From assembly GCA_027487215.1 (NCBI GenBank), contig JAIYDZ010000007.1, positions 66,961-130,960 of the forward strand: 64,000 bases of DNA, written 5' to 3'. How positions within the stretch are numbered: the first letter of the stretch is position 1; the number at the start of each line of letters is the position of its first letter. A program made the translations under genes and the position numbers. Below are positions 1-64,000 of this stretch, in pieces. The DNA comes from Pseudomonadota bacterium (lineage in GTDB: Bacteria > Babelota > Babeliae > Babelales > CAIQNR01). Below the pieces are notes generated by a model, which was not told where the DNA came from, searched no databases, and was given only the letters and a program-made list of their open reading frames with translations.

Positions 1-212
1 TTTTGCAACCATCTTCTATATTTTATCAAATTTACTCAATTGCTATTGATCAGCAAAACAGGCTTATTGTAGGAGGCTCTATAAATACAAGTTATTACGG
101 TTTAATTAGTCGTTTTTTGCAAACTGGTACTATTGATTCAATTAGTTCCTGGTCTATAAAAAATGCAAAAGAATATTTTAAACAAAATAATATTAAAACC
201 GGAATCATTTAA
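1..212 (+). CDS. 3' end of a delta-60-repeat (beta-propeller-like) secreted protein; 5' end outside window
   Basis: Frame is open to the left edge. The tail RLIVGGSINTSYYGLISRFLQTGTIDSISSWSIKN parallels the C-terminus of the 1419..2813 paralog (RIIAVGRSNEATNAYNALAVRYLSNGSLDSVATWSYQN). Confidence 0.6.
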   Translation, partial: LQPSSIFYQIYSIAIDQQNRLIVGGSINTSYYGLISRFLQTGTIDSISSWSIKNAKEYFKQNNIKTGII

Positions 213-226
213 AAAAAAAGGAAAAA

Positions 227-1000
227 ATGATGAAAAAAAACTTATTGTACACTGTTTTATCAGTAATAGTGGGATTGAATGTTGCTGATATTCATGCAAA
301 ATTGTATTGTGGACCGACAATGTCATGGTACAAATTACGTGAAAGTAATATTTTTGACGTTGGTGGCAACAAAGACACATTAGTAAATTCAAGTAGTAAA
401 GTTGTTCCCGGATTTGTATTTGGATGGGAAACAAAAACATCAATTGATTGTTGTCAAAAATGGTTTGCAACATGGGGTCTTAGTTTTGGGTACAGCGGTC
501 TTAAACGCGCTGTCAAAGCTGATTATGAAGAAACCGGTTCGCCAATAGAATTTTCTATCAAACAACATGTCACTGATCTTAGATTTACTCCTTATATTGG
601 TATTGAAAAAGTACAAAAACAAAATGTAACTGTCGGCGCAAGCGCAGGGTGTGCAATCGCGCGTAAAGTGCTTGATAACTTTGTGGTTCATTACAAAACA
701 AACGATGCATTTTGTGGATTGAGCCTTGAACCACAAAATATAAACTTCTTAGGTGATTTTAGTGTGTATGCATTTAAAGAATTTTCAAATTCATACCGCG
801 CACGTTTTGCATACAACCTTTCAGTCGGTCATATTAAATATGGAAGACAAGTGTTTATTGGAACTCCCGATGTCGGTGCGCCAGAACAGTTTGATGCAAT
901 AGCTTTATTAACAGATGCTGACAGTATTTACCTTCAAAAAGAGCCAGCTTTAAAACTTGTTGTACATCGCCTTTCGCTTTCGTTAGAAAGAGAATTTTAA
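227..1000 (+). CDS. putative outer-membrane beta-barrel protein
   Basis: Signal peptide MMKKNLLYTVLSVIVGLNVADIHA. Alternating hydrophobic/polar strands rich in G/Y/F. C-terminal beta-signal-like LSLSLEREF ends in Phe. No family-level motif recognised. Confidence 0.45.
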   Translation: MMKKNLLYTVLSVIVGLNVADIHAKLYCGPTMSWYKLRESNIFDVGGNKDTLVNSSSKVVPGFVFGWETKTSIDCCQKWFATWGLSFGYSGLKRAVKADYEETGSPIEFSIKQHVTDLRFTPYIGIEKVQKQNVTVGASAGCAIARKVLDNFVVHYKTNDAFCGLSLEPQNINFLGDFSVYAFKEFSNSYRARFAYNLSVGHIKYGRQVFIGTPDVGAPEQFDAIALLTDADSIYLQKEPALKLVVHRLSLSLEREF

Positions 1001-1015
1001 TAAGTAAGTACTATC

Positions 1016-1074
1016 AAAAATAATATCCCCTGAAAAATGCCTGCTAGAAAGGTTTTTCGGGGGATATTATTTTT
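1016..1074 (+). terminator. rho-independent terminator of the barrel-protein gene
   Basis: AAAAATAATATCCCCTGAAAAA (1016-1037) pairs with TTTTTCGGGGGATATTATTTTT (1053-1074) with one G-U pair. GC core followed by a T-run. Confidence 0.8.
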
Positions 1075-1418
1075 GATTAAACATTTTTTAATCAGCATTG
1101 TTTTTAATAGTATAGTTAATAATCATTCAACGTGCTTCAATTTTGATCGAGTCTTTGTATTTATTGATCTGGTGCTGGAATTCAGTATATAATTTTATAT
1201 GGTTTATTTTGTATAATAATTGAAAAAATTATTTTTACTATTAACAAGATACGACTTACACACTATTGTGTCGTATAATTTATGTTCAGATTTTTGCATG
1301 CAGAAAATTTATTTCTTAAACCCATCTCTTGTGGTTTTTGTGCTTTTCAGTGTTTACTGGGTTAAGTAAATTATTTTTACAAAGAAATTTAGATAATAAA
1401 AAGTAAGGGAATTTTTTT

Positions 1419-2813
1419 ATGTGCAAAAATAAAAATTTATATGGTTTTTTATTTTTTTTACTTTTTTTAAAATCAACTTCTTTTTGTTTTGGTTTTGTGC
1501 CAGGTTTTAATACCGTTGGATATTTTCAAAGTGAAAGTGGAACGAACTCCCGTTCGTTAAAAAGTTGTCTTCTTGATAGTAATAAAAAAATTGTTACAGT
1601 TGGGCGCACTGATGACAACGGTGCTGATAATCATGACGGATTGATTATGCGATTTAATACTGATGGGACCCTTGATAAAACTTTTAATGGCACAGGTTTT
1701 ATTGCCGATGATACTGTAACAGAAAGTTATTTTTATCATGATATGGCATTAGATGATCAAGGTAATATTGTTGCAGTAGGACGGACTAATAAAAAAAATA
1801 ATGACTCTAACGAATTTTATAGATTGATAGTTCGTTATAAACCTGATGGCACGCGGGATCCTTTATTTGCTGTTGGGGGAGTCGAGGGGGGTGGTGTTAT
1901 AAAAGTAGGAATAGCTGGTCTTGATTTTCATGAATTGTTTGGTGTTGCAATTGACCCTCAAGATCGTATTATTTCTGTAGGAAGATGTAAAGAATCAACT
2001 TCTCAACAAGTGCGGGGTCTAATTTTTTGTCACCAAAATAATGGGGAATTAGATACTACTACTTTTACTGGTGATGGTATTATTCAATATACCAGTACAG
2101 GGGTTACTTCTTCTTTATTTAATGATGTCGTTATCGATAGTAATGGTAAAATTATTGTAGTCGGTCAAGTCAATGGTAACACCGGAAGAATGATAAGATA
2201 TACTTCTAGTGGCACAGTAGAGACTGTTTTTGCTAATCCTGGAGGCGCAACGGTCTCAATGCTCAATGGTATAAAAATTGATAGTTCGGGTAAAATTATT
2301 GTAGTTGGTGCTGAAAGCACCACTGGAAACGGTATCATAATACGTTACAATTCTAATGGAGCTTTAGACACAACTTTTAATGGCACAGGATTTGTGAGCG
2401 CAGAAGTGGATGGTTTAAATTCAAAATATTTCAATCAATGTTTTATTGATGGGCAAGGTAAAATTATTGTAGTAGGTCAAAGTGATGAGCTGACAACTAA
2501 TGGTGGAGATTTTAAAGCTCTCATTGCAAGATTCAATTCAGATGGTTCTTTAGATAAGACATTTAATGGAACTGGTTTCATTAATGCTGAAACACGATCA
2601 GGGATTGATGGTTATGAATATTATGATTGTGTAGTTGATGAGTATGAAAGAATTATTGCAGTAGGTAGATCAAATGAAGCAACTAACGCTTATAACGCAC
2701 TGGCTGTTCGTTATCTTTCAAACGGTTCACTCGATAGTGTTGCAACATGGAGCTACCAAAATTACGCCAGCCATTGGAAAAGTTTAGGAAAAAATTTAAG
2801 TTTTCTAGGTTAA
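1419..2813 (+). CDS. secreted delta-60-repeat protein (predicted beta-propeller)
   Basis: Signal peptide. About 7 repeats of ~55-60 aa, each carrying DG(S/T)LD(K/T)TFNGTGF and G(K/N)I(I/V)(A/V)VG(R/Q). Examples: DGTLDKTFNGTGFIADD, NGALDTTFNGTGFVSAE, DGSLDKTFNGTGFINAE. Matches the delta-60 repeat (TIGR02608-type) pattern. Confidence 0.7.
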   Translation: MCKNKNLYGFLFFLLFLKSTSFCFGFVPGFNTVGYFQSESGTNSRSLKSCLLDSNKKIVTVGRTDDNGADNHDGLIMRFNTDGTLDKTFNGTGFIADDTVTESYFYHDMALDDQGNIVAVGRTNKKNNDSNEFYRLIVRYKPDGTRDPLFAVGGVEGGGVIKVGIAGLDFHELFGVAIDPQDRIISVGRCKESTSQQVRGLIFCHQNNGELDTTTFTGDGIIQYTSTGVTSSLFNDVVIDSNGKIIVVGQVNGNTGRMIRYTSSGTVETVFANPGGATVSMLNGIKIDSSGKIIVVGAESTTGNGIIIRYNSNGALDTTFNGTGFVSAEVDGLNSKYFNQCFIDGQGKIIVVGQSDELTTNGGDFKALIARFNSDGSLDKTFNGTGFINAETRSGIDGYEYYDCVVDEYERIIAVGRSNEATNAYNALAVRYLSNGSLDSVATWSYQNYASHWKSLGKNLSFLG

Positions 2814-3082
2814 CCGACTTATAAATTTTTAATTTAAAATAGTAATGCTCAACTTAATGTGCACAAATAAAATGCAAATTAATATAATTAATTCATATAA
2901 GAAATTTAACCATCCAAAAGCTTTATTGCATCGGTAGAGTGATTAAAAACAAGATCTACTAAAAGTTTTTAATGGATCTTAATGGATTTTATTAAGACTT
3001 TGCTCAAAGTTTAACTAAGAGTGATTATTTTAGAATTTATTATTTAAAACACAGCTCAAATGAGCTTTTTGGGATGTTTAAA

Positions 3083-4495
3083 TTATTGATAAACATGAAT
3101 AATAAACGCAATAACGAGCGAGACTATCAGCGGTGGAAGCACTTTATTTAAAGAAAGTGCGTAAGAAAATGAAAGATTCCACAATTTATGCGCAAGAATA
3201 GTAAGATAAAAGAATGCTCCAAATCGGATAATTGCACAAGAAAGCAATGTTGTAATAAGCGAACCATAAGTACAATTATAAGAAGCCACTAACATTGATA
3301 ATACAAAACTGACTGTGTTAATAAGTGCAACATAGTGCGACTGTTCTTCTGCAGCAAAAAGTTTGTCGTATAATATAAATAAAGTTTCTAACACATGTGA
3401 AACACAAAATATTGCTATAACTACCCATAACGCTATTTCTTTTTGTCCTGAATGCATTAATATTACACTTCTTCCGTTGATCAAAAAAAGTGTAATCACA
3501 CAAATGACGAGATACCAACATTTTTTATAAAGAAATTTAAATGCTAATTGTTTGCTTTCTGCTGACAATAATTTTGTTCGTGCAAAAAGTGCAGCACCCG
3601 AAGGTCCAAAAACTCTTTGAATAAAAAAAGTAAGAGAAAAAGTAATGGTGTTTACAAATGAGGCAGTGCCTGTCATCGTAAGTCCTATCTGACAAGCAAA
3701 AAGCGGTAAAAGAAAGTTACTTGAAAAAAGAGAATTCCCTACCTGATTAATAAATAAAAACAATCGAGTTATAAGGACTCTTTTTGGTAAAGTAAGTGGA
3801 ATTGTTTTTGGCAAATTGGGTAAGGTGCAATAATAACGATAAAGAAAAACACCTAATACTACCGCTGTTAAAAATGAAATTATCATAAAAGGAGCGGTTA
3901 ACATTAAGAGCGAAAAAGGTATTCCACAAAAATATAATATCCATACCGTCGCTACATACAAAGCAATGTTAGTGACCTCAATCCAAGCAGTTATCTTATT
4001 TTGAAAACCTAATTGTAAAAGTGCTCGCATGTTTTTTTTCATTGATTCTGCAGTAATAAAAAAAACAAAACACAACAGCGAAGAATAATCTAAATAAGAG
4101 TTTAAAAAAGTTGGTCTGCCTTTGTAAGCCATCAATGCTGATCCAACAAGACCCGAAAGACCTGCTACCAAAAACATTTGAGGAATTAAATAAGAACTTA
4201 TTAAATGTTTAAAATTCTTTTTGTTTTCAGAAAAAACGCTAAAAAAGGGAATTACTCCCACATCAAAACTGGTATTAACCCACATAATAACTAAGTATAA
4301 AAAAGCAAAAAGAGCGCCATAAATACCGTACAAGTTTCTGTCAGCATTATAAAAAAGTGCAGTGTGATGACTAAGATAAAGAATTTGATACAGTATCGAT
4401 TCAAAAGCATTCCAAAAAAGCGATCCCATAACTGCTCTTTTAAGCCGAGCAAGAACTGTTAATTCTGAGGGATCTGTGGGAAAAGTATGTACCAC
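3083..4495 (-). CDS. polytopic membrane protein, MOP/Wzx-like oligosaccharide flippase family (generic call)
   Basis: 470 aa with about 12-14 hydrophobic helices throughout. GTG start preceded by AAGGAA. Size and topology fit polysaccharide-biosynthesis flippases. MurJ-specific N-terminal motifs not seen. Confidence 0.45.
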   Translation of the reverse strand: MVHTFPTDPSELTVLARLKRAVMGSLFWNAFESILYQILYLSHHTALFYNADRNLYGIYGALFAFLYLVIMWVNTSFDVGVIPFFSVFSENKKNFKHLISSYLIPQMFLVAGLSGLVGSALMAYKGRPTFLNSYLDYSSLLCFVFFITAESMKKNMRALLQLGFQNKITAWIEVTNIALYVATVWILYFCGIPFSLLMLTAPFMIISFLTAVVLGVFLYRYYCTLPNLPKTIPLTLPKRVLITRLFLFINQVGNSLFSSNFLLPLFACQIGLTMTGTASFVNTITFSLTFFIQRVFGPSGAALFARTKLLSAESKQLAFKFLYKKCWYLVICVITLFLINGRSVILMHSGQKEIALWVVIAIFCVSHVLETLFILYDKLFAAEEQSHYVALINTVSFVLSMLVASYNCTYGSLITTLLSCAIIRFGAFFYLTILAHKLWNLSFSYALSLNKVLPPLIVSLVIAFIIHVYQ

Positions 4496-4875
4496 GGCAG
4501 TTCCTTTTTAGAAAACCAAACATTTTTTGCAGTATAACAAACTTCAAACTCAATAGGTATTAAAGATTATTTCTTAAGATAATGAGTACTTTTATGAGTT
4601 ACTCTAAATACTGATTCAATCGAATTTTTAAATATTTTTAACCTAGATCATTTATTTTTAAATCAAGTGACCATTATACTTATGGCCACATTTTCACACT
4701 TTTATTAAGAGTAGTTATAAGGGTAAAACGGTACAAATGATAGGCATAAAAGTTCTTGTTTAAGAACTAATTAAAAGATCACGTGAAAAAATTATCATAT
4801 GTGCTATACTTTTTATCCCGTATGGTCAATATGCTGTTATGCGGATAAAAAGCTTTATGGGAAGGAGAATGTAGT

Positions 4876-5388
4876 ATGTTCTCACTACAACAAAAAGTAG
4901 TTTATCCTGGACACGGGGTTGCGCAAATCTCCCGTATTTTTGAAAAGAGATTTGGCACAGATAAAGCAGTTTTTTGTGAATTAAAATTCCTTAAAAAAGA
5001 TATGACTGTAATGGTTCCTATGGACAGAGCTCACGAAGTTGGGATTCGTCCCTTAAGCTCTACCGATACCATTCTTTTAATGCTTGAAACATTTTCTGTT
5101 CCAGCTCGAAAAATAGATCAACAAGAACTTACCGCAAGTAATTGGAACAGAAGAAACAAAGAGTATCAAAATAAATTGCGCACCGGTTCATTAAAAGATA
5201 TCTCAGAAATCTATCGTGATCTTAAAAACATTTCTCGCTATAAAGAACTTTCTTTTGGTGAAAAAAATCTTCTGATTAAAACCGAAGCTTTGTTAGTAGA
5301 GGAGATTTCTGCAGCTGAGCAGCTTCAAGAAAATGAAGCGATAGAAAGATTGCGATCATTTTTTTTGCCGGCACTTCAAAGATCTTAA
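4876..5388 (+). CDS. carD: CarD/CdnL-family RNA-polymerase-binding transcription regulator
   Basis: N-terminal KVVYPGHGVAQISRIFEKRFG...MTVMVPMDRAHEVGIRPLSS is the CarD_CdnL_TRCF RNAP-interaction domain pattern. Strong RBS GAAGGAG. Confidence 0.85.
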   Translation: MFSLQQKVVYPGHGVAQISRIFEKRFGTDKAVFCELKFLKKDMTVMVPMDRAHEVGIRPLSSTDTILLMLETFSVPARKIDQQELTASNWNRRNKEYQNKLRTGSLKDISEIYRDLKNISRYKELSFGEKNLLIKTEALLVEEISAAEQLQENEAIERLRSFFLPALQRS

Positions 5389-5406
5389 AAAAGAGAGAGT
5401 AGTAAT

Positions 5407-6687
5407 ATGAAGATTCGGTTCTTTTATATAAGTGCACTAATTTTTTTCAGTGCGCCCGTTTCTCTACCCGCTTTTACTAATTATGTTGTTATGGTGTACA
5501 TTGCCGGTGATAATGACCTGTTTGAATACGCTCTTAAAGACATAAACGAGATGACAAAAGTCGGTTCTAATGAAAATGTTTCAATTGTTGTACAACTTGA
5601 TGGATACGGCACAGCAGAAAAGACAGAGCGTCTTTTGATTCAAAAAGATAAAACTGTCAATATTGATCCCTCATTATCAAATAAAAAGCTTGATAGTGGT
5701 AACCCGCAAACACTTATTGATTTTTGTACATGGACCATTAATAAGTATCCAGCGAGTCATTATGTATTAGTATTGTGGAATCATGGAAGTGGTATTCTTG
5801 ATCCGTCACCAGTGCGTTCATGGAGTGTTGCAGACTTTTTTATAAAAAATGAAGTGACTGATAAACTTGAAGTAGATCGGTCTCGTGGATTTATAGAATG
5901 GATACGTCGCAGAGGCGTATGTTTTAGTGATACTAATCATTCTTATATTAATGACGAAGGTCTTGGTAGAGCGCTTTATTCCATTACCAAACATCTTGGT
6001 AGAAAATTAGACGTTATAGCTTTTGATGCCTGCATGATGGCAATGGCAGAGATTATTGATACAACCCGTTTTTATGCAGATTATCTCATAGGATCTGAAG
6101 AAGTCGAACCGGGTGACGGATGGCGTTATTCTGAAGCTCTTTTGCCACTTTCTCAAGGATATATAACTCCGCGAGAATTTGCACAGCATGCAGTTGAAGC
6201 ATATCGCACTATGTATGTTGGACAGGTAAATGATTTTACTCAATCAGCTATTGATTTGCGTAAATCATATATCTTACTTGATAATATCGATAGGCTTTCT
6301 CAACTGTTGCTTCGAGCACTTAATGTGCAAGTTGACGATTCTCTTGAACAAGCAATTTTGGCAAGTCGCGATGGAAAACATTGTTTGAATTTTGCTGAAC
6401 CAACCTATATTGACCTTTTAAACTTTTACAGAAACCTTATGCTTCTTATGCCTTTTGTAAAATTGGAAACAGGAAACAAATCGCTTCAGGATCAAATTTC
6501 AAGAACATTAGAGGCAGGTATTAAACTTATTAATCAAACAGTCATTGCATCTACAGCAGGAGTTAATCTCGCTCGCGCTGGTGGCATTTCTATCTATTTC
6601 CCAGTTAAATCAGTTGATCCCTCTTATGAAAAAACTTATTTTGCTAAGGAAAATTCATGGCTTGGGCTTCTTCATTATTTTAACTGA
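5407..6687 (+). CDS. secreted clostripain-like cysteine peptidase (family C11)
   Basis: Signal peptide. YIAGDNDL, the His motif VLVLWNHGSG and the Cys motif VIAFDACMMAMAE occur in the C11 order and spacing. Confidence 0.75.
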   Translation: MKIRFFYISALIFFSAPVSLPAFTNYVVMVYIAGDNDLFEYALKDINEMTKVGSNENVSIVVQLDGYGTAEKTERLLIQKDKTVNIDPSLSNKKLDSGNPQTLIDFCTWTINKYPASHYVLVLWNHGSGILDPSPVRSWSVADFFIKNEVTDKLEVDRSRGFIEWIRRRGVCFSDTNHSYINDEGLGRALYSITKHLGRKLDVIAFDACMMAMAEIIDTTRFYADYLIGSEEVEPGDGWRYSEALLPLSQGYITPREFAQHAVEAYRTMYVGQVNDFTQSAIDLRKSYILLDNIDRLSQLLLRALNVQVDDSLEQAILASRDGKHCLNFAEPTYIDLLNFYRNLMLLMPFVKLETGNKSLQDQISRTLEAGIKLINQTVIASTAGVNLARAGGISIYFPVKSVDPSYEKTYFAKENSWLGLLHYFN

Positions 6688-6771
6688 AGGGTTAAGGGGT
6701 AATGATTCAAAGGTGGAATTACCTTAGGAATCAAGTATAATAAGGCCTAAACACTCTAGTTTGGGCCTTAT

Positions 6772-7707
6772 ATGAATATGAAAAACAAATATATACTCGT
6801 TCACGGACCAACAGGGGTTGGTAAAAGCGCTACCATAGAACAAATTGGAGCAACACTTCCTATAGAAATCGTCAATTGTGATGTGGGTCAATTTTATACA
6901 CCTTTTTCAATTGGTACCGCAAAACCCGACTGGCGATCATCAACTATTGCCCATCATTTGTTTGATGTAATTGATACTCCCGAAAATTTTTCTGTTGTAA
7001 AATATAGAGAATTAATTACACAAAAAATGTCTGAAATTAGCAATCGTGGAAACGTCCCTGTTCTTGTAGGTGGATCTGGTTTTTATGGAAAATCATTATT
7101 TTTTCCACCATTACAAGATTCTAGCGATTCAAATGTTTCTGATAAAGCTTCATGGGATAAGCTTTATGAACTTGATCCTGAACGTGCAAAAAGCCTTCAT
7201 AAAAATGATACCTATCGGATTTCTCGTGCCTGTGCAATTATGCAATCAACCGGAAATCTACCTTCTAAACTTACTCCTCATTATGACCCCTTGCCAGGCG
7301 ATTGTCTGGTAATTTTTTTAACACGCAATCGAGATGAACTTTATTCACGAATTAATTCACGCACTTATCAAATGTTGACAGAAGGATGGATTGAAGAAGT
7401 TATGAAACTTCGTGGTACTGAGTGGGAAAGTTTTTTGGAACGAAAAAAACTTATAGGGTATACTGATATTTTGCAGTATTTGAAAGTTGATATTCATGAC
7501 GAGAATTCAAAAGATCGGCTCATAGAAATCATTCAACGGCGTACTCGTAATTATGCAAAACGACAAGAAACGTTTTGGAAAATGTTTAAACGGTTATTAG
7601 AGCCACACTTTGAAAAAAATGCTTCTATGATTGCAGAAGTTAATCTTTCAGATACTCTGCAAAAAGACTTTGTTAAAAAATATCTTATGCAATTTCTATC
7701 ACAGTAA
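6772..7707 (+). CDS. miaA: tRNA dimethylallyltransferase
   Basis: P-loop HGPTGVGKS at the N-terminus, then VGGSGFY and the length and order typical of MiaA. Confidence 0.9.
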   Translation: MNMKNKYILVHGPTGVGKSATIEQIGATLPIEIVNCDVGQFYTPFSIGTAKPDWRSSTIAHHLFDVIDTPENFSVVKYRELITQKMSEISNRGNVPVLVGGSGFYGKSLFFPPLQDSSDSNVSDKASWDKLYELDPERAKSLHKNDTYRISRACAIMQSTGNLPSKLTPHYDPLPGDCLVIFLTRNRDELYSRINSRTYQMLTEGWIEEVMKLRGTEWESFLERKKLIGYTDILQYLKVDIHDENSKDRLIEIIQRRTRNYAKRQETFWKMFKRLLEPHFEKNASMIAEVNLSDTLQKDFVKKYLMQFLSQ

Positions 7708-7716
7708 AGGAGAGAC

Positions 7717-8322
7717 GTGAAAGAAATACATGATAAAGAAAATGGTGGCTTTACAGTCCCACAACATGAAGCAAGTTGGTTTATTGGATTAGGCATTCTA
7801 TTCATGTTGCTCTCATTTTTAGGAGGATATTTCTGGGGTCAAAAGCGCGCTATCAGTAGATTTTTAAATAAAGTTGAAGAAGAGTCTTTTGCAGATCGAA
7901 TTACCTATTCACTTTATACACTCACTGGTAAGAGCATTGAAGAAGATCAGAATAATGATGCGTCTGAAGACTCTGAGGAAGAAACCACGTCTGACACCGA
8001 TGAAAAAGCAGCAGAAGAGCAGCAACAGGTTATAACTGATACAGATACGCCTGAAGTTATTTACTTTGCAAACATAGTAGGTTTTGGAACCTTGCATGCA
8101 GCAAATAATTTTGTCCATAAGGTAAATAAAATGGGCATTCCTGTAATGGTAAAAGAACGCTCTAGCCATACTCAGCGTGGAAAAAAAATCGTGTGGTATC
8201 AAGTAGTAACACAGGATTATTCTGATAAAAGTGAATTACAAAAAGCACTAGCTGATTTACAACAAAAAGAGCATATTAAAGACATCAAGATTGTAGAAAA
8301 AAGAAAGGGCAACGAGGCATGA
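7717..8322 (+). CDS. membrane-anchored SPOR-domain (peptidoglycan-binding, division-site) protein
   Basis: GTG start after AGGAG. One TM helix (WFIGLGILFMLLSFLGGYFW), an acidic linker and a C-terminal ~75-aa region (IYFANIVGFGTLHAANNFVHKV...WYQVVTQDYSDKSELQKAL) with a SPOR-like pattern. Confidence 0.5.
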   Translation: MKEIHDKENGGFTVPQHEASWFIGLGILFMLLSFLGGYFWGQKRAISRFLNKVEEESFADRITYSLYTLTGKSIEEDQNNDASEDSEEETTSDTDEKAAEEQQQVITDTDTPEVIYFANIVGFGTLHAANNFVHKVNKMGIPVMVKERSSHTQRGKKIVWYQVVTQDYSDKSELQKALADLQQKEHIKDIKIVEKRKGNEA

Positions 8323-10166
8323 TGATTTCAAAAATTCGCACTGGTATTAAAAGCCAATGGAGTAAAGCATTTTTAATAATTTTACTGGTTGTTGTTTTTG
8401 GTGGTATGAGTGTTTTAAAATATGCTAAATACTGGATCACTGGGAGAACTGATGGGGTTGCGTTAGTTAACGGCCAAGAAATAAGCCGTGCTGATTTTGC
8501 ACAACAAAAATTAGAAATAGAATACATTATCAAAGAAGCACATAAAAACTACGGTGCAATGAGTTCATTCTTTTTACAACATCAGTATGGTATCAATGTA
8601 CAAAATCCTGATGATTCTGCACTAGACAGACTTATTCATAAAACTTTACTTATGCAAGCCGTTGAAAGATTTCCTTTATATCTTTCTTCTAAAGCTATTC
8701 AAAATGCCACAATTGACCCTCAGTCAGGCGTTGCACTTAACCTTACCGATAATGAAAAGCGTGCATTTAAGGAAGAAAAACAGGTTGAACTCTTAAGCTC
8801 TCTTATTCAAAATGCTACATGGGTGCCAAAATTTGTAATTGATGAATCTTATGCAAGCAACGTAGTTCCTAAGAAGTTTACTATCGCCACTCTTCCTCTT
8901 GAGCATTTTATTAAAGAAGAAGAAGGCAAAGAAATAACAACATCAGAACTACAAAAGTTTTTTGAAGATAATAAAAATAAACTTTATTTCATTCCTGCAA
9001 AACGTGCTGGTAATGTTTGGACTTTTGATTCTGCAAAGTTTCCGGTGAATATAAGTGATAAAACTATTGAAGACAAATACAACAAAGAAAAGCACTTAAA
9101 TTACATTGATAAACCTGCTCAAATTAAGATTCGTGAAATACGATTTGACGATCTTAAAGGGAAAGGTCTCAATCAACTACAAGAGCAAGCAGAAGCGTTT
9201 TTAAAAGAAGTCACCGCAAATCCAGCGCTTTTTGAAGAGAAAGGTACTCTGGTAGACTTTTTCTCAAAGGGAAGTAAAAAAAAGGAAGGCGCACTTGAAG
9301 TTGCTGCATTTAGATTAAAGACTGATGGAGACATTTCTCCAGTTATTAATCTTGGTGACAAAGGATTTGCTGTTATTCAACGTGTAGCGCGCAAAGAAGC
9401 AACCTATAAACCGCTTGCTCAGGTAAAAGATCAGATTAGAAAAACATTATTGAAAAATGAGTTTTCAAATCAATTTAAATTGAAAGCAAATAACTCTAAA
9501 TCTGATGCACAAGAGCTTAAAACATTTATTGAAAAAAATGGCGGAACTCTTGAACATGTCACCATTCCTTTAAAGGAAAACGATCAAATAGCACGTCGTT
9601 TATTTGCGCTTACAAAAGTAAATGATTGCAGTGTTTTTATACAAGAAGGCAAAGGATATATTGTTCAACTTACTGGTATTACTACCAAGCAAACACTTCC
9701 GTTTGATATGATTGTTGGACAAGTTAAAAAGGATCTTGCTAAAGAAAAAGCACGCAAATCACTTACTCAAGCAGTTAACAAGATTAAAGCTGAAAACTAT
9801 GGAAAAGAAAGTTTAAAAGTTCCTGCTTACGCAAAAACTCAAAAAACTGACTGGGTTGATAGAGCAGATCAAGAACAGCTTAAAAAATTGGCTGAACAAG
9901 GTCTTCCTCTCAATACACTCTCTATTGAGAAAAAAGGTCTTGTTATGGGCGCTGTAGGCAAAAACGATGGGTATATTGTAAGACTTGATGAGCTTAAATC
10001 TGTTGATGAAGCTACAAAAACAACCAAGAAAAAAGAGCTTATCGTCGCTCTTGATCAACGTTTTAAGTCCGTTACAATGGGCTCTTTTATTGCTTCTTTA
10101 TATAAAAATGCTACAATAGACACCAGCAAAACACCTGATATGGGAAATATTTCTTATGAAATCTAA
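8319..10166 (+). CDS. periplasmic chaperone, PpiD/SurA-N-domain-like
   Basis: N-terminal TM anchor followed by [15 protein letters not shown] and [12 protein letters not shown], the SurA_N/PpiD-type start. About 600 aa like PpiD. Parvulin catalytic motifs not clearly visible. Confidence 0.5.
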
Positions 10167-11208
10167 GTCCTCAAATATAGGGGTAGATGAGGTTAACTCA
10201 ACATCTACTCAAGAAAATAAAGAAAAGCATAAAGCGCTCGAAGTAACTTTTGCGCAAATAGATAAGCAGTATGGAAAAGGAGCAGTAATGCTTCTTGGCC
10301 AGTCTGCAAATGCCAAGGTTGAAGCAATTTCAACAGGTTCGTTTACCCTTGATGAAGCATTGGGAATCGGTGGTTTTCCACGAGGAAGAATCGTAGAAAT
10401 TTATGGCCCTGAAGCTTCAGGTAAAACGACAATGGCATTACAAGCAATTGCTCATTCTCAAAAAGTGGGCGGGATTTGTGCATTTGTTGACGTAGAGCAT
10501 GCACTTGATCCTGAATATGCTGGAAAGTTGGGAATTAAAACCCAAGATTTAATCATTTCCCAGCCTGATTATGGTGAGCAGGCGCTTGATATTGTTGAAA
10601 TGCTTGTAAGATCTGGTGCTATTGATATTATTGTAGTGGATTCGGTTGCGGCTCTTGTACCAAAAGCTGAGCTTGAAGGTGATATGGGTGATACACATGT
10701 TGGGCTCCAGGCCCGCTTGATGTCTCAAGCACTTCGTAAGCTCACCCCAGTAGTGCATAAGTCAAAAACTGTTCTTATTTTTATTAACCAAATTCGTCAA
10801 AATATTAGCAGCATGGCATTTGGTAATAAAGAAACAACTTCAGGCGGAAACGCTCTTAAGTTTTACGCATCGGTTCGCCTTGATGTACGTAGAATTGCAA
10901 GTCTTAAAAAGAATGAAGTGCATTTTGGAAACCGAATCTCGATTAAGATTGCAAAGAATAAGGTTGCTCCACCCTTTAAAAAGGTTGAGCTTGACCTCTT
11001 GTTCTCTGAGGGGGTAAGTAGGGAACTAGAAATACTCGATGCGGCAATTGCAAGAGGAGTTATTACTCAGGCAGGCTCATGGTTTGCGTTTGAAGGAGCA
11101 AAGATCGCTCAAGGGAGAGATCAGGTGCTTCAACATCTCAAATCTGAAAAAGAGTTTGCGCAACAAGTCTTTGCAAAAGTGTATGGAGCTAAGGTAGTTG
11201 AAGGGTAA
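10156..11208 (+). CDS. recA: recombinase RecA
   Basis: [12 protein letters not shown], Walker [24 protein letters not shown] and INQIR are colinear with RecA. Confidence 0.97.
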
Positions 11209-11256
11209 AGTTGTTTCTACTAGTTGTAAGGAAAAGCCATTAAAAAAAGAGGTCAA

Positions 11257-11814
11257 TTGGATCAACAAAAAAACGATTCTCGCGTTGTTGGTCCTTTAGC
11301 TAACGAAGAAATTCGCGCTGAGAAAGTCCAGGTTATTGATGCCGATGGTGTAAACCATGGAGTGGTAGAAAGACGAGTTGCACTTACAATGGCAAAAGAT
11401 GCAGGACTTGATTTAGTGTTGCTTGCTGACAGTGGTTCGTTCGGAGTTCCTGTTACCAAAATTATGGATATTGGTAAGGAATTGTACAATAGAAAGAAAA
11501 AGCAAGCCGAAGCTAAAAAGCATCAAAAAGTGATTTTAATTAAGGAAATAAGAATCCGTCCTAAGATTGGTGAGCATGATTTTCAAACCAAGCTTACTCA
11601 AGGGGTCAGATTCTTAGAAGATGGTAATAAGCTAAAAGTGACATTGGTTTTTCGTGGCCGCGAAGCGGTTAATAGAAATGATCAAGGTCGCGAGTTGTTT
11701 GATAAAATAGGCAAAACGTTTGAAGAGCACGGTGTGCTCGAACGAATCATCGAGGAAAAAGAGCTCCGAGCTGATTCTGCGTGGTCTAAAGTGTTTTTTA
11801 TGAAGAAAAAATAG
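11257..11814 (+). CDS. infC: translation initiation factor IF-3
   Basis: NEEIRAEKVQVIDADGVNHGVV...KEIRIRPKIGEHDFQTK is typical IF-3. The frame opens with TTG at 11257. Followed by rpmI-rplT as in the conserved operon. Confidence 0.95.
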   Translation: MDQQKNDSRVVGPLANEEIRAEKVQVIDADGVNHGVVERRVALTMAKDAGLDLVLLADSGSFGVPVTKIMDIGKELYNRKKKQAEAKKHQKVILIKEIRIRPKIGEHDFQTKLTQGVRFLEDGNKLKVTLVFRGREAVNRNDQGRELFDKIGKTFEEHGVLERIIEEKELRADSAWSKVFFMKKK

Positions 11815-11823
11815 AGGATATTC

Positions 11824-12018
11824 ATGCCTAAAATGAAAACAAACGCTGCTGCAAAAAAGCGTTTTAAGAAGCTCAAGAGTGGTAAGATTAAACGCATGTC
11901 TGCGGGACGTCGCCACCTCCTTACTAAGAAAACCAGAAAAACAAAGCGTACATTGCGTAAAAGCGCGTACATTGCAAAATGTGATTACAAGCACATAGCA
12001 TTGTTGTTGCCAAGTTAA
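11824..12018 (+). CDS. rpmI: 50S ribosomal protein L35
   Basis: [24 protein letters not shown]... is the canonical L35 N-terminus. Confidence 0.95.
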
Positions 12019-12043
12019 AATATTAGTATAAGGATAGAGAGCC

Positions 12044-12400
12044 ATGACTAGAGTTAAACGTGGTACGGTTACAAAAAAACGCCACAAACGGTTATTAAAA
12101 CAAACTAAAGGTTTTTGGGGACAACGCAAAAATATTTTTAGACGTGCAAAAGAAACATTACTTCGTGCGATGGCCTATGCATTCATAGGTAGAAAACAAA
12201 AGAAGCGTGATATGCGCGGTTTGTTTATTGTTCGTATCAAGGCTGGTGCTCAAAAGCACGATATGTCATACAACCATTTCATGCACGGTTTGAAAAAAGC
12301 GGGTGTTACGCTTAACAGAAAAATGTTGAGTCAACTTGCAATCTTTGAACCACAAGGGTTTTCAAAACTTGTTGAAGTAGCAAAAAAAAGCCGTTCTTGA
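12044..12400 (+). CDS. rplT: 50S ribosomal protein L20
   Basis: MTRVKRGTVTKKRHKRLLKQTKGFWG is the canonical L20 N-terminus. Confidence 0.95.
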   Translation: MTRVKRGTVTKKRHKRLLKQTKGFWGQRKNIFRRAKETLLRAMAYAFIGRKQKKRDMRGLFIVRIKAGAQKHDMSYNHFMHGLKKAGVTLNRKMLSQLAIFEPQGFSKLVEVAKKSRS

Positions 12401-12464
12401 CAAGAAATTATCCTTCTCTGTACACTTGATTCCAGTTGTATTTTCCTTAAGAGGAGAAAAAGCG

Positions 12465-12716
12465 ATGGAATTATTAGGAGCTCTCGAAAAAAAACTTGCA
12501 CATCTGGTAGCACTGATTAAAGAGCTTAGGACAGAGAAGGAATTATTTTTGGTAGAAAATGCTGCTTTAAAAGAGCACATTAACAACCTTGAACAGGCAC
12601 TTCTCAAGAAAGATGAAGATTTTAAGCGTTGGGACACAGAAAAAACTTTCGCGAGAAAAGCTGTTGATGAATTAATAGCAGATATTGATTCACTGATAGA
12701 AAGCGAAAGTAATTAA
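12465..12716 (+). CDS. ZapB-like coiled-coil cell-division protein
   Basis: ATG at 12465 preceded by GAGGAG; the track start at 12426 lacks an RBS. An 83-aa continuous heptad coiled coil (MELLGALEKKLAHLVALIKELRTEKE...). The stop overlaps the zapA start. Confidence 0.5.
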   Translation: MELLGALEKKLAHLVALIKELRTEKELFLVENAALKEHINNLEQALLKKDEDFKRWDTEKTFARKAVDELIADIDSLIESESN

Positions 12717-13003
12717 TGCGTAACGAAACCCAAAATGTTTCTATTTTTGAAGAAACGTATTCTATTGTTACAGATGAGTCCGCAGAACTTTTACAACATG
12801 CTGCTACATTAGTAGATGAGCGTATGAAAGGTGCTGCGCAAGCAGGTATCCGTGATCAAAAAAAGATTGCTGTACTTGTGGCACTTCAACTGGCGAGTGA
12901 GTTGCTCAAAGAAGAGGCTCAATCAGAAGGTGTTCGTGCAACAAACAAAGCAATTATTGAGTGGCTTGAACGTTGTAATGCTGTTTTATCGGACCTCGAG
13001 TGA
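12716..13003 (+). CDS. zapA: cell division protein ZapA
   Basis: VSIFEETYSIVTDESAELLQHAATLVDERMK...KIAVLVALQLASELL matches the ZapA fold pattern and size. Confidence 0.75.
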   Translation: MRNETQNVSIFEETYSIVTDESAELLQHAATLVDERMKGAAQAGIRDQKKIAVLVALQLASELLKEEAQSEGVRATNKAIIEWLERCNAVLSDLE

Positions 13004-13125
13004 CATATAAGTTTCCATTGCTGTTCCCGTATAGTGTATTTAAGTACTTTCTACGGAGCTAATCTTCTTGAGTGTGTACAACGTGTGGTACAGAAATAAT
13101 CTATTAGTGAACTAAGTGGGAAAAA

Positions 13126-14685
13126 ATGATGATTGATTTTATACTTTATATCGGTAGTGCGGCATCCTTTGCAGCTGCGCTGGCGATATTTTTTTTTGCA
13201 AGAAAAAAAATACTTGCTGCTAACGATCTTCTTGGTCGTGCAGATGAAAAATGGAGAAGTGTTAAACGGGATATAGAAAACGAACGTCGTGAAGCACTTC
13301 TTAAGATAAAAGATGAAATTTACAAACGCAGAAGCGATTTTGAAATAGAAATGCGCAGAGATAAGCTGGACATTGAAAGACAGCAATCAAAAATTGCTTC
13401 AAAATACGAAGCAATTGAAAAAAAAGAAGTTCAGCTTGATGAACTCAAAAATGAGTTACAACAAAAAGAACGTAAAATGTCTCGTTTGAATGAAACACTT
13501 CATGCAAACGAAGAAAAATTAAAAGTACTGTATTCAGAACTCATTACTAAACTAGAAAACATGAGTGGTTTAAGTAAAGAGCAGGCAAAAAAAGAACTTG
13601 CAGACACTCTTCAAGCTGAAGTACATCTTTCAAATCAAAAATGGATTCAGAAAATTGAAGAAGAATATCGTCAAACAGCCAAAACAAAAGCTGTTGATAT
13701 CACTGTTACTGCAATGCAGCGCTATACTATAGATCAGGTAGCACAACATTCTTCAAGTGTTATTCATCTTCCTAATGAGAATATGAAGGGCCGTATTATC
13801 GGTAAAGAAGGCCGTAATATTAAAGCACTTGAAATGGCAACTGGTATGGAGTTTGTCATTGGAGATATTCCTGAAATCATTACTATCTCAGGATTCAATC
13901 CGATTCGCCGTGAAGTGGCTAGAAGAACTTTAGAAAGACTGATTGCAGACGAAAAAATTAACCCAACCAGAATTGAAGAAACCGTTGCTGCTTGCGAAAA
14001 AGAAATCGAAGAAATTATTGAAGAATACGGCAAAAACGCAGTTCTTGATTTCAATCTTCAAGGAGTACATCCAGAAATTGTAACCTTGCTTGGTAAGCTT
14101 CATTTCAGAACAAGTTTCTCACAAAACGTACTTGATCACTCCCGAGAAGTGGGTATGTTTGCACGTATGATTGCAGAAGAATTGGGCCTTGATGGTCAAA
14201 TTGCTATGAGAGCAGGACTTTTGCATGATATTGGTAAAGCAGTAACCGCTGAAGTTGAAGGTCCTCATGCTATGATTGGTGGAGATATTGCAAAACGCTG
14301 TGGAGAACATCCATTTGTAGTGAACGCAATTGCCGCTCATCATGAAGAAGTTCCTTTTATTTCTATTTACTCACCAATTATTATGATTGCTGATACCATC
14401 TCGGCATCACGTCCTGGCGCACGTAAAGAAACACTTGCTGCGTATGTAAAACGTGTTGAGAAGCTTGAAGAAATTGCAACAAGTTTTGATGGCGTTAAAA
14501 AAGCATATGCATTGCAAGCAGGCCGTGAAGTACGAGTTATTGTAGAAGAAGATTTTCTGGATGATGAAAAAGCAGCACTGCTTGCGCGTGAAATTGCTGA
14601 GAAAATTGAACAGGATATGAATTTTCCTGGTCAAATCAAAGTAAACGTCATCAGGGAAAAACGTACTATTGAATACGCTCGATAA
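13126..14685 (+). CDS. rny: ribonuclease Y
   Basis: N-terminal TM helix, a long coiled coil, a KH motif GRIIGKEGRNIKALE and an HD domain GLLHDIGK...AHHE. Length 519 aa. Confidence 0.93.
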   Translation: MMIDFILYIGSAASFAAALAIFFFARKKILAANDLLGRADEKWRSVKRDIENERREALLKIKDEIYKRRSDFEIEMRRDKLDIERQQSKIASKYEAIEKKEVQLDELKNELQQKERKMSRLNETLHANEEKLKVLYSELITKLENMSGLSKEQAKKELADTLQAEVHLSNQKWIQKIEEEYRQTAKTKAVDITVTAMQRYTIDQVAQHSSSVIHLPNENMKGRIIGKEGRNIKALEMATGMEFVIGDIPEIITISGFNPIRREVARRTLERLIADEKINPTRIEETVAACEKEIEEIIEEYGKNAVLDFNLQGVHPEIVTLLGKLHFRTSFSQNVLDHSREVGMFARMIAEELGLDGQIAMRAGLLHDIGKAVTAEVEGPHAMIGGDIAKRCGEHPFVVNAIAAHHEEVPFISIYSPIIMIADTISASRPGARKETLAAYVKRVEKLEEIATSFDGVKKAYALQAGREVRVIVEEDFLDDEKAALLAREIAEKIEQDMNFPGQIKVNVIREKRTIEYAR

Positions 14686-14739
14686 AAAGAGTCTGTTTTG
14701 TAAAACCAAGCAGTAGGTACTAGTTTAGCTACCTTGTTA

Positions 14740-15681
14740 ATGGTGCAAACTGGTGCAAAAGGGAAAAGAGTCATGATACTTTTAATAGTATTTTGCTTAA
14801 TTGGAACCGGCGTATTCATGATCGGTAAACAGATTACGCTTTATGCCGATCCATTTTTTTTGACTGGAGTAAGAATTGTTGCAGGCGGATTGTATTTTCT
14901 TGCTTATCAATTTTTTTCTAATCGTCAAAACTTCATTATAAGACGCTCCTGGTTACCTCTTTTAATTGGTTACAGTATTTGCGTTTTTATTCTCGATAGT
15001 TTCAGGTTGGTAGGATTGAAATATATTCCTTCGCCTCATGCGGCACTTATTGCAACCACAGCACCTTTTATCGCAGCAATTCTTTCATGGATAGCTTTTA
15101 AAGAAAAGATTAATCTAAAAAAAGCCTGTGCCCTTATCTTAGGCTTTGTGGGCGTTATGCCTTTGCTTATCCCTCGAGTTAGTTTTAGTGATACACAATT
15201 TACCTATCCGTTTTTTGCCTATGGAATGGTATTTCTTTCTACTGCAGCATTTGTTGTAGGTGGAATTTTTGCCAAAACATTACTAAAGCGTGGTATGCCA
15301 TTTTTTATGCTTGTCGGAACTGCAATGACAGGCGGGGGATTGCTTGGTTTTGGAGCCTCATTACTTTATGAACCTTGGTATCCTGTACCTATTTCAGATT
15401 TTTCAAAAGTGATTGTGCCGATGGTATATCTTATTATTACCCATAGTTTGATTGCCTATCCGCTCTATAACTATCTCATTTCGATTTACCCAATTACCTT
15501 CGTTTCCTTTACCCAGTTGATTCTTCCTTTTTTGACAGCGCTTCTGGGTGTAATAATTTCAGGAGAAAAAATAGGGTTTGAATTTTTAACATCATCAATT
15601 ATTTTAACTATTTCACTCACACTTTTTTACTCTGAAGAATTAAGAGAAGGTCTTATAAAAAAACGTTCACAACCTCTTTAA
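14740..15681 (+). CDS. EamA/DMT-family transporter
   Basis: Ten predicted TM helices in two EamA halves. Paralog of the next gene. Start ambiguous (ATG 14740 or 14773; the track uses TTG 14734). Confidence 0.75.
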   Translation: MVQTGAKGKRVMILLIVFCLIGTGVFMIGKQITLYADPFFLTGVRIVAGGLYFLAYQFFSNRQNFIIRRSWLPLLIGYSICVFILDSFRLVGLKYIPSPHAALIATTAPFIAAILSWIAFKEKINLKKACALILGFVGVMPLLIPRVSFSDTQFTYPFFAYGMVFLSTAAFVVGGIFAKTLLKRGMPFFMLVGTAMTGGGLLGFGASLLYEPWYPVPISDFSKVIVPMVYLIITHSLIAYPLYNYLISIYPITFVSFTQLILPFLTALLGVIISGEKIGFEFLTSSIILTISLTLFYSEELREGLIKKRSQPL

Positions 15682-15692
15682 AAGGTATTTTC

Positions 15693-16598
15693 ATGATTTC
15701 TATATTTATTCTTTATGCTTTGTTTGGTAGTACATTTACCATCGGTAAAGAAGCTATTGCACACATTCCGCCAATTTTCTTTATTGGTCTGCGTATGATT
15801 TTAGCAGGCATTTTACTTATTGGATTTGTAAAATTTTATCAAAAAAAATCAGTCCGTATAAAATCAAAAGATTTGATTCTCGTGGGACTGGTAGCTTTTT
15901 TCCAATTCTATCTTTCTTTTGTTTTAGAATTTGTTGCACTTGATTATTTACCCTCATCAAAAGTTGCACTTCTTTATAATACTTCACCATTTATCACAGC
16001 TTTTCTTTCATATTTATTCTTTAGTGAAGTAATGACCTTTAGAAAGTGGATTGGACTGATTGCAAGCTTTCTTGCCTTTATACCCTTAATCATGGAAACA
16101 GCTGACGGTAAAGAACTTGCCTTGGGTGCAATCGGTTCATTTTCAATTCCAGAAATTTTGCTACTTACTGCCGTAGTAGCCTCATGTTTGGGATGGATTG
16201 CAATGAGACCTTTAACACGAGACCACAGCAATTCCTATATTCTTATTAATGGTGTTGCCATGCTATGGGGCGGTGTTCTTGCATTAGGAACAGCATTCTT
16301 TTATGAACCAATTCCTAGCCTTGAATCTCTTGTTTCAACCCCTGTATTAATTTCTATGGGACTATTAATTTTAATTGGAAACGTTATCTGTTTTAACTTA
16401 TACAGCAAATTATTGCGAACTTATTCGCCAACGCTACTGTCATTTTTTGGTTTTTTTGCACCACTCTTTACAGCACTTTTTAGCTGGTGGTGGTTTGGTG
16501 AACATATTTCACCTGCATTTTACCAAACAACAATCCTCGTAATTATAAGCTCTTATTTCTTTTACCAAGAAGAGCTCAAACAAGGATATATCCTGTAA
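15693..16598 (+). CDS. EamA/DMT-family transporter
   Basis: Ten TM helices. FGSTFTIGKEAI, LRMILAG and ALDYLPSS are typical EamA motifs. Confidence 0.8.
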   Translation: MISIFILYALFGSTFTIGKEAIAHIPPIFFIGLRMILAGILLIGFVKFYQKKSVRIKSKDLILVGLVAFFQFYLSFVLEFVALDYLPSSKVALLYNTSPFITAFLSYLFFSEVMTFRKWIGLIASFLAFIPLIMETADGKELALGAIGSFSIPEILLLTAVVASCLGWIAMRPLTRDHSNSYILINGVAMLWGGVLALGTAFFYEPIPSLESLVSTPVLISMGLLILIGNVICFNLYSKLLRTYSPTLLSFFGFFAPLFTALFSWWWFGEHISPAFYQTTILVIISSYFFYQEELKQGYIL

Positions 16599-16622
16599 TT
16601 TAATATTTTAAGTAGTTTTTAA

Positions 16623-16660
16623 AAATATACCGAGTGTAGTTATTTATACTCGGTATATTT
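16623..16660. terminator. bidirectional stem-loop terminator between convergent genes
   Basis: AAATATACCGAGT (16623-16635) pairs perfectly with ACTCGGTATATTT (16648-16660). A-run on the left and T-run on the right. The right arm overlaps the last codons of the minus-strand gene. Confidence 0.6.
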
Positions 16661-17002
16661 ATTTGATCGGCCTTTACATTTTTCTACCGGATATTTTTGA
16701 GCATTTTTAGCTATCTTGTTTTCAATAGCCTGAGCCAAATCAATTCCAGTAGCATTGGCAAAACAAAGTGCCAAAACTACAATATCAGCAATTTCATCCT
16801 GAACTTCAATCATTTTTTGACTTACTACTTCTTTACTCTCTTTAGAATTACACCACGTAAAAATCTCCATAAGCTCAGCTGCTTCAACTGAAAGTTTCAT
16901 ACTTAGATTTTTTGGAGTGTGAAATTGATTCCATTCTCGTTCATCATTAAATGCTTTTACGACGTTCTTAAGCTGCGCAAAAGTTGTTTTAGAATCATTC
17001 AT
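16640..17002 (-). CDS. MazG-like nucleoside-triphosphate pyrophosphohydrolase (dCTPase/YpjD-like)
   Basis: FNDEREWNQFHTPKNLSMKLSVEAAELMEIF....EVQDEIADIVV is the all-alpha MazG EExxE...D metal-site pattern. ATG 17002 preceded by AGAGGA. Confidence 0.75.
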   Translation of the reverse strand: MNDSKTTFAQLKNVVKAFNDEREWNQFHTPKNLSMKLSVEAAELMEIFTWCNSKESKEVVSQKMIEVQDEIADIVVLALCFANATGIDLAQAIENKIAKNAQKYPVEKCKGRSNKYTEYK

Positions 17003-17086
17003 AGTAAGTCCTCTTTTGTACATTTTTTTAAGATTTCGTATACTGTGACGATACTATACATTAAGGTTTTGAGGAATAAAAGTCTT

Positions 17087-18499
17087 ATGAACAAGCTCCC
17101 AAATATAAAAACGCACTTTCCTGAATGGTACCAAGAAGTTATTTATCAAGCAGAACTGGTTGACCAGGCACCCGTAAGAGGATGCATGGTCGTAAGACCC
17201 TATGGTAATGATATCTGGGAAAGCATTAAAGGGGTCATGGATAAAAAGATCAAAGATACTGGTCATAAGAACGCAATTTTTCCTCTCTTGATACCACAGT
17301 CGTTCTTGCAAAAAGAAGCCGATCATATTGAAGGGTTTGCGCCTGAGGTTGCAGTTGTAACCCATGCTGGCGGTAAAGAACTGGCAGAGCCGCTCATTGT
17401 AAGGCCAACTTCAGAAACAATTGTGCATTTTATGTTTGCGCGCTGGATTAAATCATGGCGTGATTTACCTTTAAAAATTAATCAATGGGCTAACGTAGTG
17501 CGTTGGGAAATGAGACCGCGTGCATTTATAAGAACAACTGAATTCTTTTGGCAAGAAGGCCATACAGCGCATGCTGCTCGCAAAGAAGCTGAAGAAGAAG
17601 TTCTTTTAATGTTATCTCATTATAAAGATTTAGCTGAAAACTATTTGGCAATTCCGGTTATCATCGGTCGCAAATCAGAAGGTGAGAAATTTCCTGGCGC
17701 AGAGAAAACCTACACCTTTGAAGGGTTTATGCCTGATGGTAAGGCATTGCAAATGGGAACCTCTCATTTGCTTTCTCAAAGCTTTGCTCACGCATTTGAA
17801 ATGACTTTCCAAGATGAACAAGGAACTGTACAGCATCCATGGCTTACCAGTTGGGGCTGTACTACTCGCCTAGTGGGCGCTTTAGTCATGGTCCATGGTG
17901 ACGACAAAGGTCTTGTGCTTCCTCCTCGCATTGCGCCAATTCAAGTAGTTATTGTACCAATCTATAAAACAGATGAGGACAAAAAACTTGTCCTTGATAA
18001 AGCCCAAGAAATTAAAAATCAGTTAGGAGAGGGTGTTCGTACCCTTATTGACACTGATGACAAAAAAACTCCAGGCAATAAATTCTATCATTGGGAGCTG
18101 CGCGGTGTTCCAGTTCGCATAGAGATCGGACCACGAGATCTTCAAAATAATCAGGTTACCTGTGCCGATAGACTAGGAATAAAAGAAGCTGTAAGCCTTG
18201 ATACTATTATTCAATATATTCCTCAAAAACTCGATGCGCTCCATCACGCTTTGTATGATCGTGCAAAAAACAGACTAACTGAACAATGGATACAACGAGA
18301 AACGCTTCAAGAAATTTTAGATGGCTCAGAAGCCACACTCACTCAAACAGGTTTTTGTGAAAGTAGGCCATGCGAAGTAGTTCTTAAAGAACATAAACTT
18401 TCAATTCGCTGCCTTCTTGAAGAAGAAAAAAAGCATACTACCTGTTTTAACTGTAAAGCTCCAAGTACCAAAGACGCTATCATAGCTCGTTCATACTAA
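17087..18499 (+). CDS. proS: prolyl-tRNA synthetase, archaeal/eukaryote-type (no INS editing domain)
   Basis: FPEWYQEVI...VRGCMVVRPYG, RPTSET, class II motifs, an anticodon-binding domain, and a C-terminal Cys-containing domain ending in Tyr (ARSY). ATG 17087 after GAGGA. The track's 5' extension overlaps the divergent gene. Confidence 0.93.
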   Translation: MNKLPNIKTHFPEWYQEVIYQAELVDQAPVRGCMVVRPYGNDIWESIKGVMDKKIKDTGHKNAIFPLLIPQSFLQKEADHIEGFAPEVAVVTHAGGKELAEPLIVRPTSETIVHFMFARWIKSWRDLPLKINQWANVVRWEMRPRAFIRTTEFFWQEGHTAHAARKEAEEEVLLMLSHYKDLAENYLAIPVIIGRKSEGEKFPGAEKTYTFEGFMPDGKALQMGTSHLLSQSFAHAFEMTFQDEQGTVQHPWLTSWGCTTRLVGALVMVHGDDKGLVLPPRIAPIQVVIVPIYKTDEDKKLVLDKAQEIKNQLGEGVRTLIDTDDKKTPGNKFYHWELRGVPVRIEIGPRDLQNNQVTCADRLGIKEAVSLDTIIQYIPQKLDALHHALYDRAKNRLTEQWIQRETLQEILDGSEATLTQTGFCESRPCEVVLKEHKLSIRCLLEEEKKHTTCFNCKAPSTKDAIIARSY

Positions 18500-18623
18500 A
18501 AGCTTCTACAGCAAAAAGTAGGCCTTGAAATTAAAGAGGATGAAAGCATAAGTAAGCTGTCGTATAATTTTCTTGTAAAAAGTTTCATCCTTCTTTATCT
18601 TTTAGGTATTAATTTTTACTGCA

Positions 18624-19556
18624 TTGGCTAAAAAGGAGAATGCTGTGACCGATCAAACACTTGTTACCCGCTTTGAGAGTTATCTTCTTACAGAACGTCG
18701 AGTTGCTCGTAATACCTTTGAAGCTTATAAAAGTGATATTGAGCAGCTCATGTCTTTTTTTGCATCTATACAAAAAAACCTACAAACGGTTACATCCCAA
18801 GATCTTAAGGATTTTTTAAAGTTTCTCAAAGAGAGTGGAATTACTGCCCGAAGCATGGCGCGTAAAATATCCTGTATCAAAACTTTTTTTGGATTCTTGC
18901 ACGATCATTACGATATGAAAAAAATTTCTGATCAGTTAATTTTACCCAAACTGGAACGAAAATTACCCCATCATCTTAATGAAGAAGACATTCAAAAACT
19001 TTTGAACTCTGCAGATAAAGATAATTCTTTAACGGGTATACGAAATAAAGTAATGCTTTATCTTCTCTATGTTTCTGGTGCGCGAGTCAGTGAAATAGCA
19101 AATCTGAAACTTTCAAATGTGGATTTTTCAAGCAAGTTTCTTCTCATACCAGGAAAAGGGAGCAAAGAGCGCATGGTTCCTGTTCATGAACATATGCTCT
19201 CATTATTGCGTCTCTATTTAGATAATGCTTTTCCAGCACTTTTAATTAAAGAAAATCAACGCCTTAATACTGAGTTTCTTTTTCCTACTTATTACAATAA
19301 ACAGTTACGCCCGATGACACGACAACTTTTTTGGATGTATCTTAAAAAAATAGCCGCTGATGCTGGAATCAAAAAGGAATTATCTCCTCATACTCTTCGT
19401 CATTCACTTGCAACCCATCTTCTTAAAAACGGTGCTGATCTACGCTCATTACAGCTACTACTTGGACATGAACAATTGACAACGGTACAGATTTATACGC
19501 ATGTTGAAACAAGCCACTTGCGTAAAGTATACGATGATAAACACCCCCGTTCATAA
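18624..19556 (+). CDS. tyrosine site-specific recombinase, XerC/XerD family
   Basis: ARNTFEAYKSDIEQL (N-terminal SAM-like domain), SGARVSE, HTLRHSLATHLLKNGADLRSLQLLLGHEQLTTVQIYTHV. The true start is probably GTG 18645, 6 nt after AAGGAG. Confidence 0.9.
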   Translation: MAKKENAVTDQTLVTRFESYLLTERRVARNTFEAYKSDIEQLMSFFASIQKNLQTVTSQDLKDFLKFLKESGITARSMARKISCIKTFFGFLHDHYDMKKISDQLILPKLERKLPHHLNEEDIQKLLNSADKDNSLTGIRNKVMLYLLYVSGARVSEIANLKLSNVDFSSKFLLIPGKGSKERMVPVHEHMLSLLRLYLDNAFPALLIKENQRLNTEFLFPTYYNKQLRPMTRQLFWMYLKKIAADAGIKKELSPHTLRHSLATHLLKNGADLRSLQLLLGHEQLTTVQIYTHVETSHLRKVYDDKHPRS

Positions 19557-19567
19557 AAGAAGTAATT

Positions 19568-20086
19568 ATGCAAAAACCTTCTCGCGTTATGATTTTTGGT
19601 AGACCAGGAAGCGGCAAATCAACCCTTGCCGTTAAATTGCATGAACTTACTCAGATACCGCTTTATCATCTTGATCAATATTTTTATCTTCCACAGTGGC
19701 AAGAAAGACCCTATGAGGACTTTTTATCAATACAACAATCTCTCGTTGATAAAGATGCATGGATTATAGATGGTAATTGTCTTGATACGCTTGCTATGCG
19801 TTATGCTCGCGCAGATGTAATTCTCTATTTTAAGTTACCCCGATGGATTTGCCTGGCTCGAGTATTTAAACGGTTCTTTAAAAACAATAGAAAAGATCCT
19901 TTAGCTCAAGGGTGTAAAGAAACGGTTAAATTCAAGCTTTTAAACTACATGTGGAATTTTGAAAAGAAGGTAGAAGAACCTTTAGATAGATTAGAAGAAC
20001 TGTATCCCTTAAAATCTTTGCTTGTAATTAATTGTTCAGCAGACATTAAAAAGATTGAGGAACATTTTAATGTTTCACTCCGTTAA
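19568..20086 (+). CDS. P-loop NTPase, adenylate-kinase-like (topology-modulation FlaR-type)
   Basis: IFGRPGSGKSTLA P-loop. Size (~170 aa) and WIIDGN motif as in the FlaR/AAA_18-like small kinases. Confidence 0.6.
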   Translation: MQKPSRVMIFGRPGSGKSTLAVKLHELTQIPLYHLDQYFYLPQWQERPYEDFLSIQQSLVDKDAWIIDGNCLDTLAMRYARADVILYFKLPRWICLARVFKRFFKNNRKDPLAQGCKETVKFKLLNYMWNFEKKVEEPLDRLEELYPLKSLLVINCSADIKKIEEHFNVSLR

Positions 20087-20765
20087 GAGGCGCTGGAAAT
20101 TGCTGGCACCTTTTATAGGTATTGTGTCTTTATCTGCATACGACGTTGAAGTGAGAGTACCTGCATTGGATGCGCATTACCTTCCCATTATTCAATCACT
20201 CTGGGAAAAATGTCCTTCTAGTATGAAAATTGAAGTAATTAAAAATACCACTTTTTGGGAAAAAATAACTGGTTCAGGCGGACCAAAAATACAATCATAT
20301 TCTTCATTATTACAAAAAATTCCTTGGCAATTAGGAAGCTTTGTATTTAATGGTAGCATGTGTTCTTATTTAGCTATTGCTTACTTTTTTTATCGGGTGT
20401 ATCGAGTTGTTACAAAAATAAATAGCTTTTTATCTTGGTGGAATGGAACTTCACAAGAAACAACACTCATTGAAGATGTAGAGAGAATGTTTGTACGAAC
20501 CGTCAAAAAAGATTCTTTTTACGATGCAAAAGCGGAACTCTTTTATGAAGAATGTGTCCTTTTAGAAGCATATCTTTATATTGAAGAAACACTTTCCTCA
20601 CTCCATATTAAATGGATGTTTCCGTATAGTAATGTTTTAGAAAAACAGAAAATTAAAAATATTCTTGCTTCCCTGAAAATGATTTCATCCCGTTCAAAAA
20701 ATCACTCTTATAATCCTACGAGAATCATTTTGCCAAACGAGAGAGAGTGCGCTACACTTATTTAA
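20070..20765 (+). CDS. hypothetical membrane protein
   Basis: ATG 20070 lies 9 nt after GAGG. N-terminal hydrophobic segment plus an internal TM helix (SMCSYLAIAYFFYRVY). No recognisable motif. Confidence 0.5.
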   Translation: MFHSVKRRWKLLAPFIGIVSLSAYDVEVRVPALDAHYLPIIQSLWEKCPSSMKIEVIKNTTFWEKITGSGGPKIQSYSSLLQKIPWQLGSFVFNGSMCSYLAIAYFFYRVYRVVTKINSFLSWWNGTSQETTLIEDVERMFVRTVKKDSFYDAKAELFYEECVLLEAYLYIEETLSSLHIKWMFPYSNVLEKQKIKNILASLKMISSRSKNHSYNPTRIILPNERECATLI

Positions 20766-20814
20766 TAAAGATATACATTTAAATTATAAAGAATCACTAC
20801 ACAAAAGGTTTACC

Positions 20815-21945
20815 ATGGCGGAAACGTTTGTTGTCGAACAGAAGCCTCTTCTTGCTATCTTAGCTTCTATGCAGCCTATCTGCTCTAAGCGCACAACACT
20901 TGATGCAACAGCTTCAATTTTATTTAATGCTGGACCACGTGAATTGATTCTCAAGAGCACTGACCTTGAAATCAGTTTACAATCTAGTTATCCAACAAAA
21001 GGTTCTTCTTTAAACGACACTCAATCGTTTCTTGTTAATGGAAAAAGACTTTTTGATATTGTTAAAGAACTTGATGGTGAAATTACCTGTACATTAAGTA
21101 AATCACAACTTTCACTTACTTCTGGCTCAATACGCCTTGCGTTAAATGTTAAAGATTCTCAAGAATTTCCGCCATTCCCAGAGCGTATTGAAAACTTGAT
21201 GCAGCTTGAATCACGTTTTTTACTTGATTTGCTTGATAAAGTTGCGTTTTTAATTCCTCAAAACAATGCAAATCCTGCGCTTAATGGTCTTTATCTTGAA
21301 ATTAATGATAAACATCTGGTTATGACCACCACAGACGGACATTGTTTAGCGCAACTGGAAACCGATCGTTATAAACTTGATACTCCACACAACTGGCTTC
21401 TTCCTCGTCGTGCGGTGCTTGAACTTAAAAAAATTCTTGAATCTGCATCGGATGAAAATGTCTTTTTAGGAACTTGTGGAAATCAATTAGTATTTTCAGG
21501 AGAAACATTTAATTTCTTCACTAAGTTGTTAGTAAATCCTTTCCCTGAATACAAGGCTATTTTAGATAAAAAAGGATTTATGCCTGCAACTATAGATCGT
21601 AGTGGATTAGTAAAAACATTACGTCGTTCTTCATGCTTACTTTCTGGACAGTTTATTGCAACCACCTTTGGTTTTAAGGACAATAACGTTGATGTAACTA
21701 TGCACAACAAAGAGGTAGGAAAACTTGAAGAGCGCTTAACAGTAGGCGAATTACAAAGCGAAGGTCTTGATATCCGCTTTTATGCGCCTTATCTTTTGAG
21801 TGGACTTAATGTGTTTTCAGAAGACACTGTACGTTTTTATCTTCAAAGTCCTGCAAAACCTATTATTTTCGAGACCACAGAGCACAGTAAATTTAATCTC
21901 ATTTACTTAGTAATGCCAGTATCTCCAACCGCAATGCAATCGTGA
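20815..21945 (+). CDS. dnaN: DNA polymerase III beta sliding clamp
   Basis: 376 aa. LNGLYLEINDKHLVMTTTDGHCLA and the three-domain length match. Followed by recF with overlapping stop and start. Confidence 0.9.
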   Translation: MAETFVVEQKPLLAILASMQPICSKRTTLDATASILFNAGPRELILKSTDLEISLQSSYPTKGSSLNDTQSFLVNGKRLFDIVKELDGEITCTLSKSQLSLTSGSIRLALNVKDSQEFPPFPERIENLMQLESRFLLDLLDKVAFLIPQNNANPALNGLYLEINDKHLVMTTTDGHCLAQLETDRYKLDTPHNWLLPRRAVLELKKILESASDENVFLGTCGNQLVFSGETFNFFTKLLVNPFPEYKAILDKKGFMPATIDRSGLVKTLRRSSCLLSGQFIATTFGFKDNNVDVTMHNKEVGKLEERLTVGELQSEGLDIRFYAPYLLSGLNVFSEDTVRFYLQSPAKPIIFETTEHSKFNLIYLVMPVSPTAMQS

Positions 21946-23015
21946 ATGAAAAGTTTTTAGAGTCGCTTCAACTTAAAAATTTTCGTTGCTTTGAATCAAA
22001 GGAGTTTTACTTTGAAAAACCTACTATCCTGATTGAAGGGAAAAATGGTTCGGGTAAAACTTCCTTGCTTGAAGCACTTCATTATTTATGTTATTTGCGC
22101 TCATTTAGAACACATATTCCCCGTGATATGGCACGATTTGGGACAGAAGGGTTTTTTATAAAAGCACTTTTTAATGGGCAAGAAATTAAAGTAGGCTGCG
22201 CAGGAAATAAACGACACGTTAAAATAGATCAGAAAGCAGTTTCCTCTTATCAGGAACTACGACAAGCATACAGAATGGTTACTATCACTGATGATGACCT
22301 TGCGCTTGTCAAAGAAGGACCTGATCAAAGACGTTCATTTATTGATCACGCATTAATTCTTTACAATCCTTTCCTTATTGCAACATTTCAACAGTATAAA
22401 CAAGTTCTTGATAATCGAAACTCACTTTTATATCGAGGTTCTTCAAATACAGAGGAACTTGAGGTATGGACACATAAACTATGGACTCTCTCACAAATTA
22501 TTCAGCATGAACGCATACAGTTTTTGAATTTATTAAAAAATAATCTTGAAAATCCTTTATCAGAACACTGGAGTGATCGCTCACTCATTCTTGATTATGC
22601 ACCTAAAAAAACAAATACTTACGGCATCTGGGAAGAATTTTATAAAACGTGGTCCCACTCAATAGTCAAAGAAGAATACCACACAAAACGATCAATATTT
22701 GGCACACACCTTGATGATATAACAATTCTCTTTGATGCAAAACCTGCACGTCTTTTTTCATCTCGCGGTCAGCAAAAACTTATCGTATTACTTATCAAAA
22801 TAGCTCAAATTAGACTCTTAATAGAAAAGCAGGGTGGTACTACTTTTTTGATAGATGATTTTTTTTCAGATTTTGACAAACAGACAATCAATAAACTTAT
22901 GCAGACTTGTCATGAGCTTAAAACACAACTTATCTTTACGAGCCCTAGCCAAGAGGGATTAGAAACTTCAACTATTCTAAGCTATGATTCACAGAGAATT
23001 ACGCTTGATATTTAG
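21942..23015 (+). CDS. recF: DNA replication/repair protein RecF
   Basis: LQLKNFRCF...IEGKNGSGKTSLLEAL (Walker A), SRGQQKL signature and FLIDDFFSDFD (Walker B). GTG start overlaps the dnaN stop. Confidence 0.9.
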   Translation: MNEKFLESLQLKNFRCFESKEFYFEKPTILIEGKNGSGKTSLLEALHYLCYLRSFRTHIPRDMARFGTEGFFIKALFNGQEIKVGCAGNKRHVKIDQKAVSSYQELRQAYRMVTITDDDLALVKEGPDQRRSFIDHALILYNPFLIATFQQYKQVLDNRNSLLYRGSSNTEELEVWTHKLWTLSQIIQHERIQFLNLLKNNLENPLSEHWSDRSLILDYAPKKTNTYGIWEEFYKTWSHSIVKEEYHTKRSIFGTHLDDITILFDAKPARLFSSRGQQKLIVLLIKIAQIRLLIEKQGGTTFLIDDFFSDFDKQTINKLMQTCHELKTQLIFTSPSQEGLETSTILSYDSQRITLDI

Positions 23016-23057
23016 CAAATAAGCTCGATCTAATCGATATTTTAAAGCTTTTACCAA

Positions 23058-23086
23058 TTGACAACTTGATTCAATTAAACTATCAT
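23058..23086 (+). promoter_or_regulatory. candidate sigma70-type promoter with no ORF behind it
   Basis: TTGACA (23058-23063), a 17-nt spacer, then TATCAT (23081-23086). Followed by ~190 nt of non-coding sequence ending at the 23249..23287 terminator. Confidence 0.35.
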
Positions 23087-23248
23087 TATAGTAAATTAAT
23101 GGGTAAAAAAGCCCTATTAATTAACCTTTTTAGAAAACTAAAAATTTGACATTCCTGCAATTTACGGCATCCTTTGATGTTACCTCGCTACTTTGATAAT
23201 TTAATCAAAGTGGCATTTAATTAGGCTTCATTACTACTCTCCTTTTTT

Positions 23249-23287
23249 CCATCGCATTGATTTCGGTCAGTGCGGTGGATTTTTTTT
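23249..23287 (+). terminator. rho-independent terminator inside the recF-S8 spacer
   Basis: CCATCGCA (23249-56) pairs with TGCGGTGG (23271-78), including one G-U pair, followed by ATTTTTTTT. T-run on the plus strand only. Confidence 0.7.
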
Positions 23288-23355
23288 GGACTATTTGAAT
23301 TTTTAAGGCATTAATCATATCTTAAAAAAAAGGTATTCTTATAAAAAAGGTCTTC

Positions 23356-24873
23356 ATGAAGCTTATTTGTTTTTTATGCATATTTTTTTTAAATGCTATA
23401 CAAACCTTAAACTCATCACATCGCTTACTGCCCAACCAATCTGAAGCAATCAATACCAATGACTGTTTCTGGCATAAAAGCTTTCCTACGGTGGGGCTTA
23501 CTTTAAATAAAGCTGTTTTTAATAATGATTATCAATTCTTGCCGCACAGGTTTTTATTAGGCGAGCTTGCGCCTTCGCAAGGAAAATCGATAACGATCGG
23601 CATTATTGATACACCTTTTAATAACAGCTCAATAATTACTCATAGCACTCTTATTACCCATTTAATAAAAGAAATTGCACCCCAAGCACAAATACAAATA
23701 TTTTCTGCCTTTAACCAACAAGGCCAAGGAAGTATTGAGTCACAAATTAAAGCTTTGTTTTCTGTATTACAAAGTAATATTCATCTTATTAATATGAGCT
23801 TTAAGATTGCTGATTTTGTAGACACAAAATCAGGCGCATTTGAACTGTTTGAATATATGATACAACTTATTCCTTATTCTATTGCTGCTTCTGGTAACGA
23901 TGGTGATCCGCATTCATTGCACTATCCTGGTGAAGGTATTGAAGCATATCCTGCGCGCATTGAAACAGTTACTTTTGATGTAGGAGCATTTGAGTGGAAC
24001 GTAGATTACAAGTGCCCAATTGCGCGTTTTTCACAATACAGTCTCAAAAAACAACTTTGTGTTGGCCCCAAGTCTGTTGCTCCTGGTGTATATAGTATAA
24101 TGTACAATCCCAACAAAAAACCGATAGATGCTCAGGGGACCTCTTTTGCATCAGCGTTTATAAGTGGATGTATAGCATTAGTGCTTTCTGAATTTAATGA
24201 TGCACAAAATTTTAGTCGTGAACAGATTCTGCACGTCTGTTATGCATCTCACATAAAGCTTCACAATACTCCTGAATGGACAACTAAAACTGTTTTAGGC
24301 ACCCTTGATGTACGTACTGCACTTTTTACACTTCATGTATTACAAGAACTTAAAAAAAATAATAATCTCTGGTCGTTGTATACTTTTGAAACTTGGTGTA
24401 CCGCACTTCAAACACTTCTTTTTGATATGGCTAGCCCTACCACATCATCCTCAAAAAAAGATCTTTCACTTAAAAATAATTTTATGGAATTTTATATAAA
24501 CAACCGTGAGATTTCTAAAAAAGAAAAACTCCTCAATGATGCTCATTATAATGACTTAAAGACAGCAATACTTTGGTGTACGCATATACTTATGTATGCA
24601 GCCGACTATACTTCTATAAAGCCGACAAAAATAAGTGTCAACCTTATTAAAAAGTTACAAAAAATATTTAAAGAACCGGCCTGCACACATAAAAGCTTTG
24701 GTATTAAAACTTTAAACTCTCATGCAATAAAAAACACCTCTCGTCCTGTGCAACCTCTGAGCAAACGGGCTATACGGTATTTGGGAAAGACAGATAGTGA
24801 AAGATTACAAAATTTAGAAATACCCTATAAGGTATATTGGAGAAATCAATCTCAGATGTTAAAATCAAGGTAG
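23356..24873 (+). CDS. secreted subtilisin-like serine peptidase (S8) with unknown C-terminal half
   Basis: Signal peptide. Asp ITIGIIDT, His THSTLITH (in place of HGTHVAG), oxyanion AASGNDG and Ser GTSFASAFISG occur in S8 order. The last ~180 aa has no motif. Confidence 0.65.
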   Translation: MKLICFLCIFFLNAIQTLNSSHRLLPNQSEAINTNDCFWHKSFPTVGLTLNKAVFNNDYQFLPHRFLLGELAPSQGKSITIGIIDTPFNNSSIITHSTLITHLIKEIAPQAQIQIFSAFNQQGQGSIESQIKALFSVLQSNIHLINMSFKIADFVDTKSGAFELFEYMIQLIPYSIAASGNDGDPHSLHYPGEGIEAYPARIETVTFDVGAFEWNVDYKCPIARFSQYSLKKQLCVGPKSVAPGVYSIMYNPNKKPIDAQGTSFASAFISGCIALVLSEFNDAQNFSREQILHVCYASHIKLHNTPEWTTKTVLGTLDVRTALFTLHVLQELKKNNNLWSLYTFETWCTALQTLLFDMASPTTSSSKKDLSLKNNFMEFYINNREISKKEKLLNDAHYNDLKTAILWCTHILMYAADYTSIKPTKISVNLIKKLQKIFKEPACTHKSFGIKTLNSHAIKNTSRPVQPLSKRAIRYLGKTDSERLQNLEIPYKVYWRNQSQMLKSR

Positions 24874-24876
24874 AGT

Positions 24877-26079
24877 ATGAAACAGATCAAAATAAGTTTT
24901 CTTCTTTTTTTTATGGTAAATACTGTATCTGCTCAAAATGAATTTCTCTACCCCCTTGAAAGCATTATTGAAGAGGGTATTGAAAAAATGTGTGTTATTC
25001 ATCAAAAAGGTTCTTCGCTTGAACTTTCAATTTGGAACCCTGAAAATAATCATTCACACAAAGCACTTCTTTCATCTTTTACTCCAGCTGGAGTAAAAGT
25101 GCTTCCTAATAAAAAAAGTTTCAGCTTTATCTTTAATGACAAAATTAGAATAAAAAGCTTAGAGAAGCGTTCTCCTAGAACTCTTGATTTTTACGGTCCC
25201 TACGACATTACCACAATAGAATGGATTGATGATCAATCATGCTATTTTAGCGCACATGAACGTGATCATGTAAACCTCTTTCATGCAACCTTAGAGGGGG
25301 ATCTATATCGCCTTACAAATAGCACCAGTTTGCATTATCTTTATCCTCAAAAGGTTGATAACTCTCTCTTTCTAATTGCACGCAATGCTGACAGTTATTC
25401 TCTCATGCGTACTGAATATCCAACTGCAAAAATTTATAACCAATGCACGCTTGATAAATACAAAGATACAAATGTTGTTGAGCACATGTTAAAAAATGAA
25501 ACTACAGAACCAATTACTTTCTCAACAGAACAAATTACTTTCTTAAATGAAAATACTCTTGAATCATTACTGGTAAAAAAAGATCAAGCACTTGCATTCC
25601 TTACTATGACTTCATGTACAAGTGGATTTTGTATTGGATATTCAGATTCAATAGAACGGGCCCAAGATACTATGACATTTTCATATTACAGAATAACGTG
25701 TCAACCAGAATGGGCTTTAGAAGAACTTTTTACCTTCAACCTACCTTTACATCTCATTCTTCACAAAAAGGGGCATACTCGCCTTTATGAATCGATTATT
25801 CCACTTTTACCTTATTATGATGTTCAAACTTCAAGTGTATATTTTGTATCCCTTGAAAATGAGGCATTAGGGTTGGATGTTTATCAGTACAGTCTTGAGA
25901 CTCATCAAAAAAATCTTTGTCTACGTTCAGAAACCCCTCATAAACATTATTTTACCCCGCGACGATTTGGTAATCGATTATTCTGCGGCGGCTCAATTAC
26001 AACCGACACAAACACTTTGCCAACAATAACATTAAGCTCACAGGGACAAGAGTTTCACCTTTGCGAGCTTAAAACTTAA
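24877..26079 (+). CDS. secreted hypothetical protein, possibly TolB/PD40-like beta-propeller
   Basis: Signal peptide ending in SAQ. Segments such as YFSAHERDHVNLFHATLEGDLYRLTN resemble PD40 blades. Weak evidence. Confidence 0.45.
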   Translation: MKQIKISFLLFFMVNTVSAQNEFLYPLESIIEEGIEKMCVIHQKGSSLELSIWNPENNHSHKALLSSFTPAGVKVLPNKKSFSFIFNDKIRIKSLEKRSPRTLDFYGPYDITTIEWIDDQSCYFSAHERDHVNLFHATLEGDLYRLTNSTSLHYLYPQKVDNSLFLIARNADSYSLMRTEYPTAKIYNQCTLDKYKDTNVVEHMLKNETTEPITFSTEQITFLNENTLESLLVKKDQALAFLTMTSCTSGFCIGYSDSIERAQDTMTFSYYRITCQPEWALEELFTFNLPLHLILHKKGHTRLYESIIPLLPYYDVQTSSVYFVSLENEALGLDVYQYSLETHQKNLCLRSETPHKHYFTPRRFGNRLFCGGSITTDTNTLPTITLSSQGQEFHLCELKT

Positions 26080-26131
26080 TACTTAACATAATATCCATTA
26101 TCACGGTTTAATGTTTCTGTTAAGTACGAGT

Positions 26132-26602
26132 CTATCGCTCATATGAAACAATAATTACTGGGATTATGTGATCTATGTGTAAATGCGCAATGCGTTGTTC
26201 AAAAAGTGGTAACCAGACTTGGTTTAAGAGTTCTTGGGTTGTTTCAATCCATAAAAAATCATAAAAAAAATCTTCGGTAAAAAAACGGGATAATTCGATT
26301 GAATTAATAGGATAAGAAAAATGATTCATAATATTAGTTGCATGTAAACAAGGAATAACATCATTAAGAGCAAGATAGCCCACATCATGATACCAACGTA
26401 AGGCATCTAAAAGTTGCTTAATAAGGATTCTTCCTGTCTGAATGTCTTTTACTCTAATTGCATGGACTCCAGGTGTAGTAAACGCATTTTGCAGAAATAT
26501 AAGATCGTTTTCTGAAAACGGAGTGTGAATACTTTTTGAACTTTCAGAAAAAGATACAATTTGTTGCAAAAAGTTAAGTTCATTAAATTCTAGTGTATTC
26601 AT
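26132..26602 (-). CDS. hypothetical cytoplasmic protein
   Basis: ATG 26602 lies 6 nt after GGGAGG. 156 aa with no signal peptide and no recognisable motif. Last gene of the minus-strand rplI-dnaB-ruvC run. Confidence 0.5.
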   Translation of the reverse strand: MNTLEFNELNFLQQIVSFSESSKSIHTPFSENDLIFLQNAFTTPGVHAIRVKDIQTGRILIKQLLDALRWYHDVGYLALNDVIPCLHATNIMNHFSYPINSIELSRFFTEDFFYDFLWIETTQELLNQVWLPLFEQRIAHLHIDHIIPVIIVSYER

Positions 26603-26718
26603 TTTGAGCCTCCCTTGCCCCAAAACAAGGCCTCACTAATCTACTAAGACTCCTGAACAATGATTCTATAATAATGAATGCTCAAAAAGCAAGATCTGAT
26701 GGGCTTAATTGCTATTTT

Positions 26719-27213
26719 TTATAAATGATTAAGAGGATTTTTTTGGTGCCATAATCCACAAAGAGTTACTGCCAAAGCGTCGGTAACATCGTCTCTTTGA
26801 GGAGTTTCAATCTTAGGGAAAAAGCGCATAATAACACGTGCCACTTGTTCTTTACTTGCTCCGCCAAATCCTGTCAAAGCTGATTTTACCTGCCGAGGAG
26901 CAAACTCATGCAATATGAGTTTGTGCTGTGAAGTTAGAAGATATAAAATTCCACGAAGATAACCCAACTTCATAAAATTCTGAGCATTCTTTCCCAAAAA
27001 CGGAGTTTCAATTGAAAGATGATCAACTTTATGGGTAATAATTTTCTCATTGAAAAATTCATAAAACATACCGGTACGCTCAATAAGAGTCTTTGTCTGT
27101 GGTAGCTTCAAAAAACCGTAGTCCAATAAAAATGCACGGTTGCCTTCCATTTTAATGATGGCATATCCGGCATAACGAAATCCCGGATCAATTCCTAAAA
27201 CAATCATTACCAC
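26719..27213 (-). CDS. ruvC: Holliday junction resolvase RuvC
   Basis: IVLGIDPGFRYAGYAII, ETPF and the DALAVTLC C-terminal acidic motif. About 160 aa. Confidence 0.9.
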   Translation of the reverse strand: MVMIVLGIDPGFRYAGYAIIKMEGNRAFLLDYGFLKLPQTKTLIERTGMFYEFFNEKIITHKVDHLSIETPFLGKNAQNFMKLGYLRGILYLLTSQHKLILHEFAPRQVKSALTGFGGASKEQVARVIMRFFPKIETPQRDDVTDALAVTLCGLWHQKNPLNHL

Positions 27214-27228
27214 CCTTTTTTGTAGTGA

Positions 27229-28563
27229 TCAGTATCCGTCAGTATACTCTTCGAACTTAGTCAATTCTTTTAAGAATGTCAGTTGTACGGTACCGGTCGG
27301 TCCATTACGTTGCTTACCAATAATAAGTTCCGCTGATGCAGGACGTTCAGTGTCAGGATTGTATACTGAATCCCGGTATAAAAACATAATTACGTCAGCA
27401 TCCTGTTCAATGGCTCCAGATTCACGAAGATCTGAAAGCATTGGTCGTTTATCCATACGGCTATCAACCGCACGAGAAAGCTGTGATAAAGCTATAATAG
27501 GAATAGCTAGCTCTTTGGCTAATGCTTTAAGAGCTCTTGAAATTTCAGAAACTTCCTGATGTCTGTTTTCGTGACGTTTACCGCTATGCAAAAGTTGTAA
27601 ATAATCAACAACAAGAAATCCAACATTTTCCTGCTTTTTAAGATGGCGCGCTTTTGCGCGCAATGCCATGATATCAAGACCAGCACTGTCATCAATAAAC
27701 AATTTTCGCTGCGCAAGACGTGCTGCCACATGGGTTAATTCAACCCATTCATCTGAAGTAATTGTCGCATTTCGAATATTGTGATGCGAAATATTTGATT
27801 CTGTTGCAAGTAAACGCAAAGTTAACTGTTCCGCTGACATTTCAAGAGAAAATACACCAACAGTTACGCCCTGCGCTGCGGCATGCGCCGCTATGTTAAG
27901 CGCAAGTGCGGTTTTACCCATCGAAGGACGCGCTGCAAGAATAATGAGATCTCCTGCCTGGAAACCTGAAGTCATCTTATCAAGCACACCGTATCCTGAT
28001 GACACACCGGTAAGACCACCACTATTACTTTTGATATCAGACAAATGCTGAAATGTTTTTTTGAGCCAGATATTAAGTTGCACAAAGTTTTGATTGGTTC
28101 GTTGATGTGAAATCTGAAAAATTGTTTTTTCAGCGGTATCTAAAACATCATTAATATCAGCATCATCTTGATTGTAACATCCTGAAATAATCTGTGTGGC
28201 TGAGTTAATAAGTTCACGTAATACAGCTTTTTCTTTTACAATTTTTGCATGTTGAGAAATTAATCCAGCATTAGGAATCTCTTCCTGCAAAGCAAAAAGA
28301 TATACTAAACCCCCAACGTCTTCAAAAATACCTTTTTTTTGTAGTTCATTTTGAAGCGTTACAATATCAATGCGTTCCATTCGCTGTGTAACTTCAAGCA
28401 TTGCAGTATAAATTGCACTATGCGCTGGAACATAAAAATCCTGTGGCTGTAGGATTTCACTCACTTTTGAAAAATGTTCATCATTCAAAAGCAATGCCCC
28501 CAGTACGGCCTTTTCAGCCTCTACCTGACTAGGCAACTGTTTACCTACAATTTGCTCGGACAT
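27229..28563 (-). CDS. dnaB: replicative DNA helicase DnaB
   Basis: PSQVEAEKAVLGALL N-terminus, Walker A AARPSMGKTALALN, LVVDYLQLL and SQLSRAVDSR. No intein-sized insertion. ATG 28563. Confidence 0.95.
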   Translation of the reverse strand: MSEQIVGKQLPSQVEAEKAVLGALLLNDEHFSKVSEILQPQDFYVPAHSAIYTAMLEVTQRMERIDIVTLQNELQKKGIFEDVGGLVYLFALQEEIPNAGLISQHAKIVKEKAVLRELINSATQIISGCYNQDDADINDVLDTAEKTIFQISHQRTNQNFVQLNIWLKKTFQHLSDIKSNSGGLTGVSSGYGVLDKMTSGFQAGDLIILAARPSMGKTALALNIAAHAAAQGVTVGVFSLEMSAEQLTLRLLATESNISHHNIRNATITSDEWVELTHVAARLAQRKLFIDDSAGLDIMALRAKARHLKKQENVGFLVVDYLQLLHSGKRHENRHQEVSEISRALKALAKELAIPIIALSQLSRAVDSRMDKRPMLSDLRESGAIEQDADVIMFLYRDSVYNPDTERPASAELIIGKQRNGPTGTVQLTFLKELTKFEEYTDGY

Positions 28564-28625
28564 ATTTTTATTGTTGTAATATCTACCTTTTTCCACGCGC
28601 ATAGCTGCCTATTTCTTTCTTGTAA

Positions 28626-29084
28626 TTATGCTGATTTTGAATGCTCAGAAACAATATTTAACTCAAGCGCAGGCTGCAATTTTGAAGTTAATTTTACAAC
28701 TACAAAAAAAAGACCTTTTTCCTTAATTGTTTTTTCCATTTTTACTTGGCTTTTTGCAATAGAAACGCCTTCTTTTGCAAGCAGCTCAGCAACTTCAGTA
28801 GCATTAACTGAAGCATACAATTTCCCATCATCATGCATTTTTCTTTTAAGAGTTAAACGCATGTTTTTAATTTTCTCAGCCAGCAACGAAGTTTTAGTAC
28901 ATACTTCTTCTTTGTTGTGTTCAACGCGTTTAACACGTGACTCAAAAAAAGATTCATTTTGCGGAGTTATTTTTTCAGCAAGTTTACGTGGTATGAGGAA
29001 GTTATCGGCATATCCTTCCTTCACTTTTACAATTTCACCCGCTTTGCCAGTTCCAGCAACAGTTTTGAGTAAATATACTTTCAT
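28626..29084 (-). CDS. rplI: 50S ribosomal protein L9
   Basis: MKVYLLKTVAGTGKAGEIVKVKEGYADNFLIPRKLA is the canonical L9 start. ATG 29084 after AAAGGA. The track's longer ORF is an unsupported extension. Confidence 0.92.
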   Translation of the reverse strand: MKVYLLKTVAGTGKAGEIVKVKEGYADNFLIPRKLAEKITPQNESFFESRVKRVEHNKEEVCTKTSLLAEKIKNMRLTLKRKMHDDGKLYASVNATEVAELLAKEGVSIAKSQVKMEKTIKEKGLFFVVVKLTSKLQPALELNIVSEHSKSA

Positions 29085-29184
29085 TGCGATATCCTTTATT
29101 GGAAACATAAGTCTTGATTTATGAGTAATACAAGTATACTCGAAAAACAACGTGTTGAAAATTAAAAAAGTAATGTTGAACACT

Positions 29185-29225
29185 AAAAAAATAACCCAAC
29201 CGAAACAATATGTTTCCGTTGGGTT
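29185..29225 (-). terminator. rho-independent terminator after the ankyrin gene
   Basis: AACCCAACCGAAAC (29193-206) pairs with GTTTCCGTTGGGTT (29212-225) with one mismatch. On the minus strand it is followed by a T-run (29185-29192). Confidence 0.7.
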
Positions 29226-29245
29226 AGGGTAATTTTTGTAAAAAT

Positions 29246-29818
29246 TTAATTAAGTTTGAGTAATTTTTGAATACCATACAGAGCAGTACGAGCAATAGAT
29301 CTGACTCTTTCAGGATTATTTGCATGGTCGTAAATTCCCTGATTTTTTCTATCCTTTAGAAGATAATCAACTCTTGAATCATCTTTAACCAATCTGACTG
29401 CTTCTACATTTCCATATTCAATAGCATACATTAAAGCAGTCCACCCAAGATTATCTTGCAGATTTACATCTAGCTTTGGAGATTGCAATAAGCGTTTCAC
29501 ACTTTCATTATTACCATATTGAATTGCATACATTAGTGCAGTTCTTTCATACTTATCCTGTTTATTTATTTCTAATTTTTCTTTTTGCATCAGTTTGTTT
29601 ACTACTTCAGGATTATTTTCAATAACTGCGTACATTAAGGGGGTCATTCCCACCATATTTTCAGCATTAATATCAGCGTTATTATTAAATAACTCTTGGA
29701 CTTTTTCAATGTCACCTGATTTTATAGCATCCATTAAATCAGTTCTTCCAAAATCATCAGAATAAGAATGGTGAACTATTATAAGTAAAAATAAAAAAAA
29801 TATATTTTTCATTTTCAT
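29246..29818 (-). CDS. secreted ankyrin-repeat protein (about 4 repeats)
   Basis: Signal peptide MKMKNIFFLFLLIIVHHSYS. Repeats GRTDLMDAIKSGDIEKVQELFNNNADINAEN, GMTPLMYAVIENNPEVVNKLM, RTALMYAIQYGNNESVKRLL and GWTALMYAIEYGNVEAVRLV. Confidence 0.85.
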   Translation of the reverse strand: MKMKNIFFLFLLIIVHHSYSDDFGRTDLMDAIKSGDIEKVQELFNNNADINAENMVGMTPLMYAVIENNPEVVNKLMQKEKLEINKQDKYERTALMYAIQYGNNESVKRLLQSPKLDVNLQDNLGWTALMYAIEYGNVEAVRLVKDDSRVDYLLKDRKNQGIYDHANNPERVRSIARTALYGIQKLLKLN

Positions 29819-29841
29819 AATTTTAGACTTTCACTTTTAAT

Positions 29842-30009
29842 TTATTTCCAACGACGAGCTATGGTATCACGATTACTATACTTTTCAGCACGAGCTGAAT
29901 GTTTTTTCATCATTGGACCTTCACCAAAAGCTTTTTCTATAATAGGCATTGGTTTGCTTCGAGAAGATTCCATAAATTTACGATAAACTTTTTTCATAAG
30001 TTTTTTCAT
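29842..30009 (-). CDS. small basic hypothetical protein (55 aa)
   Basis: ATG 30009 lies 4 nt after AGGAG. MKKLMKKVYRKFMESSRSKPMP...RDTIARRWK is rich in K/R. No family recognised. Confidence 0.4.
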   Translation of the reverse strand: MKKLMKKVYRKFMESSRSKPMPIIEKAFGEGPMMKKHSARAEKYSNRDTIARRWK

Positions 30010-30127
30010 AAAACTCCTTAGATAGTCTTTAAAAGACTGTAGATACGCTCCATTTCCCCTTTTTAACCTCAATTATTATCATACAAAGAAAAAACGTGCA
30101 AACACAACGCTTTTTCTACTTTTATTT

Positions 30128-31417
30128 CTATCTGAAATATTCAGTTAAGCCTAAAGGTGAGATAAAATAAGCGTAATTCCATCCGACATATACAATCCAT
30201 CGAGACTCACAAAGTGCCTGAAATCTGGCAGTTTGCAGGAGCGAGTAGTCAAAGCGGGTTTGGCCAAAACACCCGTCATTGATTACCGCGACTGCTGGAA
30301 TTATTGAAGAATGAAATCGAGTAAGCCAAAAAAGTTCAGAACAAATAACAGGAATAAAGGGTCCTATAGATTTATAAGAAACAAGGGGTGGCAAATTTTT
30401 TGAACGAGAAAAATTCCTCCTTTTTGAGAGAAAAAAATTGAAAAAAGTCCTTTTATTAAAACGTTTTTCCTGTATTGTACGTTCAAATGTAGGGATTAAG
30501 TGAGACTTGTTATAATTTAGAATTATACGACATTGATCTATCAAAAACACAGAATTGTAAAGTTTATTATTTTTTAACGCATGGCCACTTACTAAAAATA
30601 GTTTATTATCCAATGCGTACTCACACCACATCTGTGTACAAAGTCCTTCTTGCACAGGAAATGGAAATACTGATTCAGGTGTAATAAACATCTGAAACTC
30701 TGACGTTTGAGCATTCATCATCGTATGACATAATTGTTGGGCAGTTTCTAAGGAATGTGTTCTGGAGTAAGACGGTTTGATATAACACAAACACTTAAAC
30801 CATTCAGGCTTAATCGGTTTTTTAATAGAAATAAAACTTCCTGCACACAATGGCACTGCTGCAATAAAAGTGAGTATCCAATATGATTTTTTTTCAAAAC
30901 CTTCTACAAAACTTACCTGTAATGCTATAAGCGCTGTCAGCATCTCTAGCGGATACTTCCATATTGAAGGATGTATTATTCCTGTAACATTAACTAAAGG
31001 AATAAGCGGAAACACAAAAGGATACCCCTCAACTCTGCCCAGCGGCCACAGCAGATACCAGTGTATGTAGTATCCATAGATAACGGCACCTACAATCCAC
31101 CCTACTACTCGATAATTATGTGTTAAAGACTGAGAAAACTTTATCCACAACGCACTATGAAATGCACAATATACAACAAATAATAACGGGTACATTAATC
31201 GCATTACACCAATACCATCATTAAAAACTACATAAAAAAGCCCTGCCCCCTGCACTCCAAAAACAATACATCCCCACACAAATCCTTCAAAAAAAGTTAT
31301 ATCAGTACGCTTAGCTGTGTAATACAATAATCCTACATAACAAAAGGTCCCTATAAAGCAGGGAGTCAAAAATGACGCTACAAAAAAAAGTGCGCTCAGA
31401 ATAACAAAGATATTCAT
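30128..31417 (-). CDS. lnt: apolipoprotein N-acyltransferase
   Basis: N-terminal ~7 TM helices plus a C-terminal CN-hydrolase domain. The Glu/Lys/Cys triad contexts are ITPESVFP, YNKSHLIPTFE and PVICSELFW. Start at ATG 31417 (AAAGAG upstream) or 31447. Confidence 0.7.
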   Translation of the reverse strand: MNIFVILSALFFVASFLTPCFIGTFCYVGLLYYTAKRTDITFFEGFVWGCIVFGVQGAGLFYVVFNDGIGVMRLMYPLLFVVYCAFHSALWIKFSQSLTHNYRVVGWIVGAVIYGYYIHWYLLWPLGRVEGYPFVFPLIPLVNVTGIIHPSIWKYPLEMLTALIALQVSFVEGFEKKSYWILTFIAAVPLCAGSFISIKKPIKPEWFKCLCYIKPSYSRTHSLETAQQLCHTMMNAQTSEFQMFITPESVFPFPVQEGLCTQMWCEYALDNKLFLVSGHALKNNKLYNSVFLIDQCRIILNYNKSHLIPTFERTIQEKRFNKRTFFNFFLSKRRNFSRSKNLPPLVSYKSIGPFIPVICSELFWLTRFHSSIIPAVAVINDGCFGQTRFDYSLLQTARFQALCESRWIVYVGWNYAYFISPLGLTEYFR

Positions 31418-31579
31418 TTTAATACTCTTTATTTGTACGACATACATAATTTTTAGACATCTTTAATGTATACATTTTTTAAACATATCACCCTATCGCT
31501 CGGACGCATTCCTTTTTCTTTCCTTAAGCTCTCTGCTAAGATAGTAAAGTATTTCAGCCTTTTAAATGAGGAATATTGA

Positions 31580-33202
31580 ATGAAAGTAGTACAAAAGTTT
31601 ATCTGGTCTTTGTTTTTGACAGGATCACTCTTTTTTAATTGCCTTGATGCTGCGCAAGCAATGCCAAACTTTGGCAACATGATGGGAAATGGTGGCGGTG
31701 GAATGCTTCCTATGCCTACTCCTGAAGAACTTAAGGAAATAGAAGAATTTCTTTCTAAACTGAGTCCTGAAGAGCTTGATCAACTTGCACAATTAGGTGA
31801 AGAAATTATTAAAAAAGCAGAAGAAGAAAACATGCCTCTCTTTTTTGATCCGGGAGCTTCTGGACCTGTGCAACCCTCTTTACCTACTCCTGCTATAAAA
31901 AAAGATGAAACAAAACCTACTATAAAAGTAGATAAACCTGCTCCTACCGTAAAACGTGGTGTATTAGAAGAAATCCGCGACACATTAGATAACCTTATTA
32001 AAACAATTGAATCAATCAGACAGAAAACTTCTTTTGATCAAATGATGGAAGATACTTTCTCTGTACTTGATGATTCAGTGAATAAACTTGTCTATTATCT
32101 GCATGTTGTTAACGATAGAAAAATCGCTCCTCATTTAAAGGATGCTGAATTTTCAGATCTCTATAAAAAAGTTTCTGCTCTTGCTGCCGATCTTAAGAAA
32201 CTTGATACACAATTTGATGTGCCTGAGTTTGGCATTATGACGAAAGCTAAAGAAGCCGAACGCAAAAAGAAAATTAAAAAAAGCGCTCCTGTGTTAAACG
32301 CTATCATAAGACGATTCAAAGCAGCGATTGAACAGGAAAGCATCCCAAGCGATCTGATTAAACTTATTGAAAAATATGAACCTGAAGCACTTAAAATAAA
32401 AACTACTTTGCAAGATCAAGAAAAAAAAGCGCTTGAATACACTAAAAAAGTTCCGGCAATAACTACCAATAAAGGCGGTCAAGTTCCTGGAGTTTCAACA
32501 TATCCTGCCGGTGGCTATAACAATTCCCCTACGTCATGGAATGCTCCTGCAGGGCAAGCTGGTTACAATCCTGCTGGACAGCCTCGTCCTTATAGTAACC
32601 CACAAGCACAAACAGCTGGAGCTTCTGAAAGAGGTGGTTCTCAAACTTTCCCAATGGGTCCTACAGGACGCGGTAGAAAATCATTATCTGGCGCTCCACG
32701 CGGATCATTAAGCCCTTATGACCAAAGAGATCCTGAAGAAGAAGATGAGGATGAAAACAATCCAACCAAAAAAACAACCTCAAAAAAACTGGCAAAAGAT
32801 TTAGAAATTGACATAAAAAAGCAGGTCGAAGAAGTAAACAACAGTCTTATCCCTTACAAGAGTAAACTTGATAATTACTTTGCAAGTTATGATTCTGCAA
32901 AAAATGATCCTGAAGACATTAAGACTGCTCTCAATGAAGTAAATTTCACTCTTAAAAAACTGAAGTCCACTACACAAAAATGGAATACAGCTATTCAAAA
33001 AGAAGCAAAAACAGCTAAAGATCTTACCTCTAAAACAAAAGAAATGAATGATTTTTACAATTCTATCAACACCAAAGCGTTACGCGAACTCAAAGATACA
33101 CTTTCGGTAATAGAGAGCAACAAAGTTAAACTTGAAGGAAACGTAAAAAAGTTCAAAGAGTATATAGACGACTTTGAAAAGAAAATCAAAGGACAAGCTT
33201 AA
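31580..33202 (+). CDS. secreted low-complexity/coiled-coil hypothetical protein
   Basis: RBS GAGG and signal peptide ...NCLDAAQA. G/M/P-rich start (NFGNMMGNGGGGMLPMPTPEEL), helical K/E-rich blocks, a P/G/Q/N-rich disordered centre and the acidic run DPEEEDEDENN. Confidence 0.6.
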   Translation: MKVVQKFIWSLFLTGSLFFNCLDAAQAMPNFGNMMGNGGGGMLPMPTPEELKEIEEFLSKLSPEELDQLAQLGEEIIKKAEEENMPLFFDPGASGPVQPSLPTPAIKKDETKPTIKVDKPAPTVKRGVLEEIRDTLDNLIKTIESIRQKTSFDQMMEDTFSVLDDSVNKLVYYLHVVNDRKIAPHLKDAEFSDLYKKVSALAADLKKLDTQFDVPEFGIMTKAKEAERKKKIKKSAPVLNAIIRRFKAAIEQESIPSDLIKLIEKYEPEALKIKTTLQDQEKKALEYTKKVPAITTNKGGQVPGVSTYPAGGYNNSPTSWNAPAGQAGYNPAGQPRPYSNPQAQTAGASERGGSQTFPMGPTGRGRKSLSGAPRGSLSPYDQRDPEEEDEDENNPTKKTTSKKLAKDLEIDIKKQVEEVNNSLIPYKSKLDNYFASYDSAKNDPEDIKTALNEVNFTLKKLKSTTQKWNTAIQKEAKTAKDLTSKTKEMNDFYNSINTKALRELKDTLSVIESNKVKLEGNVKKFKEYIDDFEKKIKGQA

Positions 33203-33218
33203 CTCTTTAGAAATAGTT

Positions 33219-33262
33219 ACAAACAAAAAGAGGCTTTCGTTTGAAAGCCTCTTTTTGTTTGT
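33219..33262. terminator. bidirectional terminator between convergent genes
   Basis: Perfect 20-bp stem: ACAAACAAAAAGAGGCTTTC (33219-38), loop GTTT, GAAAGCCTCTTTTTGTTTGT (33243-62). U-runs result on both strands. Confidence 0.85.
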
Positions 33263-33308
33263 ATTTGTTAAGTCACGAGTAACACTTATAACTTCTAGCT
33301 TGGCAACC

Positions 33309-36209
33309 CTAATTCTGTTTTTGTGCAACTGCAAACTGACAACGTTTGCACAAGCCGTGTTCATGGTCGCTCGGCTCCCACTGCCAACAACGTGGACACT
33401 TACTTCCATCAGCCTTACTTGCTTTTACCATCAACCCATTATCAGAAGCTGTCGCAAACTCTAATGATTCTTCATCGCAAACTTCTTCATCTTCGTAAAA
33501 ATCATCTTCTAAATCATCAGCTTTAATTACTGTTACTGCTGAAGTAATAAAGTACTCTTTTAAAAGATCTTGCACATTATGACCAGCGTGCTCTACATCA
33601 GCCAGCATCTGAACAACTGGCGTGACTTTTTCTTGTGATATGTTCATGACCAGTGTCACTTTCGCTTCTAAAGAATGTTTAATAACAGCCTTTTCACGAA
33701 GCGTTTCAAGCGCTTTTAGCACTACAGAACGGACGCCCCGCAATGCTTCCCACTGACCCTCTTTTTTTAGTACTTCATCACTTTTCCAAACACACGGCAA
33801 AACTGCAAAATTTTGCAAATGTATCGATCTCTTTTTTTCTTTTTGATAACAATCTGAAAGCTGCTCAGCTGTAAATGACAAAATTGGTGCCATTAACTTA
33901 GTGAGCGTATCAATCATATACCAACACACTGTTTGCGCTGAACGACGTGACTGACCATCGGCAACATCGGTATATAAACGATCTTTAATAATATCCAGAT
34001 AAAACGCACTCAATTCACCTGAAGAATAATCTGCAAAATGATGCTGCACTGCCGTTAAATCATAGTCACGGTACGCTTTTTGCACCGTATCATTAAACTG
34101 CGATAATCTATGCAGCGCATACTGATCGATTGGACTGAGTTTTTCAACGGGCAATAAATCAACTGTTGCATCAAAATCGTACAAGTTTGACACTAAAAAG
34201 CGACAGGTGTTACGAATTTTTCTAAATACTTCCTTGATATTTTCAAGTAATACTTTTGAAACAACCGCATCACTTTCTGCGTCAATACTTGATGCCCACA
34301 AACGCAATCCATCAGTACCTAACTCATTGATCATTTCTTGCGGTGCAACAACGTTTCCAAGCGACTTGGACATTTTATGTCCCTTAACGTCAACCGTGTA
34401 TCCGTGTGTTGCAATTGTGGCAGTACACATCGTGCCTTCAAGCGCAATACTGGTTAGCAAGGAACTTTGGAACCATCCACGATGTTGATCACTTCCTTCA
34501 ATATAAATATCTGCAGGATATGATTGTGATGAAAATCCTTTAAGTACTGCAAAATGACTAATCCCTGAATCAAACCACACATCAAGAATATCACCTTCTT
34601 TGACAAACTCAGTCGATCCACACGATTTACATGATGCATTATGTGGTAAAATATCTTCTAATTTTACACGATCCCAATACTCAACGCCTTCTTGTGCAAT
34701 AGCATCAGCAACTTTATTAATCATGGTTGCATCAAAAAATGCTGCGTCACACTTTTTACACAGTGCTGCAACAATGGGAACACCCCAAATTCTTTGACGT
34801 GATAAACACCATTCTAAACGTCCGCCAACAGAAGCTTTTAAACGATTTTGTGTACGCGCAGGAATAAATTTTGTTTTCTCTAGTGCTTCCAGTGCACGTT
34901 CACGTAAATCATTATGCGCCAAGTTACAGAACCATTGTTTTGTTGCTCTGAAAATTAATCCATTTCTGCAACGCCAACAATGCGGATAACTGTGTTTAAT
35001 CGATTCTTTGTAAATTAATAAACCACGTTCAGTAAGTGCATTAATTACCCAGCCATGAGCTTTGGTAACTTCTTGTCCTTCTAACTCAACCGGTTTAATT
35101 CCAGGGGTGTAACGACCATCTTGTGAAAGCGGTGAAAAAATTTCAATGCCATTTTTTACGCCAATTTCATAATCTTCAGGACCGCATCCAGGAGCACCAT
35201 GTACACACGCAGTACCATCTTCAAGTCCTACAAACGGTGCACCTAAAATTGCTGACGTTTGTCCTTCAATAAACGGATGCTGTGCAAACCCACCAATCAA
35301 ATCTTCTGCTTTGCACTCAGCAATAACTTTTTTCTCTACGCCCACTTTTTTACAAATTGCATCAGCAAGTGCAGCCCCCACAACATACAGTCCATTATTG
35401 ATTTCAATAACTTGATACGATGCTTCAGGTTTTAAAAGAACCATTTTATTAAGTGGCAATGTCCACGGAGTGGTTGTCCAAATTAAGACATGTACTTGTT
35501 GAGTAATACCTGCAAAAGCACGCTTTTGTGTTTCTGGTGTTAAAGGAAATGCAACATACAATGAAGGGTCTTTGCGTTCAGCATATTCAATCTCTGCCGT
35601 TGCCAAAACTGTTTGGCATGATGCACACCAAGGCACCGTTTTATTTTTGCGTTCAATATATCCACGATGAACAAATTCACCAAAGGCACGAACGGTTGCC
35701 GCTTCATACTCAGGAGACATCGTTAAATAAGGATGTTCCCAGTCCATCAAAACACCAAGTTCTTTAAACTGTGCTTTTTGTGCGTCAATCCACTGTTGTG
35801 CATACGTACGACATGCTTTTTTAAGATCAGCCGGCGCAAGTCCCGGTTGTTCGGTGGTAACTTTTAGTTCTATAGGAAGACCATGACAATCCCATCCTGG
35901 TGTAACAGGAACATGTTTTCCCATCATACGCTGAGATTTGGTAACGATATCTTTTAAAACTTTATTGTAAGCGTGGCCTAAATGGATGTTTCCATTTGCA
36001 TAGGGAGGCCCATCATGCAGAATGTACTGCTGAGCACCTTTATTGTGCTCAAATGAAGCTTTATAAAGATCCTGAGACTGCCACCGTTCAAGAATTTGAG
36101 GATCATCTACAGCAGCTTGTGCACGAATAGGAAAATCGGTCCTTGGAAGGTTGAGAGTCTCTTTAAAACTCACCTTCACGGGCGCTTCCTGATGCTTTAA
36201 ATCTGCCAT
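33309..36209 (-). CDS. ileS: isoleucyl-tRNA synthetase
   Basis: HIGH motif (PPYANGNIHLGHAYN), KMSKS (HKMSKSLGN), a CP1 editing insertion and a C-terminal Zn-finger CPRCWQW...CKRC. Confidence 0.97.
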   Translation of the reverse strand: MADLKHQEAPVKVSFKETLNLPRTDFPIRAQAAVDDPQILERWQSQDLYKASFEHNKGAQQYILHDGPPYANGNIHLGHAYNKVLKDIVTKSQRMMGKHVPVTPGWDCHGLPIELKVTTEQPGLAPADLKKACRTYAQQWIDAQKAQFKELGVLMDWEHPYLTMSPEYEAATVRAFGEFVHRGYIERKNKTVPWCASCQTVLATAEIEYAERKDPSLYVAFPLTPETQKRAFAGITQQVHVLIWTTTPWTLPLNKMVLLKPEASYQVIEINNGLYVVGAALADAICKKVGVEKKVIAECKAEDLIGGFAQHPFIEGQTSAILGAPFVGLEDGTACVHGAPGCGPEDYEIGVKNGIEIFSPLSQDGRYTPGIKPVELEGQEVTKAHGWVINALTERGLLIYKESIKHSYPHCWRCRNGLIFRATKQWFCNLAHNDLRERALEALEKTKFIPARTQNRLKASVGGRLEWCLSRQRIWGVPIVAALCKKCDAAFFDATMINKVADAIAQEGVEYWDRVKLEDILPHNASCKSCGSTEFVKEGDILDVWFDSGISHFAVLKGFSSQSYPADIYIEGSDQHRGWFQSSLLTSIALEGTMCTATIATHGYTVDVKGHKMSKSLGNVVAPQEMINELGTDGLRLWASSIDAESDAVVSKVLLENIKEVFRKIRNTCRFLVSNLYDFDATVDLLPVEKLSPIDQYALHRLSQFNDTVQKAYRDYDLTAVQHHFADYSSGELSAFYLDIIKDRLYTDVADGQSRRSAQTVCWYMIDTLTKLMAPILSFTAEQLSDCYQKEKKRSIHLQNFAVLPCVWKSDEVLKKEGQWEALRGVRSVVLKALETLREKAVIKHSLEAKVTLVMNISQEKVTPVVQMLADVEHAGHNVQDLLKEYFITSAVTVIKADDLEDDFYEDEEVCDEESLEFATASDNGLMVKASKADGSKCPRCWQWEPSDHEHGLCKRCQFAVAQKQN

Positions 36210-36308
36210 AAAATGTTCCTTATCTTCTTTAAAAAGTTCACTACCACGACTTGTTCGAGTATACTCCTTCTGGACATTTTCTCAACCCAAAAAACGAGCC
36301 AAAAACCT

Positions 36309-37577
36309 ATGAAAATCAATGTTACCGGGAAAAAAATTGGTATTTGGGGCTTCGGGGAAGTAGGAAAAAGTTCTTTAAGCTTTTTCTCACAATTTCCCTG
36401 CTCCCTTTCAGTATGCGACTCACGTGAGCTTAATGGGCATGAACAGGCACTTTTAGAAGGACATAACGCCCGCTTTGTCCCTTACTCCTTACTCCCCCAA
36501 TTTTTAGAAGCTCATGACTTTATTGTACCAAGCCCGGGCATCAGTCTACATGCCTATCAAGAAATAGATGAAATCAAAGAAAAATTCCTTCATCCGCTCG
36601 ATATTTTTGCTCAAAATCTGACTAAACCGACTATCGCGGTGACTGGCTCTGTAGGAAAAACTACGACAGTTGCGGTACTAGCCCATCTGCTTAATAAGCT
36701 TGGTAAAAAGGCATTAATCGCGGGAAATAGTGGAGTTCCCTTATTTGATGCACTCAGCATTCAAGATCGTTACGATATTATAGTTCTTGAACTTTCAAGC
36801 TTCCAGCTCCAATACCAAACGCAGTATCAGGCAGATATTGCTGTTATTACCAACTTTATTCCTAACCATCTTGATCAACATAAAACACTTGAAGAGTATT
36901 TGACCGCCAAAGGGCAACTGTTTGCGCGGCAAGCTGAAAATCAAAAAGCGATCATTCCCTTTTCTTTAATGGATACTGTGTGGAATTTCACTAATGGACA
37001 AAAAATTACATGGGTTGGTCCTGATGCATATCAAGACATAACTAAAAAATTATCCGACATAACCTGCCATGAAAACATGCAACTGATTTTAGAAGTTCTT
37101 GAAACGATGGAATTATCAACAGAAAATGTTGAACAACTTTGTGCCGACTTTAAACCACTTGAGCATCGTGTAGAATTTGTAAAAACAGTCAATGGAATAA
37201 GTTTTTATAATGATTCAAAAGCAACGTTAGCTGATTCAACCTTACAAGCGGTTAACCGCTTTGATAAACCGATTTTATTTTTGGGTGGACTGAGTAAAGG
37301 TGTTGATCGTGCTCCGCTTGTTAAAGCGCTGCGCAACAAAGTGAAATCAGTTATCTGCTTTGGTAAAGAAGCTGATGATCTGAATGGTTTTTGTAAAAAA
37401 TACAAAATTGAAAGCACATCACACAAAACACTTGAGCAAGCGTTTGACTACTGCATTACAATTGCTCAAAGTGGAGACACGGTACTCTTTTCACCTTCTG
37501 GTTCAAGTTATGATCTCTTTAAAAATTATATTGAACGGGGAAATCGATTTAAAGAATTAATAAAAGATTTAAAATAG
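36309..37577 (+). CDS. murD: UDP-N-acetylmuramoylalanine--D-glutamate ligase
   Basis: KKIGIWGFGEVGKS (Rossmann), VTGSVGKTTT (P-loop) and the Mur ligase middle and C-terminal domains. ATG 36309; the track's 32-codon extension lies within the ileS-murD divergent spacer upstream of this ATG. Confidence 0.9.
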   Translation: MKINVTGKKIGIWGFGEVGKSSLSFFSQFPCSLSVCDSRELNGHEQALLEGHNARFVPYSLLPQFLEAHDFIVPSPGISLHAYQEIDEIKEKFLHPLDIFAQNLTKPTIAVTGSVGKTTTVAVLAHLLNKLGKKALIAGNSGVPLFDALSIQDRYDIIVLELSSFQLQYQTQYQADIAVITNFIPNHLDQHKTLEEYLTAKGQLFARQAENQKAIIPFSLMDTVWNFTNGQKITWVGPDAYQDITKKLSDITCHENMQLILEVLETMELSTENVEQLCADFKPLEHRVEFVKTVNGISFYNDSKATLADSTLQAVNRFDKPILFLGGLSKGVDRAPLVKALRNKVKSVICFGKEADDLNGFCKKYKIESTSHKTLEQAFDYCITIAQSGDTVLFSPSGSSYDLFKNYIERGNRFKELIKDLK

Positions 37578-37587
37578 ATTTAGAATT

Positions 37588-37625
37588 AATAAAGACCTTG
37601 TCTGCTAGCAAGGTCTTTATTTTTA
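37588..37625 (+). terminator. rho-independent terminator of murD
   Basis: AATAAAGACCTTG (37588-600) pairs perfectly with CAAGGTCTTTATT (37609-21), then TTTT. Confidence 0.8.
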
Positions 37626-37701
37626 CTTTTGAAGCAATTTGACAATATCGCTTGAACGATTATTTTCAACAACAATTTTTAAGCAGTCCTACCAAAGCAC
37701 C

Positions 37702-38319
37702 TTATTTCCCTTGGTTCACACTATTTTGATCGTCAACTAACTTCTTAATTTCTGGTGTTGCCTTACTATAAAATATACTAAAAGCGTCTCTGAAATTTGA
37801 ACTTGTTGATATTTTATTATAATCAATTTGTGCGCCCTTTTTTAAAAGAGCAAGTGCAATTTCAGGTGAGCATCCATTTTCAATAACAATTGTAAGAGCT
37901 GTAACACCAAATCTAGCTTGAATAGAAATATCTGCGTTATTATTAAGCAACATTTGTAAGATCTCTTGATTACAGTTGCTTGCAGCAGACATTAACGCAG
38001 TCCTCTGGTTACCATCTTGTGCATTAATGTCTACTATTTTGCCATGTAATTTTTTATTTAATAAAAACTCTACCGCCACTTTATCATTATCCTGAACTTT
38101 TCTTATTAAAACAGTAGCATTACTACGATCACGAGTGTTGATATCAGCACCTTTTTTAAGAGCTTTTTTTGCATCTTCAAAATCTTTTTTATAAATAGCA
38201 TTTTTAAAATCAACATCAACTTGCTTGGTTTGATCAGAGTAACCTCCAGGTCTGCCTGCAAAAATTGACTGCCCGCACAATATCAAAAACAACAAAATAA
38301 ATAACTTATTTTTTACCAT
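37702..38319 (-). CDS. secreted ankyrin-repeat protein (about 4 repeats)
   Basis: Signal peptide MVKNKLFILLFLILCGQSIFA. Repeats include RTALMSAASNCNQEILQMLLNNNADISIQ and GVTALTIVIENGCSPEIALALLKKGAQID. Confidence 0.85.
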   Translation of the reverse strand: MVKNKLFILLFLILCGQSIFAGRPGGYSDQTKQVDVDFKNAIYKKDFEDAKKALKKGADINTRDRSNATVLIRKVQDNDKVAVEFLLNKKLHGKIVDINAQDGNQRTALMSAASNCNQEILQMLLNNNADISIQARFGVTALTIVIENGCSPEIALALLKKGAQIDYNKISTSSNFRDAFSIFYSKATPEIKKLVDDQNSVNQGK

Positions 38320-38568
38320 TACTGTCCCTTTTTAAAACCATGTAAAACTCTTGCCCCAACGACTGTAAATATAAGTGACTAATTAGAAGTACTGCAATAA
38401 AGCTTTGCTACATCTGAATTAAAGACCTTATAAATAATTAATCTAAAAAATGTACTTTTAAAGTATCTAAAGCTTTTCTTGCTCACTCTTTAGAAAATTA
38501 TATACGTTACTACACGTAATAAAAAAGCACGCACCTGCACTTGTTCTGCATACAGGAGAATTACCTAC

Positions 38569-39714
38569 ATGTTTGTCAGAAAAAATCGTCTACGATCAGA
38601 TTTAAATAGTTTCTTGATTGTGACAGCTGCTCTTATTATTATTGGATTTTTATTTATCTATTCATCAAGTTCAGTCTATGCGCTTGAACGATTTAATGCC
38701 CCGCATTATTTTATCAAAAAACAACTTATTGGGCTGATTGTTGGAATTGTAGGATTTCTTTTTGCACGCATACTCTCACTCGATTTTATTGAAGGCATGA
38801 CCCCCCTCTTTTTTATGGGATCATTGGGGCTCACTGCATTCACCCTACTTTCTCAGTTTGGAATTCGCATTCATGGATCAAGCCGCTGGTTATCACTAGG
38901 AGTCACTGATTTACAACCAAGTGAACTTCTTAAAATTGCATTCATTTTGTACATCGCCCGCTTTTTAACCAAAAAAGAAAAACACAAATTTACCTTCACA
39001 AAATCCTACCTTCCTTTTTTAATCGTCTGCGCACTAGTCGGGGGTATTTTACTCAAACAACCTGATTTTGGACTCGCAGTGACATTAATCACGACAGCAT
39101 TTTTGATGTTATTCATTGCAGGGTTTCCCATTAAGCATCTTTTTTTAACACTCTTAGGACTTACGCCAGTCGTGGGACTTCTTGTCTTTACGCAGGCATA
39201 TCGTTTGCGACGTGTGCTTACTTTTTTAAATCCTTGGAACGACCCACAAGGGGCGGGATTTCAAATTATTCAATCGCTTATTGCAATTGGATCAGGAAAC
39301 TGGTGGGGAACAGGCATAGCTCATTCAAAACAAAAGTACTTCTATTTGCCGATGCAACACACTGATTTTATCTTTTCAATCATTGCCGAAGAGACCGGTT
39401 TTATCGGTTCTTCAATTATTATCCTGCTCTATGTTTTATTTCTCTATTACGGTCTTAAAATCGCGTCACAACTAACCAATCGGTTCCATATTTTTGCATG
39501 CACAGGATTTGTTCTTTTAACATCGCTTCAAGCGCTCATTAATATTTTTGTGGCTACAGGATTACTTCCTACTAAAGGAATTGGACTTCCTCTTATTAGT
39601 TACGGAAACTCATCGCTTGTATGTACCTGTTTAATGATAGGGCTCATTGTCAATATGGCCAGCAATGAATATGGATATGGTATGAACTCAAAAAGAAAAA
39701 CTTCCGCTGCATAA
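38569..39714 (+). CDS. ftsW: SEDS-family peptidoglycan glycosyltransferase FtsW (FtsW/RodA)
   Basis: RWLSLGVTDLQPSELLKIAFILY, LKQPDFG, QSLIAIGSGNWWGTG and HTDFIFSIIAEETGF. Position next to murD favours FtsW over RodA. Confidence 0.85.
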   Translation: MFVRKNRLRSDLNSFLIVTAALIIIGFLFIYSSSSVYALERFNAPHYFIKKQLIGLIVGIVGFLFARILSLDFIEGMTPLFFMGSLGLTAFTLLSQFGIRIHGSSRWLSLGVTDLQPSELLKIAFILYIARFLTKKEKHKFTFTKSYLPFLIVCALVGGILLKQPDFGLAVTLITTAFLMLFIAGFPIKHLFLTLLGLTPVVGLLVFTQAYRLRRVLTFLNPWNDPQGAGFQIIQSLIAIGSGNWWGTGIAHSKQKYFYLPMQHTDFIFSIIAEETGFIGSSIIILLYVLFLYYGLKIASQLTNRFHIFACTGFVLLTSLQALINIFVATGLLPTKGIGLPLISYGNSSLVCTCLMIGLIVNMASNEYGYGMNSKRKTSAA

Positions 39715-39720
39715 AAACAA

Positions 39721-39760
39721 AAAAATACCGAGCTATCCTTTTTGATAAACTCGGTATTTT
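39721..39760. terminator. bidirectional terminator between convergent genes
   Basis: AAAAATACCGAG (39721-32) pairs with CTCGGTATTTT (39750-60). A-run on the left and T-run on the right. Confidence 0.7.
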
Positions 39761-39769
39761 AAAGTTTAA

Positions 39770-40162
39770 TTACACAAATAATCTATTTAGATCTTTATTT
39801 TTAAGAATCATATATGCACCGACAAGGCCTGCCGGACCCGTTAAAGCATCTACGGTACGCGCTACCCCTTTAAAATCTTCAGATACTTTGTCTAAGGATT
39901 CTCTCCGTGCTTTATCAAAATAAGAACTAAAACCCAAGCTCGATAAACCAATAAAGCTATAGGTTAAACCTACCGCTTGCTGGGATGAATTACCTAAAAA
40001 TACTGCCGGAACCCCTTTTAGAATCATCAGCAATCCCGTAAAACCAAAGGTGCTGTAGCCAAATCCAGATATCCCTACTGAAGCAATGTTTGCCGCATCA
40101 CTTAAAGGTGTTGCTGACAAAGAACCCATTAAAAAGAGCGTTAAGAAATATTTCTTGTACAT
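39770..40162 (-). CDS. small secreted/membrane Gly-Ser-Ala-rich hypothetical protein
   Basis: Signal peptide MYKKYFLTLFLMGSLSA. G/S/F-rich hydrophobic stretches (VGISGFGYSTFGFTGLLMILKG, GLTYSFIGLSSLGFSS). Confidence 0.5.
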   Translation of the reverse strand: MYKKYFLTLFLMGSLSATPLSDAANIASVGISGFGYSTFGFTGLLMILKGVPAVFLGNSSQQAVGLTYSFIGLSSLGFSSYFDKARRESLDKVSEDFKGVARTVDALTGPAGLVGAYMILKNKDLNRLFV

Positions 40163-40208
40163 ATAAAACCTTTAAAACCTTTTATACATTGAGGAATATA
40201 ATTTTTTA

Positions 40209-40688
40209 TTATAAATTTTTAGCTGCTTTAAAAGCAGCTATTGCTGCTGGCTTTAAAGGCGAATTATACACCGCTGTTCCAGCTCCTGCAATGCCCCAAA
40301 ACCAACGAGAATCTTTATAGCCTTGACGAGTGTTAAGGTTACATTTAATTTCAAACCATTGACGGCTTTTCTTGGCTGCATAATATGCACCGTATTGTAC
40401 AGTACCTACTACGGCAAAACTTACAGCCGAATTGATAAGATCTCTACTCATTTCAAAAGAAGATGGCTCATTTGGTTGCAAATCTTCAGACTGATCAGAA
40501 TTAAGAATCATTGCCACACCTAAAAAACCCAATGCTCCAGTTGCTAGGTTGCAGATACTTCTTGCTCTCAAATTACTCTCGAAAAAAGTAAGTCCATAAC
40601 CGATTTCAGCTGAAAAATCTTGTGCTGCTTTAGCACCAGTAAAAATTGAACTCATAAAAACAAATGTAAGTATTATTTTCTTATTCAT
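40209..40688 (-). CDS. small secreted/membrane Gly-Ala-rich hypothetical protein
   Basis: RBS AGAGG and signal peptide ...FTGAKAA. Stretches such as ATGALGFLGVAMIL and WFWGIAGAGTAVY. Composition similar to the neighbouring gene. Confidence 0.5.
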   Translation of the reverse strand: MNKKIILTFVFMSSIFTGAKAAQDFSAEIGYGLTFFESNLRARSICNLATGALGFLGVAMILNSDQSEDLQPNEPSSFEMSRDLINSAVSFAVVGTVQYGAYYAAKKSRQWFEIKCNLNTRQGYKDSRWFWGIAGAGTAVYNSPLKPAAIAAFKAAKNL

Positions 40689-40823
40689 AAAAGTGCCTCT
40701 CTAAAAAGTTTTTGATATAGTTGCAAGCAGTATAGAGGCTATTTATAGAAAGTAAAAAAAGAGTGCCAAGCTCACCTTAAATAAGCTCAACACCCTTTAA
40801 ATATCTTTTTTAGTAAGTGGGAA

Positions 40824-42341
40824 TTACTTCCACTGCATTACAAAATCAATGAGCAAACGGGTACCAACCCCTGTTGCACCAATTCCGCGGTAATACGGAG
40901 TATCTGGTACTTCATCAGCGGCCGCTGCAATATCAACGTGCACCCATGGAGTTTCGCCCACAAAGTGACTCAAAAAACATGCGCCATTAGTTGGACCTGC
41001 GTAATACTTTGACTTGCCGTCATTATTAATATCAGCAATGTCAGATTTAACCATTACTTTATAACGGTCAATCATCGGCAAACGCCAGGTCGCATCACCA
41101 GAAGTTTCACCTGCTTGTTGAACACGCTGTGCCAAATCATCGTCTTGTGTTAAGACACCACTAAAAAATGGTCCGACTGCATGCGATACTGCACCAGTTA
41201 AGGTAGCAACATCAATCATTGCTGTGGGTGTAAAATGTTTTGAAGCGTATGCAAGCGCATCAGCAAGAACCAAACGACCTTCAGCGTCAGTGTTACCCAC
41301 AACTGCAGTTTTACCGTTATAAAAACGAATAATATCACCAGGATGGTTTGCATTGCCACTGACCATGTTTTCAGCAAGTGGAGCAAGTACAACCACGTTA
41401 ATATCTGGCTTTAATTGAGAAAGTGCAGCGATTGCATTAATAACTGCAGCAGCCCCGGTCATGTCAACCTTCATGGTTTCCATAAATCCGGTTGGTTTTA
41501 AATTAAGACCACCGCTGTCAAAGGTAATACCTTTACCTACCAGCGCGAGTGTTGGTGCATTTTTCTTTTTGGCAGTGTATTGCATGATTACCAGTTGAGC
41601 ATCGTGTTGCGAGCCCATACCAACTGCTTTAATACCGCCCATGCCAAGTTTTTCAATCTCTTTTTCATCAAACACGGTGATTTCAAGATTGTGGTCTTTT
41701 GCAAGTTTTTTTGCACGCTTTGCAAGTTCAGGTGGCGTAATAACATTTGCTGGTAAATCTACCCAATGACGTGAACGATTAACCGCCTCTGCGATAATAG
41801 TTCCTACACGAGCTCCTTCGTGGGCAGCTTTGTCATCTTTTTTGGGAGCAACAAAAATTATTTGATCAAGTTTATGAACCTTAGCGTCATTGCTAATAAA
41901 ATCATCAAACTGATATTCTGCCATTAAAAAAGTAGTAGTCATGGTGCGCACCATAAACTCTGTACCATGTCCATAGACTGCAGTTGCAGGTACTTCACAT
42001 GCCAAAGATGAAATTTTTACTGTTTCAGCCCAGCGCATCGATGCACCAAGTATGCGTCGAAAATCTTCAAGTTCCATATACTTTGCAGTTTTCTTTTTAC
42101 TGCCAAGTCCAACAAAAAGAAGGTGCTTGATTCCTTCTTTGCTTGAACCTTGAACACTTACGCGTTGTCCAAGTTTTCCTTCAAACTTATTTGTTTTGAA
42201 TAATGTTTCAAGATGAGGAAAATAAAGTTTTGCAACATCTACAAATTCTTTTTTAAATGAAAAATTTTCGTGTACAAAAAAAAGCAGTCCATCACTCTTT
42301 TGAGTAAGTACTGCTTTGTCGCTTATGATACATTTTACCAT
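40824..42341 (-). CDS. pepA: leucyl aminopeptidase (M17)
   Basis: VGKGITFDSGG and the M17 signature NTDAEGRLVLADAL. About 500 aa. Confidence 0.93.
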   Translation of the reverse strand: MVKCIISDKAVLTQKSDGLLFFVHENFSFKKEFVDVAKLYFPHLETLFKTNKFEGKLGQRVSVQGSSKEGIKHLLFVGLGSKKKTAKYMELEDFRRILGASMRWAETVKISSLACEVPATAVYGHGTEFMVRTMTTTFLMAEYQFDDFISNDAKVHKLDQIIFVAPKKDDKAAHEGARVGTIIAEAVNRSRHWVDLPANVITPPELAKRAKKLAKDHNLEITVFDEKEIEKLGMGGIKAVGMGSQHDAQLVIMQYTAKKKNAPTLALVGKGITFDSGGLNLKPTGFMETMKVDMTGAAAVINAIAALSQLKPDINVVVLAPLAENMVSGNANHPGDIIRFYNGKTAVVGNTDAEGRLVLADALAYASKHFTPTAMIDVATLTGAVSHAVGPFFSGVLTQDDDLAQRVQQAGETSGDATWRLPMIDRYKVMVKSDIADINNDGKSKYYAGPTNGACFLSHFVGETPWVHVDIAAAADEVPDTPYYRGIGATGVGTRLLIDFVMQWK

Positions 42342-42446
42342 GGAAGTTCCTTGCGTAGATTGTTAACAATCGCTCCCAAGATCGTATCATACGAATTATA
42401 ATAAGTAAAAAAGATGCGCCACACTTCATATACGTAACATCTTCAG

Positions 42447-45400
42447 TTAATTACGCTCTGCAAATGCTGGTATTAAAGCCGGTACAGCAAGAAGAAGTGC
42501 TGGCTTTGTTGCAGATACAGTAATACCACCTAACTTTCTTTCAATGCCACGCATGGTCATCGCATCAAGAACATCTCCTGTTGGTACACCATTGGTATCA
42601 TATAAAATGCCTCCAGGAGAACTATCAGTTGAATATGAAACATATCCTTCTTTTAAAGAATCTCCATAGGTTTCATCTGAAGACAGAACATATAAAAGCG
42701 TTCCGGTTGCACTGTCAAAACGGAGTCGATTTACTGCTTTTTCAAGTGCATTACATTTTTGTGTAAGTTCATTAAGTGCTTGTCCACTCTGTTCTTGTAA
42801 ACTTTTTTCAACCTCAGCACCATTTGCGTATGCCTGTTGTTGAAGCACTGCTGTTTGTTTTTGTAAAGCTTGATCAGGCGTAGCTTGTTGACTTGCACTG
42901 TTTGTTTGCAACGCGTTAATTGTTTGTGCTTTATTTTTTTGCACCTGTGCAATTGCTTTGTCATAAAAGTTTTTAATAGTGTCTAACGCACTTGCTTTGT
43001 ATTGACTATAATCACTATCACCTTGCTTAAGCGCAGACAAATCAACTTTCTGAAGGGAGGAAGAGTTAACCTGTTTAACAAGAGTTAATCCACCCTCATT
43101 TGATATAACCAACTTAAGCTTTAAAACCTGTAACAATTTAGCAACATCAGCAGTTACAGTGCTTGGATATTCATAACCATATACTTGTTGTTTAGTAAGT
43201 TCATGGTCGTACATAATCATATAATTAATATCATTAGGATATTGAGTACCTGATGAACTCGCGGTAGCACAACCAGGAATTGAAGAAAGCGCAGCGCTCT
43301 CAGCACGACATTGTAAAAGCGGAGAAACTGCTTGGACTACACTCAGTGAGGCGGTACGATTTTTATAATCAGCGCCTGTTTTTGCATCAAATCCAAAATA
43401 TTTTCCGCGATACATAACACCAGTAATTTTACCTTTAGTAGAAGAATTATCACGATTATCAACATATGCGATACTGCGTAAAAACTCTGAATCTGCAATC
43501 GAATCCTCTACAAAACTAAGAGCTTGATTACCTTGAGATTTGGCAACGCCAAGATGACTTAATACATAAGAACTGACAAAAGATTCACCTGTCTTAGTAA
43601 CGACTGGTTTAAAACTACCAATCAACGATTGTTCATCTTGATAAAGCGTCCACTCATCTTTGCCAACATTATAATACGCATCAAGGGTGACTAAAGAACT
43701 GGCGCTTGTTACATTGCTCATGCGATAAATCTTTTGAGAAAGCTTCATGCCTTCCTTCTTAAGATCATTAGTTGCTTTTGCAAAATTAGTAGACATACGC
43801 GTATCAAGAGTGTCAACACTCATCTGCGCATTCGTTTCAGGATCAGTTATAGTTTGTGCTGGAACAGTTTCATTCCATGTTTTGAGTATTTGGTTAGGCG
43901 CTTTAGGATCAACTGCATAGACCGATCCGTCAATTTTATACGTTTGTGGATTGAGGTAAGTAAGATTATAGGTTTTAGTAGCATCACTATATTGATAACT
44001 CACTCTACCACTCTGAGTAATAAATTCATTAAACACGAGCGAACTTGCATCAGTAAATGAACCTGAAACGGGAACAACTAATCGCATTTGTCCATCTGAA
44101 TTTCCCCATACTGTCAAAGGAGCTGTCATTAATGGTGTACCATCTTTGCCTAATGGCAGATAAGTGTCTGTTTGAGTAGATGCTGGTTGCCCGTCTGCAC
44201 TGTACTCAAATCCTGTTACCAAACTAAGATAAGAGTAACTACCATTAGCACGATTTATTTGTAATAAAATATCTGAAGGACGCTTTTGATCAACGATCTT
44301 CATATCTTTTGGTGTAAGATCCTTAGTAGTAGGAGTCTCAAAATTAACAATGTTTTTGTAAAGATAATAAGCAACACCGGTCGATGTTTTTAGTCCTTGT
44401 TCTGTATCAACCAACTGCATAAATTTACCATTTTTACCACCACCTAAGGACTTATCATCTGATGACATCGAAAGTGCTGTACGTGCTACTGGAAATGCTT
44501 TTGTTTGGGTAGAGCCATCATCTGAAACAATAATACCTTGCGCTAACGCCATTGCTCGGGCAGTTCCTGAGCCAAGCACGCTTTGTGGAATCATTTTTCC
44601 ATTGGATCCGATTTTACAATGCAAACCGGTTGGAACTTGATTGATAAGCGCATCAGAAGACTTTGCGATATTAAATGCGTAGTAATTAACCGGCTCATCT
44701 GTTTTTTGTGCAGATTGATCAATATCTTCTGGGCGAATCTCTTTCAAGAAAAACTGTTGTGTTGCACTGTCATAATACATTCCACGAGAACCTTGCACAG
44801 GTTTTAACTGGGAAATATTTGGAAATTTATAGTCATTTGCTCCTGATTGTAATGCTTCAAATACTTTCTGTTGATAACTTTTTTGACCAGATTCCTGTGT
44901 TTTCTCTTTTTCAAGTTGTGCAAGTTGGCCATCAACATATTTTTTATTTGCCGCTGAAAGCGCTGATTGCAGTTCTGCTCTAACCGGCGACCCACTTGCC
45001 TTTGTTATATAATCAACCATTTGTCTATCAAATCCAAGCAGTGTCATCTTACTTTTATCCAGAGGCAATATTTGATCAGCATACGTTTGCATAGAACCAT
45101 CTGCTCCCACAAACGCATTTTCTGAACCTGAACGGGTGTATTGTATTGATGAAACAAAACTTAAAATACTACGAGTGGTATTTGAAAGAGGGAAGTTAAC
45201 CATATCACCATCAGTTGCGACAAAGTAGTCATAAACATCTGGATTATTAAGAGTCCCGTTATAAGCCTGATAGATATAGTTACCATTATTACTATCTTTT
45301 CTTTCTATAAACATCATAAACGGGCCAAATACAAAGGGTCCCATTTTATCAGCTGTCTTACCATCCTGCAGAGTATCAACACGAACTTGTAACCCATCAG

Positions 45401-48400
45401 GTAAAACTTTACGACCAACATTTTTTAAAACACTCTCAATAACATTAACAGGATTAAACGTGTAAGCTTGACCTCTAAAGTTTACAATCGGAATCACTCG
45501 TTCAGTGTTGGTGGTTTTGTCAAAACAACGGACGAGAACAGAACCTGTTCCTATATTAACAAGAAGGTTAAGCGACTTATTATTTACAAAATTAGTACCA
45601 AGATCAGTTAGCGCACTCAGCAGAATCTCTTGTTGAGCAATAAGCACTTCAAAAGTTTTTCCATCAGCTAAAGCAGGCATTCCGACCGCACGCGCAGTAG
45701 ACATAAACTCTGATCCTGTTGCATAACGTAATGACGAAGGAAGTTCACTGATACTTAATGCACTTGCTCCTAGCTTGCCAGCAACCCACCATCCTTGAAG
45801 GGGCATTCCAACAGGCGAGGTCACTGTATACAAGAATAAATCTTCTGTTAATGAACTTTGATCTGCCGCAATGCTCCATCCTTGTGCTGTAAAATCATGC
45901 GGACCTTCTGATAAAATCATACTCCATTTTTTTTCTGGAGTTTGAGTATCCTTAAGCAATGCTTGGCGCCACAAAGTATGAACCTGTGTAAAGGTATAAT
46001 TTTCTTTTTGAGTATCTTGAGCAACTTTACCTTCTTGGGCAAGCGCTTTTTCAAGTGCAGCCATATCTTCTGTTTCTGGACTTGTAATACCAGTCAGAGC
46101 AACCGGCAATATTTCAAGTAATGAAACAGGCAATGTTTTGATATTTTTTTGATTTACACTACTTACAAAAGCACCCTGAGTTGCTTGATCTGTGACTGAC
46201 TGTACCGTGTAATCATAACGCAATGTTAAGAAATGAAATGGCGACATCTTAACGACATCTGCTTGACTGCGTGTACTGTTAATCGGATTTAAATCTGATT
46301 CTACAAACGCCGTTGCAAGAGGAACAGCTTTACCGCCATCCTGAATCTCATACCCATTACTGCAACGTGCTGGATTACTTGCACAAGGGCGCGGTTTGCC
46401 CGCAGCATCAGCAACCACAAGATCAGTCACCACACTTTTTGGAAATAAATTATAAGTAGGATCATATACTTTTGAAGTCACTAAACTGATAAGTGCTGTT
46501 ACTTTTGATGAAATATGAGGCAAGCTCATACCACTTGAAACTTCTGCTTGTGAGCCAAGCGACACGTTTAAATAATTACCGGTAGCATGATTGATCGTAA
46601 CAGGAATAACATAATCAGGGAGTGTGTGTGCACCTTCTGGACTTGATAATGCATTGTCTATTCTATAAATATAAAGACTTTTAAGAACTTCACGTTTATC
46701 GCTTACGTTCATGCCGCTCGATTTTTGATCTTTTTCAGACTGGCCAGCTTTTCCTAATTCTTGAACATTTTTAGTATTCTCAAAAGCAGCATCAATACCT
46801 GCATCTATTTTAAGATCAAGTTCTTTTACTAAGTGAGCAGTTAAACCATCTCGCAATACAAATGGACCTTGTGTAATAACATTTTTTGCAAACGAACGCA
46901 TTGCGCCAATCTGATTTAGCAGTAAGCGTCTTGTACCATATAATGATTGAAAATTACTCATTACTTTATTTGTTACTGTCTCATAATCAGCTGAACCATC
47001 TTGTGTACGCAGCAGTGTCGGTTGTGCACCAGGAATAAAGGTTGCACCAGTTACTAAACTTACTAAATACGCAATATCTTTATTAGAAACAAATTCAACA
47101 ACAGGAGCTCCAATTGCGCCCTCTTTGTTAGAGTTAATATGTGGTACTTGTGCAGGAATGATGTTATTACCTATATCAACAGCAACAAGATAATCCCAGA
47201 CACAATCTTTTAGTGATGGAGAAACAATCGATTTGATAAATCGTGCAGCAGGAGTGCTATCAGTTTGATAGACGTATACTTGCTGTGCTAATAAATGAGC
47301 ATCATATACATCTCCACCAACGCCAAGCCCCGCACTATTTCCTGTAATTTTTTCTGTAGGAATAACAGGATTATTTTCTTGCACAATAATTTGCGCGCGC
47401 TGACCGTTTTGTAATCCCTTTAGTATATTGTTACCCAGATCACGCTCAGTTCCATTAGTTTCAAACAAATCAGCATAGTGTGACAATGCGTAGGTCATTG
47501 CTCCCAATGGCGCAATACCTTGCACATGAATTCCAAATTCAGAAAGATTAATCCCATCTTTAAAAACATCCAATGTTTGTTGTAATAACGGAGAAATATG
47601 AGTAGTAGAATCGGGAACAAACAATGCTTGAATTGATGCATCAGTTGCGCCACTAAACCAATGTTTCCCCATACTGTTTGGGTTTATGCTTAAGGTAGAT
47701 TTTTGTACTCTAATGTCTCCTGATAAAGAACGTACTTTATCATCAAGCATGCTTTGAATAACAAGTTCTTTTCGTGAAGAAGTAGATTCTTTTTCTGAAG
47801 AAAGCAATGGATAAACTTTTGTAATAACACCAGCACCATTAATAACAGCACCTGTCTTTAGTTCAATGACATCTGTTACTTTACCAGAGTTAACATAGTC
47901 CATTCCAACTTCTTGATATTGATTAAGAGACATAAAGAATCGACGTGACTGTGATTTTAAACCGCTTGCCCATGGTGAGTCAGCATAGATAAAAGTACCA
48001 CTTAACGGATCTTTAAACATAACCGTTCCTGGTAAAACTTTCATAATGATAGTACCAAATTGTGCACGTGCAGTAATGGTATTATAAAGCGCTGTCGCAG
48101 CTTGCTCTTCTTGCATCTGTCTCCATATTTCTCCCGGCAAAGGGAAGATAAGAGCCATACCAACTTGATCACCTAAGAATTTACCAAACCCCTTCACTCC
48201 TCGGCCAAGGGTATTCCAAAAACCAAGATGATCGTCAATATAATTAACCATTTCATGCTCAGCAGCAATTTTTGACTCTAGAGCCTCTTTTTGTTTGATT
48301 AAAGATTCACGGTCTTCAAATTTTTTAACACGCGTTTCTATTTCTTCTGAAGTTAACTTACCTTCTTTTTGTAAGTTTTCACGAAACTCCTCAGAAGTTT

Positions 48401-49460
48401 TAGATGCTTTAGTTTGTGTAGACAATTCTTCTTCACGAAGTTTTATAAGTTTTTCTTCTGCAGAAAGACCTTCTAATTCATTTATTTTGGATTTAAACCC
48501 TAGTTCTTCATCGAGTCCACGAATCTGTTGTTCAAGATCAGCCGACTGTCTTTCATAACTACTAATACGATCTTTTGACGCTGCACGAGTTTCTTTTAAC
48601 CGCTCTCTTGTTTTTTGCGCTTCAAAACCCTTTTTTGCTTCCGTAACTTGTTCTTGTGCTTGTGCTCTATTTTCCTGAGCAGCATTTAATTCTTCACGAG
48701 CTTTCATGCGAGCGTTCCGTGCTGAATCTAATGCTTCTTGTGATTGCTTAAAAGCTGCTTCTTCTTGTTCAAAAGAAGCGTTTGCACTCTTTTTTGCTTG
48801 TAATTCTTTAGTGGTTTTTTCATGCACTGATTGTGCTTTATTAAAATCCTGTTCGGCACTTTTTAACTCTGACTGAGCTTCTTTAACTCGTGCTTCAGTG
48901 AGTTTAACTTCAGTTTTTGCTTGTACATAGTCTTCAGTTACTTGTCTAAAACTACCCTCAGGAGCGCCCGCAGAAACACCATCTTTTTTTAAATTTTCTG
49001 ATGATGGAGGTACTTCTGATAAAGATTCAGAATTGGTAACAGAATCTGTTAAATTTTCTGGTTTATTTAAAGATGATTCTGAAGGAACTGGTTGCATTTC
49101 AGCAGGAACTTGGGGAACTTCAAGATTTTGTTCATTAAAACGTGCTGATTGTAGTTGCTCTTCAGCTAGAGTTTGATTTTGAACTTCTAATTGTTGGCCC
49201 TCAAGTTGCCCAATCTCACCTTCTGCTTTGTTACCGATACTTTGTAAAGCTTCTTGTTCAAGGGCTTCACGAGATGCTACGCTAGCTGCCTCAGAACTTG
49301 GATTAAGATGACCAGCCATTCCCTCTTCAAGGGTTCTTCCAATAGCAGCTTCTTCACCTTCAAGAGCTGCGGCAAACTCGCCTGCCATAATCATTTGAGA
49401 ACATAAAACAACCAACTGAACTACTAAGAATAAACTTATTTTATTGAAAGGCCTTTTCAT
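42447..49460 (-). CDS. giant secreted protein (~2337 aa), unknown function
   Basis: Single uninterrupted frame. ATG 49460 lies 6 nt after GGGGG (the track start 49466 abuts the RBS). Signal peptide ...VVLCSQMIMAG. E/K/Q-rich coiled coil at about nt 48266-48959. No internal repeat or known motif. A second coiled coil lies near the C-terminus. Hydrophobic tail KPALLLAVPALIPAFAERN. Confidence 0.85.
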   Translation of the reverse strand: MKRPFNKISLFLVVQLVVLCSQMIMAGEFAAALEGEEAAIGRTLEEGMAGHLNPSSEAASVASREALEQEALQSIGNKAEGEIGQLEGQQLEVQNQTLAEEQLQSARFNEQNLEVPQVPAEMQPVPSESSLNKPENLTDSVTNSESLSEVPPSSENLKKDGVSAGAPEGSFRQVTEDYVQAKTEVKLTEARVKEAQSELKSAEQDFNKAQSVHEKTTKELQAKKSANASFEQEEAAFKQSQEALDSARNARMKAREELNAAQENRAQAQEQVTEAKKGFEAQKTRERLKETRAASKDRISSYERQSADLEQQIRGLDEELGFKSKINELEGLSAEEKLIKLREEELSTQTKASKTSEEFRENLQKEGKLTSEEIETRVKKFEDRESLIKQKEALESKIAAEHEMVNYIDDHLGFWNTLGRGVKGFGKFLGDQVGMALIFPLPGEIWRQMQEEQAATALYNTITARAQFGTIIMKVLPGTVMFKDPLSGTFIYADSPWASGLKSQSRRFFMSLNQYQEVGMDYVNSGKVTDVIELKTGAVINGAGVITKVYPLLSSEKESTSSRKELVIQSMLDDKVRSLSGDIRVQKSTLSINPNSMGKHWFSGATDASIQALFVPDSTTHISPLLQQTLDVFKDGINLSEFGIHVQGIAPLGAMTYALSHYADLFETNGTERDLGNNILKGLQNGQRAQIIVQENNPVIPTEKITGNSAGLGVGGDVYDAHLLAQQVYVYQTDSTPAARFIKSIVSPSLKDCVWDYLVAVDIGNNIIPAQVPHINSNKEGAIGAPVVEFVSNKDIAYLVSLVTGATFIPGAQPTLLRTQDGSADYETVTNKVMSNFQSLYGTRRLLLNQIGAMRSFAKNVITQGPFVLRDGLTAHLVKELDLKIDAGIDAAFENTKNVQELGKAGQSEKDQKSSGMNVSDKREVLKSLYIYRIDNALSSPEGAHTLPDYVIPVTINHATGNYLNVSLGSQAEVSSGMSLPHISSKVTALISLVTSKVYDPTYNLFPKSVVTDLVVADAAGKPRPCASNPARCSNGYEIQDGGKAVPLATAFVESDLNPINSTRSQADVVKMSPFHFLTLRYDYTVQSVTDQATQGAFVSSVNQKNIKTLPVSLLEILPVALTGITSPETEDMAALEKALAQEGKVAQDTQKENYTFTQVHTLWRQALLKDTQTPEKKWSMILSEGPHDFTAQGWSIAADQSSLTEDLFLYTVTSPVGMPLQGWWVAGKLGASALSISELPSSLRYATGSEFMSTARAVGMPALADGKTFEVLIAQQEILLSALTDLGTNFVNNKSLNLLVNIGTGSVLVRCFDKTTNTERVIPIVNFRGQAYTFNPVNVIESVLKNVGRKVLPDGLQVRVDTLQDGKTADKMGPFVFGPFMMFIERKDSNNGNYIYQAYNGTLNNPDVYDYFVATDGDMVNFPLSNTTRSILSFVSSIQYTRSGSENAFVGADGSMQTYADQILPLDKSKMTLLGFDRQMVDYITKASGSPVRAELQSALSAANKKYVDGQLAQLEKEKTQESGQKSYQQKVFEALQSGANDYKFPNISQLKPVQGSRGMYYDSATQQFFLKEIRPEDIDQSAQKTDEPVNYYAFNIAKSSDALINQVPTGLHCKIGSNGKMIPQSVLGSGTARAMALAQGIIVSDDGSTQTKAFPVARTALSMSSDDKSLGGGKNGKFMQLVDTEQGLKTSTGVAYYLYKNIVNFETPTTKDLTPKDMKIVDQKRPSDILLQINRANGSYSYLSLVTGFEYSADGQPASTQTDTYLPLGKDGTPLMTAPLTVWGNSDGQMRLVVPVSGSFTDASSLVFNEFITQSGRVSYQYSDATKTYNLTYLNPQTYKIDGSVYAVDPKAPNQILKTWNETVPAQTITDPETNAQMSVDTLDTRMSTNFAKATNDLKKEGMKLSQKIYRMSNVTSASSLVTLDAYYNVGKDEWTLYQDEQSLIGSFKPVVTKTGESFVSSYVLSHLGVAKSQGNQALSFVEDSIADSEFLRSIAYVDNRDNSSTKGKITGVMYRGKYFGFDAKTGADYKNRTASLSVVQAVSPLLQCRAESAALSSIPGCATASSSGTQYPNDINYMIMYDHELTKQQVYGYEYPSTVTADVAKLLQVLKLKLVISNEGGLTLVKQVNSSSLQKVDLSALKQGDSDYSQYKASALDTIKNFYDKAIAQVQKNKAQTINALQTNSASQQATPDQALQKQTAVLQQQAYANGAEVEKSLQEQSGQALNELTQKCNALEKAVNRLRFDSATGTLLYVLSSDETYGDSLKEGYVSYSTDSSPGGILYDTNGVPTGDVLDAMTMRGIERKLGGITVSATKPALLLAVPALIPAFAERN

Positions 49461-49602
49461 GGACATCCCCCTTTTTCACCACCTTTTTACAGTGGTCTCC
49501 ATCTATTGATATAGTTTCAGGGTAATCAATCAAAGAGCCGATCTACAAGTATTTTAGATAGTCAGCCTTAAATATGCTTATTTATGTAAAAACAATTTAT
49601 CA

Positions 49603-51099
49603 TTATTTATCGGTAAATTGTTTCATAAAGTCATAAAGCTGTGTTCTATCCATAACATCACTTGTTCTTCCGACCACTTTGCCTCTCTTAAGAACTACAA
49701 AGTGAGGAACTGAGGGAGCGTTATAACGTTTTACAATATCAAACGCAATTGCCGCATCAACCTTAAAAAATACTGCTTTTTCTGAAAGCTTTGTTGCCGC
49801 CCACTGTACCACCGGCAACATGTGCATACATGAAGGACAGGTTGAAGCATAAAAATCAAGTACAATAAGCTTCTCTGAACCTATGTCTTCAATATATTCA
49901 TCAAGAACACCTGTTGAAGTAATAGACTCAACTTCAATCTTATTATCAAGCTGTGGATCAAAAAAGAATGGCTCCAGTTTTTGAGCCACTTGCCCATTAA
50001 AACCAATATCACTGAGCCACCACATGGCATCAAGACCAGCCTTAATGCCATCTCCAGCTGCAACGCCTGCCTGTTTATAACGAGGATCAGAAACATCTCC
50101 TGCAGCAAAAACCCCTGCTAACGAAGTTTCTTGAGTACGGCCTTTTAAGGTGACATATCCCATAGAGTCAGTTTGAACGTAGTCTTTAACCATATGACTA
50201 TTAGGACTATGACCAATTGCTAAAAAGACTCCTCGTACATTTTCCCAGAAATCTCTTGCCTTAGTTTCTGTATTAACAATGTCAACGCCACTGACATGGC
50301 CATCAACGCCATGAATCTTAGTAACTGCATAATTATACATTACTTTAACGTTAGAGCACTGCTTAAGCCTTTCTGCCATTGCTGGAGACGCCCTCATTAC
50401 AGAACCTCGAACAAGCATTCTTACTTCACGAGCATATGCAGAGAGCTCTAAACATTCTTCTACGGCAGAATCTCCACCACCAATAACAACAACTGTATCA
50501 CCCTTATGATAAGGAGCATCACAAATTGCACAGGTGGTTACTCCATGCCCCCAGTATTCACTTTCACCAGGAACGTTTAACTTTTTAGGAGTTGCCCCTG
50601 TTCCTACAAAAAGAGAAAGTGCATGAAGGGTCTTTCCTTCTTCTGTTTTGACTGTATAAGGCCACGAGCTTAAATCAATACTTACCGCCGCATCGCTGAC
50701 CATAATAGCCCCAAAACGAGCAGCCTGAATCTCAAAATCTTTTACTACCTCTGCACCACGAATTTTCCTGATTGCTGGCCAGTTTTCAATATAAGAAGTA
50801 CCAGTTAACTGGCCCCCTGGTTGATTACCTTTTAAAACAACGGTTCTAATACGTGTCCGAGCCCCATAAAGTGCAGCCGCCAAAGAAGCTGGACCTGAAC
50901 CCAAAACAAGAAAGGGAACAAGATTGTCCATCCCTATTATTTTATCGATATTAATATCGCCTGCCTCAACAGAAGGTCCTCTTTTTACTTTTGCAGCTTG
51001 ATTACTATGCGGGTAATACTTCCAAAAAAAGCCTCCTGCAGCCCCTATAAAAAGAACTACCCCTAACAATGCTGCCAGCTTTTTTTCCGTAATGAACAT
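49603..51099 (-). CDS. trxB: membrane-anchored thioredoxin reductase fused to a C-terminal thioredoxin domain
   Basis: ATG 51099 follows GGAGG. TM helix LAALLGVVLFIGAAGGFFW, FAD site LVLGSGPASLAAA, redox CAIC (nt 50521-50532), VIGGGDSAVEE and GVFAAGD. Then a Trx fold with CPSC (nt 49828-49839) in LIVLDFYASTCPSCMHM. Confidence 0.85.
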   Translation of the reverse strand: MFITEKKLAALLGVVLFIGAAGGFFWKYYPHSNQAAKVKRGPSVEAGDINIDKIIGMDNLVPFLVLGSGPASLAAALYGARTRIRTVVLKGNQPGGQLTGTSYIENWPAIRKIRGAEVVKDFEIQAARFGAIMVSDAAVSIDLSSWPYTVKTEEGKTLHALSLFVGTGATPKKLNVPGESEYWGHGVTTCAICDAPYHKGDTVVVIGGGDSAVEECLELSAYAREVRMLVRGSVMRASPAMAERLKQCSNVKVMYNYAVTKIHGVDGHVSGVDIVNTETKARDFWENVRGVFLAIGHSPNSHMVKDYVQTDSMGYVTLKGRTQETSLAGVFAAGDVSDPRYKQAGVAAGDGIKAGLDAMWWLSDIGFNGQVAQKLEPFFFDPQLDNKIEVESITSTGVLDEYIEDIGSEKLIVLDFYASTCPSCMHMLPVVQWAATKLSEKAVFFKVDAAIAFDIVKRYNAPSVPHFVVLKRGKVVGRTSDVMDRTQLYDFMKQFTDK

Positions 51100-51210
51100 T
51101 CGCTCCTCCGTATCCACGATGAAAACACGAGATTTTGGTTTATTGTGCGCCAGTATATCAAAAAGAATTAATAAAGATGACCTTATTTTATAAAAGTCGC
51201 TAAAGGGTCT

Positions 51211-51239
51211 TTGACAAGCCCTTACTGGTCACGTATTCT
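51211..51239 (+). promoter_or_regulatory. candidate sigma70-type promoter of the FtsH-like gene
   Basis: TTGACA (51211-16), a 17-nt spacer, then TATTCT (51234-39), about 60 nt upstream of ATG 51298. Confidence 0.4.
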
Positions 51240-51297
51240 TTAAATACTTTTCATAAAAAAATGACGGCTCTCAAAGCCATAAAATAGGGGTGTTTTT

Positions 51298-54200
51298 ATG
51301 CTGTTAACTCGGATGTTAAATAAGCTTATTAAGAAAATTTTTTTTATAGCGCTCTGTACTCTTTCTTTCAATTCAACCTACGCATTACTGCCAATGAGAA
51401 TGGGGCTAGAAAATCAAGCGTCCGCCTTAGATGAAGACAAAGTGCTTCAAGCTCGAGTCCTTCAACAAATTGACGCTCTCTTACTGTTTATTCCTTCAGC
51501 CGGCTCACGCCTACAAACACTCAAGCTTTCAAAAGAAAAAGTAACTGAAATTAGAGAAATGCTTACCGATCTTCAAAAAAGTTTACAACTTCACAAAGCA
51601 CGCGCAACATTCAATGCAGACAAAGAAAAACTGGCAAAACTTTCACTTTTGCTCAATGGTCTTACCAAAGCAATCCATGTATCTCTAACAAAATCATTTT
51701 CAAAAATGCCAGATGTCAATCCCGCAGACATCAATCGATCGATCAAAGAGATAACGCCCGAACAAATGAATCAGTTGATGGAAGAAACTGAGAAAAATTT
51801 AAATGACTTTCAGCACCTTGTTAACAACATGGGAAAAAACATTTTTAATCGTTGGTACACCAAAGCATCAGACTGGTGGAATAAACCCTTATTTACAATT
51901 TCTTCATTCAGCCAAAAAAACGCTCAAGTCTATCCCTGGTCAATTGTTAAACGCGCATTTTCTTACAGTGGCACTATTGCTTTAACAGTACACAATTTAC
52001 CTGAAGCGCAGCTGCAATCAATTTCAAACAGTTACGTACGATCATGGGCACTTGCCATTAAAGGATTAGTCGGCGATTCTCCTATTGCAACTCAAATAAG
52101 CAAACATGAAAAATATCATGAAGTAAAAGTCGACGAAGATTATGGGTGGACAATTGGAGGAACCACTCTTCCACACAATACTTCACAAGAAAAAATTATA
52201 TATGAAGACGGCTTAAATCCAATTGATCAACAAGGATTACCTCTTGCCTATTATATGACTACCCCTGAAGGAAGAACTTGGAACGAAAAATCCTATATAT
52301 CGCTTACTATTGAAAACGGAAAAATTACTCCTAAAAAAGCTTTAGAAGATGGAAAAAGATATTTTGTTGATGCTGGCAACGGTATGACGATCCCTTTTAA
52401 TAACACAGATGCCGAGATAATTTTAGGATCTCTCCAATTTAAAGGTCGCACTCTATTTGAACCATTCCCAGTACCAAAAGAAAGTCTCGTAAGAAGCTTC
52501 TTTGGTGAAACAACAAACAAAAAAACATACAGAGAACTTCTAGAAATCTTAAACAATAAAACTATTGCTCAAGATTTCGAAAAATTTACAAGAGCTACAA
52601 TGATAACAGACACTTCTAATGGACGTGTTCTTCAAGAATTTGAACCCGGCAGATTTAGATTCCTTGGAACTAACATTCCAGCTATACCATCTTCTGACAC
52701 TCTAAATAATCCAAATCGTATACTTCCAACTTTCAATGCCTGGAATAAAGATTTTCAATGGGAAGGTAAAACAATCGATCCCCTTCTTGTTAATCAAACT
52801 AATAAAGGCGAGCTCGCTCAATCTGTTGATAGCTCTGAGCCATTTGATAAATCTCCTCGCACTGGTGTTCTTAACTTTATCCGTAATAACTTGAGTTTTC
52901 TTGCTCATATTGATTTTAAAGCTAATTTTTTAAACGTCGCAGTAGGACCATTTGTTGCAAAACAAATTTACGATGACATTAAAATTCTTAAGGAAGAACT
53001 TCCCCTTGTTGCTGCTAACGTGCATAGAAAATTACGTGGTGAACAAGGAACATTCGTAAAAGCAAACGAACAAGAAACACCAAAAGAAACATTCGATGAT
53101 ATCGTAGGAAGAGAAGATATCAAAAAACAACTCCAACCTATTATTGATTTTGTTTCAAATCCAGAACGCAGCATTCAAGAAGGAATTGCAATTCCTCGCG
53201 GCTACCTTTTTGCGGGTGAACCTCAAACTGGTAAAAGTTTAATGGCTAAAGCTGTAGCAGGAGAAATTGCTAAAGCACTTACCGCTCAAGGTAAAAAAGA
53301 ATGTAAATTCTGGGCGCTTGATGTTGGATTTCTTATGACTAATGGTATTGGTTATTGCGTGGAATATATTAAGGCATATAACCTTGCTCCATGTGTACTT
53401 TTCTTAGATGAATTTGATTTAACCGGTGCTCAACGTAATGAAAATAAAAAATTCTTAGCAGATGCTTTAACTGCTATTAATGGATACACAACTTCCTCTG
53501 ATTTAAGTGAACTTATTATCTTCATTATTGCAACCAATAGACCAGAACATATCGACTATGCAATTCGTGCAGATGGTCGTTGTGGCACTATGATCTACTT
53601 TGAAAATCCTTATTATGATGCGCGAAAAAACTTTTTCAAAAGCTTCTTTGAAAAAAGATTTTTTGACCTCAATAATTTTGATCTTGATGTCTTAGCACAA
53701 GAAACGGAAGCCTGTTCCTATAGCACACTTACAAAGATTATCGAACAGACTGCAAGCATTGCAAAAAACAAAGCTGAAATACCATCACAAAAACATGCAA
53801 ATGAAGCTCTTGATATCGTAGTGCGAAAAGTAATTGCCGACGCTGATGAAATTCCTCAAGAAAAACGTCAAGTCATTGCTGCTCGCTATGGGGCTAAAGC
53901 ACTTGCGTCAGTCACCTTATCGCCAGAGAAGAAATTCACTGGTGTCAGCATTATGAAAATGACTGAGAAAATTAAGGAAAAACACGTACTACAACATTAT
54001 GAAGCCGTCGCTGATGCTGATGAAAAAACAGGTGTTCGTTTTGGTGGAATCTTTAGTTACCACAGTATTGATACCTATCATCTGATTTCAAATGCAGAAC
54101 GTATTAAAGAGTGTAAAATTGCTATTGCAGGAACAGTAGGCCAAAAAGTACTTGGGCTTGATTATATTGCATATGGAGAAGATGAAACAGAAGCACTTAC

Positions 54201-54726
54201 AATCGCACGACGTATCATCTTTAATGGATGTGATGAAAAACTATTACCTCGCAAAATAAGAGAACAAAAACTAGAGCAAGCATATTTGCTTGTGGAACAC
54301 TGTCGCAAAGAGATGGAAGAACTCATTGAATCTCGCAAGCAAGAGTTTGCGCACTTTGTAGACCTTCTACAACGTCGTCAGGTGCTGCGTGCAAGTGACG
54401 TGAAACAATGCTTTAAATTGAATAACTTTGATTTAATCAGCGATTATTTTGCTACACAAAAACCTGGTCATCCTGACGCTCAACCTTCTAGTGTTTCTTT
54501 CACTCAAGCTTCAAGTGAACTAAGTGGTCCAAGCAATCTTCCTGAATATACCACAGAAGATGAAGAACTTGATGCAATTGAGGAAGAAGAAGAAGAAGAG
54601 AACCAATCAATTGCCGGTCACACGATTTCTAGAGTTGCAAATGTTTCTCAAGATATTGCACGCGAAGAAGAAAAGAATAAGCAAGAAGAAAACCGTCAGA
54701 GCCAAGATCAGTTAAACGACGAGTAA
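51298..54726 (+). CDS. FtsH-derived AAA+ ATPase with degenerate M41 protease domain and long N-terminal extension
   Basis: N-terminal hydrophobic segment. Walker A GEPQTGKSLMAKAVAGE (nt 53215-53238), Walker B CVLFLDEFD (53395-53418) and IIATNRPEHID. The HEAGH position reads ARYGAK (53884-53898). Acidic tail EDEELDAIEEEEEEEN. Confidence 0.8.
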   Translation: MLLTRMLNKLIKKIFFIALCTLSFNSTYALLPMRMGLENQASALDEDKVLQARVLQQIDALLLFIPSAGSRLQTLKLSKEKVTEIREMLTDLQKSLQLHKARATFNADKEKLAKLSLLLNGLTKAIHVSLTKSFSKMPDVNPADINRSIKEITPEQMNQLMEETEKNLNDFQHLVNNMGKNIFNRWYTKASDWWNKPLFTISSFSQKNAQVYPWSIVKRAFSYSGTIALTVHNLPEAQLQSISNSYVRSWALAIKGLVGDSPIATQISKHEKYHEVKVDEDYGWTIGGTTLPHNTSQEKIIYEDGLNPIDQQGLPLAYYMTTPEGRTWNEKSYISLTIENGKITPKKALEDGKRYFVDAGNGMTIPFNNTDAEIILGSLQFKGRTLFEPFPVPKESLVRSFFGETTNKKTYRELLEILNNKTIAQDFEKFTRATMITDTSNGRVLQEFEPGRFRFLGTNIPAIPSSDTLNNPNRILPTFNAWNKDFQWEGKTIDPLLVNQTNKGELAQSVDSSEPFDKSPRTGVLNFIRNNLSFLAHIDFKANFLNVAVGPFVAKQIYDDIKILKEELPLVAANVHRKLRGEQGTFVKANEQETPKETFDDIVGREDIKKQLQPIIDFVSNPERSIQEGIAIPRGYLFAGEPQTGKSLMAKAVAGEIAKALTAQGKKECKFWALDVGFLMTNGIGYCVEYIKAYNLAPCVLFLDEFDLTGAQRNENKKFLADALTAINGYTTSSDLSELIIFIIATNRPEHIDYAIRADGRCGTMIYFENPYYDARKNFFKSFFEKRFFDLNNFDLDVLAQETEACSYSTLTKIIEQTASIAKNKAEIPSQKHANEALDIVVRKVIADADEIPQEKRQVIAARYGAKALASVTLSPEKKFTGVSIMKMTEKIKEKHVLQHYEAVADADEKTGVRFGGIFSYHSIDTYHLISNAERIKECKIAIAGTVGQKVLGLDYIAYGEDETEALTIARRIIFNGCDEKLLPRKIREQKLEQAYLLVEHCRKEMEELIESRKQEFAHFVDLLQRRQVLRASDVKQCFKLNNFDLISDYFATQKPGHPDAQPSSVSFTQASSELSGPSNLPEYTTEDEELDAIEEEEEEENQSIAGHTISRVANVSQDIAREEEKNKQEENRQSQDQLNDE

Positions 54727-54755
54727 ATCTTCTTTCATTAAAATAACTGATAGTT

Positions 54756-54796
54756 AAAAAAAAGCCTTTGAGGTTCATTCTTCAAGGGCTTTTTTT
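54756..54796 (+). terminator. rho-independent terminator of the FtsH-like gene
   Basis: GCCTTTGA (54764-71) pairs with TCAAGGGC (54782-89), including one G-U pair. Flanked by an A-run and TTTTTTT. Confidence 0.8.
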
Positions 54797-54919
54797 ATGA
54801 CTTTCATAGCACATCTTTTTCAATTTAAGCTCGAAAACTCTGATGCCTTGCAGTGATAGTATTCTTTTTTATACAGTAAACATGTAGGGGAAAGTATCTA
54901 AATGGTGGGGGAGGCTCTC

Positions 54920-55519
54920 ATGAAAAAATTTTTATTCTTTATCTTCTTTTGTATTATTGCGATCAATGATGGAAAAATAAAAGCAGCACAAATTTCGTTA
55001 GACCAACAGTTAACAGGACTTACCAATGCACTTGCCACTAAAAACTATTTTTCAGCCTCAGAGGCTCTTAAAAATCTTACTGCCATTCTGAAAACAAAGG
55101 TACAATTTTCCCTTAAAGGTGGGGAATCGAGCTTTTACACCTATGTTTCTAAGAGTGTTGATGTTGGTGATGTTATGAGACCTGATGTTCAGAAAGCACT
55201 CCATGAAGTGTTTGACTGTATCGACAAGGTCCAAAAAGTAATAGATGAAATTTCTAATGTTTACCGAACAAACTCTTTGTTACTTACACAAAATATTAGC
55301 AACACAATGAGGCTCAACCAAATAAATCTCAAAGAAATCCTCTCAAAGCAGATCCAAAACTCAAACCCAGCAGTCAGAGGATTTGAGATGCTTGGATTTA
55401 ATCTCCTAGTAATGACCGCCTATCAAGAGTTTACGTCTGTTGCGTATCAATTTATAAGAGATGTTCTGCGTGCACAAACTGACTACATTCTCTTTGAACG
55501 ATATACACCTAAAAAATAA
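54920..55519 (+). CDS. secreted helical hypothetical protein, tandem paralog A
   Basis: ATG 54920 after GGGGGAGG. The N-terminus ...FFCIIAINDGKIKAAQI and the C-terminal block LSKQIQNSNPAVRGFEMLGFN...QFIRDVLRA are shared with the next gene. Confidence 0.6.
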   Translation: MKKFLFFIFFCIIAINDGKIKAAQISLDQQLTGLTNALATKNYFSASEALKNLTAILKTKVQFSLKGGESSFYTYVSKSVDVGDVMRPDVQKALHEVFDCIDKVQKVIDEISNVYRTNSLLLTQNISNTMRLNQINLKEILSKQIQNSNPAVRGFEMLGFNLLVMTAYQEFTSVAYQFIRDVLRAQTDYILFERYTPKK

Positions 55520-55566
55520 ATTGTGACTTTAAAAGAGTTCTCGTTTTTTACAGGGGGTAAAAATCT

Positions 55567-56175
55567 ATGAATAAATCTCTTATCTATAGTTTTCTTTGTA
55601 TTATTGCAATCAACGATGGCAAAATAAAAGCCGGTCAAATTGACGGCGCAACAATTAATGAAAAACAACAGGTAGAACTCTTAAAAAATGCTCTTACTCA
55701 AAACAAACTGAATGATGCGCATGATGCACTCAAAAAACTAACGGCAAGACTTAAATTTAAAGCGTATTCTACTTTAAATGATAAATCTGCAGGGCTTTAT
55801 ACCTATCTTAAAACACCACCTGAACAACAAAAACTTATAAAAGATTCCACTGAAAAAATATTACACGAAATGTATGAATTTATTGAGAGCGTTAAAGCAG
55901 TGATGGATCCTGCTCTTGAAGTTGCAAAAAGTCATGCTACTTTACTTGCAACAATGATGAATACTTATAAAGATGGTCCAGAGATGGCACTCAAAGAAAC
56001 GCTTTCAAAGCAACTGCCAGCATCAAACCCTGTAGTAACCGTATTTGATACGTTACAATTTAATACACTTACTAAACTGTACTATGAAGAGTTTGTAACG
56101 GTAGCAAATCAGTTTGTCAGAGATGTTATGCGAGCAACAATCGACTTTGTAACTTTTGGTGGCCATAAAGCTTAG
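55567..56175 (+). CDS. secreted helical hypothetical protein, tandem paralog B
   Basis: RBS GGGGG. ...FLCIIAINDGKIKAGQI and LSKQLPASNPVVTVFDTLQFN...QFVRDVMRA are colinear with paralog A. Confidence 0.6.
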   Translation: MNKSLIYSFLCIIAINDGKIKAGQIDGATINEKQQVELLKNALTQNKLNDAHDALKKLTARLKFKAYSTLNDKSAGLYTYLKTPPEQQKLIKDSTEKILHEMYEFIESVKAVMDPALEVAKSHATLLATMMNTYKDGPEMALKETLSKQLPASNPVVTVFDTLQFNTLTKLYYEEFVTVANQFVRDVMRATIDFVTFGGHKA

Positions 56176-56594
56176 CCTTCAATTAAATCTATGCGTTCCT
56201 GATATTTTCCACCAATAAAGTCAGTCGAAAGCCATGCTTGAACCATTGCAACCGCATCTTCAGAGCTTACAAAATCTGCAGGAATAACAAGAATGTTTGC
56301 ATTATTGTGTCGTCGTGAAAGCTTTGCCACTTCAATATTCCAAGCAAGAGCAGCGTATATACCAGAAAATCGGTTGGCTGCAATCGACATCCCGATTCCG
56401 CTGCCACATAACAAAACTCCCCGTTGCGCTCTTTCGGAACGCAACGAGTCAACAACTTTTTTCACAAACACAGGAAAATCACAACGTACCGGCGAATCAC
56501 ACCCCACATCATTCCACTTATATTCAGACAGAGACATAAGAATGTCCTGCTTATGAGAAAATCCGCGGTGATCAGCTCCAATAACAAGATTCAT
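56172..56594 (-). CDS. rpiB: ribose-5-phosphate isomerase B
   Basis: LVIGADHRGF and LCGSGIGMSIAANR are RpiB/LacAB family motifs. 140 aa. Confidence 0.9.
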   Translation of the reverse strand: MNLVIGADHRGFSHKQDILMSLSEYKWNDVGCDSPVRCDFPVFVKKVVDSLRSERAQRGVLLCGSGIGMSIAANRFSGIYAALAWNIEVAKLSRRHNNANILVIPADFVSSEDAVAMVQAWLSTDFIGGKYQERIDLIEG

Positions 56595-57256
56595 GAAATC
56601 TGCTCTTGGCTATCCATTTCTGGAGCAGATGTTGCCGATTCTTCTTTTGGCAAATCCCATGCAACGGCTGAATGATATTTAGGAGTGCTGCACACCAGTT
56701 CTATACGTGAAACACCCTCAAGAATATCTCGACCTTCAGTGTCTTGACGCTCGAAACGAATTTCATACGGACGTTTATGATTGGTCAAACGTTTTCCAAA
56801 AAATCTGTTGTATTCTGGAGAAAGCTCAATAGCTTTTATTTCAAGTGGTTGATACGCAACATCACCGATTTTTAGATAAATTGACCAGACAGCCGGCTTA
56901 AGGTTTAAAGGAACCTGATGAGTACTCAGTACATAAAATGAAACAAAGTGTTCATTAGTTTTAAGTTGTCTACGCAGGAAAGTTAAATGAGCCTCTTGAG
57001 AACGGCCATGCATTGAACTAAATAGTTTTGAATACGCATCACGAATATCATCAGAAAGAAACAAAATATCAAACAACGCAACCGTCTCAAATTGGTCGTA
57101 AATTTTTATAGATCGCATGTATTTATCAACTGTAGCTTTATGGTCAGCGTGCTGCTTTCCTTGATCAAATGTTTCATTAGCCCAGTCAACTACTCCCCCA
57201 CAGCCAGGAAGCAAAACCATGCTCACGACTATGCATGCATGCATGAACACCTTCAT
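56591..57256 (-). CDS. hypothetical lipoprotein
   Basis: RBS AGAGG. Signal peptide with a lipobox-like LLPGC (MKVFMHACIVVSMVLLPGCGG). The stop overlaps the rpiB start (ATGA). Confidence 0.6.
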   Translation of the reverse strand: MKVFMHACIVVSMVLLPGCGGVVDWANETFDQGKQHADHKATVDKYMRSIKIYDQFETVALFDILFLSDDIRDAYSKLFSSMHGRSQEAHLTFLRRQLKTNEHFVSFYVLSTHQVPLNLKPAVWSIYLKIGDVAYQPLEIKAIELSPEYNRFFGKRLTNHKRPYEIRFERQDTEGRDILEGVSRIELVCSTPKYHSAVAWDLPKEESATSAPEMDSQEQIS

Positions 57257-57342
57257 ACTCGTACCTCTTTGTTATATACTTGTCACATTTAGTAGTACCA
57301 GTTAGCGTAAAAAAAATGATGCTACTTTACAAGGTAAATTCT

Positions 57343-58569
57343 ATGAGCATGAAAATTGCACGTTTCTTAGCATGGCGCTATATCACCGGTACAAGCGACT
57401 CAAACCGCATTAGTACCGTGGCAAAAATCTCTTTCTTAAGTGTTTTTACTGGAACAGCCTGCCTGGCTCTTGCAGTTTTTATTATGGCCGGGTTTGAACA
57501 GGTCCTTGCAGAAAAAATGCAAAACATTTATCCGCAACTCGTTCTTTCTGCTCCCAGCGACGGATGTTTTGACTATAAAGAACTAGAAAAACTTTTACAT
57601 ACACGCTATGAGGGGAAAATAACCCATACCGCTCCAGCTCACACAAAGCGCGTTATTTTACGATCAAAAAACTCATCTGCAACCTCAGTGGCAAACTTAA
57701 AAGCTATTGATCCTGATGCCGAGCCGCGTGTTTCTTCTCTTGAAAAAAAAGTACGTAATGTTTCTTTAAAAAATGCGCTTGTTGATAAAAAAATAATTAT
57801 TGGCACAAAACTGGCAGACTATCATAATCTTTCAGTCGGTGATGAATGCAGCCTTTTGTTTTGCGCTGATGAACAATCAGCTTCAGATGCACAATCATTT
57901 GAAACAGTACACGTAACTATTGGCGGCATTATGGATACGGGCATCATGCAATATGATAAATTTACCCTCATCTGTTCTCTTGCCATGGCACGCAAAGACC
58001 TGTCCGATGAAAGCATTACCCAAATTGGATTGAAACTTACACCAAGCACTGATGATGTTGCACTTGCACACACACTAGCAGATGATTTGGGCGTCGAATG
58101 CGATTCCTGGAAAACACTTTATCCGGCACTTGTTTCAGTTACTAAGCTTGAAAAATATGTGATGTTTTTGCTACTCATCTTGGTAACGCTAATTGCAAGC
58201 GCCAATATTATCGCACTCATTTTTATGCAGATCACTCAGAAAAAAACCGACATTGCTCTTCTTAAAGTAATGGGCATGAATCACTCAAGCGTAACTGCAA
58301 TTTTTGTTTTTATGGGGACAATCTTAGCCTCGTGTGCAGCGTTTAGTGGACTGTGTGCAGCACTACTTATTGGAATACTTCTTGAACAATATCCTTTTAT
58401 CACTCTTCCTGATGCCTATCTATGTACCCATTTACCCATTTATATTGAATGGCCTCTAGTTATCCTCATTTTTGCAGTCATTATTGTAATTAGTATGTGT
58501 GCCTCATTATTTGCAGCATACTCAACACGGTATATCAACTGCTCAACAACTCTTAGGTTTGAAGGATAG
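57343..58569 (+). CDS. lipoprotein-release ABC transporter permease, LolC/LolE (FtsX/MacB-type)
   Basis: ARFLAWRYITG...RISTVAKISFLSVFTGTACLALAVFIMAGFEQ, a large periplasmic loop and a C-terminal FtsX 3-TM bundle ending ...AAYSTRYINCSTTLRFEG. No lolD is adjacent. Confidence 0.85.
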   Translation: MSMKIARFLAWRYITGTSDSNRISTVAKISFLSVFTGTACLALAVFIMAGFEQVLAEKMQNIYPQLVLSAPSDGCFDYKELEKLLHTRYEGKITHTAPAHTKRVILRSKNSSATSVANLKAIDPDAEPRVSSLEKKVRNVSLKNALVDKKIIIGTKLADYHNLSVGDECSLLFCADEQSASDAQSFETVHVTIGGIMDTGIMQYDKFTLICSLAMARKDLSDESITQIGLKLTPSTDDVALAHTLADDLGVECDSWKTLYPALVSVTKLEKYVMFLLLILVTLIASANIIALIFMQITQKKTDIALLKVMGMNHSSVTAIFVFMGTILASCAAFSGLCAALLIGILLEQYPFITLPDAYLCTHLPIYIEWPLVILIFAVIIVISMCASLFAAYSTRYINCSTTLRFEG

Positions 58570-58593
58570 TGTTTTTTAAAAAAGGGGATTTTT

Positions 58594-59754
58594 ATGAAGC
58601 AGTCAACCTTACACTCATGGGACCTGAACGGAAAACGCGTTATTGTAAGAGCTGATCTTAACGTTGCACGAAATAAAGAAGGCGCACTTCTTGATGATTT
58701 CAGACTTGAAGCAGTGTGCCCTACCTTGTCTTTAATCGTAAAAAAAGGCGGAACTGTTACTCTGTTAGGCCATTCTGGCAGGCCCACCCAAAAAATCTCT
58801 ACCCTCTCACTTCTGCCCATCTGTGAATGGTTTGAAAAAAAAGGTTTCTCAGTAGCATTTGCTCCAGATATAAAAACAGCCCAACATCTCTGTGCTAAAA
58901 ATACAGTTCAAATTGTAGTCCTTGAAAATATTCGTTTTTTCCCTGAAGAAAACGCCTGCAATCTTGAGTTTGCACAACAACTTGCACGCTTAGGAACCTA
59001 TTTTGTACAAGATGCTTTTGGTTCACTTCATCGTGCAAGCGCTTCAATAAGTATTCTTCATTCTCTTTTTCCTTCTTCCCGTAAAACTATCGGCCTTCTG
59101 GTTGAACAAGAATTAAAAACTCTTTCAACGATTATTAACAATCCGCAAAAACCATTTACTTTAATCATTGGTGGTGGCAAACCTGAAACTAAAATTCCTT
59201 TAATTCGTGCATTACTTGACCATCTATCAACGATTTTGCTCTGTCCGGCTTTGGTGTTTACTTTTTTAAAAGCGGTTGGTATTGAAACAGGATCATCTTT
59301 TGTTGATGATGCACAATGTGATAATGCTCTTGCCATTATTAACGAAGCAAAAAAAAGAGAAATTACCTTAGTAACTCCTCTTGATTATGTAGTAACGACA
59401 GGAACTCTGACAAAGCCGTTTCCTCTTTTGACTACCCGCAACATAAATACAAATCAAACAGGCATTTCAGTCGGACCAGAAACCATTGCACTGTTTAAAA
59501 AACATCTGGGCCTTGCTCGTACCATACTTTTTAATGGGGCGCCTGGCCTTAAAGAACATCCAGAAACCCTTGAAGCCTCTCGCTGTATTTTCCAAGTATT
59601 ACAACTGAGCAGTGCTCATAAAATCATTGGTGGTGGAGATACAGTGGCACTTGCTCGTTATTTTAAATACAACGACCCAACAGGATTTCTTTCAACTGGT
59701 GGTGGTTCCACCCTTGCCTACCTGAGTGGGCAGCGATTGCCCGGATTGTGGTAA
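58594..59754 (+). CDS. pgk: phosphoglycerate kinase
   Basis: LNGKRVIVRADLNV, LLGHSGRP, ENIRFFPEE and a C-terminal GGGDT...STGGGSTLAYL. Confidence 0.9.
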   Translation: MKQSTLHSWDLNGKRVIVRADLNVARNKEGALLDDFRLEAVCPTLSLIVKKGGTVTLLGHSGRPTQKISTLSLLPICEWFEKKGFSVAFAPDIKTAQHLCAKNTVQIVVLENIRFFPEENACNLEFAQQLARLGTYFVQDAFGSLHRASASISILHSLFPSSRKTIGLLVEQELKTLSTIINNPQKPFTLIIGGGKPETKIPLIRALLDHLSTILLCPALVFTFLKAVGIETGSSFVDDAQCDNALAIINEAKKREITLVTPLDYVVTTGTLTKPFPLLTTRNINTNQTGISVGPETIALFKKHLGLARTILFNGAPGLKEHPETLEASRCIFQVLQLSSAHKIIGGGDTVALARYFKYNDPTGFLSTGGGSTLAYLSGQRLPGLW

Positions 59755-59907
59755 AAGAGGTTCTTTTAAAGGTGGTGTATAAAGAGCGGCATAACGCTTT
59801 CGTTTAAGCATTGCAACACGCGCCTGACGGCGAGCTTTGTTTATTCGATAGTCCATAAACCGATCTACACATAAAAACAATGCTACAAACATTAACGCCC
59901 TTTTCAT
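59692..59907 (-). CDS. possible small secreted/membrane protein (71 aa)
   Basis: ATG 59907 lies 4 nt after GGAGAG. MKRALMFVALFLCV hydrophobic start followed by a basic stretch. The 3' 63 nt overlap the pgk 3' end convergently, so the call is uncertain. Confidence 0.3.
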   Translation of the reverse strand: MKRALMFVALFLCVDRFMDYRINKARRQARVAMLKRKRYAALYTPPLKEPLLPQSGQSLPTQVGKGGTTTS

Positions 59908-60139
59908 GCTACTCTCCAAATGCGTGTTTTGTTTTAAAACACTATAACACTCCTGGATAGTATTCTACTTGTAAAATAATACTAATTGCAATATTAACAC
60001 AGTATTTTTTACAAACTGATATTCTGTACAGATGGTATAGAACGCTGTTTTATTGCAAAAAAGGAATAAATGACTATCATAGTGCTCAAATACTACTTTT
60101 TGCATCAATACGACTCTATAATCAATCGATTGAAAATAT

Positions 60140-60580
60140 ATGAAAAGACTATTATTTTTGAGTTTATTAGGACTTTCTTTAAGCACACTTATTAAAGGTG
60201 CAATTCCCGCTGAAGAATGTAAAAATCCAGAAATGACTGCAAAAGTTAAAAGCGCTCACTACACAGAAAAATCAATAATAGCGGCACTCAAATACGCAAC
60301 TATTGTCTGTCACACTGATAAAACCTACCACTCAGAATTTCAAGAATTAGTTGATTATGAAAAATGCGCTCTTGTAAAACAATTTTTAATGACTGCGCTC
60401 CTCTCACTTACTCCTGACGTCAATTCAAAAACTGATATTCCAAAAGCACTTGCTGAAATAAGTGAAGAACACAGTTTTATAGTACGAAATTTTAAAATTT
60501 GGGATTTAGTAGAGAAACTACGACAACTTGAATCTCTTGAAAACGAATTAGAAGACCTTATTCCTGGTCTTAAGCCATAA
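60140..60580 (+). CDS. secreted hypothetical protein
   Basis: Signal peptide MKRLLFLSLLGLSLSTLIKG. Helical, with no motif and no clear RBS. Confidence 0.5.
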   Translation: MKRLLFLSLLGLSLSTLIKGAIPAEECKNPEMTAKVKSAHYTEKSIIAALKYATIVCHTDKTYHSEFQELVDYEKCALVKQFLMTALLSLTPDVNSKTDIPKALAEISEEHSFIVRNFKIWDLVEKLRQLESLENELEDLIPGLKP

Positions 60581-60672
60581 AAATGTCCGGTATTTAAAAC
60601 ACAACAGTCGCCTCAATCTCTGCCAAATTGCAGACCGGGGCGATTGTGTTTTTAGAAATATAAAAAGTTAGC

Positions 60673-61206
60673 TTAAAAAACCGGACAGAATCCAAAAAGA
60701 TAAAGACTATCTTTAAGAAATTCATCAACCACTTCACGATCCTGTTCGTCTGAAAGCTCAAAAATTAACAGTCCATGATTGTCATGTTTCATTTTCCATA
60801 CATGGTGATCGGGTTTTTCAAGACCAAGCTCTTTTGAAAGTTTTTCAGCAAGCTCGTCAATTTTATGATTATTTCTCTGCACACTGGCATTCTCAAATGC
60901 ACGAACTGTTTTGTTAAATGAAGCGGTTTGCATATGATTATCAAATGTTTTATTATCATCCCAATGGTTTTGATCAGGATAAGCTTCAGTACGAGAATAG
61001 CCTGCGACGCCTTTGAGTTTGTCAAAGTCAGGATTGTCCACAAAATATGCGGCTTTGCTTAGATTAAAACATTCTGGAGCAGCCAAATGATGTAACACAT
61101 ATTCAGTCAGGTTATGACTGCCATGTTTATTAATCATCTGTTTGGGAATGTTACAGATACAACGAGAAAGTTCACTCTTGCGTTGCTCTTTATTCTTTTT
61201 ACTCAT
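60673..61206 (-). CDS. hypothetical cytoplasmic protein
   Basis: Strong RBS GGGAG. 177 aa, His/Asp/Asn-rich, with no recognisable motif. Confidence 0.55.
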   Translation of the reverse strand: MSKKNKEQRKSELSRCICNIPKQMINKHGSHNLTEYVLHHLAAPECFNLSKAAYFVDNPDFDKLKGVAGYSRTEAYPDQNHWDDNKTFDNHMQTASFNKTVRAFENASVQRNNHKIDELAEKLSKELGLEKPDHHVWKMKHDNHGLLIFELSDEQDREVVDEFLKDSLYLFGFCPVF

Positions 61207-61395
61207 CGTTCACTCCCTTCTTAGCATGGTAGTGTGTTGATAAGTGATTGATACAAGCACACTGTTTAGCACTCTTTTCACTAAAGATGGTATCTGTTTA
61301 AAAGCTTAAAATGCAAGAGATTATTTACTTATAATCCTATTTTATATATTACTAAGAAAGTTAATTAAGCCCTTAGTACATAACATTTTCAGGGG

Positions 61396-62454
61396 ATGTA
61401 CGTGCAAAATATAATGTTATTGTTGAGCTTTATGATGATGCTCAATCCGTTGCTGATAAATGCCCGTAGTGCCTTACGCAAAAGAGATCCGCTGTGCCCT
61501 TCTATTACTACTCGATGGGCAGGCCAAAACTCTAAAACTTATTTTTTGCGTGATTCAAACCTTGAAATAACACCAATTTTTCATTTGTATGACCAAGTAT
61601 TTTTTGAAGAGAACCTTCTTCCACCAGGGCAAATTTCATTCAGACACGATACACAGCATTCAGTAAGCGGAAAAGAACTTTCTGGTATGATTGAAAATCT
61701 ACTACAGGAAGTCTATCGAGGGAAAAAAACCTATACTAATTTTGAAGTTCTTAAAAATCGTGATTTCAACGTCAGTAAACAAGCCGGACTTCTTGTGGTA
61801 CGCTGTAAAAAATACCCCTTTGTCGTAAAACTGTTTATGGAAACTCCTCGTAGTTTTATACGCCCGTATAATAAAGGCTTTGAACCAGCATGCTTCTTTA
61901 TTATCGGAGGCGGTGCCACACGCCATTTTATTGGATTTACCCGTGTAAAAAATCTTCATGCTATTCAAAAACGCATCAAAAAAAGTCCTTATTGGTCTGA
62001 GCGTGTAGACACACCTCGCAAATGGTTCTGGCAGCCTGAAAAACCAAAAACCTTGGAAATAACAGGCTATAATATTGGTGGTTATGAAAAACTCACCGTA
62101 AACGTTCCTGGTGTCTATGCAATTGTAACTGACGAAGTAAAATTCGAACGAGATTTTTCTATTTTTAGTGCAGAAGATAGAGCAATAGCAATTGATCTGT
62201 GTAACTACCTCCTTTGTCGCATTGATCCACACATTACAAACTTCTTAATTGAAAAAGATACCAAAAAAATTGCAATCATCGATACTGAACATTTTCCTTC
62301 TTTGGTAGGGTTCAAGAAACGACCTCGTATTACCAGTTATACCTCCTGGTACCTCCATCTGTTTTTTAAATTCATTAAAGATCGTTTCTGTAGAACCAAA
62401 AAGGACAGGCGCAATTTGCAACTGCATCCAACTCCACCGTTCTCTATGCCTTAA
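61396..62454 (+). CDS. hypothetical protein with signal-like N-terminus and protein-kinase-like motif order
   Basis: Hydrophobic N-terminus MLLLSFMMMLNPLLINA. PFVVKLF (Lys145), RIDPHITNFLI (Asp277 x4 Asn282, nt 62224-62241) and AIIDTEHF (Asp296, nt 62281-62283). Start ambiguous (61396, 61402 or 61414). Confidence 0.55.
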   Translation: MYVQNIMLLLSFMMMLNPLLINARSALRKRDPLCPSITTRWAGQNSKTYFLRDSNLEITPIFHLYDQVFFEENLLPPGQISFRHDTQHSVSGKELSGMIENLLQEVYRGKKTYTNFEVLKNRDFNVSKQAGLLVVRCKKYPFVVKLFMETPRSFIRPYNKGFEPACFFIIGGGATRHFIGFTRVKNLHAIQKRIKKSPYWSERVDTPRKWFWQPEKPKTLEITGYNIGGYEKLTVNVPGVYAIVTDEVKFERDFSIFSAEDRAIAIDLCNYLLCRIDPHITNFLIEKDTKKIAIIDTEHFPSLVGFKKRPRITSYTSWYLHLFFKFIKDRFCRTKKDRRNLQLHPTPPFSMP

Positions 62455-62977
62455 CTTCTTTAGCACCAAACAAGCGGTCTTTTACGCCTGCAAGTTTGCT
62501 GCCCATAGATTTAGCATATGATTTTGTGGTGTCCCACCAGGTTGATGATTGATTATTTTGAGAATCACGATACTGAATAAGCACTGCATAACGATTTAAA
62601 AAAAGACGTACTTTTTTAGTATCAGAACCTGTATCTTCAAGATCCAATACAAACGGCTCGATTTGCTTATACCAATCAGGATGAGATTTTTCAAGATGAG
62701 GCAATGCTGCTGAACGAAGCTTGCGGAGTCGTGAATGTTTTGATTGGCGACGAGTGCGGGCCTGTTTTTCAAGAAACTTACTATAGTATCCACGAAACTC
62801 AATTTTTTCATCCTCATTGTCTGCACAACGCTCAAGAAACTGATCCAGAGAGTCATCAAATACTGAACGGGAAATTTCTGATACTCCAGAAACTTGAAAT
62901 GGAAGATTTTTTGAAATAAGAAAAGTTGGAATTCCAGCTATTAAAAAAGTTGTGAGAAAGAAAATATGATTTTTCAC
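62444..62977 (-). CDS. secreted hypothetical protein immediately downstream of dnaA
   Basis: GTG 62977 lies 9 nt after AGGAG. Signal peptide MKNHIFFLTTFLIAGIPTFLIS. No motif. Confidence 0.5.
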   Translation of the reverse strand: MKNHIFFLTTFLIAGIPTFLISKNLPFQVSGVSEISRSVFDDSLDQFLERCADNEDEKIEFRGYYSKFLEKQARTRRQSKHSRLRKLRSAALPHLEKSHPDWYKQIEPFVLDLEDTGSDTKKVRLFLNRYAVLIQYRDSQNNQSSTWWDTTKSYAKSMGSKLAGVKDRLFGAKEVKA

Positions 62978-62992
62978 GGTAAGCGCTCCTTC

Positions 62993-64000
62993 TTAACGTG
63001 AAATAGCCTCCTCAAGAGATTGGACCGCACTTTTGAGGGCAGGATCGCACTCTAACCCTTTTTGTACTTTATCAAATGCATGAATCACTGTTGAATGGTC
63101 TCTTCTTCCTAAGAACGTACCTATCTCACGTAACGATTTATCAGTCATCTTCTTCATAAGATACATAGCAACCTGACGCGCTAAAGACAACTCTTTTGCC
63201 CTATTATTAGAACGAAGGTCAGTCAATCGGTAAGAATAATGCTCACAGACCACCTCTGCAATTTTGGTAAAATCAATTTTATGAGTTTTGCGTTCAACCT
63301 TTTGACCACCCAAAACACGATGGGCTAATTCAAGAGTAATCGGTTGTTTTGTTAAAGACGCAAATGCAAGCACTCTTACTAACGATCCTTCAAGCTCTCT
63401 CACATTTGATTCTGCATACTGAGCAATATATTCAGCAAGCGCATCATCAATCATTTCACCATGAACTGCCGCCTTCTTTTTTAAAATCGCTATTTTAGTT
63501 TCAAGCGGTGGTTTGTGAATATCTGTTACCAAACCCCACTCAAGACGCGATCGTAACCGTTCAGCAAGCCCCGTAATATGCCGAGGAAAAATATCACTCG
63601 AAAACACAATCTGTTTATGTGCCTCATGAAGCGTATTAAAGATATGGAAAAACGCTTCCTGCGTCTGTTCTTTATTAGAAATAAACTGAATGTCATCAAT
63701 GAGTAAAACATCTAATTCACGATACTTCTGTTGAAATTCATGAAATTTATTAAATCGAATCCCATTAATAAACTCATTCACAAATCGATCAGCGGTTTGA
63801 TAGAGAACCACACATTTTGGATGCTTTTCCAGCAACGCATTACCTATTGCGTGCAAGAGATGTGTTTTACCAAGCCCTGAGCCGCCGTAAATAAAAAGTG
63901 GGTTATAAAGGCGTCCTGGTTCGTCTGCGACCGCACGAGCTGCTGCATAGGCAAGCGAGTTGCTTGGCCCTACTACAAACGAGTCAAATTTATAGGTTGG
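62993..64000 (-). CDS. dnaA: chromosomal replication initiator DnaA (C-terminal ~336 codons; 5' end beyond window)
   Basis: The frame stays open to nt 64000. LFIYGGSGLGKTHLLHAIGN (Walker A spans 63857), LLIDDIQF (Walker B), box VII/VIII and the domain IV helix-turn-helix ARQVAMYLMKKMTDKSLREIGTFLGRRDHSTVIHA. Confidence 0.95.
   Translation of the reverse strand, partial: PTYKFDSFVVGPSNSLAYAAARAVADEPGRLYNPLFIYGGSGLGKTHLLHAIGNALLEKHPKCVVLYQTADRFVNEFINGIRFNKFHEFQQKYRELDVLLIDDIQFISNKEQTQEAFFHIFNTLHEAHKQIVFSSDIFPRHITGLAERLRSRLEWGLVTDIHKPPLETKIAILKKKAAVHGEMIDDALAEYIAQYAESNVRELEGSLVRVLAFASLTKQPITLELAHRVLGGQKVERKTHKIDFTKIAEVVCEHYSYRLTDLRSNNRAKELSLARQVAMYLMKKMTDKSLREIGTFLGRRDHSTVIHAFDKVQKGLECDPALKSAVQSLEEAISR

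Follow-up and report, generated by a model that had tools for sequence, protein, structure and literature searches.

Five consecutive genes in a Babeliales (Dependentiae/TM6) genome, 13.7 kb long in total and lying 7–20 kb from dnaA, raise the question of whether they encode one envelope machine. By the window we mean the whole stretch of 64,000 nucleotides analysed here, in which dnaA runs from 62993 to the window end. A preliminary description of this DNA had suggested that a membrane ATPase and a membrane-tethered disulfide reductase handle, reduce or export a giant protein encoded beside them. All five open reading frames were found where that description had placed them, and an export or anchor signal is present on each product, as it had also held: a hydrophobic N-terminal segment in the giant protein, the thioredoxin reductase–thioredoxin (TrxR-Trx) fusion, the AAA protein and the first of two small secreted proteins (p1), and a short h-region in the second (p2). 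Its label of "lineage-specific" failed for the TrxR-Trx fusion and the AAA protein, which belong to widespread families, and the giant protein also has relatives in distant Babeliales. An Rfam scan of the window returned no RNA family. The organism, a member of the Dependentiae, is of the amoeba-parasite type.

The fusion gene (49603..51099, minus strand) was identified by its domains and homologues as encoding a membrane-anchored, NTRC-like protein. Translation from the ATG at 51099 gives 498 aa, the exact form on record, and starting from an in-frame GTG (51117) would lengthen the protein by 6 aa. The domains are Pyr_redox_2 (E = 2.8e-37) and Thioredoxin (aa 407–499 of the 504-aa form); TrxR matches in the PDB reach E = 4e-66, and the score against TIGR01292 was 298.2 bits, under the 343.45-bit cut-off. 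The active sites read CAIC in the reductase, a position held by CAIC or CAVC in 100/101 homologues, and CPSC in the thioredoxin, which is also conserved. A TM helix at the N terminus (aa 8–26, 51022..51078, minus strand), predicted from hydrophobicity and from the homologues, likewise recurs in 100/101. More than 120 homologous clusters, at 43–65% identity, make up the family, which is widespread across Babeliales/Dependentiae metagenomic assemblies; the few homologues bearing an organism name are labelled Babeliales/Dependentiae. In joining a low-Mr TrxR to a downstream thioredoxin within a single chain, both CxxC sites included, this fusion resembles NTRC, which is not known to have a TM anchor, and the TrxR-Trx fusion TrxB-TrxA of Mycobacterium leprae. 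The protein studied here differs from these in the N-terminal TM anchor, carried by ~100% of the Dependentiae homologues, and in its Trx motif, which is CPSC and not WCGPC. The charge flanking the anchor is +2.1 on the N side vs +1.9 on the C side, and the charge rule gives no orientation. As NADPH is required, the catalytic part would lie at the membrane surface on the cytoplasmic side, with electrons passing from NADPH through FAD and the CAIC disulfide to the CPSC of the fused thioredoxin and on to its targets.

The AAA protein, of 1142 aa (51298..54726, plus strand), is laid out as TM1/signal peptide, helical bundle, weak TM2, variable insert, AAA module, inactive M41 domain and acidic tail. 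PF00004 was its only Pfam match, and it scored 112 bits against FtsH_fam (TIGR01241), for which the cut-off is 600. The AAA module (aa ~590–830, 53065..53787, plus strand), delimited by motifs and hhalign, holds Walker A GEPQTGKS (640–647), Walker B LFLDEFD (701–707), sensor-1 N747 and the SRH arginines R757/R761. Next comes an inactive M41-fold domain (aa ~831–1040, 53788..54417, plus strand), supported by hhalign and Foldseek. Alignment with true FtsH by hhalign gave a probability of 99.9 across AAA and M41 (424 columns) with HEMGH replaced, and an AF2 model reached TM scores of 0.79 to 3kds and 0.78 to YME1 in Foldseek, with AFG3L2 and FtsHi also matched. The loss of the zinc site is real, as the claim of protease inactivity had implied: RYGAK (aa 863–867, 53884–53898, plus strand) stands at the HEXXH position, and we consider the protein an FtsH-derived pseudo-protease because the catalytic Glu of HEXXH is absent.

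This loss extends across the family, which has 484 representatives below E = 1e-30 and at least 150 clusters at 50% identity. Among the best 150, an intact Walker A and a hydrophobic segment at the N terminus are nearly universal, and HExxH at the M41 site is confined to a single protein, P0165, which is a true FtsH. Sensor-1 [AG]TN is kept by 134/143 members, Glu is found in the HEXXH column in 0/141, and the commonest form there is H[QFLM]AGH. A 7-residue gap opposite FtsH 'EMYVGVG' in the hhalign alignment removes pore-loop 1, and the Ar-phi-G pore-loop motif between Walker A and B was seen in 13/143 members vs both FtsH controls. This family-wide deletion undercuts the "unfoldase-like motor" of the preliminary description: with pore-loop 1 lost, the sequences make a classical threading unfoldase unlikely. 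Two conserved cysteines, C939 and C1002, were considered as a Trx-reducible pair and rejected, as they do not co-vary.

The protein resembles FtsH in the order of its parts (N-terminal helix, extracytoplasmic domain, AAA module, M41-fold domain) and in retaining Walker A/B, sensor-1 and the SRH arginines. It differs in the missing catalytic Glu/HEXXH, in the deleted pore-loop 1, in an extracytoplasmic domain that is a helical bundle of ~160 aa (roughly 70 aa in E. coli FtsH), in 200–400 additional aa that separate TM2 from the AAA module, and in the acidic tail. With FtsHi of the Ycf2-FtsHi chloroplast import motor it shares FtsH descent, a predicted membrane location and motifs that predict an ATPase-competent, proteolytically dead protein, and its TM score to 8xku chains E and F is 0.71–0.73. 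FtsHi are the only M41 pseudo-peptidases listed in one review (PMC11266112), and the reviews consulted describe FtsH pseudo-proteases for chloroplasts only, where FtsHi became a protein-import motor. The present family differs in being bacterial and apparently of independent origin, in its N-terminal domain, in lacking a Ycf2/TIC context (none of the loci examined has a Ycf2-like gene) and in the loss of pore-loop 1. In literature searches, no paper on FtsH in Dependentiae or Babela was found. The family at this locus is a new, bacterial variant of the FtsHi-like pseudo-proteases.

At the N terminus, a hydrophobic segment (aa 14–32, 51337..51393, plus strand) has a signal-peptide-like n-h-c layout with a TYA motif. 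The helical bundle that follows in the AF2 models (aa ~44–205, 51427..51912, plus strand) is predicted to be periplasmic, and a Foldseek comparison with solved structures gave no significant match (best E = 0.27). The putative TM2 is the helix at aa 213–233 (51934..51996, plus strand), which is weakly hydrophobic here (KD17 of 0.8; 0.8–1.4 in the near clade) and aligns with a TM2 that is clearly hydrophobic in distant members of the family, and a second TM helix can be inferred by homology only. Another helix, aa 543–579, sits ~100 residues ahead of Walker A; TM2 of E. coli FtsH is also roughly 100 residues before its Walker A. This helix was rejected as TM2, being weakly hydrophobic, and the alignment favours helix 213–233.

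The giant protein (2339 aa, 42447..49466, minus strand), defined by its ORF and its homologues, is of the Sec-type secreted kind, with a signal peptide at aa 1–29 (hydrophobic segment aa 10–28). A Glu/Ala/Gln-rich, coiled-coil part (aa ~30–425) leads into a core (aa ~430–1460, 45087..48179, minus strand), which was delimited by the conservation profile and repeats and is the most conserved part of the protein. A module of the form phi-phi-S-L-V-T-G-x-x-Y recurs there: three of the four SLVTG-type copies lie in the core (aa ~801, ~992 and ~1434) and the fourth just beyond it (aa ~1746). A Gln-rich coiled coil occupies aa ~2130–2250. Homologues are 48/33/29% identical in genomes L001/L005/L006, and profile matches were found in L007, L012 and L014 (E = 1e-39 to 1e-41). 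Neither the giant protein nor six of its homologues has a Pfam match, and a comparison with the PDB gave coiled-coil noise only. Downstream of the pseudo-protease gene, p1 (205 aa, 54902..55519, plus strand) and its tandem paralogue p2 (202 aa, 55567..56175, plus strand) encode small secreted helical proteins. Their paralogy, asserted earlier, is borne out by 40% identity (E = 1e-43); neither has a Pfam match, and the idea that they are copies of the AAA N-domain was dropped at an hhalign probability of 0.1. As disulfide-rich clients, the giant and the paralogues were ruled out: among the 2,310 mature residues of the giant there are 8 Cys, with a single conserved pair (C1028/C1035, within the core), and the paralogues have 0–1. 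Contents this low give no reason to expect a dedicated reductase.

Synteny, the check that the preliminary description had proposed, was compared across 12 independent genomes; L011 is a TM6 MAG, and a contig profile search with an alignment of the AAA C-terminal domain gave two loci. The TrxR-Trx and FtsH-like genes are divergent neighbours in 12/12 genomes, down to ~43% (TrxR) and ~27% (AAA) identity, and they stay adjacent where neighbours were lost or moved (L006, L007 and L013). In 9/12 genomes, the position between TrxR-Trx and M17 is taken by a relative of the giant gene. It is missing from L008, L009 and L013, which retain the pair, and the pair is therefore independent of the giant. 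The paralogues p1 and p2 are recognisable in the closest relatives only. Of the six genomes in which the giant directly follows TrxR-Trx, five have a small secreted ORF after the AAA gene. The reading given in the preliminary description is supported in part. Persistence of the kind seen for the pair cannot be demonstrated for the majority of other adjacencies, and the two genes may be linked in function or regulation. Adjacency is not specific evidence, however, because RpiB, a lipoprotein, an FtsX permease, PGK and M17 are kept in the same collinear block near dnaA, and these include clearly unrelated housekeeping genes.

The 198-bp spacer between the two genes (51100..51297), a divergent promoter region, was aligned across 7 genomes. 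It does contain the TTGACA-17-TATTCT sequence reported for it, at 51211–51239, with the −35 TTGACA at 51211–51216 and the −10 TATTCT at 51234–51239 (plus strand, reading into the AAA gene). Such promoter-type sites in a single sequence are as frequent as chance predicts (19 found vs 18.8 expected). Across the aligned spacers, the −35 block is kept in 6/7, with the block out of register in L006, and a −10-like TAnnnT lies 17 bp downstream of it. The extended −10 of the TrxR-Trx gene (TGnTATACT, 51152–51160, minus strand) is likewise conserved in the seven spacers. By this alignment, each gene of the pair keeps its own conserved, predicted sigma-70-type promoter, the two lying back to back.

With moderate confidence, we read the 13.7-kb stretch as part of a collinear Babeliales core-genome block near dnaA and not as a dedicated five-gene machine. 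Within such a block, the pseudo-FtsH, which retains all parts for ATP binding and hydrolysis and for an FtsH-like ring, cannot cleave peptides, as it has no catalytic Glu; it would use ATP at the membrane as a scaffold, a holdase or a regulator. The helical domain, predicted to be periplasmic, is enlarged and may offer a binding or sensing surface. The protein probably acts beside a putative canonical FtsH, much as FtsHi subunits of plants work with FtsH12; no canonical FtsH was found in the 64 kb of the window. The giant protein, with its repeats and coiled coils, and the small helical proteins appear to be fast-evolving, Sec-exported and dispensable additions to the block, with a likely surface or host-interaction role. 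Exported proteins of this kind are characteristic of these parasites, whose secretome is very large; in C. destructans, signal peptides were reported on 44% of CDS (PMC6561590).

The alternative that fares best, though we hold it only tentatively, is that pseudo-FtsH and anchored TrxR-Trx cooperate at the inner membrane, with the giant and small proteins as unrelated neighbours. In one version, the two would be a redox-assisted quality-control or assembly device for membrane or secretory proteins, in which the tethered thioredoxin would keep cysteines of clients or of the AAA protein reduced and the ATPase ring would hold clients, possibly feeding them to canonical FtsH. The divergent arrangement in 12/12 genomes, to ~27% AAA identity, the conserved back-to-back promoters and the predicted membrane anchors of both proteins are consistent with cooperation, and an expansion of both families in Babela has been reported. 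That thylakoid FtsH is under redox control, as described in Chlamydomonas, also counts for it. Against it, the whole block is collinear, unrelated genes included, so that adjacency is expected from ancestry alone, and C939 and C1002 show no co-variation (62 members with both vs 60 expected).

A bolder proposal, which we regard as rather improbable, is that pseudo-FtsH and TrxR-Trx form a Dependentiae-specific redox-coupled membrane device that services the huge exported proteome, holding or handing over secretory and surface proteins such as the giant, as a convergent counterpart of the Ycf2-FtsHi import motor or of PTEX; in its extreme version, the ATPase would work outside the cytoplasm on host-derived ATP. 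In the PTEX translocon of Plasmodium, the HSP101 AAA+ unfoldase is combined with the thioredoxin TRX2. The likeness is a functional analogy only: a parasite, a signal-bearing AAA+ ATPase with a thioredoxin, and massive protein export. It differs in that there is neither homology nor a pore-forming partner, and HSP101 depends on a pore loop that the present ATPase lacks.

The five-gene envelope machine itself, in which ATPase and reductase would unfold, reduce or export the giant with the paralogues as accessories, is unsupported, and we consider it very unlikely. It could draw on the signals carried by all five products, on the giant's constant slot in 9/12 genomes and on the small secreted ORF found after the AAA gene in 5/6. 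These observations are outweighed by the loss of the giant from 3/12 genomes that keep the pair, by paralogues that bear no similarity to the AAA N-domain and, beyond the near clade, are missing or can no longer be recognised, by the deletion of pore-loop 1 and by the Cys-poor character of the supposed clients. TrxR is, in addition, a core oxidative-stress gene present in all seven TM6 genomes compared (PMC4776705).

The least probable reading is that TM2 has degenerated in this sub-clade and that the N-terminal segment is cleaved off as a signal peptide, with export of the entire AAA protein, which would work on host ATP open to energy parasites, either in the periplasm or in the cytoplasm of the host; a single clearly hydrophobic segment with an n-h-c layout and an AXA-like site conserved in orthologues, the low KD17 of the TM2 equivalent in the near clade, an M41 peptidase among the predicted secreted proteins of C. 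destructans (Deeg et al.) and signal-peptide-bearing AAA fusions in Babela would suit it, but helix 213–233 aligns with unmistakable TM segments of distant members, and an FtsH-type topology is the parsimonious ancestral state.

Returning to the collinear block, an FtsH derivative that is single-copy and evolves fast is retained throughout a bacterial order; it has lost catalysis and the threading loop, has kept the ATPase site, has gained a large, predicted periplasmic domain and always lies beside a membrane-tethered TrxR-Trx. If the two cooperate, they would amount to a novel type of device for envelope proteostasis, operating in obligate intracellular parasites whose exported proteins make up nearly half of the proteome, and to an independent example of the repurposing of an AAA protease. 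If they do not, the block could still serve as a useful marker for Babeliales genomes, and it would warn against inferring function by adjacency in highly syntenic, reduced genomes.

All five genes of the locus delimited in the preliminary description were recovered with identical boundaries. The first (42447-49466, minus strand) encodes a giant protein of 2339 aa without a Pfam match, whose NCBIfam matches were coiled-coil-driven only and far under the cut-off. Next to it are a thioredoxin reductase-thioredoxin fusion (TrxR-Trx; 49603-51117, minus strand; 498 aa in the public record, which starts at ATG 51099), an FtsH-like AAA protein (51298-54726, plus strand, 1142 aa) in which Pfam recognizes the AAA domain only, and two small paralogues, p1 (54902-55519) and p2 (55567-56175), which are 40% identical to each other (E 1e-43) and have no family match in Pfam or NCBIfam. 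The export or anchoring signals claimed for all five were borne out by Kyte-Doolittle analysis, which detected a hydrophobic segment at the N-terminus of every protein, that of p2 being short.

Named TrxR-Trx homologues belong to Candidatus Babeliales/Dependentiae, and the title of one related locus reads 'candidate division TM6 bacterium'. The window has a GC content of ~36%, and the rest of it holds housekeeping genes (CarD, MiaA, a PpiD/SurA-like protein, RecA, RNase Y, ProRS, XerC/D, DnaN, RecF, DnaB, RuvC, a class I tRNA synthetase, a MurD-like ligase, FtsW, M17 aminopeptidase, RpiB, FtsX permease and PGK) and two ankyrin proteins. As dnaA sits at the right end (62993 to the window end), the locus lies 7-20 kb from it. 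The cumulative GC skew reaches its maximum near 16-18 kb, and genes change strand near 26 kb (window ~16000-26000); an XerC/D-type recombinase gene is found at 18624-19556 and dnaN-recF at 20815-23015, ~40 kb from dnaA, so that dnaA and dnaN are not adjacent in the window. A DUF5122 beta-propeller (1419-2813), a C11 clostripain-like peptidase (5407-6687), an S8 subtilase (23356-24873) and the ankyrin-repeat proteins (29246-29818 and 37702-38319) fit the secreted/host-interaction repertoire described for Dependentiae. Two small minus-strand ORFs between FtsW and M17 (39770-40162, 130 aa; 40209-40688, 159 aa) have N-terminal and internal hydrophobic segments, with no Pfam match and no counterpart by tblastn in the related loci.

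The AAA protein lacks three of the FtsH features tested (HEXXH, pore-loop 1 and the curated score) and retains the fold and the ATPase motifs. A word-indexed search returned a single relative (48% identity), and an exhaustive profile search returned 484 representatives at E < 1e-30. With few exceptions, the best 150 of these (>220 bits) are proteins of one family, 780-1100 aa long; almost all begin with a segment resembling a signal peptide and have Walker A intact, and the protease site lacks HExxH in every one but P0165, a true FtsH. The AAA protein scores 112 bits against FtsH_fam, below the cut-off of 600. Profile-profile comparison (hhalign) of its family with the genuine FtsH P0277 gave a probability of 99.9 over 424 columns covering the AAA and M41 domains. 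In the alignment with P0277, HEMGH is substituted and reads RYGAK in the window (aa 863-867), and pore-loop 1, the element by which classical AAA unfoldases grip and thread substrates, is absent, with a 7-residue gap exactly facing the 'EMYVGVG' of FtsH. Across the family, the catalytic-column Glu is found in 0/141 members, the first His of the site in 105/141 and the second in 63/141, and an aromatic-hydrophobic-Gly tripeptide between Walker A and B was seen in 13/143, versus both FtsH controls. The ATPase motifs (Walker A, Walker B, sensor-1, SRH arginines) are all kept. An AlphaFold model (36-sequence alignment, mean pLDDT 70.8, AAA and M41 part mostly >85) matched FtsH (TM-score 0.79), YME1 (0.78) and also AFG3L2, as well as FtsHi subunits of the Ycf2-FtsHi motor (0.71-0.73). 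Considering the protease-site and pore-loop lesions, the kept ATPase motifs and the FtsH fold, the AAA protein is an FtsH-derived pseudo-protease, and judging by its motifs it should still bind and hydrolyze ATP.

The commonest form at the family's HEXXH position is H[QFLM]AGH, with HQAGH on top in the 141-member alignment. Such members retain both zinc-binding histidines with the catalytic Glu substituted, a state also found in substrate-trap FtsH mutants made in the laboratory, and some family members may still bind zinc; the window's sub-clade is beyond this form, at RYGAK. A strongly acidic C-terminal tail (EDEELDAIEEEEEEEN..., window 54550-54723, aa ~1085-1142) was seen in the window's protein and in P0002, its 48%-identical orthologue. 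The AAA protein is similar in kind to the plant FtsHi pseudo-proteases; a 2024 review names no other M41 pseudo-peptidases than these (PMC11266112), and a review of FtsH evolution discusses them only for photosynthetic eukaryotes and notes a single ftsH in most bacteria (PMC9020784).

In the model, a helical bundle (aa 44-195, pLDDT 85-90) is followed by a 21-residue helix (aa 213-233), a poorly predicted, variable beta-rich insert (aa 275-510) and a long helix (aa 543-579) running into the AAA module. The N-domain modelled alone (pLDDT 80.5) had no significant solved-structure match (best E 0.27). Clear hydrophobicity in the window's protein is confined to the N-terminal segment. Because helix 213-233 pairs in the N-domain alignment with unmistakable transmembrane (TM) segments of distant members (e.g. 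LLPISIISLLSASVAMLIWY), and the hydrophobicity score of this region (KD17) is at least 1.2 in 98/141 family members, we infer an FtsH-like topology of TM1, periplasmic bundle, TM2 and cytoplasmic ATPase. In the near clade the TM2 equivalent has degenerated (KD17 0.8-1.4), as would suit an exported form of the AAA protein, which we regard as improbable.

TrxR-Trx combines Pyr_redox_2 and Thioredoxin domains, its nearest NCBIfam being TIGR01292 (thioredoxin-disulfide reductase), and shares a common 480-500 aa architecture with >120 clusters at 43-65% identity. An N-terminal TM helix was found in 100/101 scored homologues, and the CxxC motifs of TrxR (CAIC/CAVC) and thioredoxin (mostly CPSC) are conserved. 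The charges flanking the anchor (+2.1 versus +1.9) give no orientation; the enzyme part is probably cytoplasmic, as it requires FAD and NADPH. Thioredoxin reductase was present in all TM6 genomes of Yeoh et al., who took it as a sign of oxidative-stress tolerance (PMC4776705). In L014, a related locus on a 1.3-Mb Babeliales contig, the anchored TrxR-Trx is tandemly duplicated (10001-11461 and 11786-13222; 486 and 478 aa) and the AAA gene is apparently split (174-aa and 746-aa ORFs). An alpha/beta-hydrolase gene (Hydrolase_4/Abhydrolase_6, ~340-375 aa) lies just downstream of TrxR-Trx, before the giant or M17, in the more distant genomes (L007, L008, L009, L012, L013 and L014), and is absent there in the window and its closest relatives.

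The spacer between the divergent AAA and TrxR-Trx genes (51100-51297) is 198 bp long, as first described, and carries the described TTGACA-17-TATTCT promoter, at 51211-51239. Two blocks of it are conserved in an alignment of 7 genomes: AGTATA.CA.AAA.AA, an extended -10 (TGnTATACT) of TrxR-Trx when read on the minus strand, and CTTTGACAA with TAnnnT 17 bp downstream, which is the described promoter, serving the AAA gene.

The window's proteins were mapped onto 11 other independent genomes, nine retrieved by looking up exact proteins (L001, L005-L009 and L012-L014) and two by a pattern scan (L010 and L011). The AAA and TrxR-Trx genes are divergent neighbours in 12/12, directly adjacent in nine and separated by 1-3 short ORFs in L008, L012 and L014, and the pair persists down to 43% (TrxR) and ~27% (AAA) identity. 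The giant or a relative of it holds the slot in 9/12: it adjoins TrxR-Trx directly in six genomes, and its profile matches large signal-peptide proteins between TrxR-Trx and M17 in L007, L012 and L014 (E 1e-39 to 1e-41). L008, L009 and L013, in which the whole slot can be seen, have no such gene there; at least two losses of the giant left the pair in place. Downstream of the AAA gene, the window (two copies), L001, L006, L010 and L011 have a small secreted ORF, the ORFs resembling one another weakly and only in an N-terminal motif; L005, L008 and L009 have none. The surroundings are almost as stable: RpiB, the lipoprotein, the FtsX permease and PGK flank the pair on one side, M17 (and FtsW) on the opposite side, with dnaA a few kb away. 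The lipoprotein gene (lipobox LLPGC, 221 aa; 56591-57256, minus strand) and the divergent FtsX/MacB_PCD-type permease gene (57280-58569, plus strand) are kept in every related locus with that side visible (34-68% identity), equalling the AAA/TrxR-Trx pair in invariance, and no ABC ATPase gene was found beside them. In L012 (19393-20910), M17 is in three ORFs (313, 149 and 75 aa), either a pseudogene or an assembly frameshift.

The giant's signal peptide is conserved in all homologues, and its C-terminal hydrophobic tail is not. Its N-terminal quarter is Glu/Ala/Gln-rich and coiled-coil, its core (aa ~430-1460) is conserved, and a Gln-rich coiled coil lies near the C-terminus. A divergent module of ~60-90 aa with a terminal phi-phi-SLVTGxxY recurs at aa ~801, 992, 1434 and 1746 (best hhalign pair 78% probability, E 1.8e-5) and matches no known family; neither Pfam nor the PDB gave a domain or solved structure. 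The mature chain contains 8 Cys, of which a single pair (C1028/C1035, in a C-x6-8-C loop) is conserved, and p1 and p2 contain 0-1. Descent of p1 and p2 from the AAA N-domain was considered and rejected, as hhalign found no similarity.

Scattered orthologues, absent co-occurrence or clear independent functions, which the preliminary description would have taken as evidence against a functional link, were not cleanly observed; the genes stay together, but this synteny test has little power because the dnaA-proximal block as a whole is collinear throughout the order. We lean towards genes of independent function that have stayed together through ancestry: a membrane-tethered disulfide reductase, a pseudo-FtsH acting as scaffold or regulator (probably with canonical FtsH), and accessory secreted host-interaction proteins. 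A genuine two-gene module is a more doubtful possibility within this collinear block, with the promoter-to-promoter pairing of pseudo-FtsH and TrxR-Trx in its favor. The five-gene envelope machine originally proposed is improbable despite the shared location, given the losses of the giant, the narrow distribution of the small proteins, the missing threading loop, the Cys-poor exported proteins and the status of TrxR as a core gene in these genomes.

In the Dependentiae literature consulted, a 'secreted M41' peptidase and an expansion of Zn proteases are reported, with no mention of their inactivity, of pore-loop loss or of the TrxR-Trx pairing, and a search for Dependentiae or Babela together with FtsH found no paper. 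The notable remainder is the invariant pairing of a predicted membrane pseudo-FtsH with an anchored TrxR-Trx.

Follow-up and report, generated by a model that had tools for sequence, protein, structure and literature searches.

Giant RTX adhesins exported through the type I system (T1SS; LapA, SiiE, and MpIBP type) are acidic, cysteine-poor, modular proteins of several thousand residues found outside diderm cells. They carry no Sec signal and are marked by RTX nonapeptides with a T1SS signal at the C-terminus and by BIg or cadherin domains that follow one another, almost unchanged, in long arrays. In streptococcal M protein, PspA, and the stalks of trimeric autotransporters, a long coiled coil presents or spaces other parts of the exported protein, and in fibres of the M protein/PspA type it forms most of the protein. 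Rhs/YD-repeat proteins consist of many tandem YD repeats of ~20 aa (PF05593) forming a shell. Gli349 and Gli521 of Mycoplasma mobile are giant exported orphans without database domains; they have weak internal repeats of ~100 aa, are structural components ("leg" and "crank") and not enzymes, and are membrane-anchored in a wall-less monoderm. As for Omnitrophota and other uncultured bacteria, very long proteins, larger than titin (~40,000 aa), are reported in a preprint whose title links them to cell-wall degradation (bioRxiv 10.1101/2023.11.21.568195).

The gene considered here lies at 42447..49466 (-) of the window, i.e. the whole stretch of 64,000 nucleotides that was analysed, and forms one uninterrupted ORF of 2339 aa including the stop codon, or 11% of the window, in agreement with the preliminary description. 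The range of 2337–2339 codons given there arises because the ribosome-binding site (GGGGG) favours the second ATG at 49460 (-), which fits it better than the ATG at 49466 and is probably the start. For the mature protein a mass of ~252 kDa and a pI of 5.2 were computed, and the low cysteine content noticed earlier corresponds to 9 residues in total (0.4%). The same protein, letter for letter, is present on 3 assembled contigs (20–50 kb and 50–200 kb classes), and G+C content is even over the gene and its flanks. The identical copies and the colinear orthologs described below rule against a chimeric assembly, which had been named as a possible refutation, and the gene is genuine. A 7-kb open frame at 37% G+C cannot originate by chance.

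According to an exhaustive HMMER scan with a profile of residues 724–1845, only 21 proteins among 1.84 billion representatives belong with it, nearly all of them 2000–2900 aa long. The family set comprises 17 giants (P0001–P0016 and P0020), which match the core profile with E-values from 0 to 1e-23 and are colinear in three alignments. Their shared layout consists of a signal peptide, an acidic N-terminal peptide, a coiled coil, an F-x-I-P-G junction, modules A, B, and C, and a C-terminal beta domain. In full-length colinear orthologs (29–35% identity) each of the main parts is found again: signal peptide, acidic region, coiled coil, core, and C-terminal domain. The core is conserved and the stalk regions are variable. 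By these matches, the protein is a member of a very small, previously undescribed family from a few uncultured low-GC bacteria.

Pfam returned nothing for the giant protein (E ≤ 1) or for the 17 family members (E ≤ 0.01), and this empty result for the protein and its 16 relatives bears out the earlier impression that ordinary adhesin repeats (BIg, cadherin, hemagglutinin) are absent. NCBIfam gave no relative of the protein beyond weak coiled-coil matches, and, whether 3 or 17 sequences went into the profile, PDB searches yielded coiled-coil noise only. Phage tblastn and IMG/VR searches, as well as a GTDB genome scan, found nothing for the giant protein. A whole-protein word-indexed search recovered only the protein itself; it was probably swamped by the coiled coil, since a core-only query and a core alignment recovered P0002 and P0003. 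The first metagenome scan for the family returned nothing, and a scan patterned on a 5-sequence alignment returned two loci. The 17-sequence alignment is too divergent for search-pattern design. As for structure, AF2 models built on an alignment of only two sequences have pLDDT values of 27 (residues 418–1500) and 42 (residues 1480–2339) and show mixed alpha/beta secondary structure in the core region, where they are unusable; the C-terminal end alone reaches moderate confidence. They give no confirmation of the beta-rich core seen in the preliminary description. Foldseek found nothing in PDB that matches the second model (residues 1480–2339; best E = 3e-3, TM < 0.1).

Residues 1–28 (MSMKRPFNKISLFLVVQLVVLCSQMIMA|G; 49383..49466 (-)) form a predicted Sec signal peptide, as originally proposed. 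A K/R n-region is followed by a 19-aa Kyte–Doolittle (KD) peak of 2.28 at residue 10 and then by IMA|GE, and most of the family begins in a similar way (an equivalent segment in 13–14 of the 15 whose N-terminus is intact). Neither a lipobox nor a twin-arginine motif was found in the signal peptide, and a lipoprotein was rejected on the missing lipobox. The mature N-terminus is a conserved acidic amphipathic peptide (GEFAAALEGEEAAIGRTLEEGM; 49317..49382 (-)) in the aligned N-termini; its family pattern, drawn by eye as [GA]-E-[IF]-[GA]-x-x-phi-x-E-[GA], is retained in the most distant members too. This peptide begins an acidic S/E/P-rich low-complexity region (residues 29–170, pI 4.1; 48957..49382 (-)), of which composition alone is conserved (15–27% identity to P0002). 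It is followed by an E/K/Q/A-rich coiled coil of ~245 aa (residues ~171–417; 48216..48956 (-)), predicted by a heptad scan and by PDB and NCBIfam matches, which would be ~36 nm long if continuous. Both segments correspond to the Ser/Glu/Pro-rich linker and the ~230-aa E/K/Q-rich coiled coil seen in the preliminary description.

Matches of the coiled coil to PDB profiles are generic (SMC, tropomyosin, colicin Ia, dynactin, apolipoprotein), and those of residues 157–411 to NCBIfam are weak, with 27.8 bits for PspA (cut-off 850) and 20.7 bits for PgrA (cut-off 70). On these scores, membership among M-protein/PspA-like fibres was rejected; in contrast to them, the giant has no LPXTG, choline-binding, or YadA-anchor domain, and its coiled coil stands N-terminal to a huge globular region. 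The core opens with a conserved junction segment (48057..48215 (-)), whose consensus is F-L-x-x-Q-x-x-x-G-x-A-F-x-I-P-G-x-I ... A-L-Y-x-x-I-T. It is borderline hydrophobic in some members (KD 1.6–1.8) and has KD < 1.4 in the present protein; given this value, the charged residues, and P-G, a transmembrane helix at this position was rejected.

The core as a whole (~1720 aa, residues 418–2140; 43047..48215 (-)) is 30–58% identical to orthologs. Invariant columns of the 17-member core alignment contain solely G, Y, T, D, N, S, Q, P, L, and W, and no invariant His, Cys, Lys, Arg, or Glu column was found in it. Judged by this alignment, the core is without a conserved residue pattern typical of enzymes. 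A short Cys–Cys loop (C1028...C1035; 46362..46385 (-)) has both cysteines in 8 of the 17 members and neither in the rest. Such joint presence or absence of cysteine pairs across the family suggests that they form disulphide loops, which would place the protein in an oxidising compartment.

The earlier statement that the core contains no internal repeat holds for BLAST and plain identity only. Self-BLAST reports none, and hhalign self-comparison of the whole core reaches only 26–49% probability, but profile–profile and HMM cross-searches on tiles and module HMMs, controlled by reversed-sequence decoys, show a new repeated module of ~55–90 aa (G-x-Y-I-Y ... D-Y-V-V ... P-L ... S-L-V-T-G-x-x-Y). 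By these searches, 3 copies are certain, and the core probably carries four or five. Copies A (residues 724–814, VYVYQTD...DYLVAVD...IAYLVSLVTGATF; 47025..47297 (-)), B (residues 926–1006, LYIYRIDN...PDYVIPVT...VSLG...ALISLVTSKVYD; 46449..46691 (-)), and C (residues 1391–1449, GNYIYQAYN...YDYFVATD...FPL...ILSFVSSIQYTRSG; 45120..45296 (-)) are joined by a probable copy N (residues 489–548; 47823..48002 (-)) with an hhalign probability of 48% for the full module against a decoy maximum of 1%. Copy D is possible and partial, comprising the last strand motif only (residues 1732–1761, YLSLVTGFEYSADG; 44184..44273 (-)), with a probability of 60–63%, a decoy maximum of 1%, and weak matches there in 13 of the 17 members. 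Modules occupy corresponding positions in all 17 family members, and the region of copy C is found also in P0019, a 533-aa ankyrin protein. The module profile has no match in PDB.

Within the giant protein, the copies are strongly divergent, irregularly spaced 200–470 aa apart, and not tandem. This spacing and the lack of any RHS_repeat match led to rejection of an Rhs/YD-repeat protein, although Y-x-Y and G-x-x-Y motifs are present. An RTX/T1SS adhesin was likewise rejected: Pfam is empty, and, in contrast to such adhesins, the giant combines a Sec-type signal peptide with 3–5 very divergent copies of a new module and has no RTX, BIg, or cadherin match. With Gli349 and Gli521 the likeness is one of description alone, and the two cases differ in that FtsW and MurD are encoded here and the giant has no transmembrane anchor. 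The Omnitrophota-type giants are similar in coming only from uncultured bacteria that are known through metagenome-derived genomes and possibly depend on a host or on prey; they are, however, >10 times longer, and the present protein is without any known domain.

At the other end, the Q/A-rich coiled coil of the preliminary description is recovered as a helical region, modelled by AF2 as a hairpin at residues ~2153–2245 (42732..43010 (-); pLDDT ~65–76). Behind it lies a small conserved beta domain of ~75 aa (residues ~2246–2320; 42507..42731 (-)) with the motif L-Y-Y-D...G-Y-V-S-Y-P...G-G-F-x-F-x-x-x-G-x-P-T-G, in which G2286 is invariant in 17 of 17 members. This domain, between the helices and the tail, had been overlooked earlier. 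Type V secretion (autotransporter, trimeric, two-partner) was rejected, as no Pfam or NCBIfam model matches and the C-terminal 190 aa are modelled, with moderate confidence, as a hairpin of helices followed by a small beta domain.

The hydrophobic C-terminal tail (KPALLLAVPALIPAFAERN; 42450..42506 (-)) does exist in the present ortholog, with KD 1.58 and three prolines, but its hydrophobicity is not conserved. At this position orthologs have EPLKLEVPGVGPASK, EPLKMTVPKMVGDAQ..., SPVTLSIGGV, or KPLKLGWPKL plus ~55 more hydrophilic residues; the hydrophobic stretch and the basic cluster are absent from P0002–P0005, of which P0003 runs on for ~55 hydrophilic residues. The conserved part is a short strand motif, P-L-x-L-x-V-P (also given as P-x-L-x-L-x-x-P). 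The suggestion of a tail-anchor or sorting signal does not hold, since ortholog C-termini are charged or extended and no membrane segment is conserved. A tail-anchored membrane protein was rejected on this ground and because an N-terminal signal peptide is present, and a C-terminal sorting signal because that strand motif alone is conserved and no sorting-signal model in NCBIfam/Pfam matches (PEP-CTERM, LPXTG, GlyGly-CTERM, T9SS CTD). On the family comparison, the hydrophobic tail is ortholog-specific and no membrane anchor.

The gene order trxB-trx / giant / pepA / ftsW / murD / ileS, checked by homology, is the same in 5 loci, the other 4 being metagenomic. The syntenic upstream neighbour encodes a thioredoxin reductase–thioredoxin fusion with an N-terminal transmembrane helix (49603..51117 (-)), and pepA (leucyl aminopeptidase; 40824..42341 (-)), syntenic in 5 of 5 loci, follows after a gap of 105 nt in the same orientation, as had been stated. 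The syntenic housekeeping neighbours are 58–77% identical, compared with 29–33% for the giant in the same comparisons, and this faster divergence points to fast evolution, typical of exposed proteins. In the 5 loci no secretion gene adjoins the giant, and their annotation includes no TpsB-like or Omp85-like gene. Exported proteins abound in the genome neighbourhood, among them two proteases and two ankyrin proteins that bear signal peptides; similar richness is reported for Dependentiae parasites (PMC6561590).

Taken as a whole, the sequence evidence is best explained, with a probability of roughly 45%, by a non-enzymatic fibre of the envelope or surface that is specific to its lineage, is exported by Sec, and has a coiled-coil stalk and a head of several modules. 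The family would be inherited vertically, as a single copy whose chromosomal position stays fixed, within an uncultured low-GC lineage that is probably associated with eukaryotes. The signal peptide would carry the protein over the inner membrane, and the acidic N-terminal peptide together with the ~245-aa coiled coil may act as an oligomerising stalk or anchor. This stalk would bear a head of ~1700 aa, formed in part by a new beta module of four strands in divergent copies, and the helical hairpin and small beta domain would close the protein. Its role may then be non-catalytic, as a fibre of the envelope or cell surface for attachment or surface architecture. Points in favour of the fibre are the absence of a catalytic-type invariant residue, pI 5.2 with 0.4% Cys, and the exported-protein-rich neighbourhood; the repeated module also counts for it, as multi-domain surface proteins are likewise modular. 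Acidic pI, low Cys, and the signal peptide are compatible with an S-layer protein as well, with no SLH or other anchoring domain present. The conserved core and variable stalk, the reverse of many adhesins, count against the fibre. As a rule, adhesins are accessory and their copy number varies; a single copy at a fixed position fits an architectural role at least equally well.

If the fibre reading is true, one large conserved exported protein is kept at a fixed locus by a whole uncultured, probably host-dependent clade. It would be the natural first candidate for surface building or host attachment and would enlarge the known set of bacterial surface proteins by a previously unseen repeat module and, probably, a previously unseen fold. 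The family profile and the module motif could serve as lineage markers for finding these organisms in metagenomes and for antibody or tag design for localisation. Were it merely another orphan envelope protein, the value would be chiefly negative: the ORF is genuine, no known adhesin is involved, and the tail is no sorting signal. A bolder version, possible but rather doubtful, sees in it the main attachment, invasion, or coat fibre of a deep, uncultured, eukaryote-dependent lineage (possibly Dependentiae-like), with a beta-module fold new to solved structures and with Sec export and then a second, unrecognised step in which the acidic N-terminal peptide acts as the guide; it would then represent a new class of surface-organelle protein, not a divergent adhesin.

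Since the giant carries no signal for export across the outer membrane (T1SS, T5SS, or T9SS type) and adjoins no secretion gene, a Sec substrate of this kind could stay in the periplasm. There it might serve as an envelope scaffold, i.e. a long structural or spacing element between the membranes, possibly tied to wall growth or division and not reaching the surface. We regard this as unlikely, though several points favour it: the single copy sits at a fixed position near ftsW and murD in 5 loci, paired cysteines suit the periplasm as well as the exterior, and both ends (N-terminal peptide and C-terminal beta domain) are conserved, as for a two-point tether. However, a mature protein of 252 kDa, mostly globular by appearance and with a ~36-nm coiled coil, is large for the periplasm, Pfam finds no peptidoglycan-binding, OmpA-like, SPOR, or LysM domain, and very fast divergence relative to the neighbours is unusual for a housekeeping envelope part. 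The proximity to ftsW and murD may also be coincidence, with pepA and trxB nearer and unrelated in function.

Size within the large-toxin range, exported ankyrin proteins and proteases in the genome context, and a transmembrane-like junction in some members (KD 1.6–1.8) would also suit a secreted effector or toxin for a eukaryotic host or prey, in which the coiled coil and junction serve membrane insertion or translocation, as in colicins or large toxins. The weak coiled-coil matches to colicins Ia, E3, and E9 point the same way, with a profile match to the helical hairpins of colicin Ia over ~200 residues (E = 8e-4). These matches, however, are confined to the compositionally biased coiled coil and rank among SMC, dynactin, tropomyosin, and apolipoprotein, with no receptor, translocation, or pore domain matched. 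Neither a catalytic domain nor conserved catalytic-type residues were found, the junction holds charged residues and P-G and is not hydrophobic in the present protein, and a single syntenic copy over such divergent genomes is rare for effectors, all of which makes this explanation improbable.

A conventional adhesin (RTX/T1SS, autotransporter, two-partner, PEP-CTERM, or tail-anchored) with domains too divergent to recognise is largely refuted and very improbable. The giant is indeed large, acidic, Cys-poor, and exported, with a hydrophobic C-terminal stretch in the present ortholog, but models of BIg, cadherin, RTX, haemagglutinin, TPS, autotransporter barrel, YadA anchor, SLH, and sorting signals are unmatched in the protein and 16 relatives. 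In addition, a Sec signal peptide is foreign to T1SS substrates, the protein ends in a helical hairpin and a ~75-aa beta domain in place of a 250–300-aa barrel, and the tail is not conserved. An artefact, either a chimeric assembly or a decayed, non-functional frame, has next to no chance of being correct, as no supporting point was found and the identical protein on 3 contigs, uniform G+C across the gene and flanks, end-to-end colinearity with orthologs in 4 other loci, and a 7-kb open frame that is no chance event at 37% G+C all speak against it.

As for the lineage, a Dependentiae-like affiliation is possible and a lead only; comparison of pepA with GTDB genomes gave relatives of ≤42% identity only, from many phyla. 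Rfam and tRNA scans of the window returned nothing, and the only strong terminator-like hairpin lies at 40758–40798, 3' of pepA.

The 2339-aa giant is best read as a lineage-specific, Sec-exported, non-enzymatic structural protein, and its family is genuine and previously undescribed. In agreement with the preliminary description, its ORF is uninterrupted (42447..49466, minus strand, 2339 codons) and fills 11% of the 64 kb window. Since a GGGGG ribosome-binding site lies directly against the first ATG and ~6–7 nt 5' of the second (49460), the latter is the likelier start. G+C content is even over the gene and its flanks. A chimeric assembly, against which the preliminary description had cautioned, is ruled out by the identical protein on three assembled contigs (one of 20–50 kb, two of 50–200 kb) together with colinear orthologs.

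As for relatives, a word-indexed search with the whole giant returns only the giant itself. A query with the core alone finds P0002, a family member of 2468 aa that is 35% identical across 99% of the core; a core profile from two sequences then adds another, P0003 (2570 aa). When 1.84 billion cluster representatives are scanned exhaustively by HMMER with a profile of residues 724–1845, only 21 proteins emerge, nearly all of 2000–2930 aa and fourteen of them below 1e-30; a metagenome scan adds two further loci with a family member. No relative was found among GTDB species representatives (peptide-pattern scan), among phage genomes and IMG/VR, or, outside the coiled coil, among PDB sequences. 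Pfam has no match in the giant or in 16 relatives, and NCBIfam nothing above its cut-offs for the giant. Compared with known giant exported bacterial surface and envelope proteins, it is of the same broad kind but forms a variant family; a check for membership placed it in none of the known giant-adhesin families.

The Sec signal peptide claimed for the giant is borne out: the N-terminus starts rich in K/R, its Kyte-Doolittle (KD) hydropathy over 19 residues peaks at 2.28, and IMA|GE follows. The mature N-terminus is an acidic amphipathic peptide, [GA]-E-[IF]-[GA]-x-x-phi-x-E-[GA], kept even in the most distant members. Residues 29–170 form an acidic S/E/P-rich stretch (pI 4.1), and the E/K/Q/A-rich coiled coil expected after it is placed at ~residues 171–417 by a heptad scan; there a PDB profile search gives generic coiled-coil matches (SMC, tropomyosin, dynactin, colicins) and NCBIfam sub-threshold ones (PspA, PgrA). 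An F-x-I-P-G segment is conserved at the core opening and is borderline hydrophobic in some members; being charged and proline-broken, it was rejected as a reliable transmembrane helix.

The core had been described as free of internal repeats, which holds at the level of self-BLAST, where none is detected in the giant, but not for profile comparison. According to tile-against-tile comparison based on a 17-member alignment, residues ~721–814, 923–1004, and 1387–1447 match one another at probabilities of 82–92%. An HMM of each region recovers the others in 11–16 of the 17 members (independent E-values 1e-4 to 1e-6), with nothing better than 0.08 for reversed-sequence decoys. Altogether 51 copies align as one module, G-x-[YF]-[IV]-Y ... 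D-Y-[VIL]-V ... P-L ... [ILV]-S-L-V-[ST]-G-x-x-Y. The combined module profile (decoy maximum 1%) places copies A (residues 724–814), B (926–1006), and C (1391–1449) at 99% or more, an extra full-length copy (489–548) at 48%, and a partial one (1732–1761) at 60–63%. All three main copies also appear in the giant of locus L022, a protein outside the profile training that nevertheless shares 83% identity with P0004, a training member. Within the compared loci the module is confined to the giants, and searching PDB sequences with the module profile brought up no relative. The region around copy C (G-P-F-x-W-G-P-F ... N-I-Y-Q-A-F ... Y-D-Y ... S-L-V-S-G-I-K-Y) occurs in P0019, a separate 533-aa protein with a signal peptide and ankyrin repeats, and thus behaves as an independent domain, reusable in another architecture.

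Near the C-terminus, the Q/A-rich helices reported earlier are present, followed by a conserved ~75-aa beta domain that had not been set apart. The hydrophobic tail (KPALLLAVPALIPAFAERN) has a KD value of 1.58 and three prolines. Aligned ortholog ends read EPLKLEVPGVGPASK; KPLKLGWPKL and then ~55 hydrophilic residues; EPLKMTVPKMVGDAQ...; and SPVTLSIGGV. Because only a short P-x-L-x-L-x-x-P strand motif, which closes the beta domain, is conserved there, and no sorting-signal model in Pfam or NCBIfam matches the giant, the suggested tail-anchor or sorting signal is unsupported.

AF2 prediction with two sequences as input gives pLDDT 27 for residues 418–1500 and 42 for 1480–2339; values of 50–76 are confined to the helical hairpin and small beta domain at the C-terminus. 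The low-confidence models look mixed alpha/beta, so that the beta-rich character described earlier for the core is at most putative. Foldseek with the second model (residues 1480–2339, pLDDT 42) returned no match. Cysteines are indeed very few (nine). C1028 and C1035 are co-present in 8 of 17 members and co-absent in the remainder, and four members have both C2053 and C2066; these pairs suggest disulphide loops, fitting an exported protein. The 29 invariant columns of the 17-member alignment hold only G, Y, T, D, N, S, Q, P, L, and W; none is His, Cys, Lys, Arg, or Glu, so no conserved catalytic residue set stands out.

There is good support for the giant being exported across the inner membrane. 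Its probable site of action is the cell surface or the envelope, where it would contribute to attachment or to the architecture of the surface. A coiled-coil stalk, ~36 nm if continuous, would bear the conserved N-terminal peptide at one end and at the other a ~1700-aa head, partly of divergent copies of the new module, closed by the helical hairpin and small beta domain. Such a protein may oligomerise, cross an outer membrane, and serve in adhesion. As no feature for outer-membrane export and no partner gene were seen, a periplasmic scaffold competes seriously with this reading. Less probable is a secreted effector or toxin, since the family conserves nothing catalytic or pore-like. The family would be of wider significance if the module turned out to be a new fold, or if an uncultured parasitic lineage used the giant as its attachment organelle.

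With neighbours verified by homology, gene order is the same in all five loci with a family member: trxB-thioredoxin fusion, giant, pepA, (small ORFs), ftsW, murD, ileS. Across the three genomes sampled best, identity is 58–77% for the neighbours and 29–33% for the giant; the gene is thus vertically inherited, single-copy at the locus, and fast-evolving. As noted earlier, pepA lies downstream on this strand after a gap of 105 nt, and the first strong terminator-like hairpin on the minus strand comes after it, so that co-transcription is possible.

The thioredoxin reductase-thioredoxin fusion (49603–51117, minus) has an N-terminal transmembrane helix (residues ~14–32, KD 2.17), an unusual membrane tether, and is the syntenic upstream neighbour wherever that flank is available (L001, L019, L020). 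Divergent from it, 51298–54726 (plus) encodes 1142 aa with a signal-like N-terminus, ~570 residues of unfamiliar sequence, and a single AAA domain (637–769); it has syntenic counterparts in L019 and L020, which are only ~41–45% identical. Between pepA and ftsW lie small exported ORFs without Pfam match, 39770–40162 (minus, 130 aa) and 40209–40688 (minus, 159 aa); this gap holds small ORFs of varying length in L020, L022, and L023 and none in L019. Tandem paralogous ORFs of ~200 aa, 54902–55519 and 55567–56175 (both plus), share an N-terminal CIIAINDGKIKA[AG]QI and also have no Pfam match.

The window further includes ordinary housekeeping and wall-synthesis genes. Signal peptides mark two ankyrin proteins and two proteases encoded there, and of its 44 larger ORFs about one-third start with a hydrophobic segment resembling a signal peptide. 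A delta-60-repeat protein (1419–2813, plus), a clostripain-like protease (5407–6687, plus), and a subtilisin-like protease (23356–24873, plus) all have N-termini of this type. The small ankyrin-repeat proteins with Sec-type signal peptides (29246–29818 and 37702–38319, both minus) hint at a eukaryote-associated lifestyle with Sec-dependent ankyrin export. Low G+C and an exported repertoire of this sort have been reported for protist-parasitic Dependentiae (PMC6561590), a resemblance that is only a lead. Neither a tRNA gene nor an above-threshold Rfam family is present in the whole window. At ~16–18 kb the GC skew switches sign, and at ~26 kb the predominant gene orientation turns from plus to minus, a pattern like that of a replication terminus; this zone (~16000–26000) holds a xerC/D-like recombinase gene (18624–19556) and dnaN-recF (20815–23015).

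Follow-up and report, generated by a model that had tools for sequence, protein, structure and literature searches.

A predicted protease-dead FtsH descendant in Dependentiae with a conserved AAA+ module and an altered pore loop

The conversion of FtsH into a non-proteolytic ATPase is, to our knowledge, known essentially from plastids only, where its products became the chloroplast protein-import motor. The stretch of bacterial DNA analysed here (64 kb, 'the window') contains an open reading frame on the forward strand (51298..54726; 1142 aa plus stop) which had been predicted to encode a protein of this kind, and which thereby raises the question of what an FtsH relative would still do with its ATP once both its protease site and the aromatic residue of its pore loop have been lost. 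The reading frame and every string quoted in the original prediction were recovered where it had placed them, among them ETFDDIVGREDIKKQL...GEPQTGKSLMAKAVAGE (residues 597-656), CVLFLDEFD (residues 699-707), IIATNRPEHIDYAIRADGR (residues 743-761) and VGFLMTNGIG (residues 675-684). The protein is called pseudo-FtsH below.

A prior matter is whether the gene is genuine. Its unusual length and its degenerate motifs, and nothing more, could suggest an assembly or frameshift fusion, or else an FtsH pseudogene that drifts neutrally. However, the close subfamily shows the uninterrupted architecture again in over 14 clusters, and assemblies made independently (ENA, JGI, Logan, NCBI) contain it at full length, which rules out that the 5′ 1.8 kb is a separate gene that was artificially joined. 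Decay is contradicted by ATPase residues that are conserved at ~100% over 150 clusters, and both versions by the conservation of synteny and of the promoter; the probability of an artefact or of a decaying gene is thus practically nil, and this reading is already refuted. The signals ahead of the gene are as follows:

51211..51239, forward strand: sigma-70-like promoter TTGACA-17-TATTCT of the pseudo-FtsH gene (sequence and ortholog comparison)
51286..51290, forward strand: ribosome-binding site AGGGG, 7 nt 5′ of the ATG (read from the sequence)

The -35 box TTTTGACAA is conserved in 6/7 orthologous intergenic regions. A hairpin in the 5′-UTR (51264-51280) was considered as a regulatory element and dropped, as it is not conserved across these regions.

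The body of the protein consists of an ATPase module and a protease-like domain, followed by a tail:

53065..53847, forward strand: AAA+ module, large subdomain plus helical lid (residues ~590-850)
53848..54447, forward strand: pseudo-protease domain with the Peptidase_M41 fold (residues ~851-1050)
54451..54723, forward strand: low-complexity acidic C-terminal tail (residues 1052-1142), present in the closest relatives only

Descent from FtsH, as originally predicted, is borne out by profile, hhalign and fold matches, which all agree. Specifically, the Pfam AAA family (PF00004) matches with E 4.7e-17 and 63 bits (cutoff 21.2), and the best NCBIfam match is FtsH_fam (TIGR01241; E 3e-32), colinear over residues 588-888, with a score of 112 bits that lies below the family cutoff of 600; the score on PRK10733 (73 bits) is likewise below its cutoff of 1008. 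The FtsH of A. aeolicus (4ww0) aligns with residues 588-886 in one stretch, and identity to canonical FtsH amounts to only ~25-29%. A Pfam search with the target sequence alone gave no match to Peptidase_M41 (PF01434); two relatives (P0006 and P0005) score 28 and 25 bits on it, and hhalign of the C-terminal domain with canonical Peptidase_M41 gives 99.5% and E 6.7e-23 over 165 columns. An AlphaFold model has a pLDDT of 90, and the top Foldseek matches of this model are solely FtsH-family proteases in which both domains are aligned, with FtsH, AFG3L2, YME1 and Ycf2-FtsHi matching over 460-560 columns. The structural scores (e.g. TMq 0.71 and rmsd 3.8 for 6nyy_B; TMq 0.69 and rmsd 4.2 A for 3kds_F, the T. 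maritima FtsH) do not discriminate among bacterial FtsH, mitochondrial AAA proteases and FtsHi. The poly-acidic C-terminus that had been noticed is also present, as an acidic stretch at residues 1087-1102.

An identity as CDC48/p97 was considered and rejected. CDC48, p97 and VAT share a classical-clade AAA module with pseudo-FtsH, and p97 tops the whole-sequence phmmer scores in the PDB because two of its AAA domains match the one query domain; per domain, it reaches 87.6 bits vs 91.9 bits for FtsH. While CDC48/p97 has a tandem AAA pair and a double-psi barrel N domain, pseudo-FtsH lacks the CDC48 N domain, has one AAA module only and carries, unlike CDC48/p97, a C-terminal domain of M41 fold. 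FtsH is favoured by the per-domain score and NCBIfam as well as by fold search and M41 domain.

The motifs of the ATPase module are located as follows:

53215..53238, forward strand: Walker A, GEPQTGKS (residues 640-647)
53320..53349, forward strand: remnant of pore loop 1, VGFLMTNGIG (residues 675-684), at the start of a helix in the model
53395..53418, forward strand: Walker B, VLFLDEFD (residues 700-707)
53530..53580, forward strand: sensor-1 and second region of homology (SRH), ATNRPEHIDYAIRADGR (residues 745-761)

The ATPase motifs are intact, as claimed, at Walker A, Walker B, sensor-1 and the second SRH arginine (R761); the exception is the first SRH arginine, which sits one residue off (R757 rather than 758) and varies across the family. 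Elsewhere conservation is almost absolute: the Walker A lysine is kept in 152/152 sequences, the Walker B glutamate in 153/153, the sensor-1 asparagine (N747) in 152/153 and R761 in 153/153, a pattern which indicates that the ATPase is retained under selection in the family. Moreover, R761 is a trans-acting arginine, and its conservation makes sense only in an oligomeric ring. The pore loop is a different case. The predicted loss of its aromatic residue proved right, in that pseudo-FtsH reads LMTNG where FtsH has MFVG, and it extends across the family, of which 5/139 members have an Ar-Phi-Gly motif vs 53/64 canonical FtsH sequences. The segment from Walker B to sensor-1, which corresponds to pore loop 2, is shortened as well (42 vs 44-47). 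Read from these alignments, the loss of the aromatic argues against threading, though the substrate may be gripped in another way.

Two positions matter most in the C-terminal domain:

53884..53898, forward strand: dead zinc site R863-Y-G-A-K867, opposite H-E-x-x-H (alignment/hhalign)
54181..54183, forward strand: D962, equivalent of the third zinc ligand Asp, retained (alignment/hhalign)

Judged by its residues, the protease site is dead, just as had been proposed: R, Y and K stand for the H, E and H of HExxH, and when an intact HExxH with an acidic third ligand was sought in the C-terminal domain, only the Asp (D962) was present. The catalytic Glu is kept in 3/154 family sequences and in 0/9 positional orthologs. 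The M41-fold domain, which holds a 23-aa insertion, is the most conserved part of pseudo-FtsH. Two further candidates were tried and rejected. The sole HExxH string, HEKYH (residues 270-274), sits in a variable insert and is not conserved, and is thus no second active site; and the family-conserved C939 and C1002, as a possible disulfide or metal pair, co-occur as often as chance predicts (64 observed vs 63 expected).

The region ahead of the ATPase had been described as an N-terminal extension of 590 aa. An extension of that length is present, but it is not one unit:

51337..51393, forward strand: hydrophobic segment resembling a signal peptide or signal anchor (residues ~14-32)
51433..51882, forward strand: family-wide helical module of five helices (residues ~46-195; pLDDT ~80-88)
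51934..51996, forward strand: helix a, positional equivalent of FtsH TM1 (residues 213-233)
52075..52887, forward strand: lineage-specific beta-rich insert (residues ~260-530), with lower model confidence
52915..53037, forward strand: helix b and juxtamembrane helix, positional equivalent of FtsH TM2 (residues ~540-580), leading into the AAA module

The hydrophobic segment, with positive charges before it and acidic residues after it, is present in 112/143 family members. The extra helical module (~170 aa) is placed ahead of the FtsH-like TM1 and ends with the motif N-x-x-Y...SD-W-N-x-P. Helix a resembles a TM segment in distant members and is hardly hydrophobic in the target (KD17 0.81), and by simple hydropathy the internal helices of the target subfamily are weakly hydrophobic, with no convincing further TM helix. 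Hydropathy and positive-inside counts together singled out no one topology. The loop between the two helices occupies the position of the FtsH periplasmic loop; its family median is 72 aa, and in the target lineage it is expanded by ~300 aa. A Pfam search for the FtsH periplasmic domain (PF06480) found no match in the target or its relatives, and for the N-terminal region there was no Pfam or NCBIfam domain, no PDB sequence match and no credible match in a fold search of PDB and BFVD, made with a moderate model (pLDDT 68, pTM 0.36).

The protein is not a singular oddity but a member of a large family, syntenically conserved across Dependentiae. The combination of AAA and pseudo-M41 is common to at least 145 clusters (50% identity), the named sources of which are Dependentiae/Babeliales, and most members have 800-950 aa. 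In 9 loci, taken from independent assemblies, orthologs with 26-63% identity occupy the equivalent genomic position, and pseudo-FtsH is a candidate core gene of the phylum. Other Babeliales genomes contain a short canonical FtsH (545-568 aa) with HEAGH and intact pore loops, and a third, intermediate dead paralog (L010) also occurs in the phylum; from the HEAGH-bearing FtsH of these genomes, pseudo-FtsH would seem to be an additional paralog and not the housekeeping FtsH. The window holds no other AAA/FtsH gene, and no tRNA or Rfam RNA. The conserved neighbour is divergently oriented:

49603..51117, reverse strand: membrane-anchored thioredoxin reductase-thioredoxin (TrxR-Trx) fusion, NTRC-like, the divergent partner (synteny)

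This gene is head-to-head with the pseudo-FtsH gene in 9/9 loci examined, and from gene adjacency alone the two are a candidate functional pair; the conserved cysteines, tested for covariation in pairs, gave no further sign of such a link. Two small downstream ORFs were dismissed as conserved partners, since they have a homolog in the closest relative only.

The explanation that we favour, and regard as reasonably probable on motif conservation and a structural model of the monomer, is that pseudo-FtsH is a membrane-associated, ring-forming AAA+ ATPase descended from FtsH, which would hydrolyse ATP without proteolysis and without the canonical pore-loop grip. ATP would be bound and hydrolysed, peptide cleavage would have been lost and the polypeptide would no longer be gripped via the canonical pore loop, while the M41-fold domain would survive as a platform for hexamerisation and docking, in which a possible pairing of R863/K867 with D962 would replace the zinc. 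The helix leading into the AAA module may couple the ATP cycle to the large N-terminal module, which is probably extracytoplasmic; with such coupling the protein would not unfold substrates by threading but would, without proteolysis, remodel envelope or membrane proteins, help to assemble them or regulate them. Possible co-workers are the adjacent TrxR-Trx, catalytically active FtsH paralogs, or both. Non-proteolytic FtsH descendants with an active ATPase have a precedent in plastid FtsHi/Ycf2 (PMC8197885; 10.1101/2024.09.02.610899).

Several other roles would fit part of this evidence. Other AAA proteases mix inactive and active subunits, and a pseudo-FtsH subunit could likewise enter rings with active FtsH paralogs and tune their activity or substrate choice. 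Active paralogs and the intermediate dead one exist in the phylum, the trans-acting Arg is invariant, the best-conserved part of the protein is the domain that forms the hexamer interface in FtsH, and plastid FtsHi subunits assemble with FtsH12 (PMC8197885). Such mixed rings are nevertheless unlikely, given an N-terminal architecture (extra helical module, other TM region) that strongly differs from the short Babeliales FtsH, and the low identity to canonical FtsH. A protein-translocation motor similar to plastid Ycf2/Orf2971-FtsHi, i.e. an ATP-driven inner-membrane ring that pulls polypeptides through the envelope to export effectors or import host proteins, would share with the plastid complex its FtsH ancestry, the HExxH loss, the retained ATPase and enlarged N-terminal domains; the best structural matches include Ycf2-FtsHi chains, and members of the phylum depend on their hosts and live obligately inside cells (PMC4776705). 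But the plastid motor keeps the pore-loop aromatic that lines its narrow pore (10.1101/2024.09.02.610899), whereas throughout the Dependentiae family the motif is gone and the segments of both pore loops have changed, PF06480 is not detected and the conserved neighbourhood has no translocon or secretion genes, so that we give this role little credence.

The whole protein might also be exported via a true Sec signal, with an extracytoplasmic ATPase (periplasmic or host-facing) that runs on host-derived ATP, as HSP101 does in the Plasmodium PTEX translocon. No extracytoplasmic AAA+ ATPase is known to us from bacteria, and we consider such export very improbable. The signal-like N-terminus with its charge pattern and the missing further TM helix in the target subfamily are in its favour, an N-in start with three membrane crossings would also put the AAA ring outside, and Deeg et al. 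list an M41 peptidase among the signal-peptide 'secreted' proteins of C. destructans; furthermore, Dependentiae import host ATP through ATP/ADP translocases (PMC4776705), and therefore ATP must reach the periplasm. On the other hand, the two TM-like helices around a ~72-aa loop in most members, as in FtsH, favour an ATPase in the cytoplasm, canonical Babeliales FtsH has a TM1 that looks just as signal-like, the adjacent TrxR-Trx needs cytoplasmic NADPH, and Phobius assigns signal peptides to 44% of all C. destructans genes (Deeg et al.), which suggests over-prediction in the phylum. The boldest proposal, which we hold to be a long shot, is that pseudo-FtsH forms the ATP-driven core of a new envelope machine, by which proteins would be moved or remodelled where parasite and host meet, a bacterial counterpart, independently evolved, of Ycf2-FtsHi or PTEX-HSP101; this machine might use host ATP on the outer side of the cytoplasmic membrane, and a redox coupling to TrxR-Trx, its constant neighbour, is conceivable.

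For the membrane-associated, non-proteolytic ATPase that we favour, the implications reach beyond one locus. The conversion of FtsH that was familiar from plastids is now seen across an entire phylum of bacteria that live as obligate intracellular parasites, one step further in that the substrate-gripping pore loop is lost too, and it offers an independent natural experiment on the repurposing of AAA proteases, for which the few Dependentiae-amoeba systems that can be cultured could serve. In a phylum with almost no known biology, pseudo-FtsH and the NTRC-like TrxR-Trx are flagged as a candidate pair; in addition, the label 'AAA family ATPase', which says little, is corrected, as is what is probably a misreading as 'secreted M41 proteinase'.

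A description of the family was not found in the searchable literature, in agreement with the original statement that no bacterial protein of such architecture had been described, except that a presumably inactive prokaryotic FtsH had been mentioned earlier. In the passage concerned, the FtsH of Prochlorococcus marinus SS120 is called presumably inactive (Mishra & Funk 2021, PMC8197885); it resembles pseudo-FtsH, by description only, as a prokaryotic homolog thought to be without protease activity, and that passage gives no sign of an N-terminal module, pore-loop loss or a phylum-wide syntenic family. Canonical FtsH (TIGR01241; 4ww0, 2ce7/3kds) shares with pseudo-FtsH the colinear AAA plus M41 body and matching two-domain fold, the N-terminal hydrophobic segment with, in most family members, two TM-like helices (weakly hydrophobic in the target) flanking a ~70-aa loop, and the third zinc ligand Asp. 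It differs from pseudo-FtsH, which has RYGAK for HExxH, no pore-loop aromatic, a displaced first SRH Arg and, as additions, the helical module, the loop expansion and the M41 insertion described above.

The comparison with FtsHi/Ycf2 that had been drawn at the outset is apt, with plastid proteins among the top structural matches (8xku, 8xqw, 8xks). Plastid FtsHi1-5/Ycf2 (Orf2971) and pseudo-FtsH are both FtsH-derived, with a single AAA+ module, intact Walker A/B and Arg finger, an M41-fold domain without functional HExxH, enlarged and divergent N-terminal regions, and active FtsH paralogs alongside. They differ in that the plastid motor retains the pore-loop aromatic, and in that the Dependentiae family has, instead of a detectable FtsH_ext domain, a novel helical module before TM1. 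The host lineage also differs, a bacterial phylum as opposed to plastids, and HExxH was therefore presumably lost independently in the two.

The gene in question (51298-54726, forward strand) is a real, uninterrupted open reading frame of 1142 aa, preceded by a promoter-like site (TTGACA-17-TATTCT) and a ribosome-binding site (AGGGG). The motif strings quoted in the original prediction were all found at their positions in the sequence, and the dead zinc site that it described is indeed what nt 53884-53898 encode (R863-Y-G-A-K867). Searches against Pfam return one AAA domain (residues 637-769, E 4.7e-17) and nothing beyond it, while the top NCBIfam model is FtsH_fam TIGR01241 (E 3e-32), colinear with residues 588-888, at a score of 112 bits that lies far under the family cutoff of 600 bits. 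Among PDB sequences, the best single stretch belongs to A. aeolicus FtsH (residues 588-886, 92 bits), and p97 has the top total score because both of its AAA domains match the single AAA domain of this protein.

The C-terminal domain has diverged to the point that the protein alone gives no match to the Pfam M41 profile, even at E <= 10. Two relatives that align with it across 82-95% of the AAA and C-terminal region do match, namely P0006 (28.2 bits, profile positions 2-190 of 191) and P0005 (25 bits). When a profile of 150 C-terminal domains from the family (the Dependentiae/Babeliales relatives sharing both domains) was aligned by hhalign to one of 45 canonical FtsH M41 domains from the fetched genomes, the probability was 99.5% (E 6.7e-23, 165 columns); R863, Y864 and K867 pair with the H, E and H of HExxH, D962 pairs with the third zinc ligand, and the family carries a 23-residue insertion relative to canonical M41. 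An AlphaFold2 model of residues 555-1060 (monomer, 67-sequence alignment) reached pLDDT 90.1 and pTM 0.84. All of its best 50 Foldseek matches in the PDB belong to the FtsH family (bacterial FtsH, human AFG3L2, yeast YME1 and the Arabidopsis/Chlamydomonas Ycf2-FtsHi motor), and the alignments extend through both domains, with lengths of 440-590 columns (e.g. 3kds_F, TMq 0.69, rmsd 4.2 Å; 6nyy_B, TMq 0.71, rmsd 3.8 Å). On the strength of this profile alignment and of these model-based matches over both domains, we regard FtsH ancestry and the loss of the catalytic site as established. The variable N-terminal insert does contain an HExxH string, HEKYH, at 52105-52119 (residues 270-274); conserved in no relative, it is most likely a chance occurrence.

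A word-indexed search had returned one relative only, which suggested an orphan; running HMMER exhaustively over 1.84 billion cluster representatives overturned this reading. Each of the best 150 hits scores at least 222 bits and spans query positions ~595-1045, and E <= 1e-30 is reached by 495 hits. At 50% identity, the size of the family is bracketed at about 145 to 495 clusters. Motif columns were read from 154 sequences aligned to the family HMM:

Residues of the ATPase and zinc sites across the family
Walker A Lys: 152 of 152
Walker B Glu: 153 of 153
Sensor-1 Asn: 152 of 153
Second SRH Arg (R761): 153 of 153
Catalytic Glu of HExxH: 3 of 154, the three being outliers that resemble true FtsH
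Third-ligand Asp: 114 of 154
Zinc site, commonest state: H-Q-x-x-H (n=31)
Zinc site, further states: H-F/L/M-x-x-H (n=30), then progressively degraded forms
Zinc site, subfamily of the protein studied here: R-Y/F-x-x-K/Q

The aromatic-hydrophobic-Gly signature of pore loop 1 is present in 53 of 64 canonical FtsH sequences vs 5 of 139 family members, the residue preceding the conserved pore-loop Gly is essentially random across the family, and the segment from Walker B to sensor-1, with pore loop 2 in it, has fewer residues than its FtsH counterpart. This pattern shows that ATP hydrolysis is under selection, and, as R761 acts in trans, hydrolysis in a ring; selection on proteolysis and on the gripping of polypeptides is relaxed.

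The gene was compared in nine loci (the window and, from other assemblies, L002, L005-L009, L085 and L086), and its neighbours in the window are the following:

42447-49466, reverse strand: giant protein of 2339 aa, with a signal-peptide-like N-terminus and a coiled-coil-like Glu/Gln/Ala-rich start
49603-51117, reverse strand: thioredoxin reductase-thioredoxin (TrxR-Trx) fusion, NTRC-like, with Pyr_redox_2, a C-terminal Thioredoxin domain and an N-terminal TM helix
54902-55519 and 55567-56175, forward strand: two tandem paralogous ORFs of 205 and 202 aa, sharing 40% identity, each with a signal-like N-terminus

In all nine loci the pseudo-FtsH gene stands head-to-head with the TrxR-Trx fusion gene, at identities to our protein from 63% down to 26%, and it is thus a positional ortholog throughout. 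The outer genes vary by locus (giant secreted protein, gyrA or hydrolase) and downstream insertions occur, so that the conserved unit is the pair itself. The intergenic regions measure 87-287 bp and contain conserved back-to-back promoter boxes, among them the box TTTTGACAA of the pseudo-FtsH gene, with no obvious shared operator in the orthologous regions. From the charges flanking its TM helix, the TrxR-Trx protein is predicted to be a cytoplasmic enzyme anchored to the membrane. The zinc site of the nine orthologs reads RYGAK, RQAGK, YQAGK, HIAGK, HMTGH or HLAGT; since none has the catalytic Glu (0/9), all keep the third-ligand Asp (9/9) and the His sites vary, the Glu was probably lost in their common ancestor, with the His ligands decaying afterwards.

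Several further features of the locus were recorded. An inverted repeat with a 7-bp stem (51264-51280) follows the -10 box of the pseudo-FtsH gene and precedes its ribosome-binding site; this repeat is not conserved among the orthologous intergenic regions. The giant protein has no Pfam domain, and weak homologs (24% identity) occupy the corresponding position in L002 and L006. The tandem small ORFs directly downstream of the pseudo-FtsH gene have a homolog only in the closest relative, L002 (22%), and are therefore lineage-specific. Cumulative GC skew peaks and changes sign at ~16000-18000, and genes lie mostly on the forward strand before ~26 kb; skew and orientation suggest a replication-related strand switch ~46 kb away from dnaA, which runs from 62993 to the window end. 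The named sources of family members are Candidatus Babeliales and Candidatus Dependentiae, and a few bins labelled Pseudomonadota, probably wrongly, share that synteny. The Dependentiae-type gene order surrounds the pseudo-FtsH genes of L006 and L007 (uncultured Pseudomonadota) and of the protein relative P0272 (Proteobacteria bacterium), and the DnaA of L007 is 69% identical to that of the window; these three taxonomic labels are probably wrong.

Outside the FtsH-like body, the following segments were delimited:

Residues ~14-32: signal-peptide or signal-anchor-like segment, with positive charges before and acidic residues after it (112 of 143 members)
Residues ~46-195: five-helix module, family-wide, ending in N-x-x-Y / W-N-x-P (AlphaFold pLDDT ~80-88)
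Residues 213-233 and ~540-558: helices a and b, Gly/Ala-rich and TM-like in most family members
C-terminus: acidic tail, in the closest relatives only

Searches with the N-terminal region gave no domain in Pfam or NCBIfam, no match among PDB sequences and no credible match in fold (the best Foldseek hit has E 0.04 and TMq 0.09); as the model of this region is only moderate (pLDDT 68, pTM 0.36), the absence of a known fold is provisional. A 551-aa protein from the exhaustive search, P0153, matches residues 13-476 only (278 bits) and lacks the AAA part. It may have been truncated at a contig end or frameshifted, or it may be an N-terminal module that stands on its own.

Given their TM-like character and the loop between them, whose median of 72 residues in the family equals the size of the FtsH periplasmic loop, helices a and b can be read as equivalents of FtsH TM1 and TM2. 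In the subfamily of our protein the loop is enlarged to 230-306 residues, being β-rich, poorly conserved and indel-rich, and both helices are mostly stripped of hydrophobicity (KD17 0.8-1.1). Should the two helices have the orientation of their FtsH equivalents, the ATPase would be cytoplasmic, as would the helical module behind the signal-like N-terminus. The ATPase would lie outside the cytoplasm if the N-terminal segment is a genuine signal, or an N-in anchor, and either both helices or none of the two cross the membrane. The latter arrangement would suit organisms that live on host ATP, as Dependentiae do (PMC4776705), but it is the less likely one in view of the FtsH-like geometry of helix a, loop and helix b. 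Moreover, a signal-like appearance is equally found in TM1 of canonical Babeliales FtsH, and Phobius calls signal peptides for 44% of all C. destructans genes (PMC6561590). A cytoplasmic ATPase is, on these grounds, much more likely.

The body of the protein has an FtsH-type AAA and M41 fold without the peptidase catalytic residues or a canonical pore loop; its residues for ATP binding, hydrolysis and the trans-acting Arg are conserved, as are the position and promoter of the gene. We infer that it assembles into rings like those of FtsH, where the pseudo-M41 disk would serve as an assembly and docking platform and R863/K867 may pair with the retained D962 at the former place of the zinc. The long helix 543-580 would then relay ATP-driven movement, either towards the N-terminal module or away from it. 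On this view the protein would remodel or regulate membrane or envelope proteins, or help to assemble them, without proteolysis, and would not be a processive threading machine. Redox coupling with the always-adjacent, membrane-anchored TrxR-Trx is an attractive idea, given this adjacency and several cysteines (C806, C939 and C1002) that half to two-thirds of the family retain. A serious alternative is that the protein forms mixed rings with active FtsH paralogs. No canonical ftsH lies within the 64-kb window. In Candidatus Babeliales bacterium Gw_Eff_bin_310 (L023:9641-13174) two tandem canonical FtsH genes (568 and 545 aa) have HEAGH, intact EMFVG/EMYIG pore loops and RPGRFDR; their N-terminal regions are very short, and their first TM segments look signal-like. 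An FtsH-type gene of Candidatus Babeliales bacterium Gw_Eff_bin_419 (L010:8226-9815; 529 aa, M41 133 bits) combines an intact EMYVGVG pore loop and RPGRFDR with a dead zinc site, YRQAGQ, and is a second, far less diverged kind of dead FtsH within the phylum. Dependentiae FtsH paralogs thus span several stages of protease loss, as in plastids.

The idea of an inactive FtsH in prokaryotes is not wholly new, to go by a passage in which Mishra & Funk mention a presumably inactive FtsH of Prochlorococcus SS120 (PMC8197885). In the literature searched, no paper treats FtsH together with Dependentiae, Babeliales, Babela or Chromulinavorax, and public annotation of family members says 'AAA family ATPase' only; an M41 protein was apparently counted as a 'secreted proteinase' by Deeg et al. 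(PMC6561590). We therefore judge this to be an undescribed, phylum-wide family of bacterial FtsH-derived pseudoproteases, of which our protein is an unusually expanded member. Among known proteins the plastid FtsHi/Ycf2 group comes closest; its members are the only M41 pseudopeptidases listed in a 2024 review of metallopeptidase pseudoenzymes (PMC11266112). Whereas the plastid motor retains the pore-loop aromatic (10.1101/2024.09.02.610899), the Dependentiae family has lost it, and the family further differs from the plastid group in lacking the FtsH periplasmic domain, in carrying a novel helical module, in the pairing of its gene with TrxR-Trx and in its bacterial lineage.
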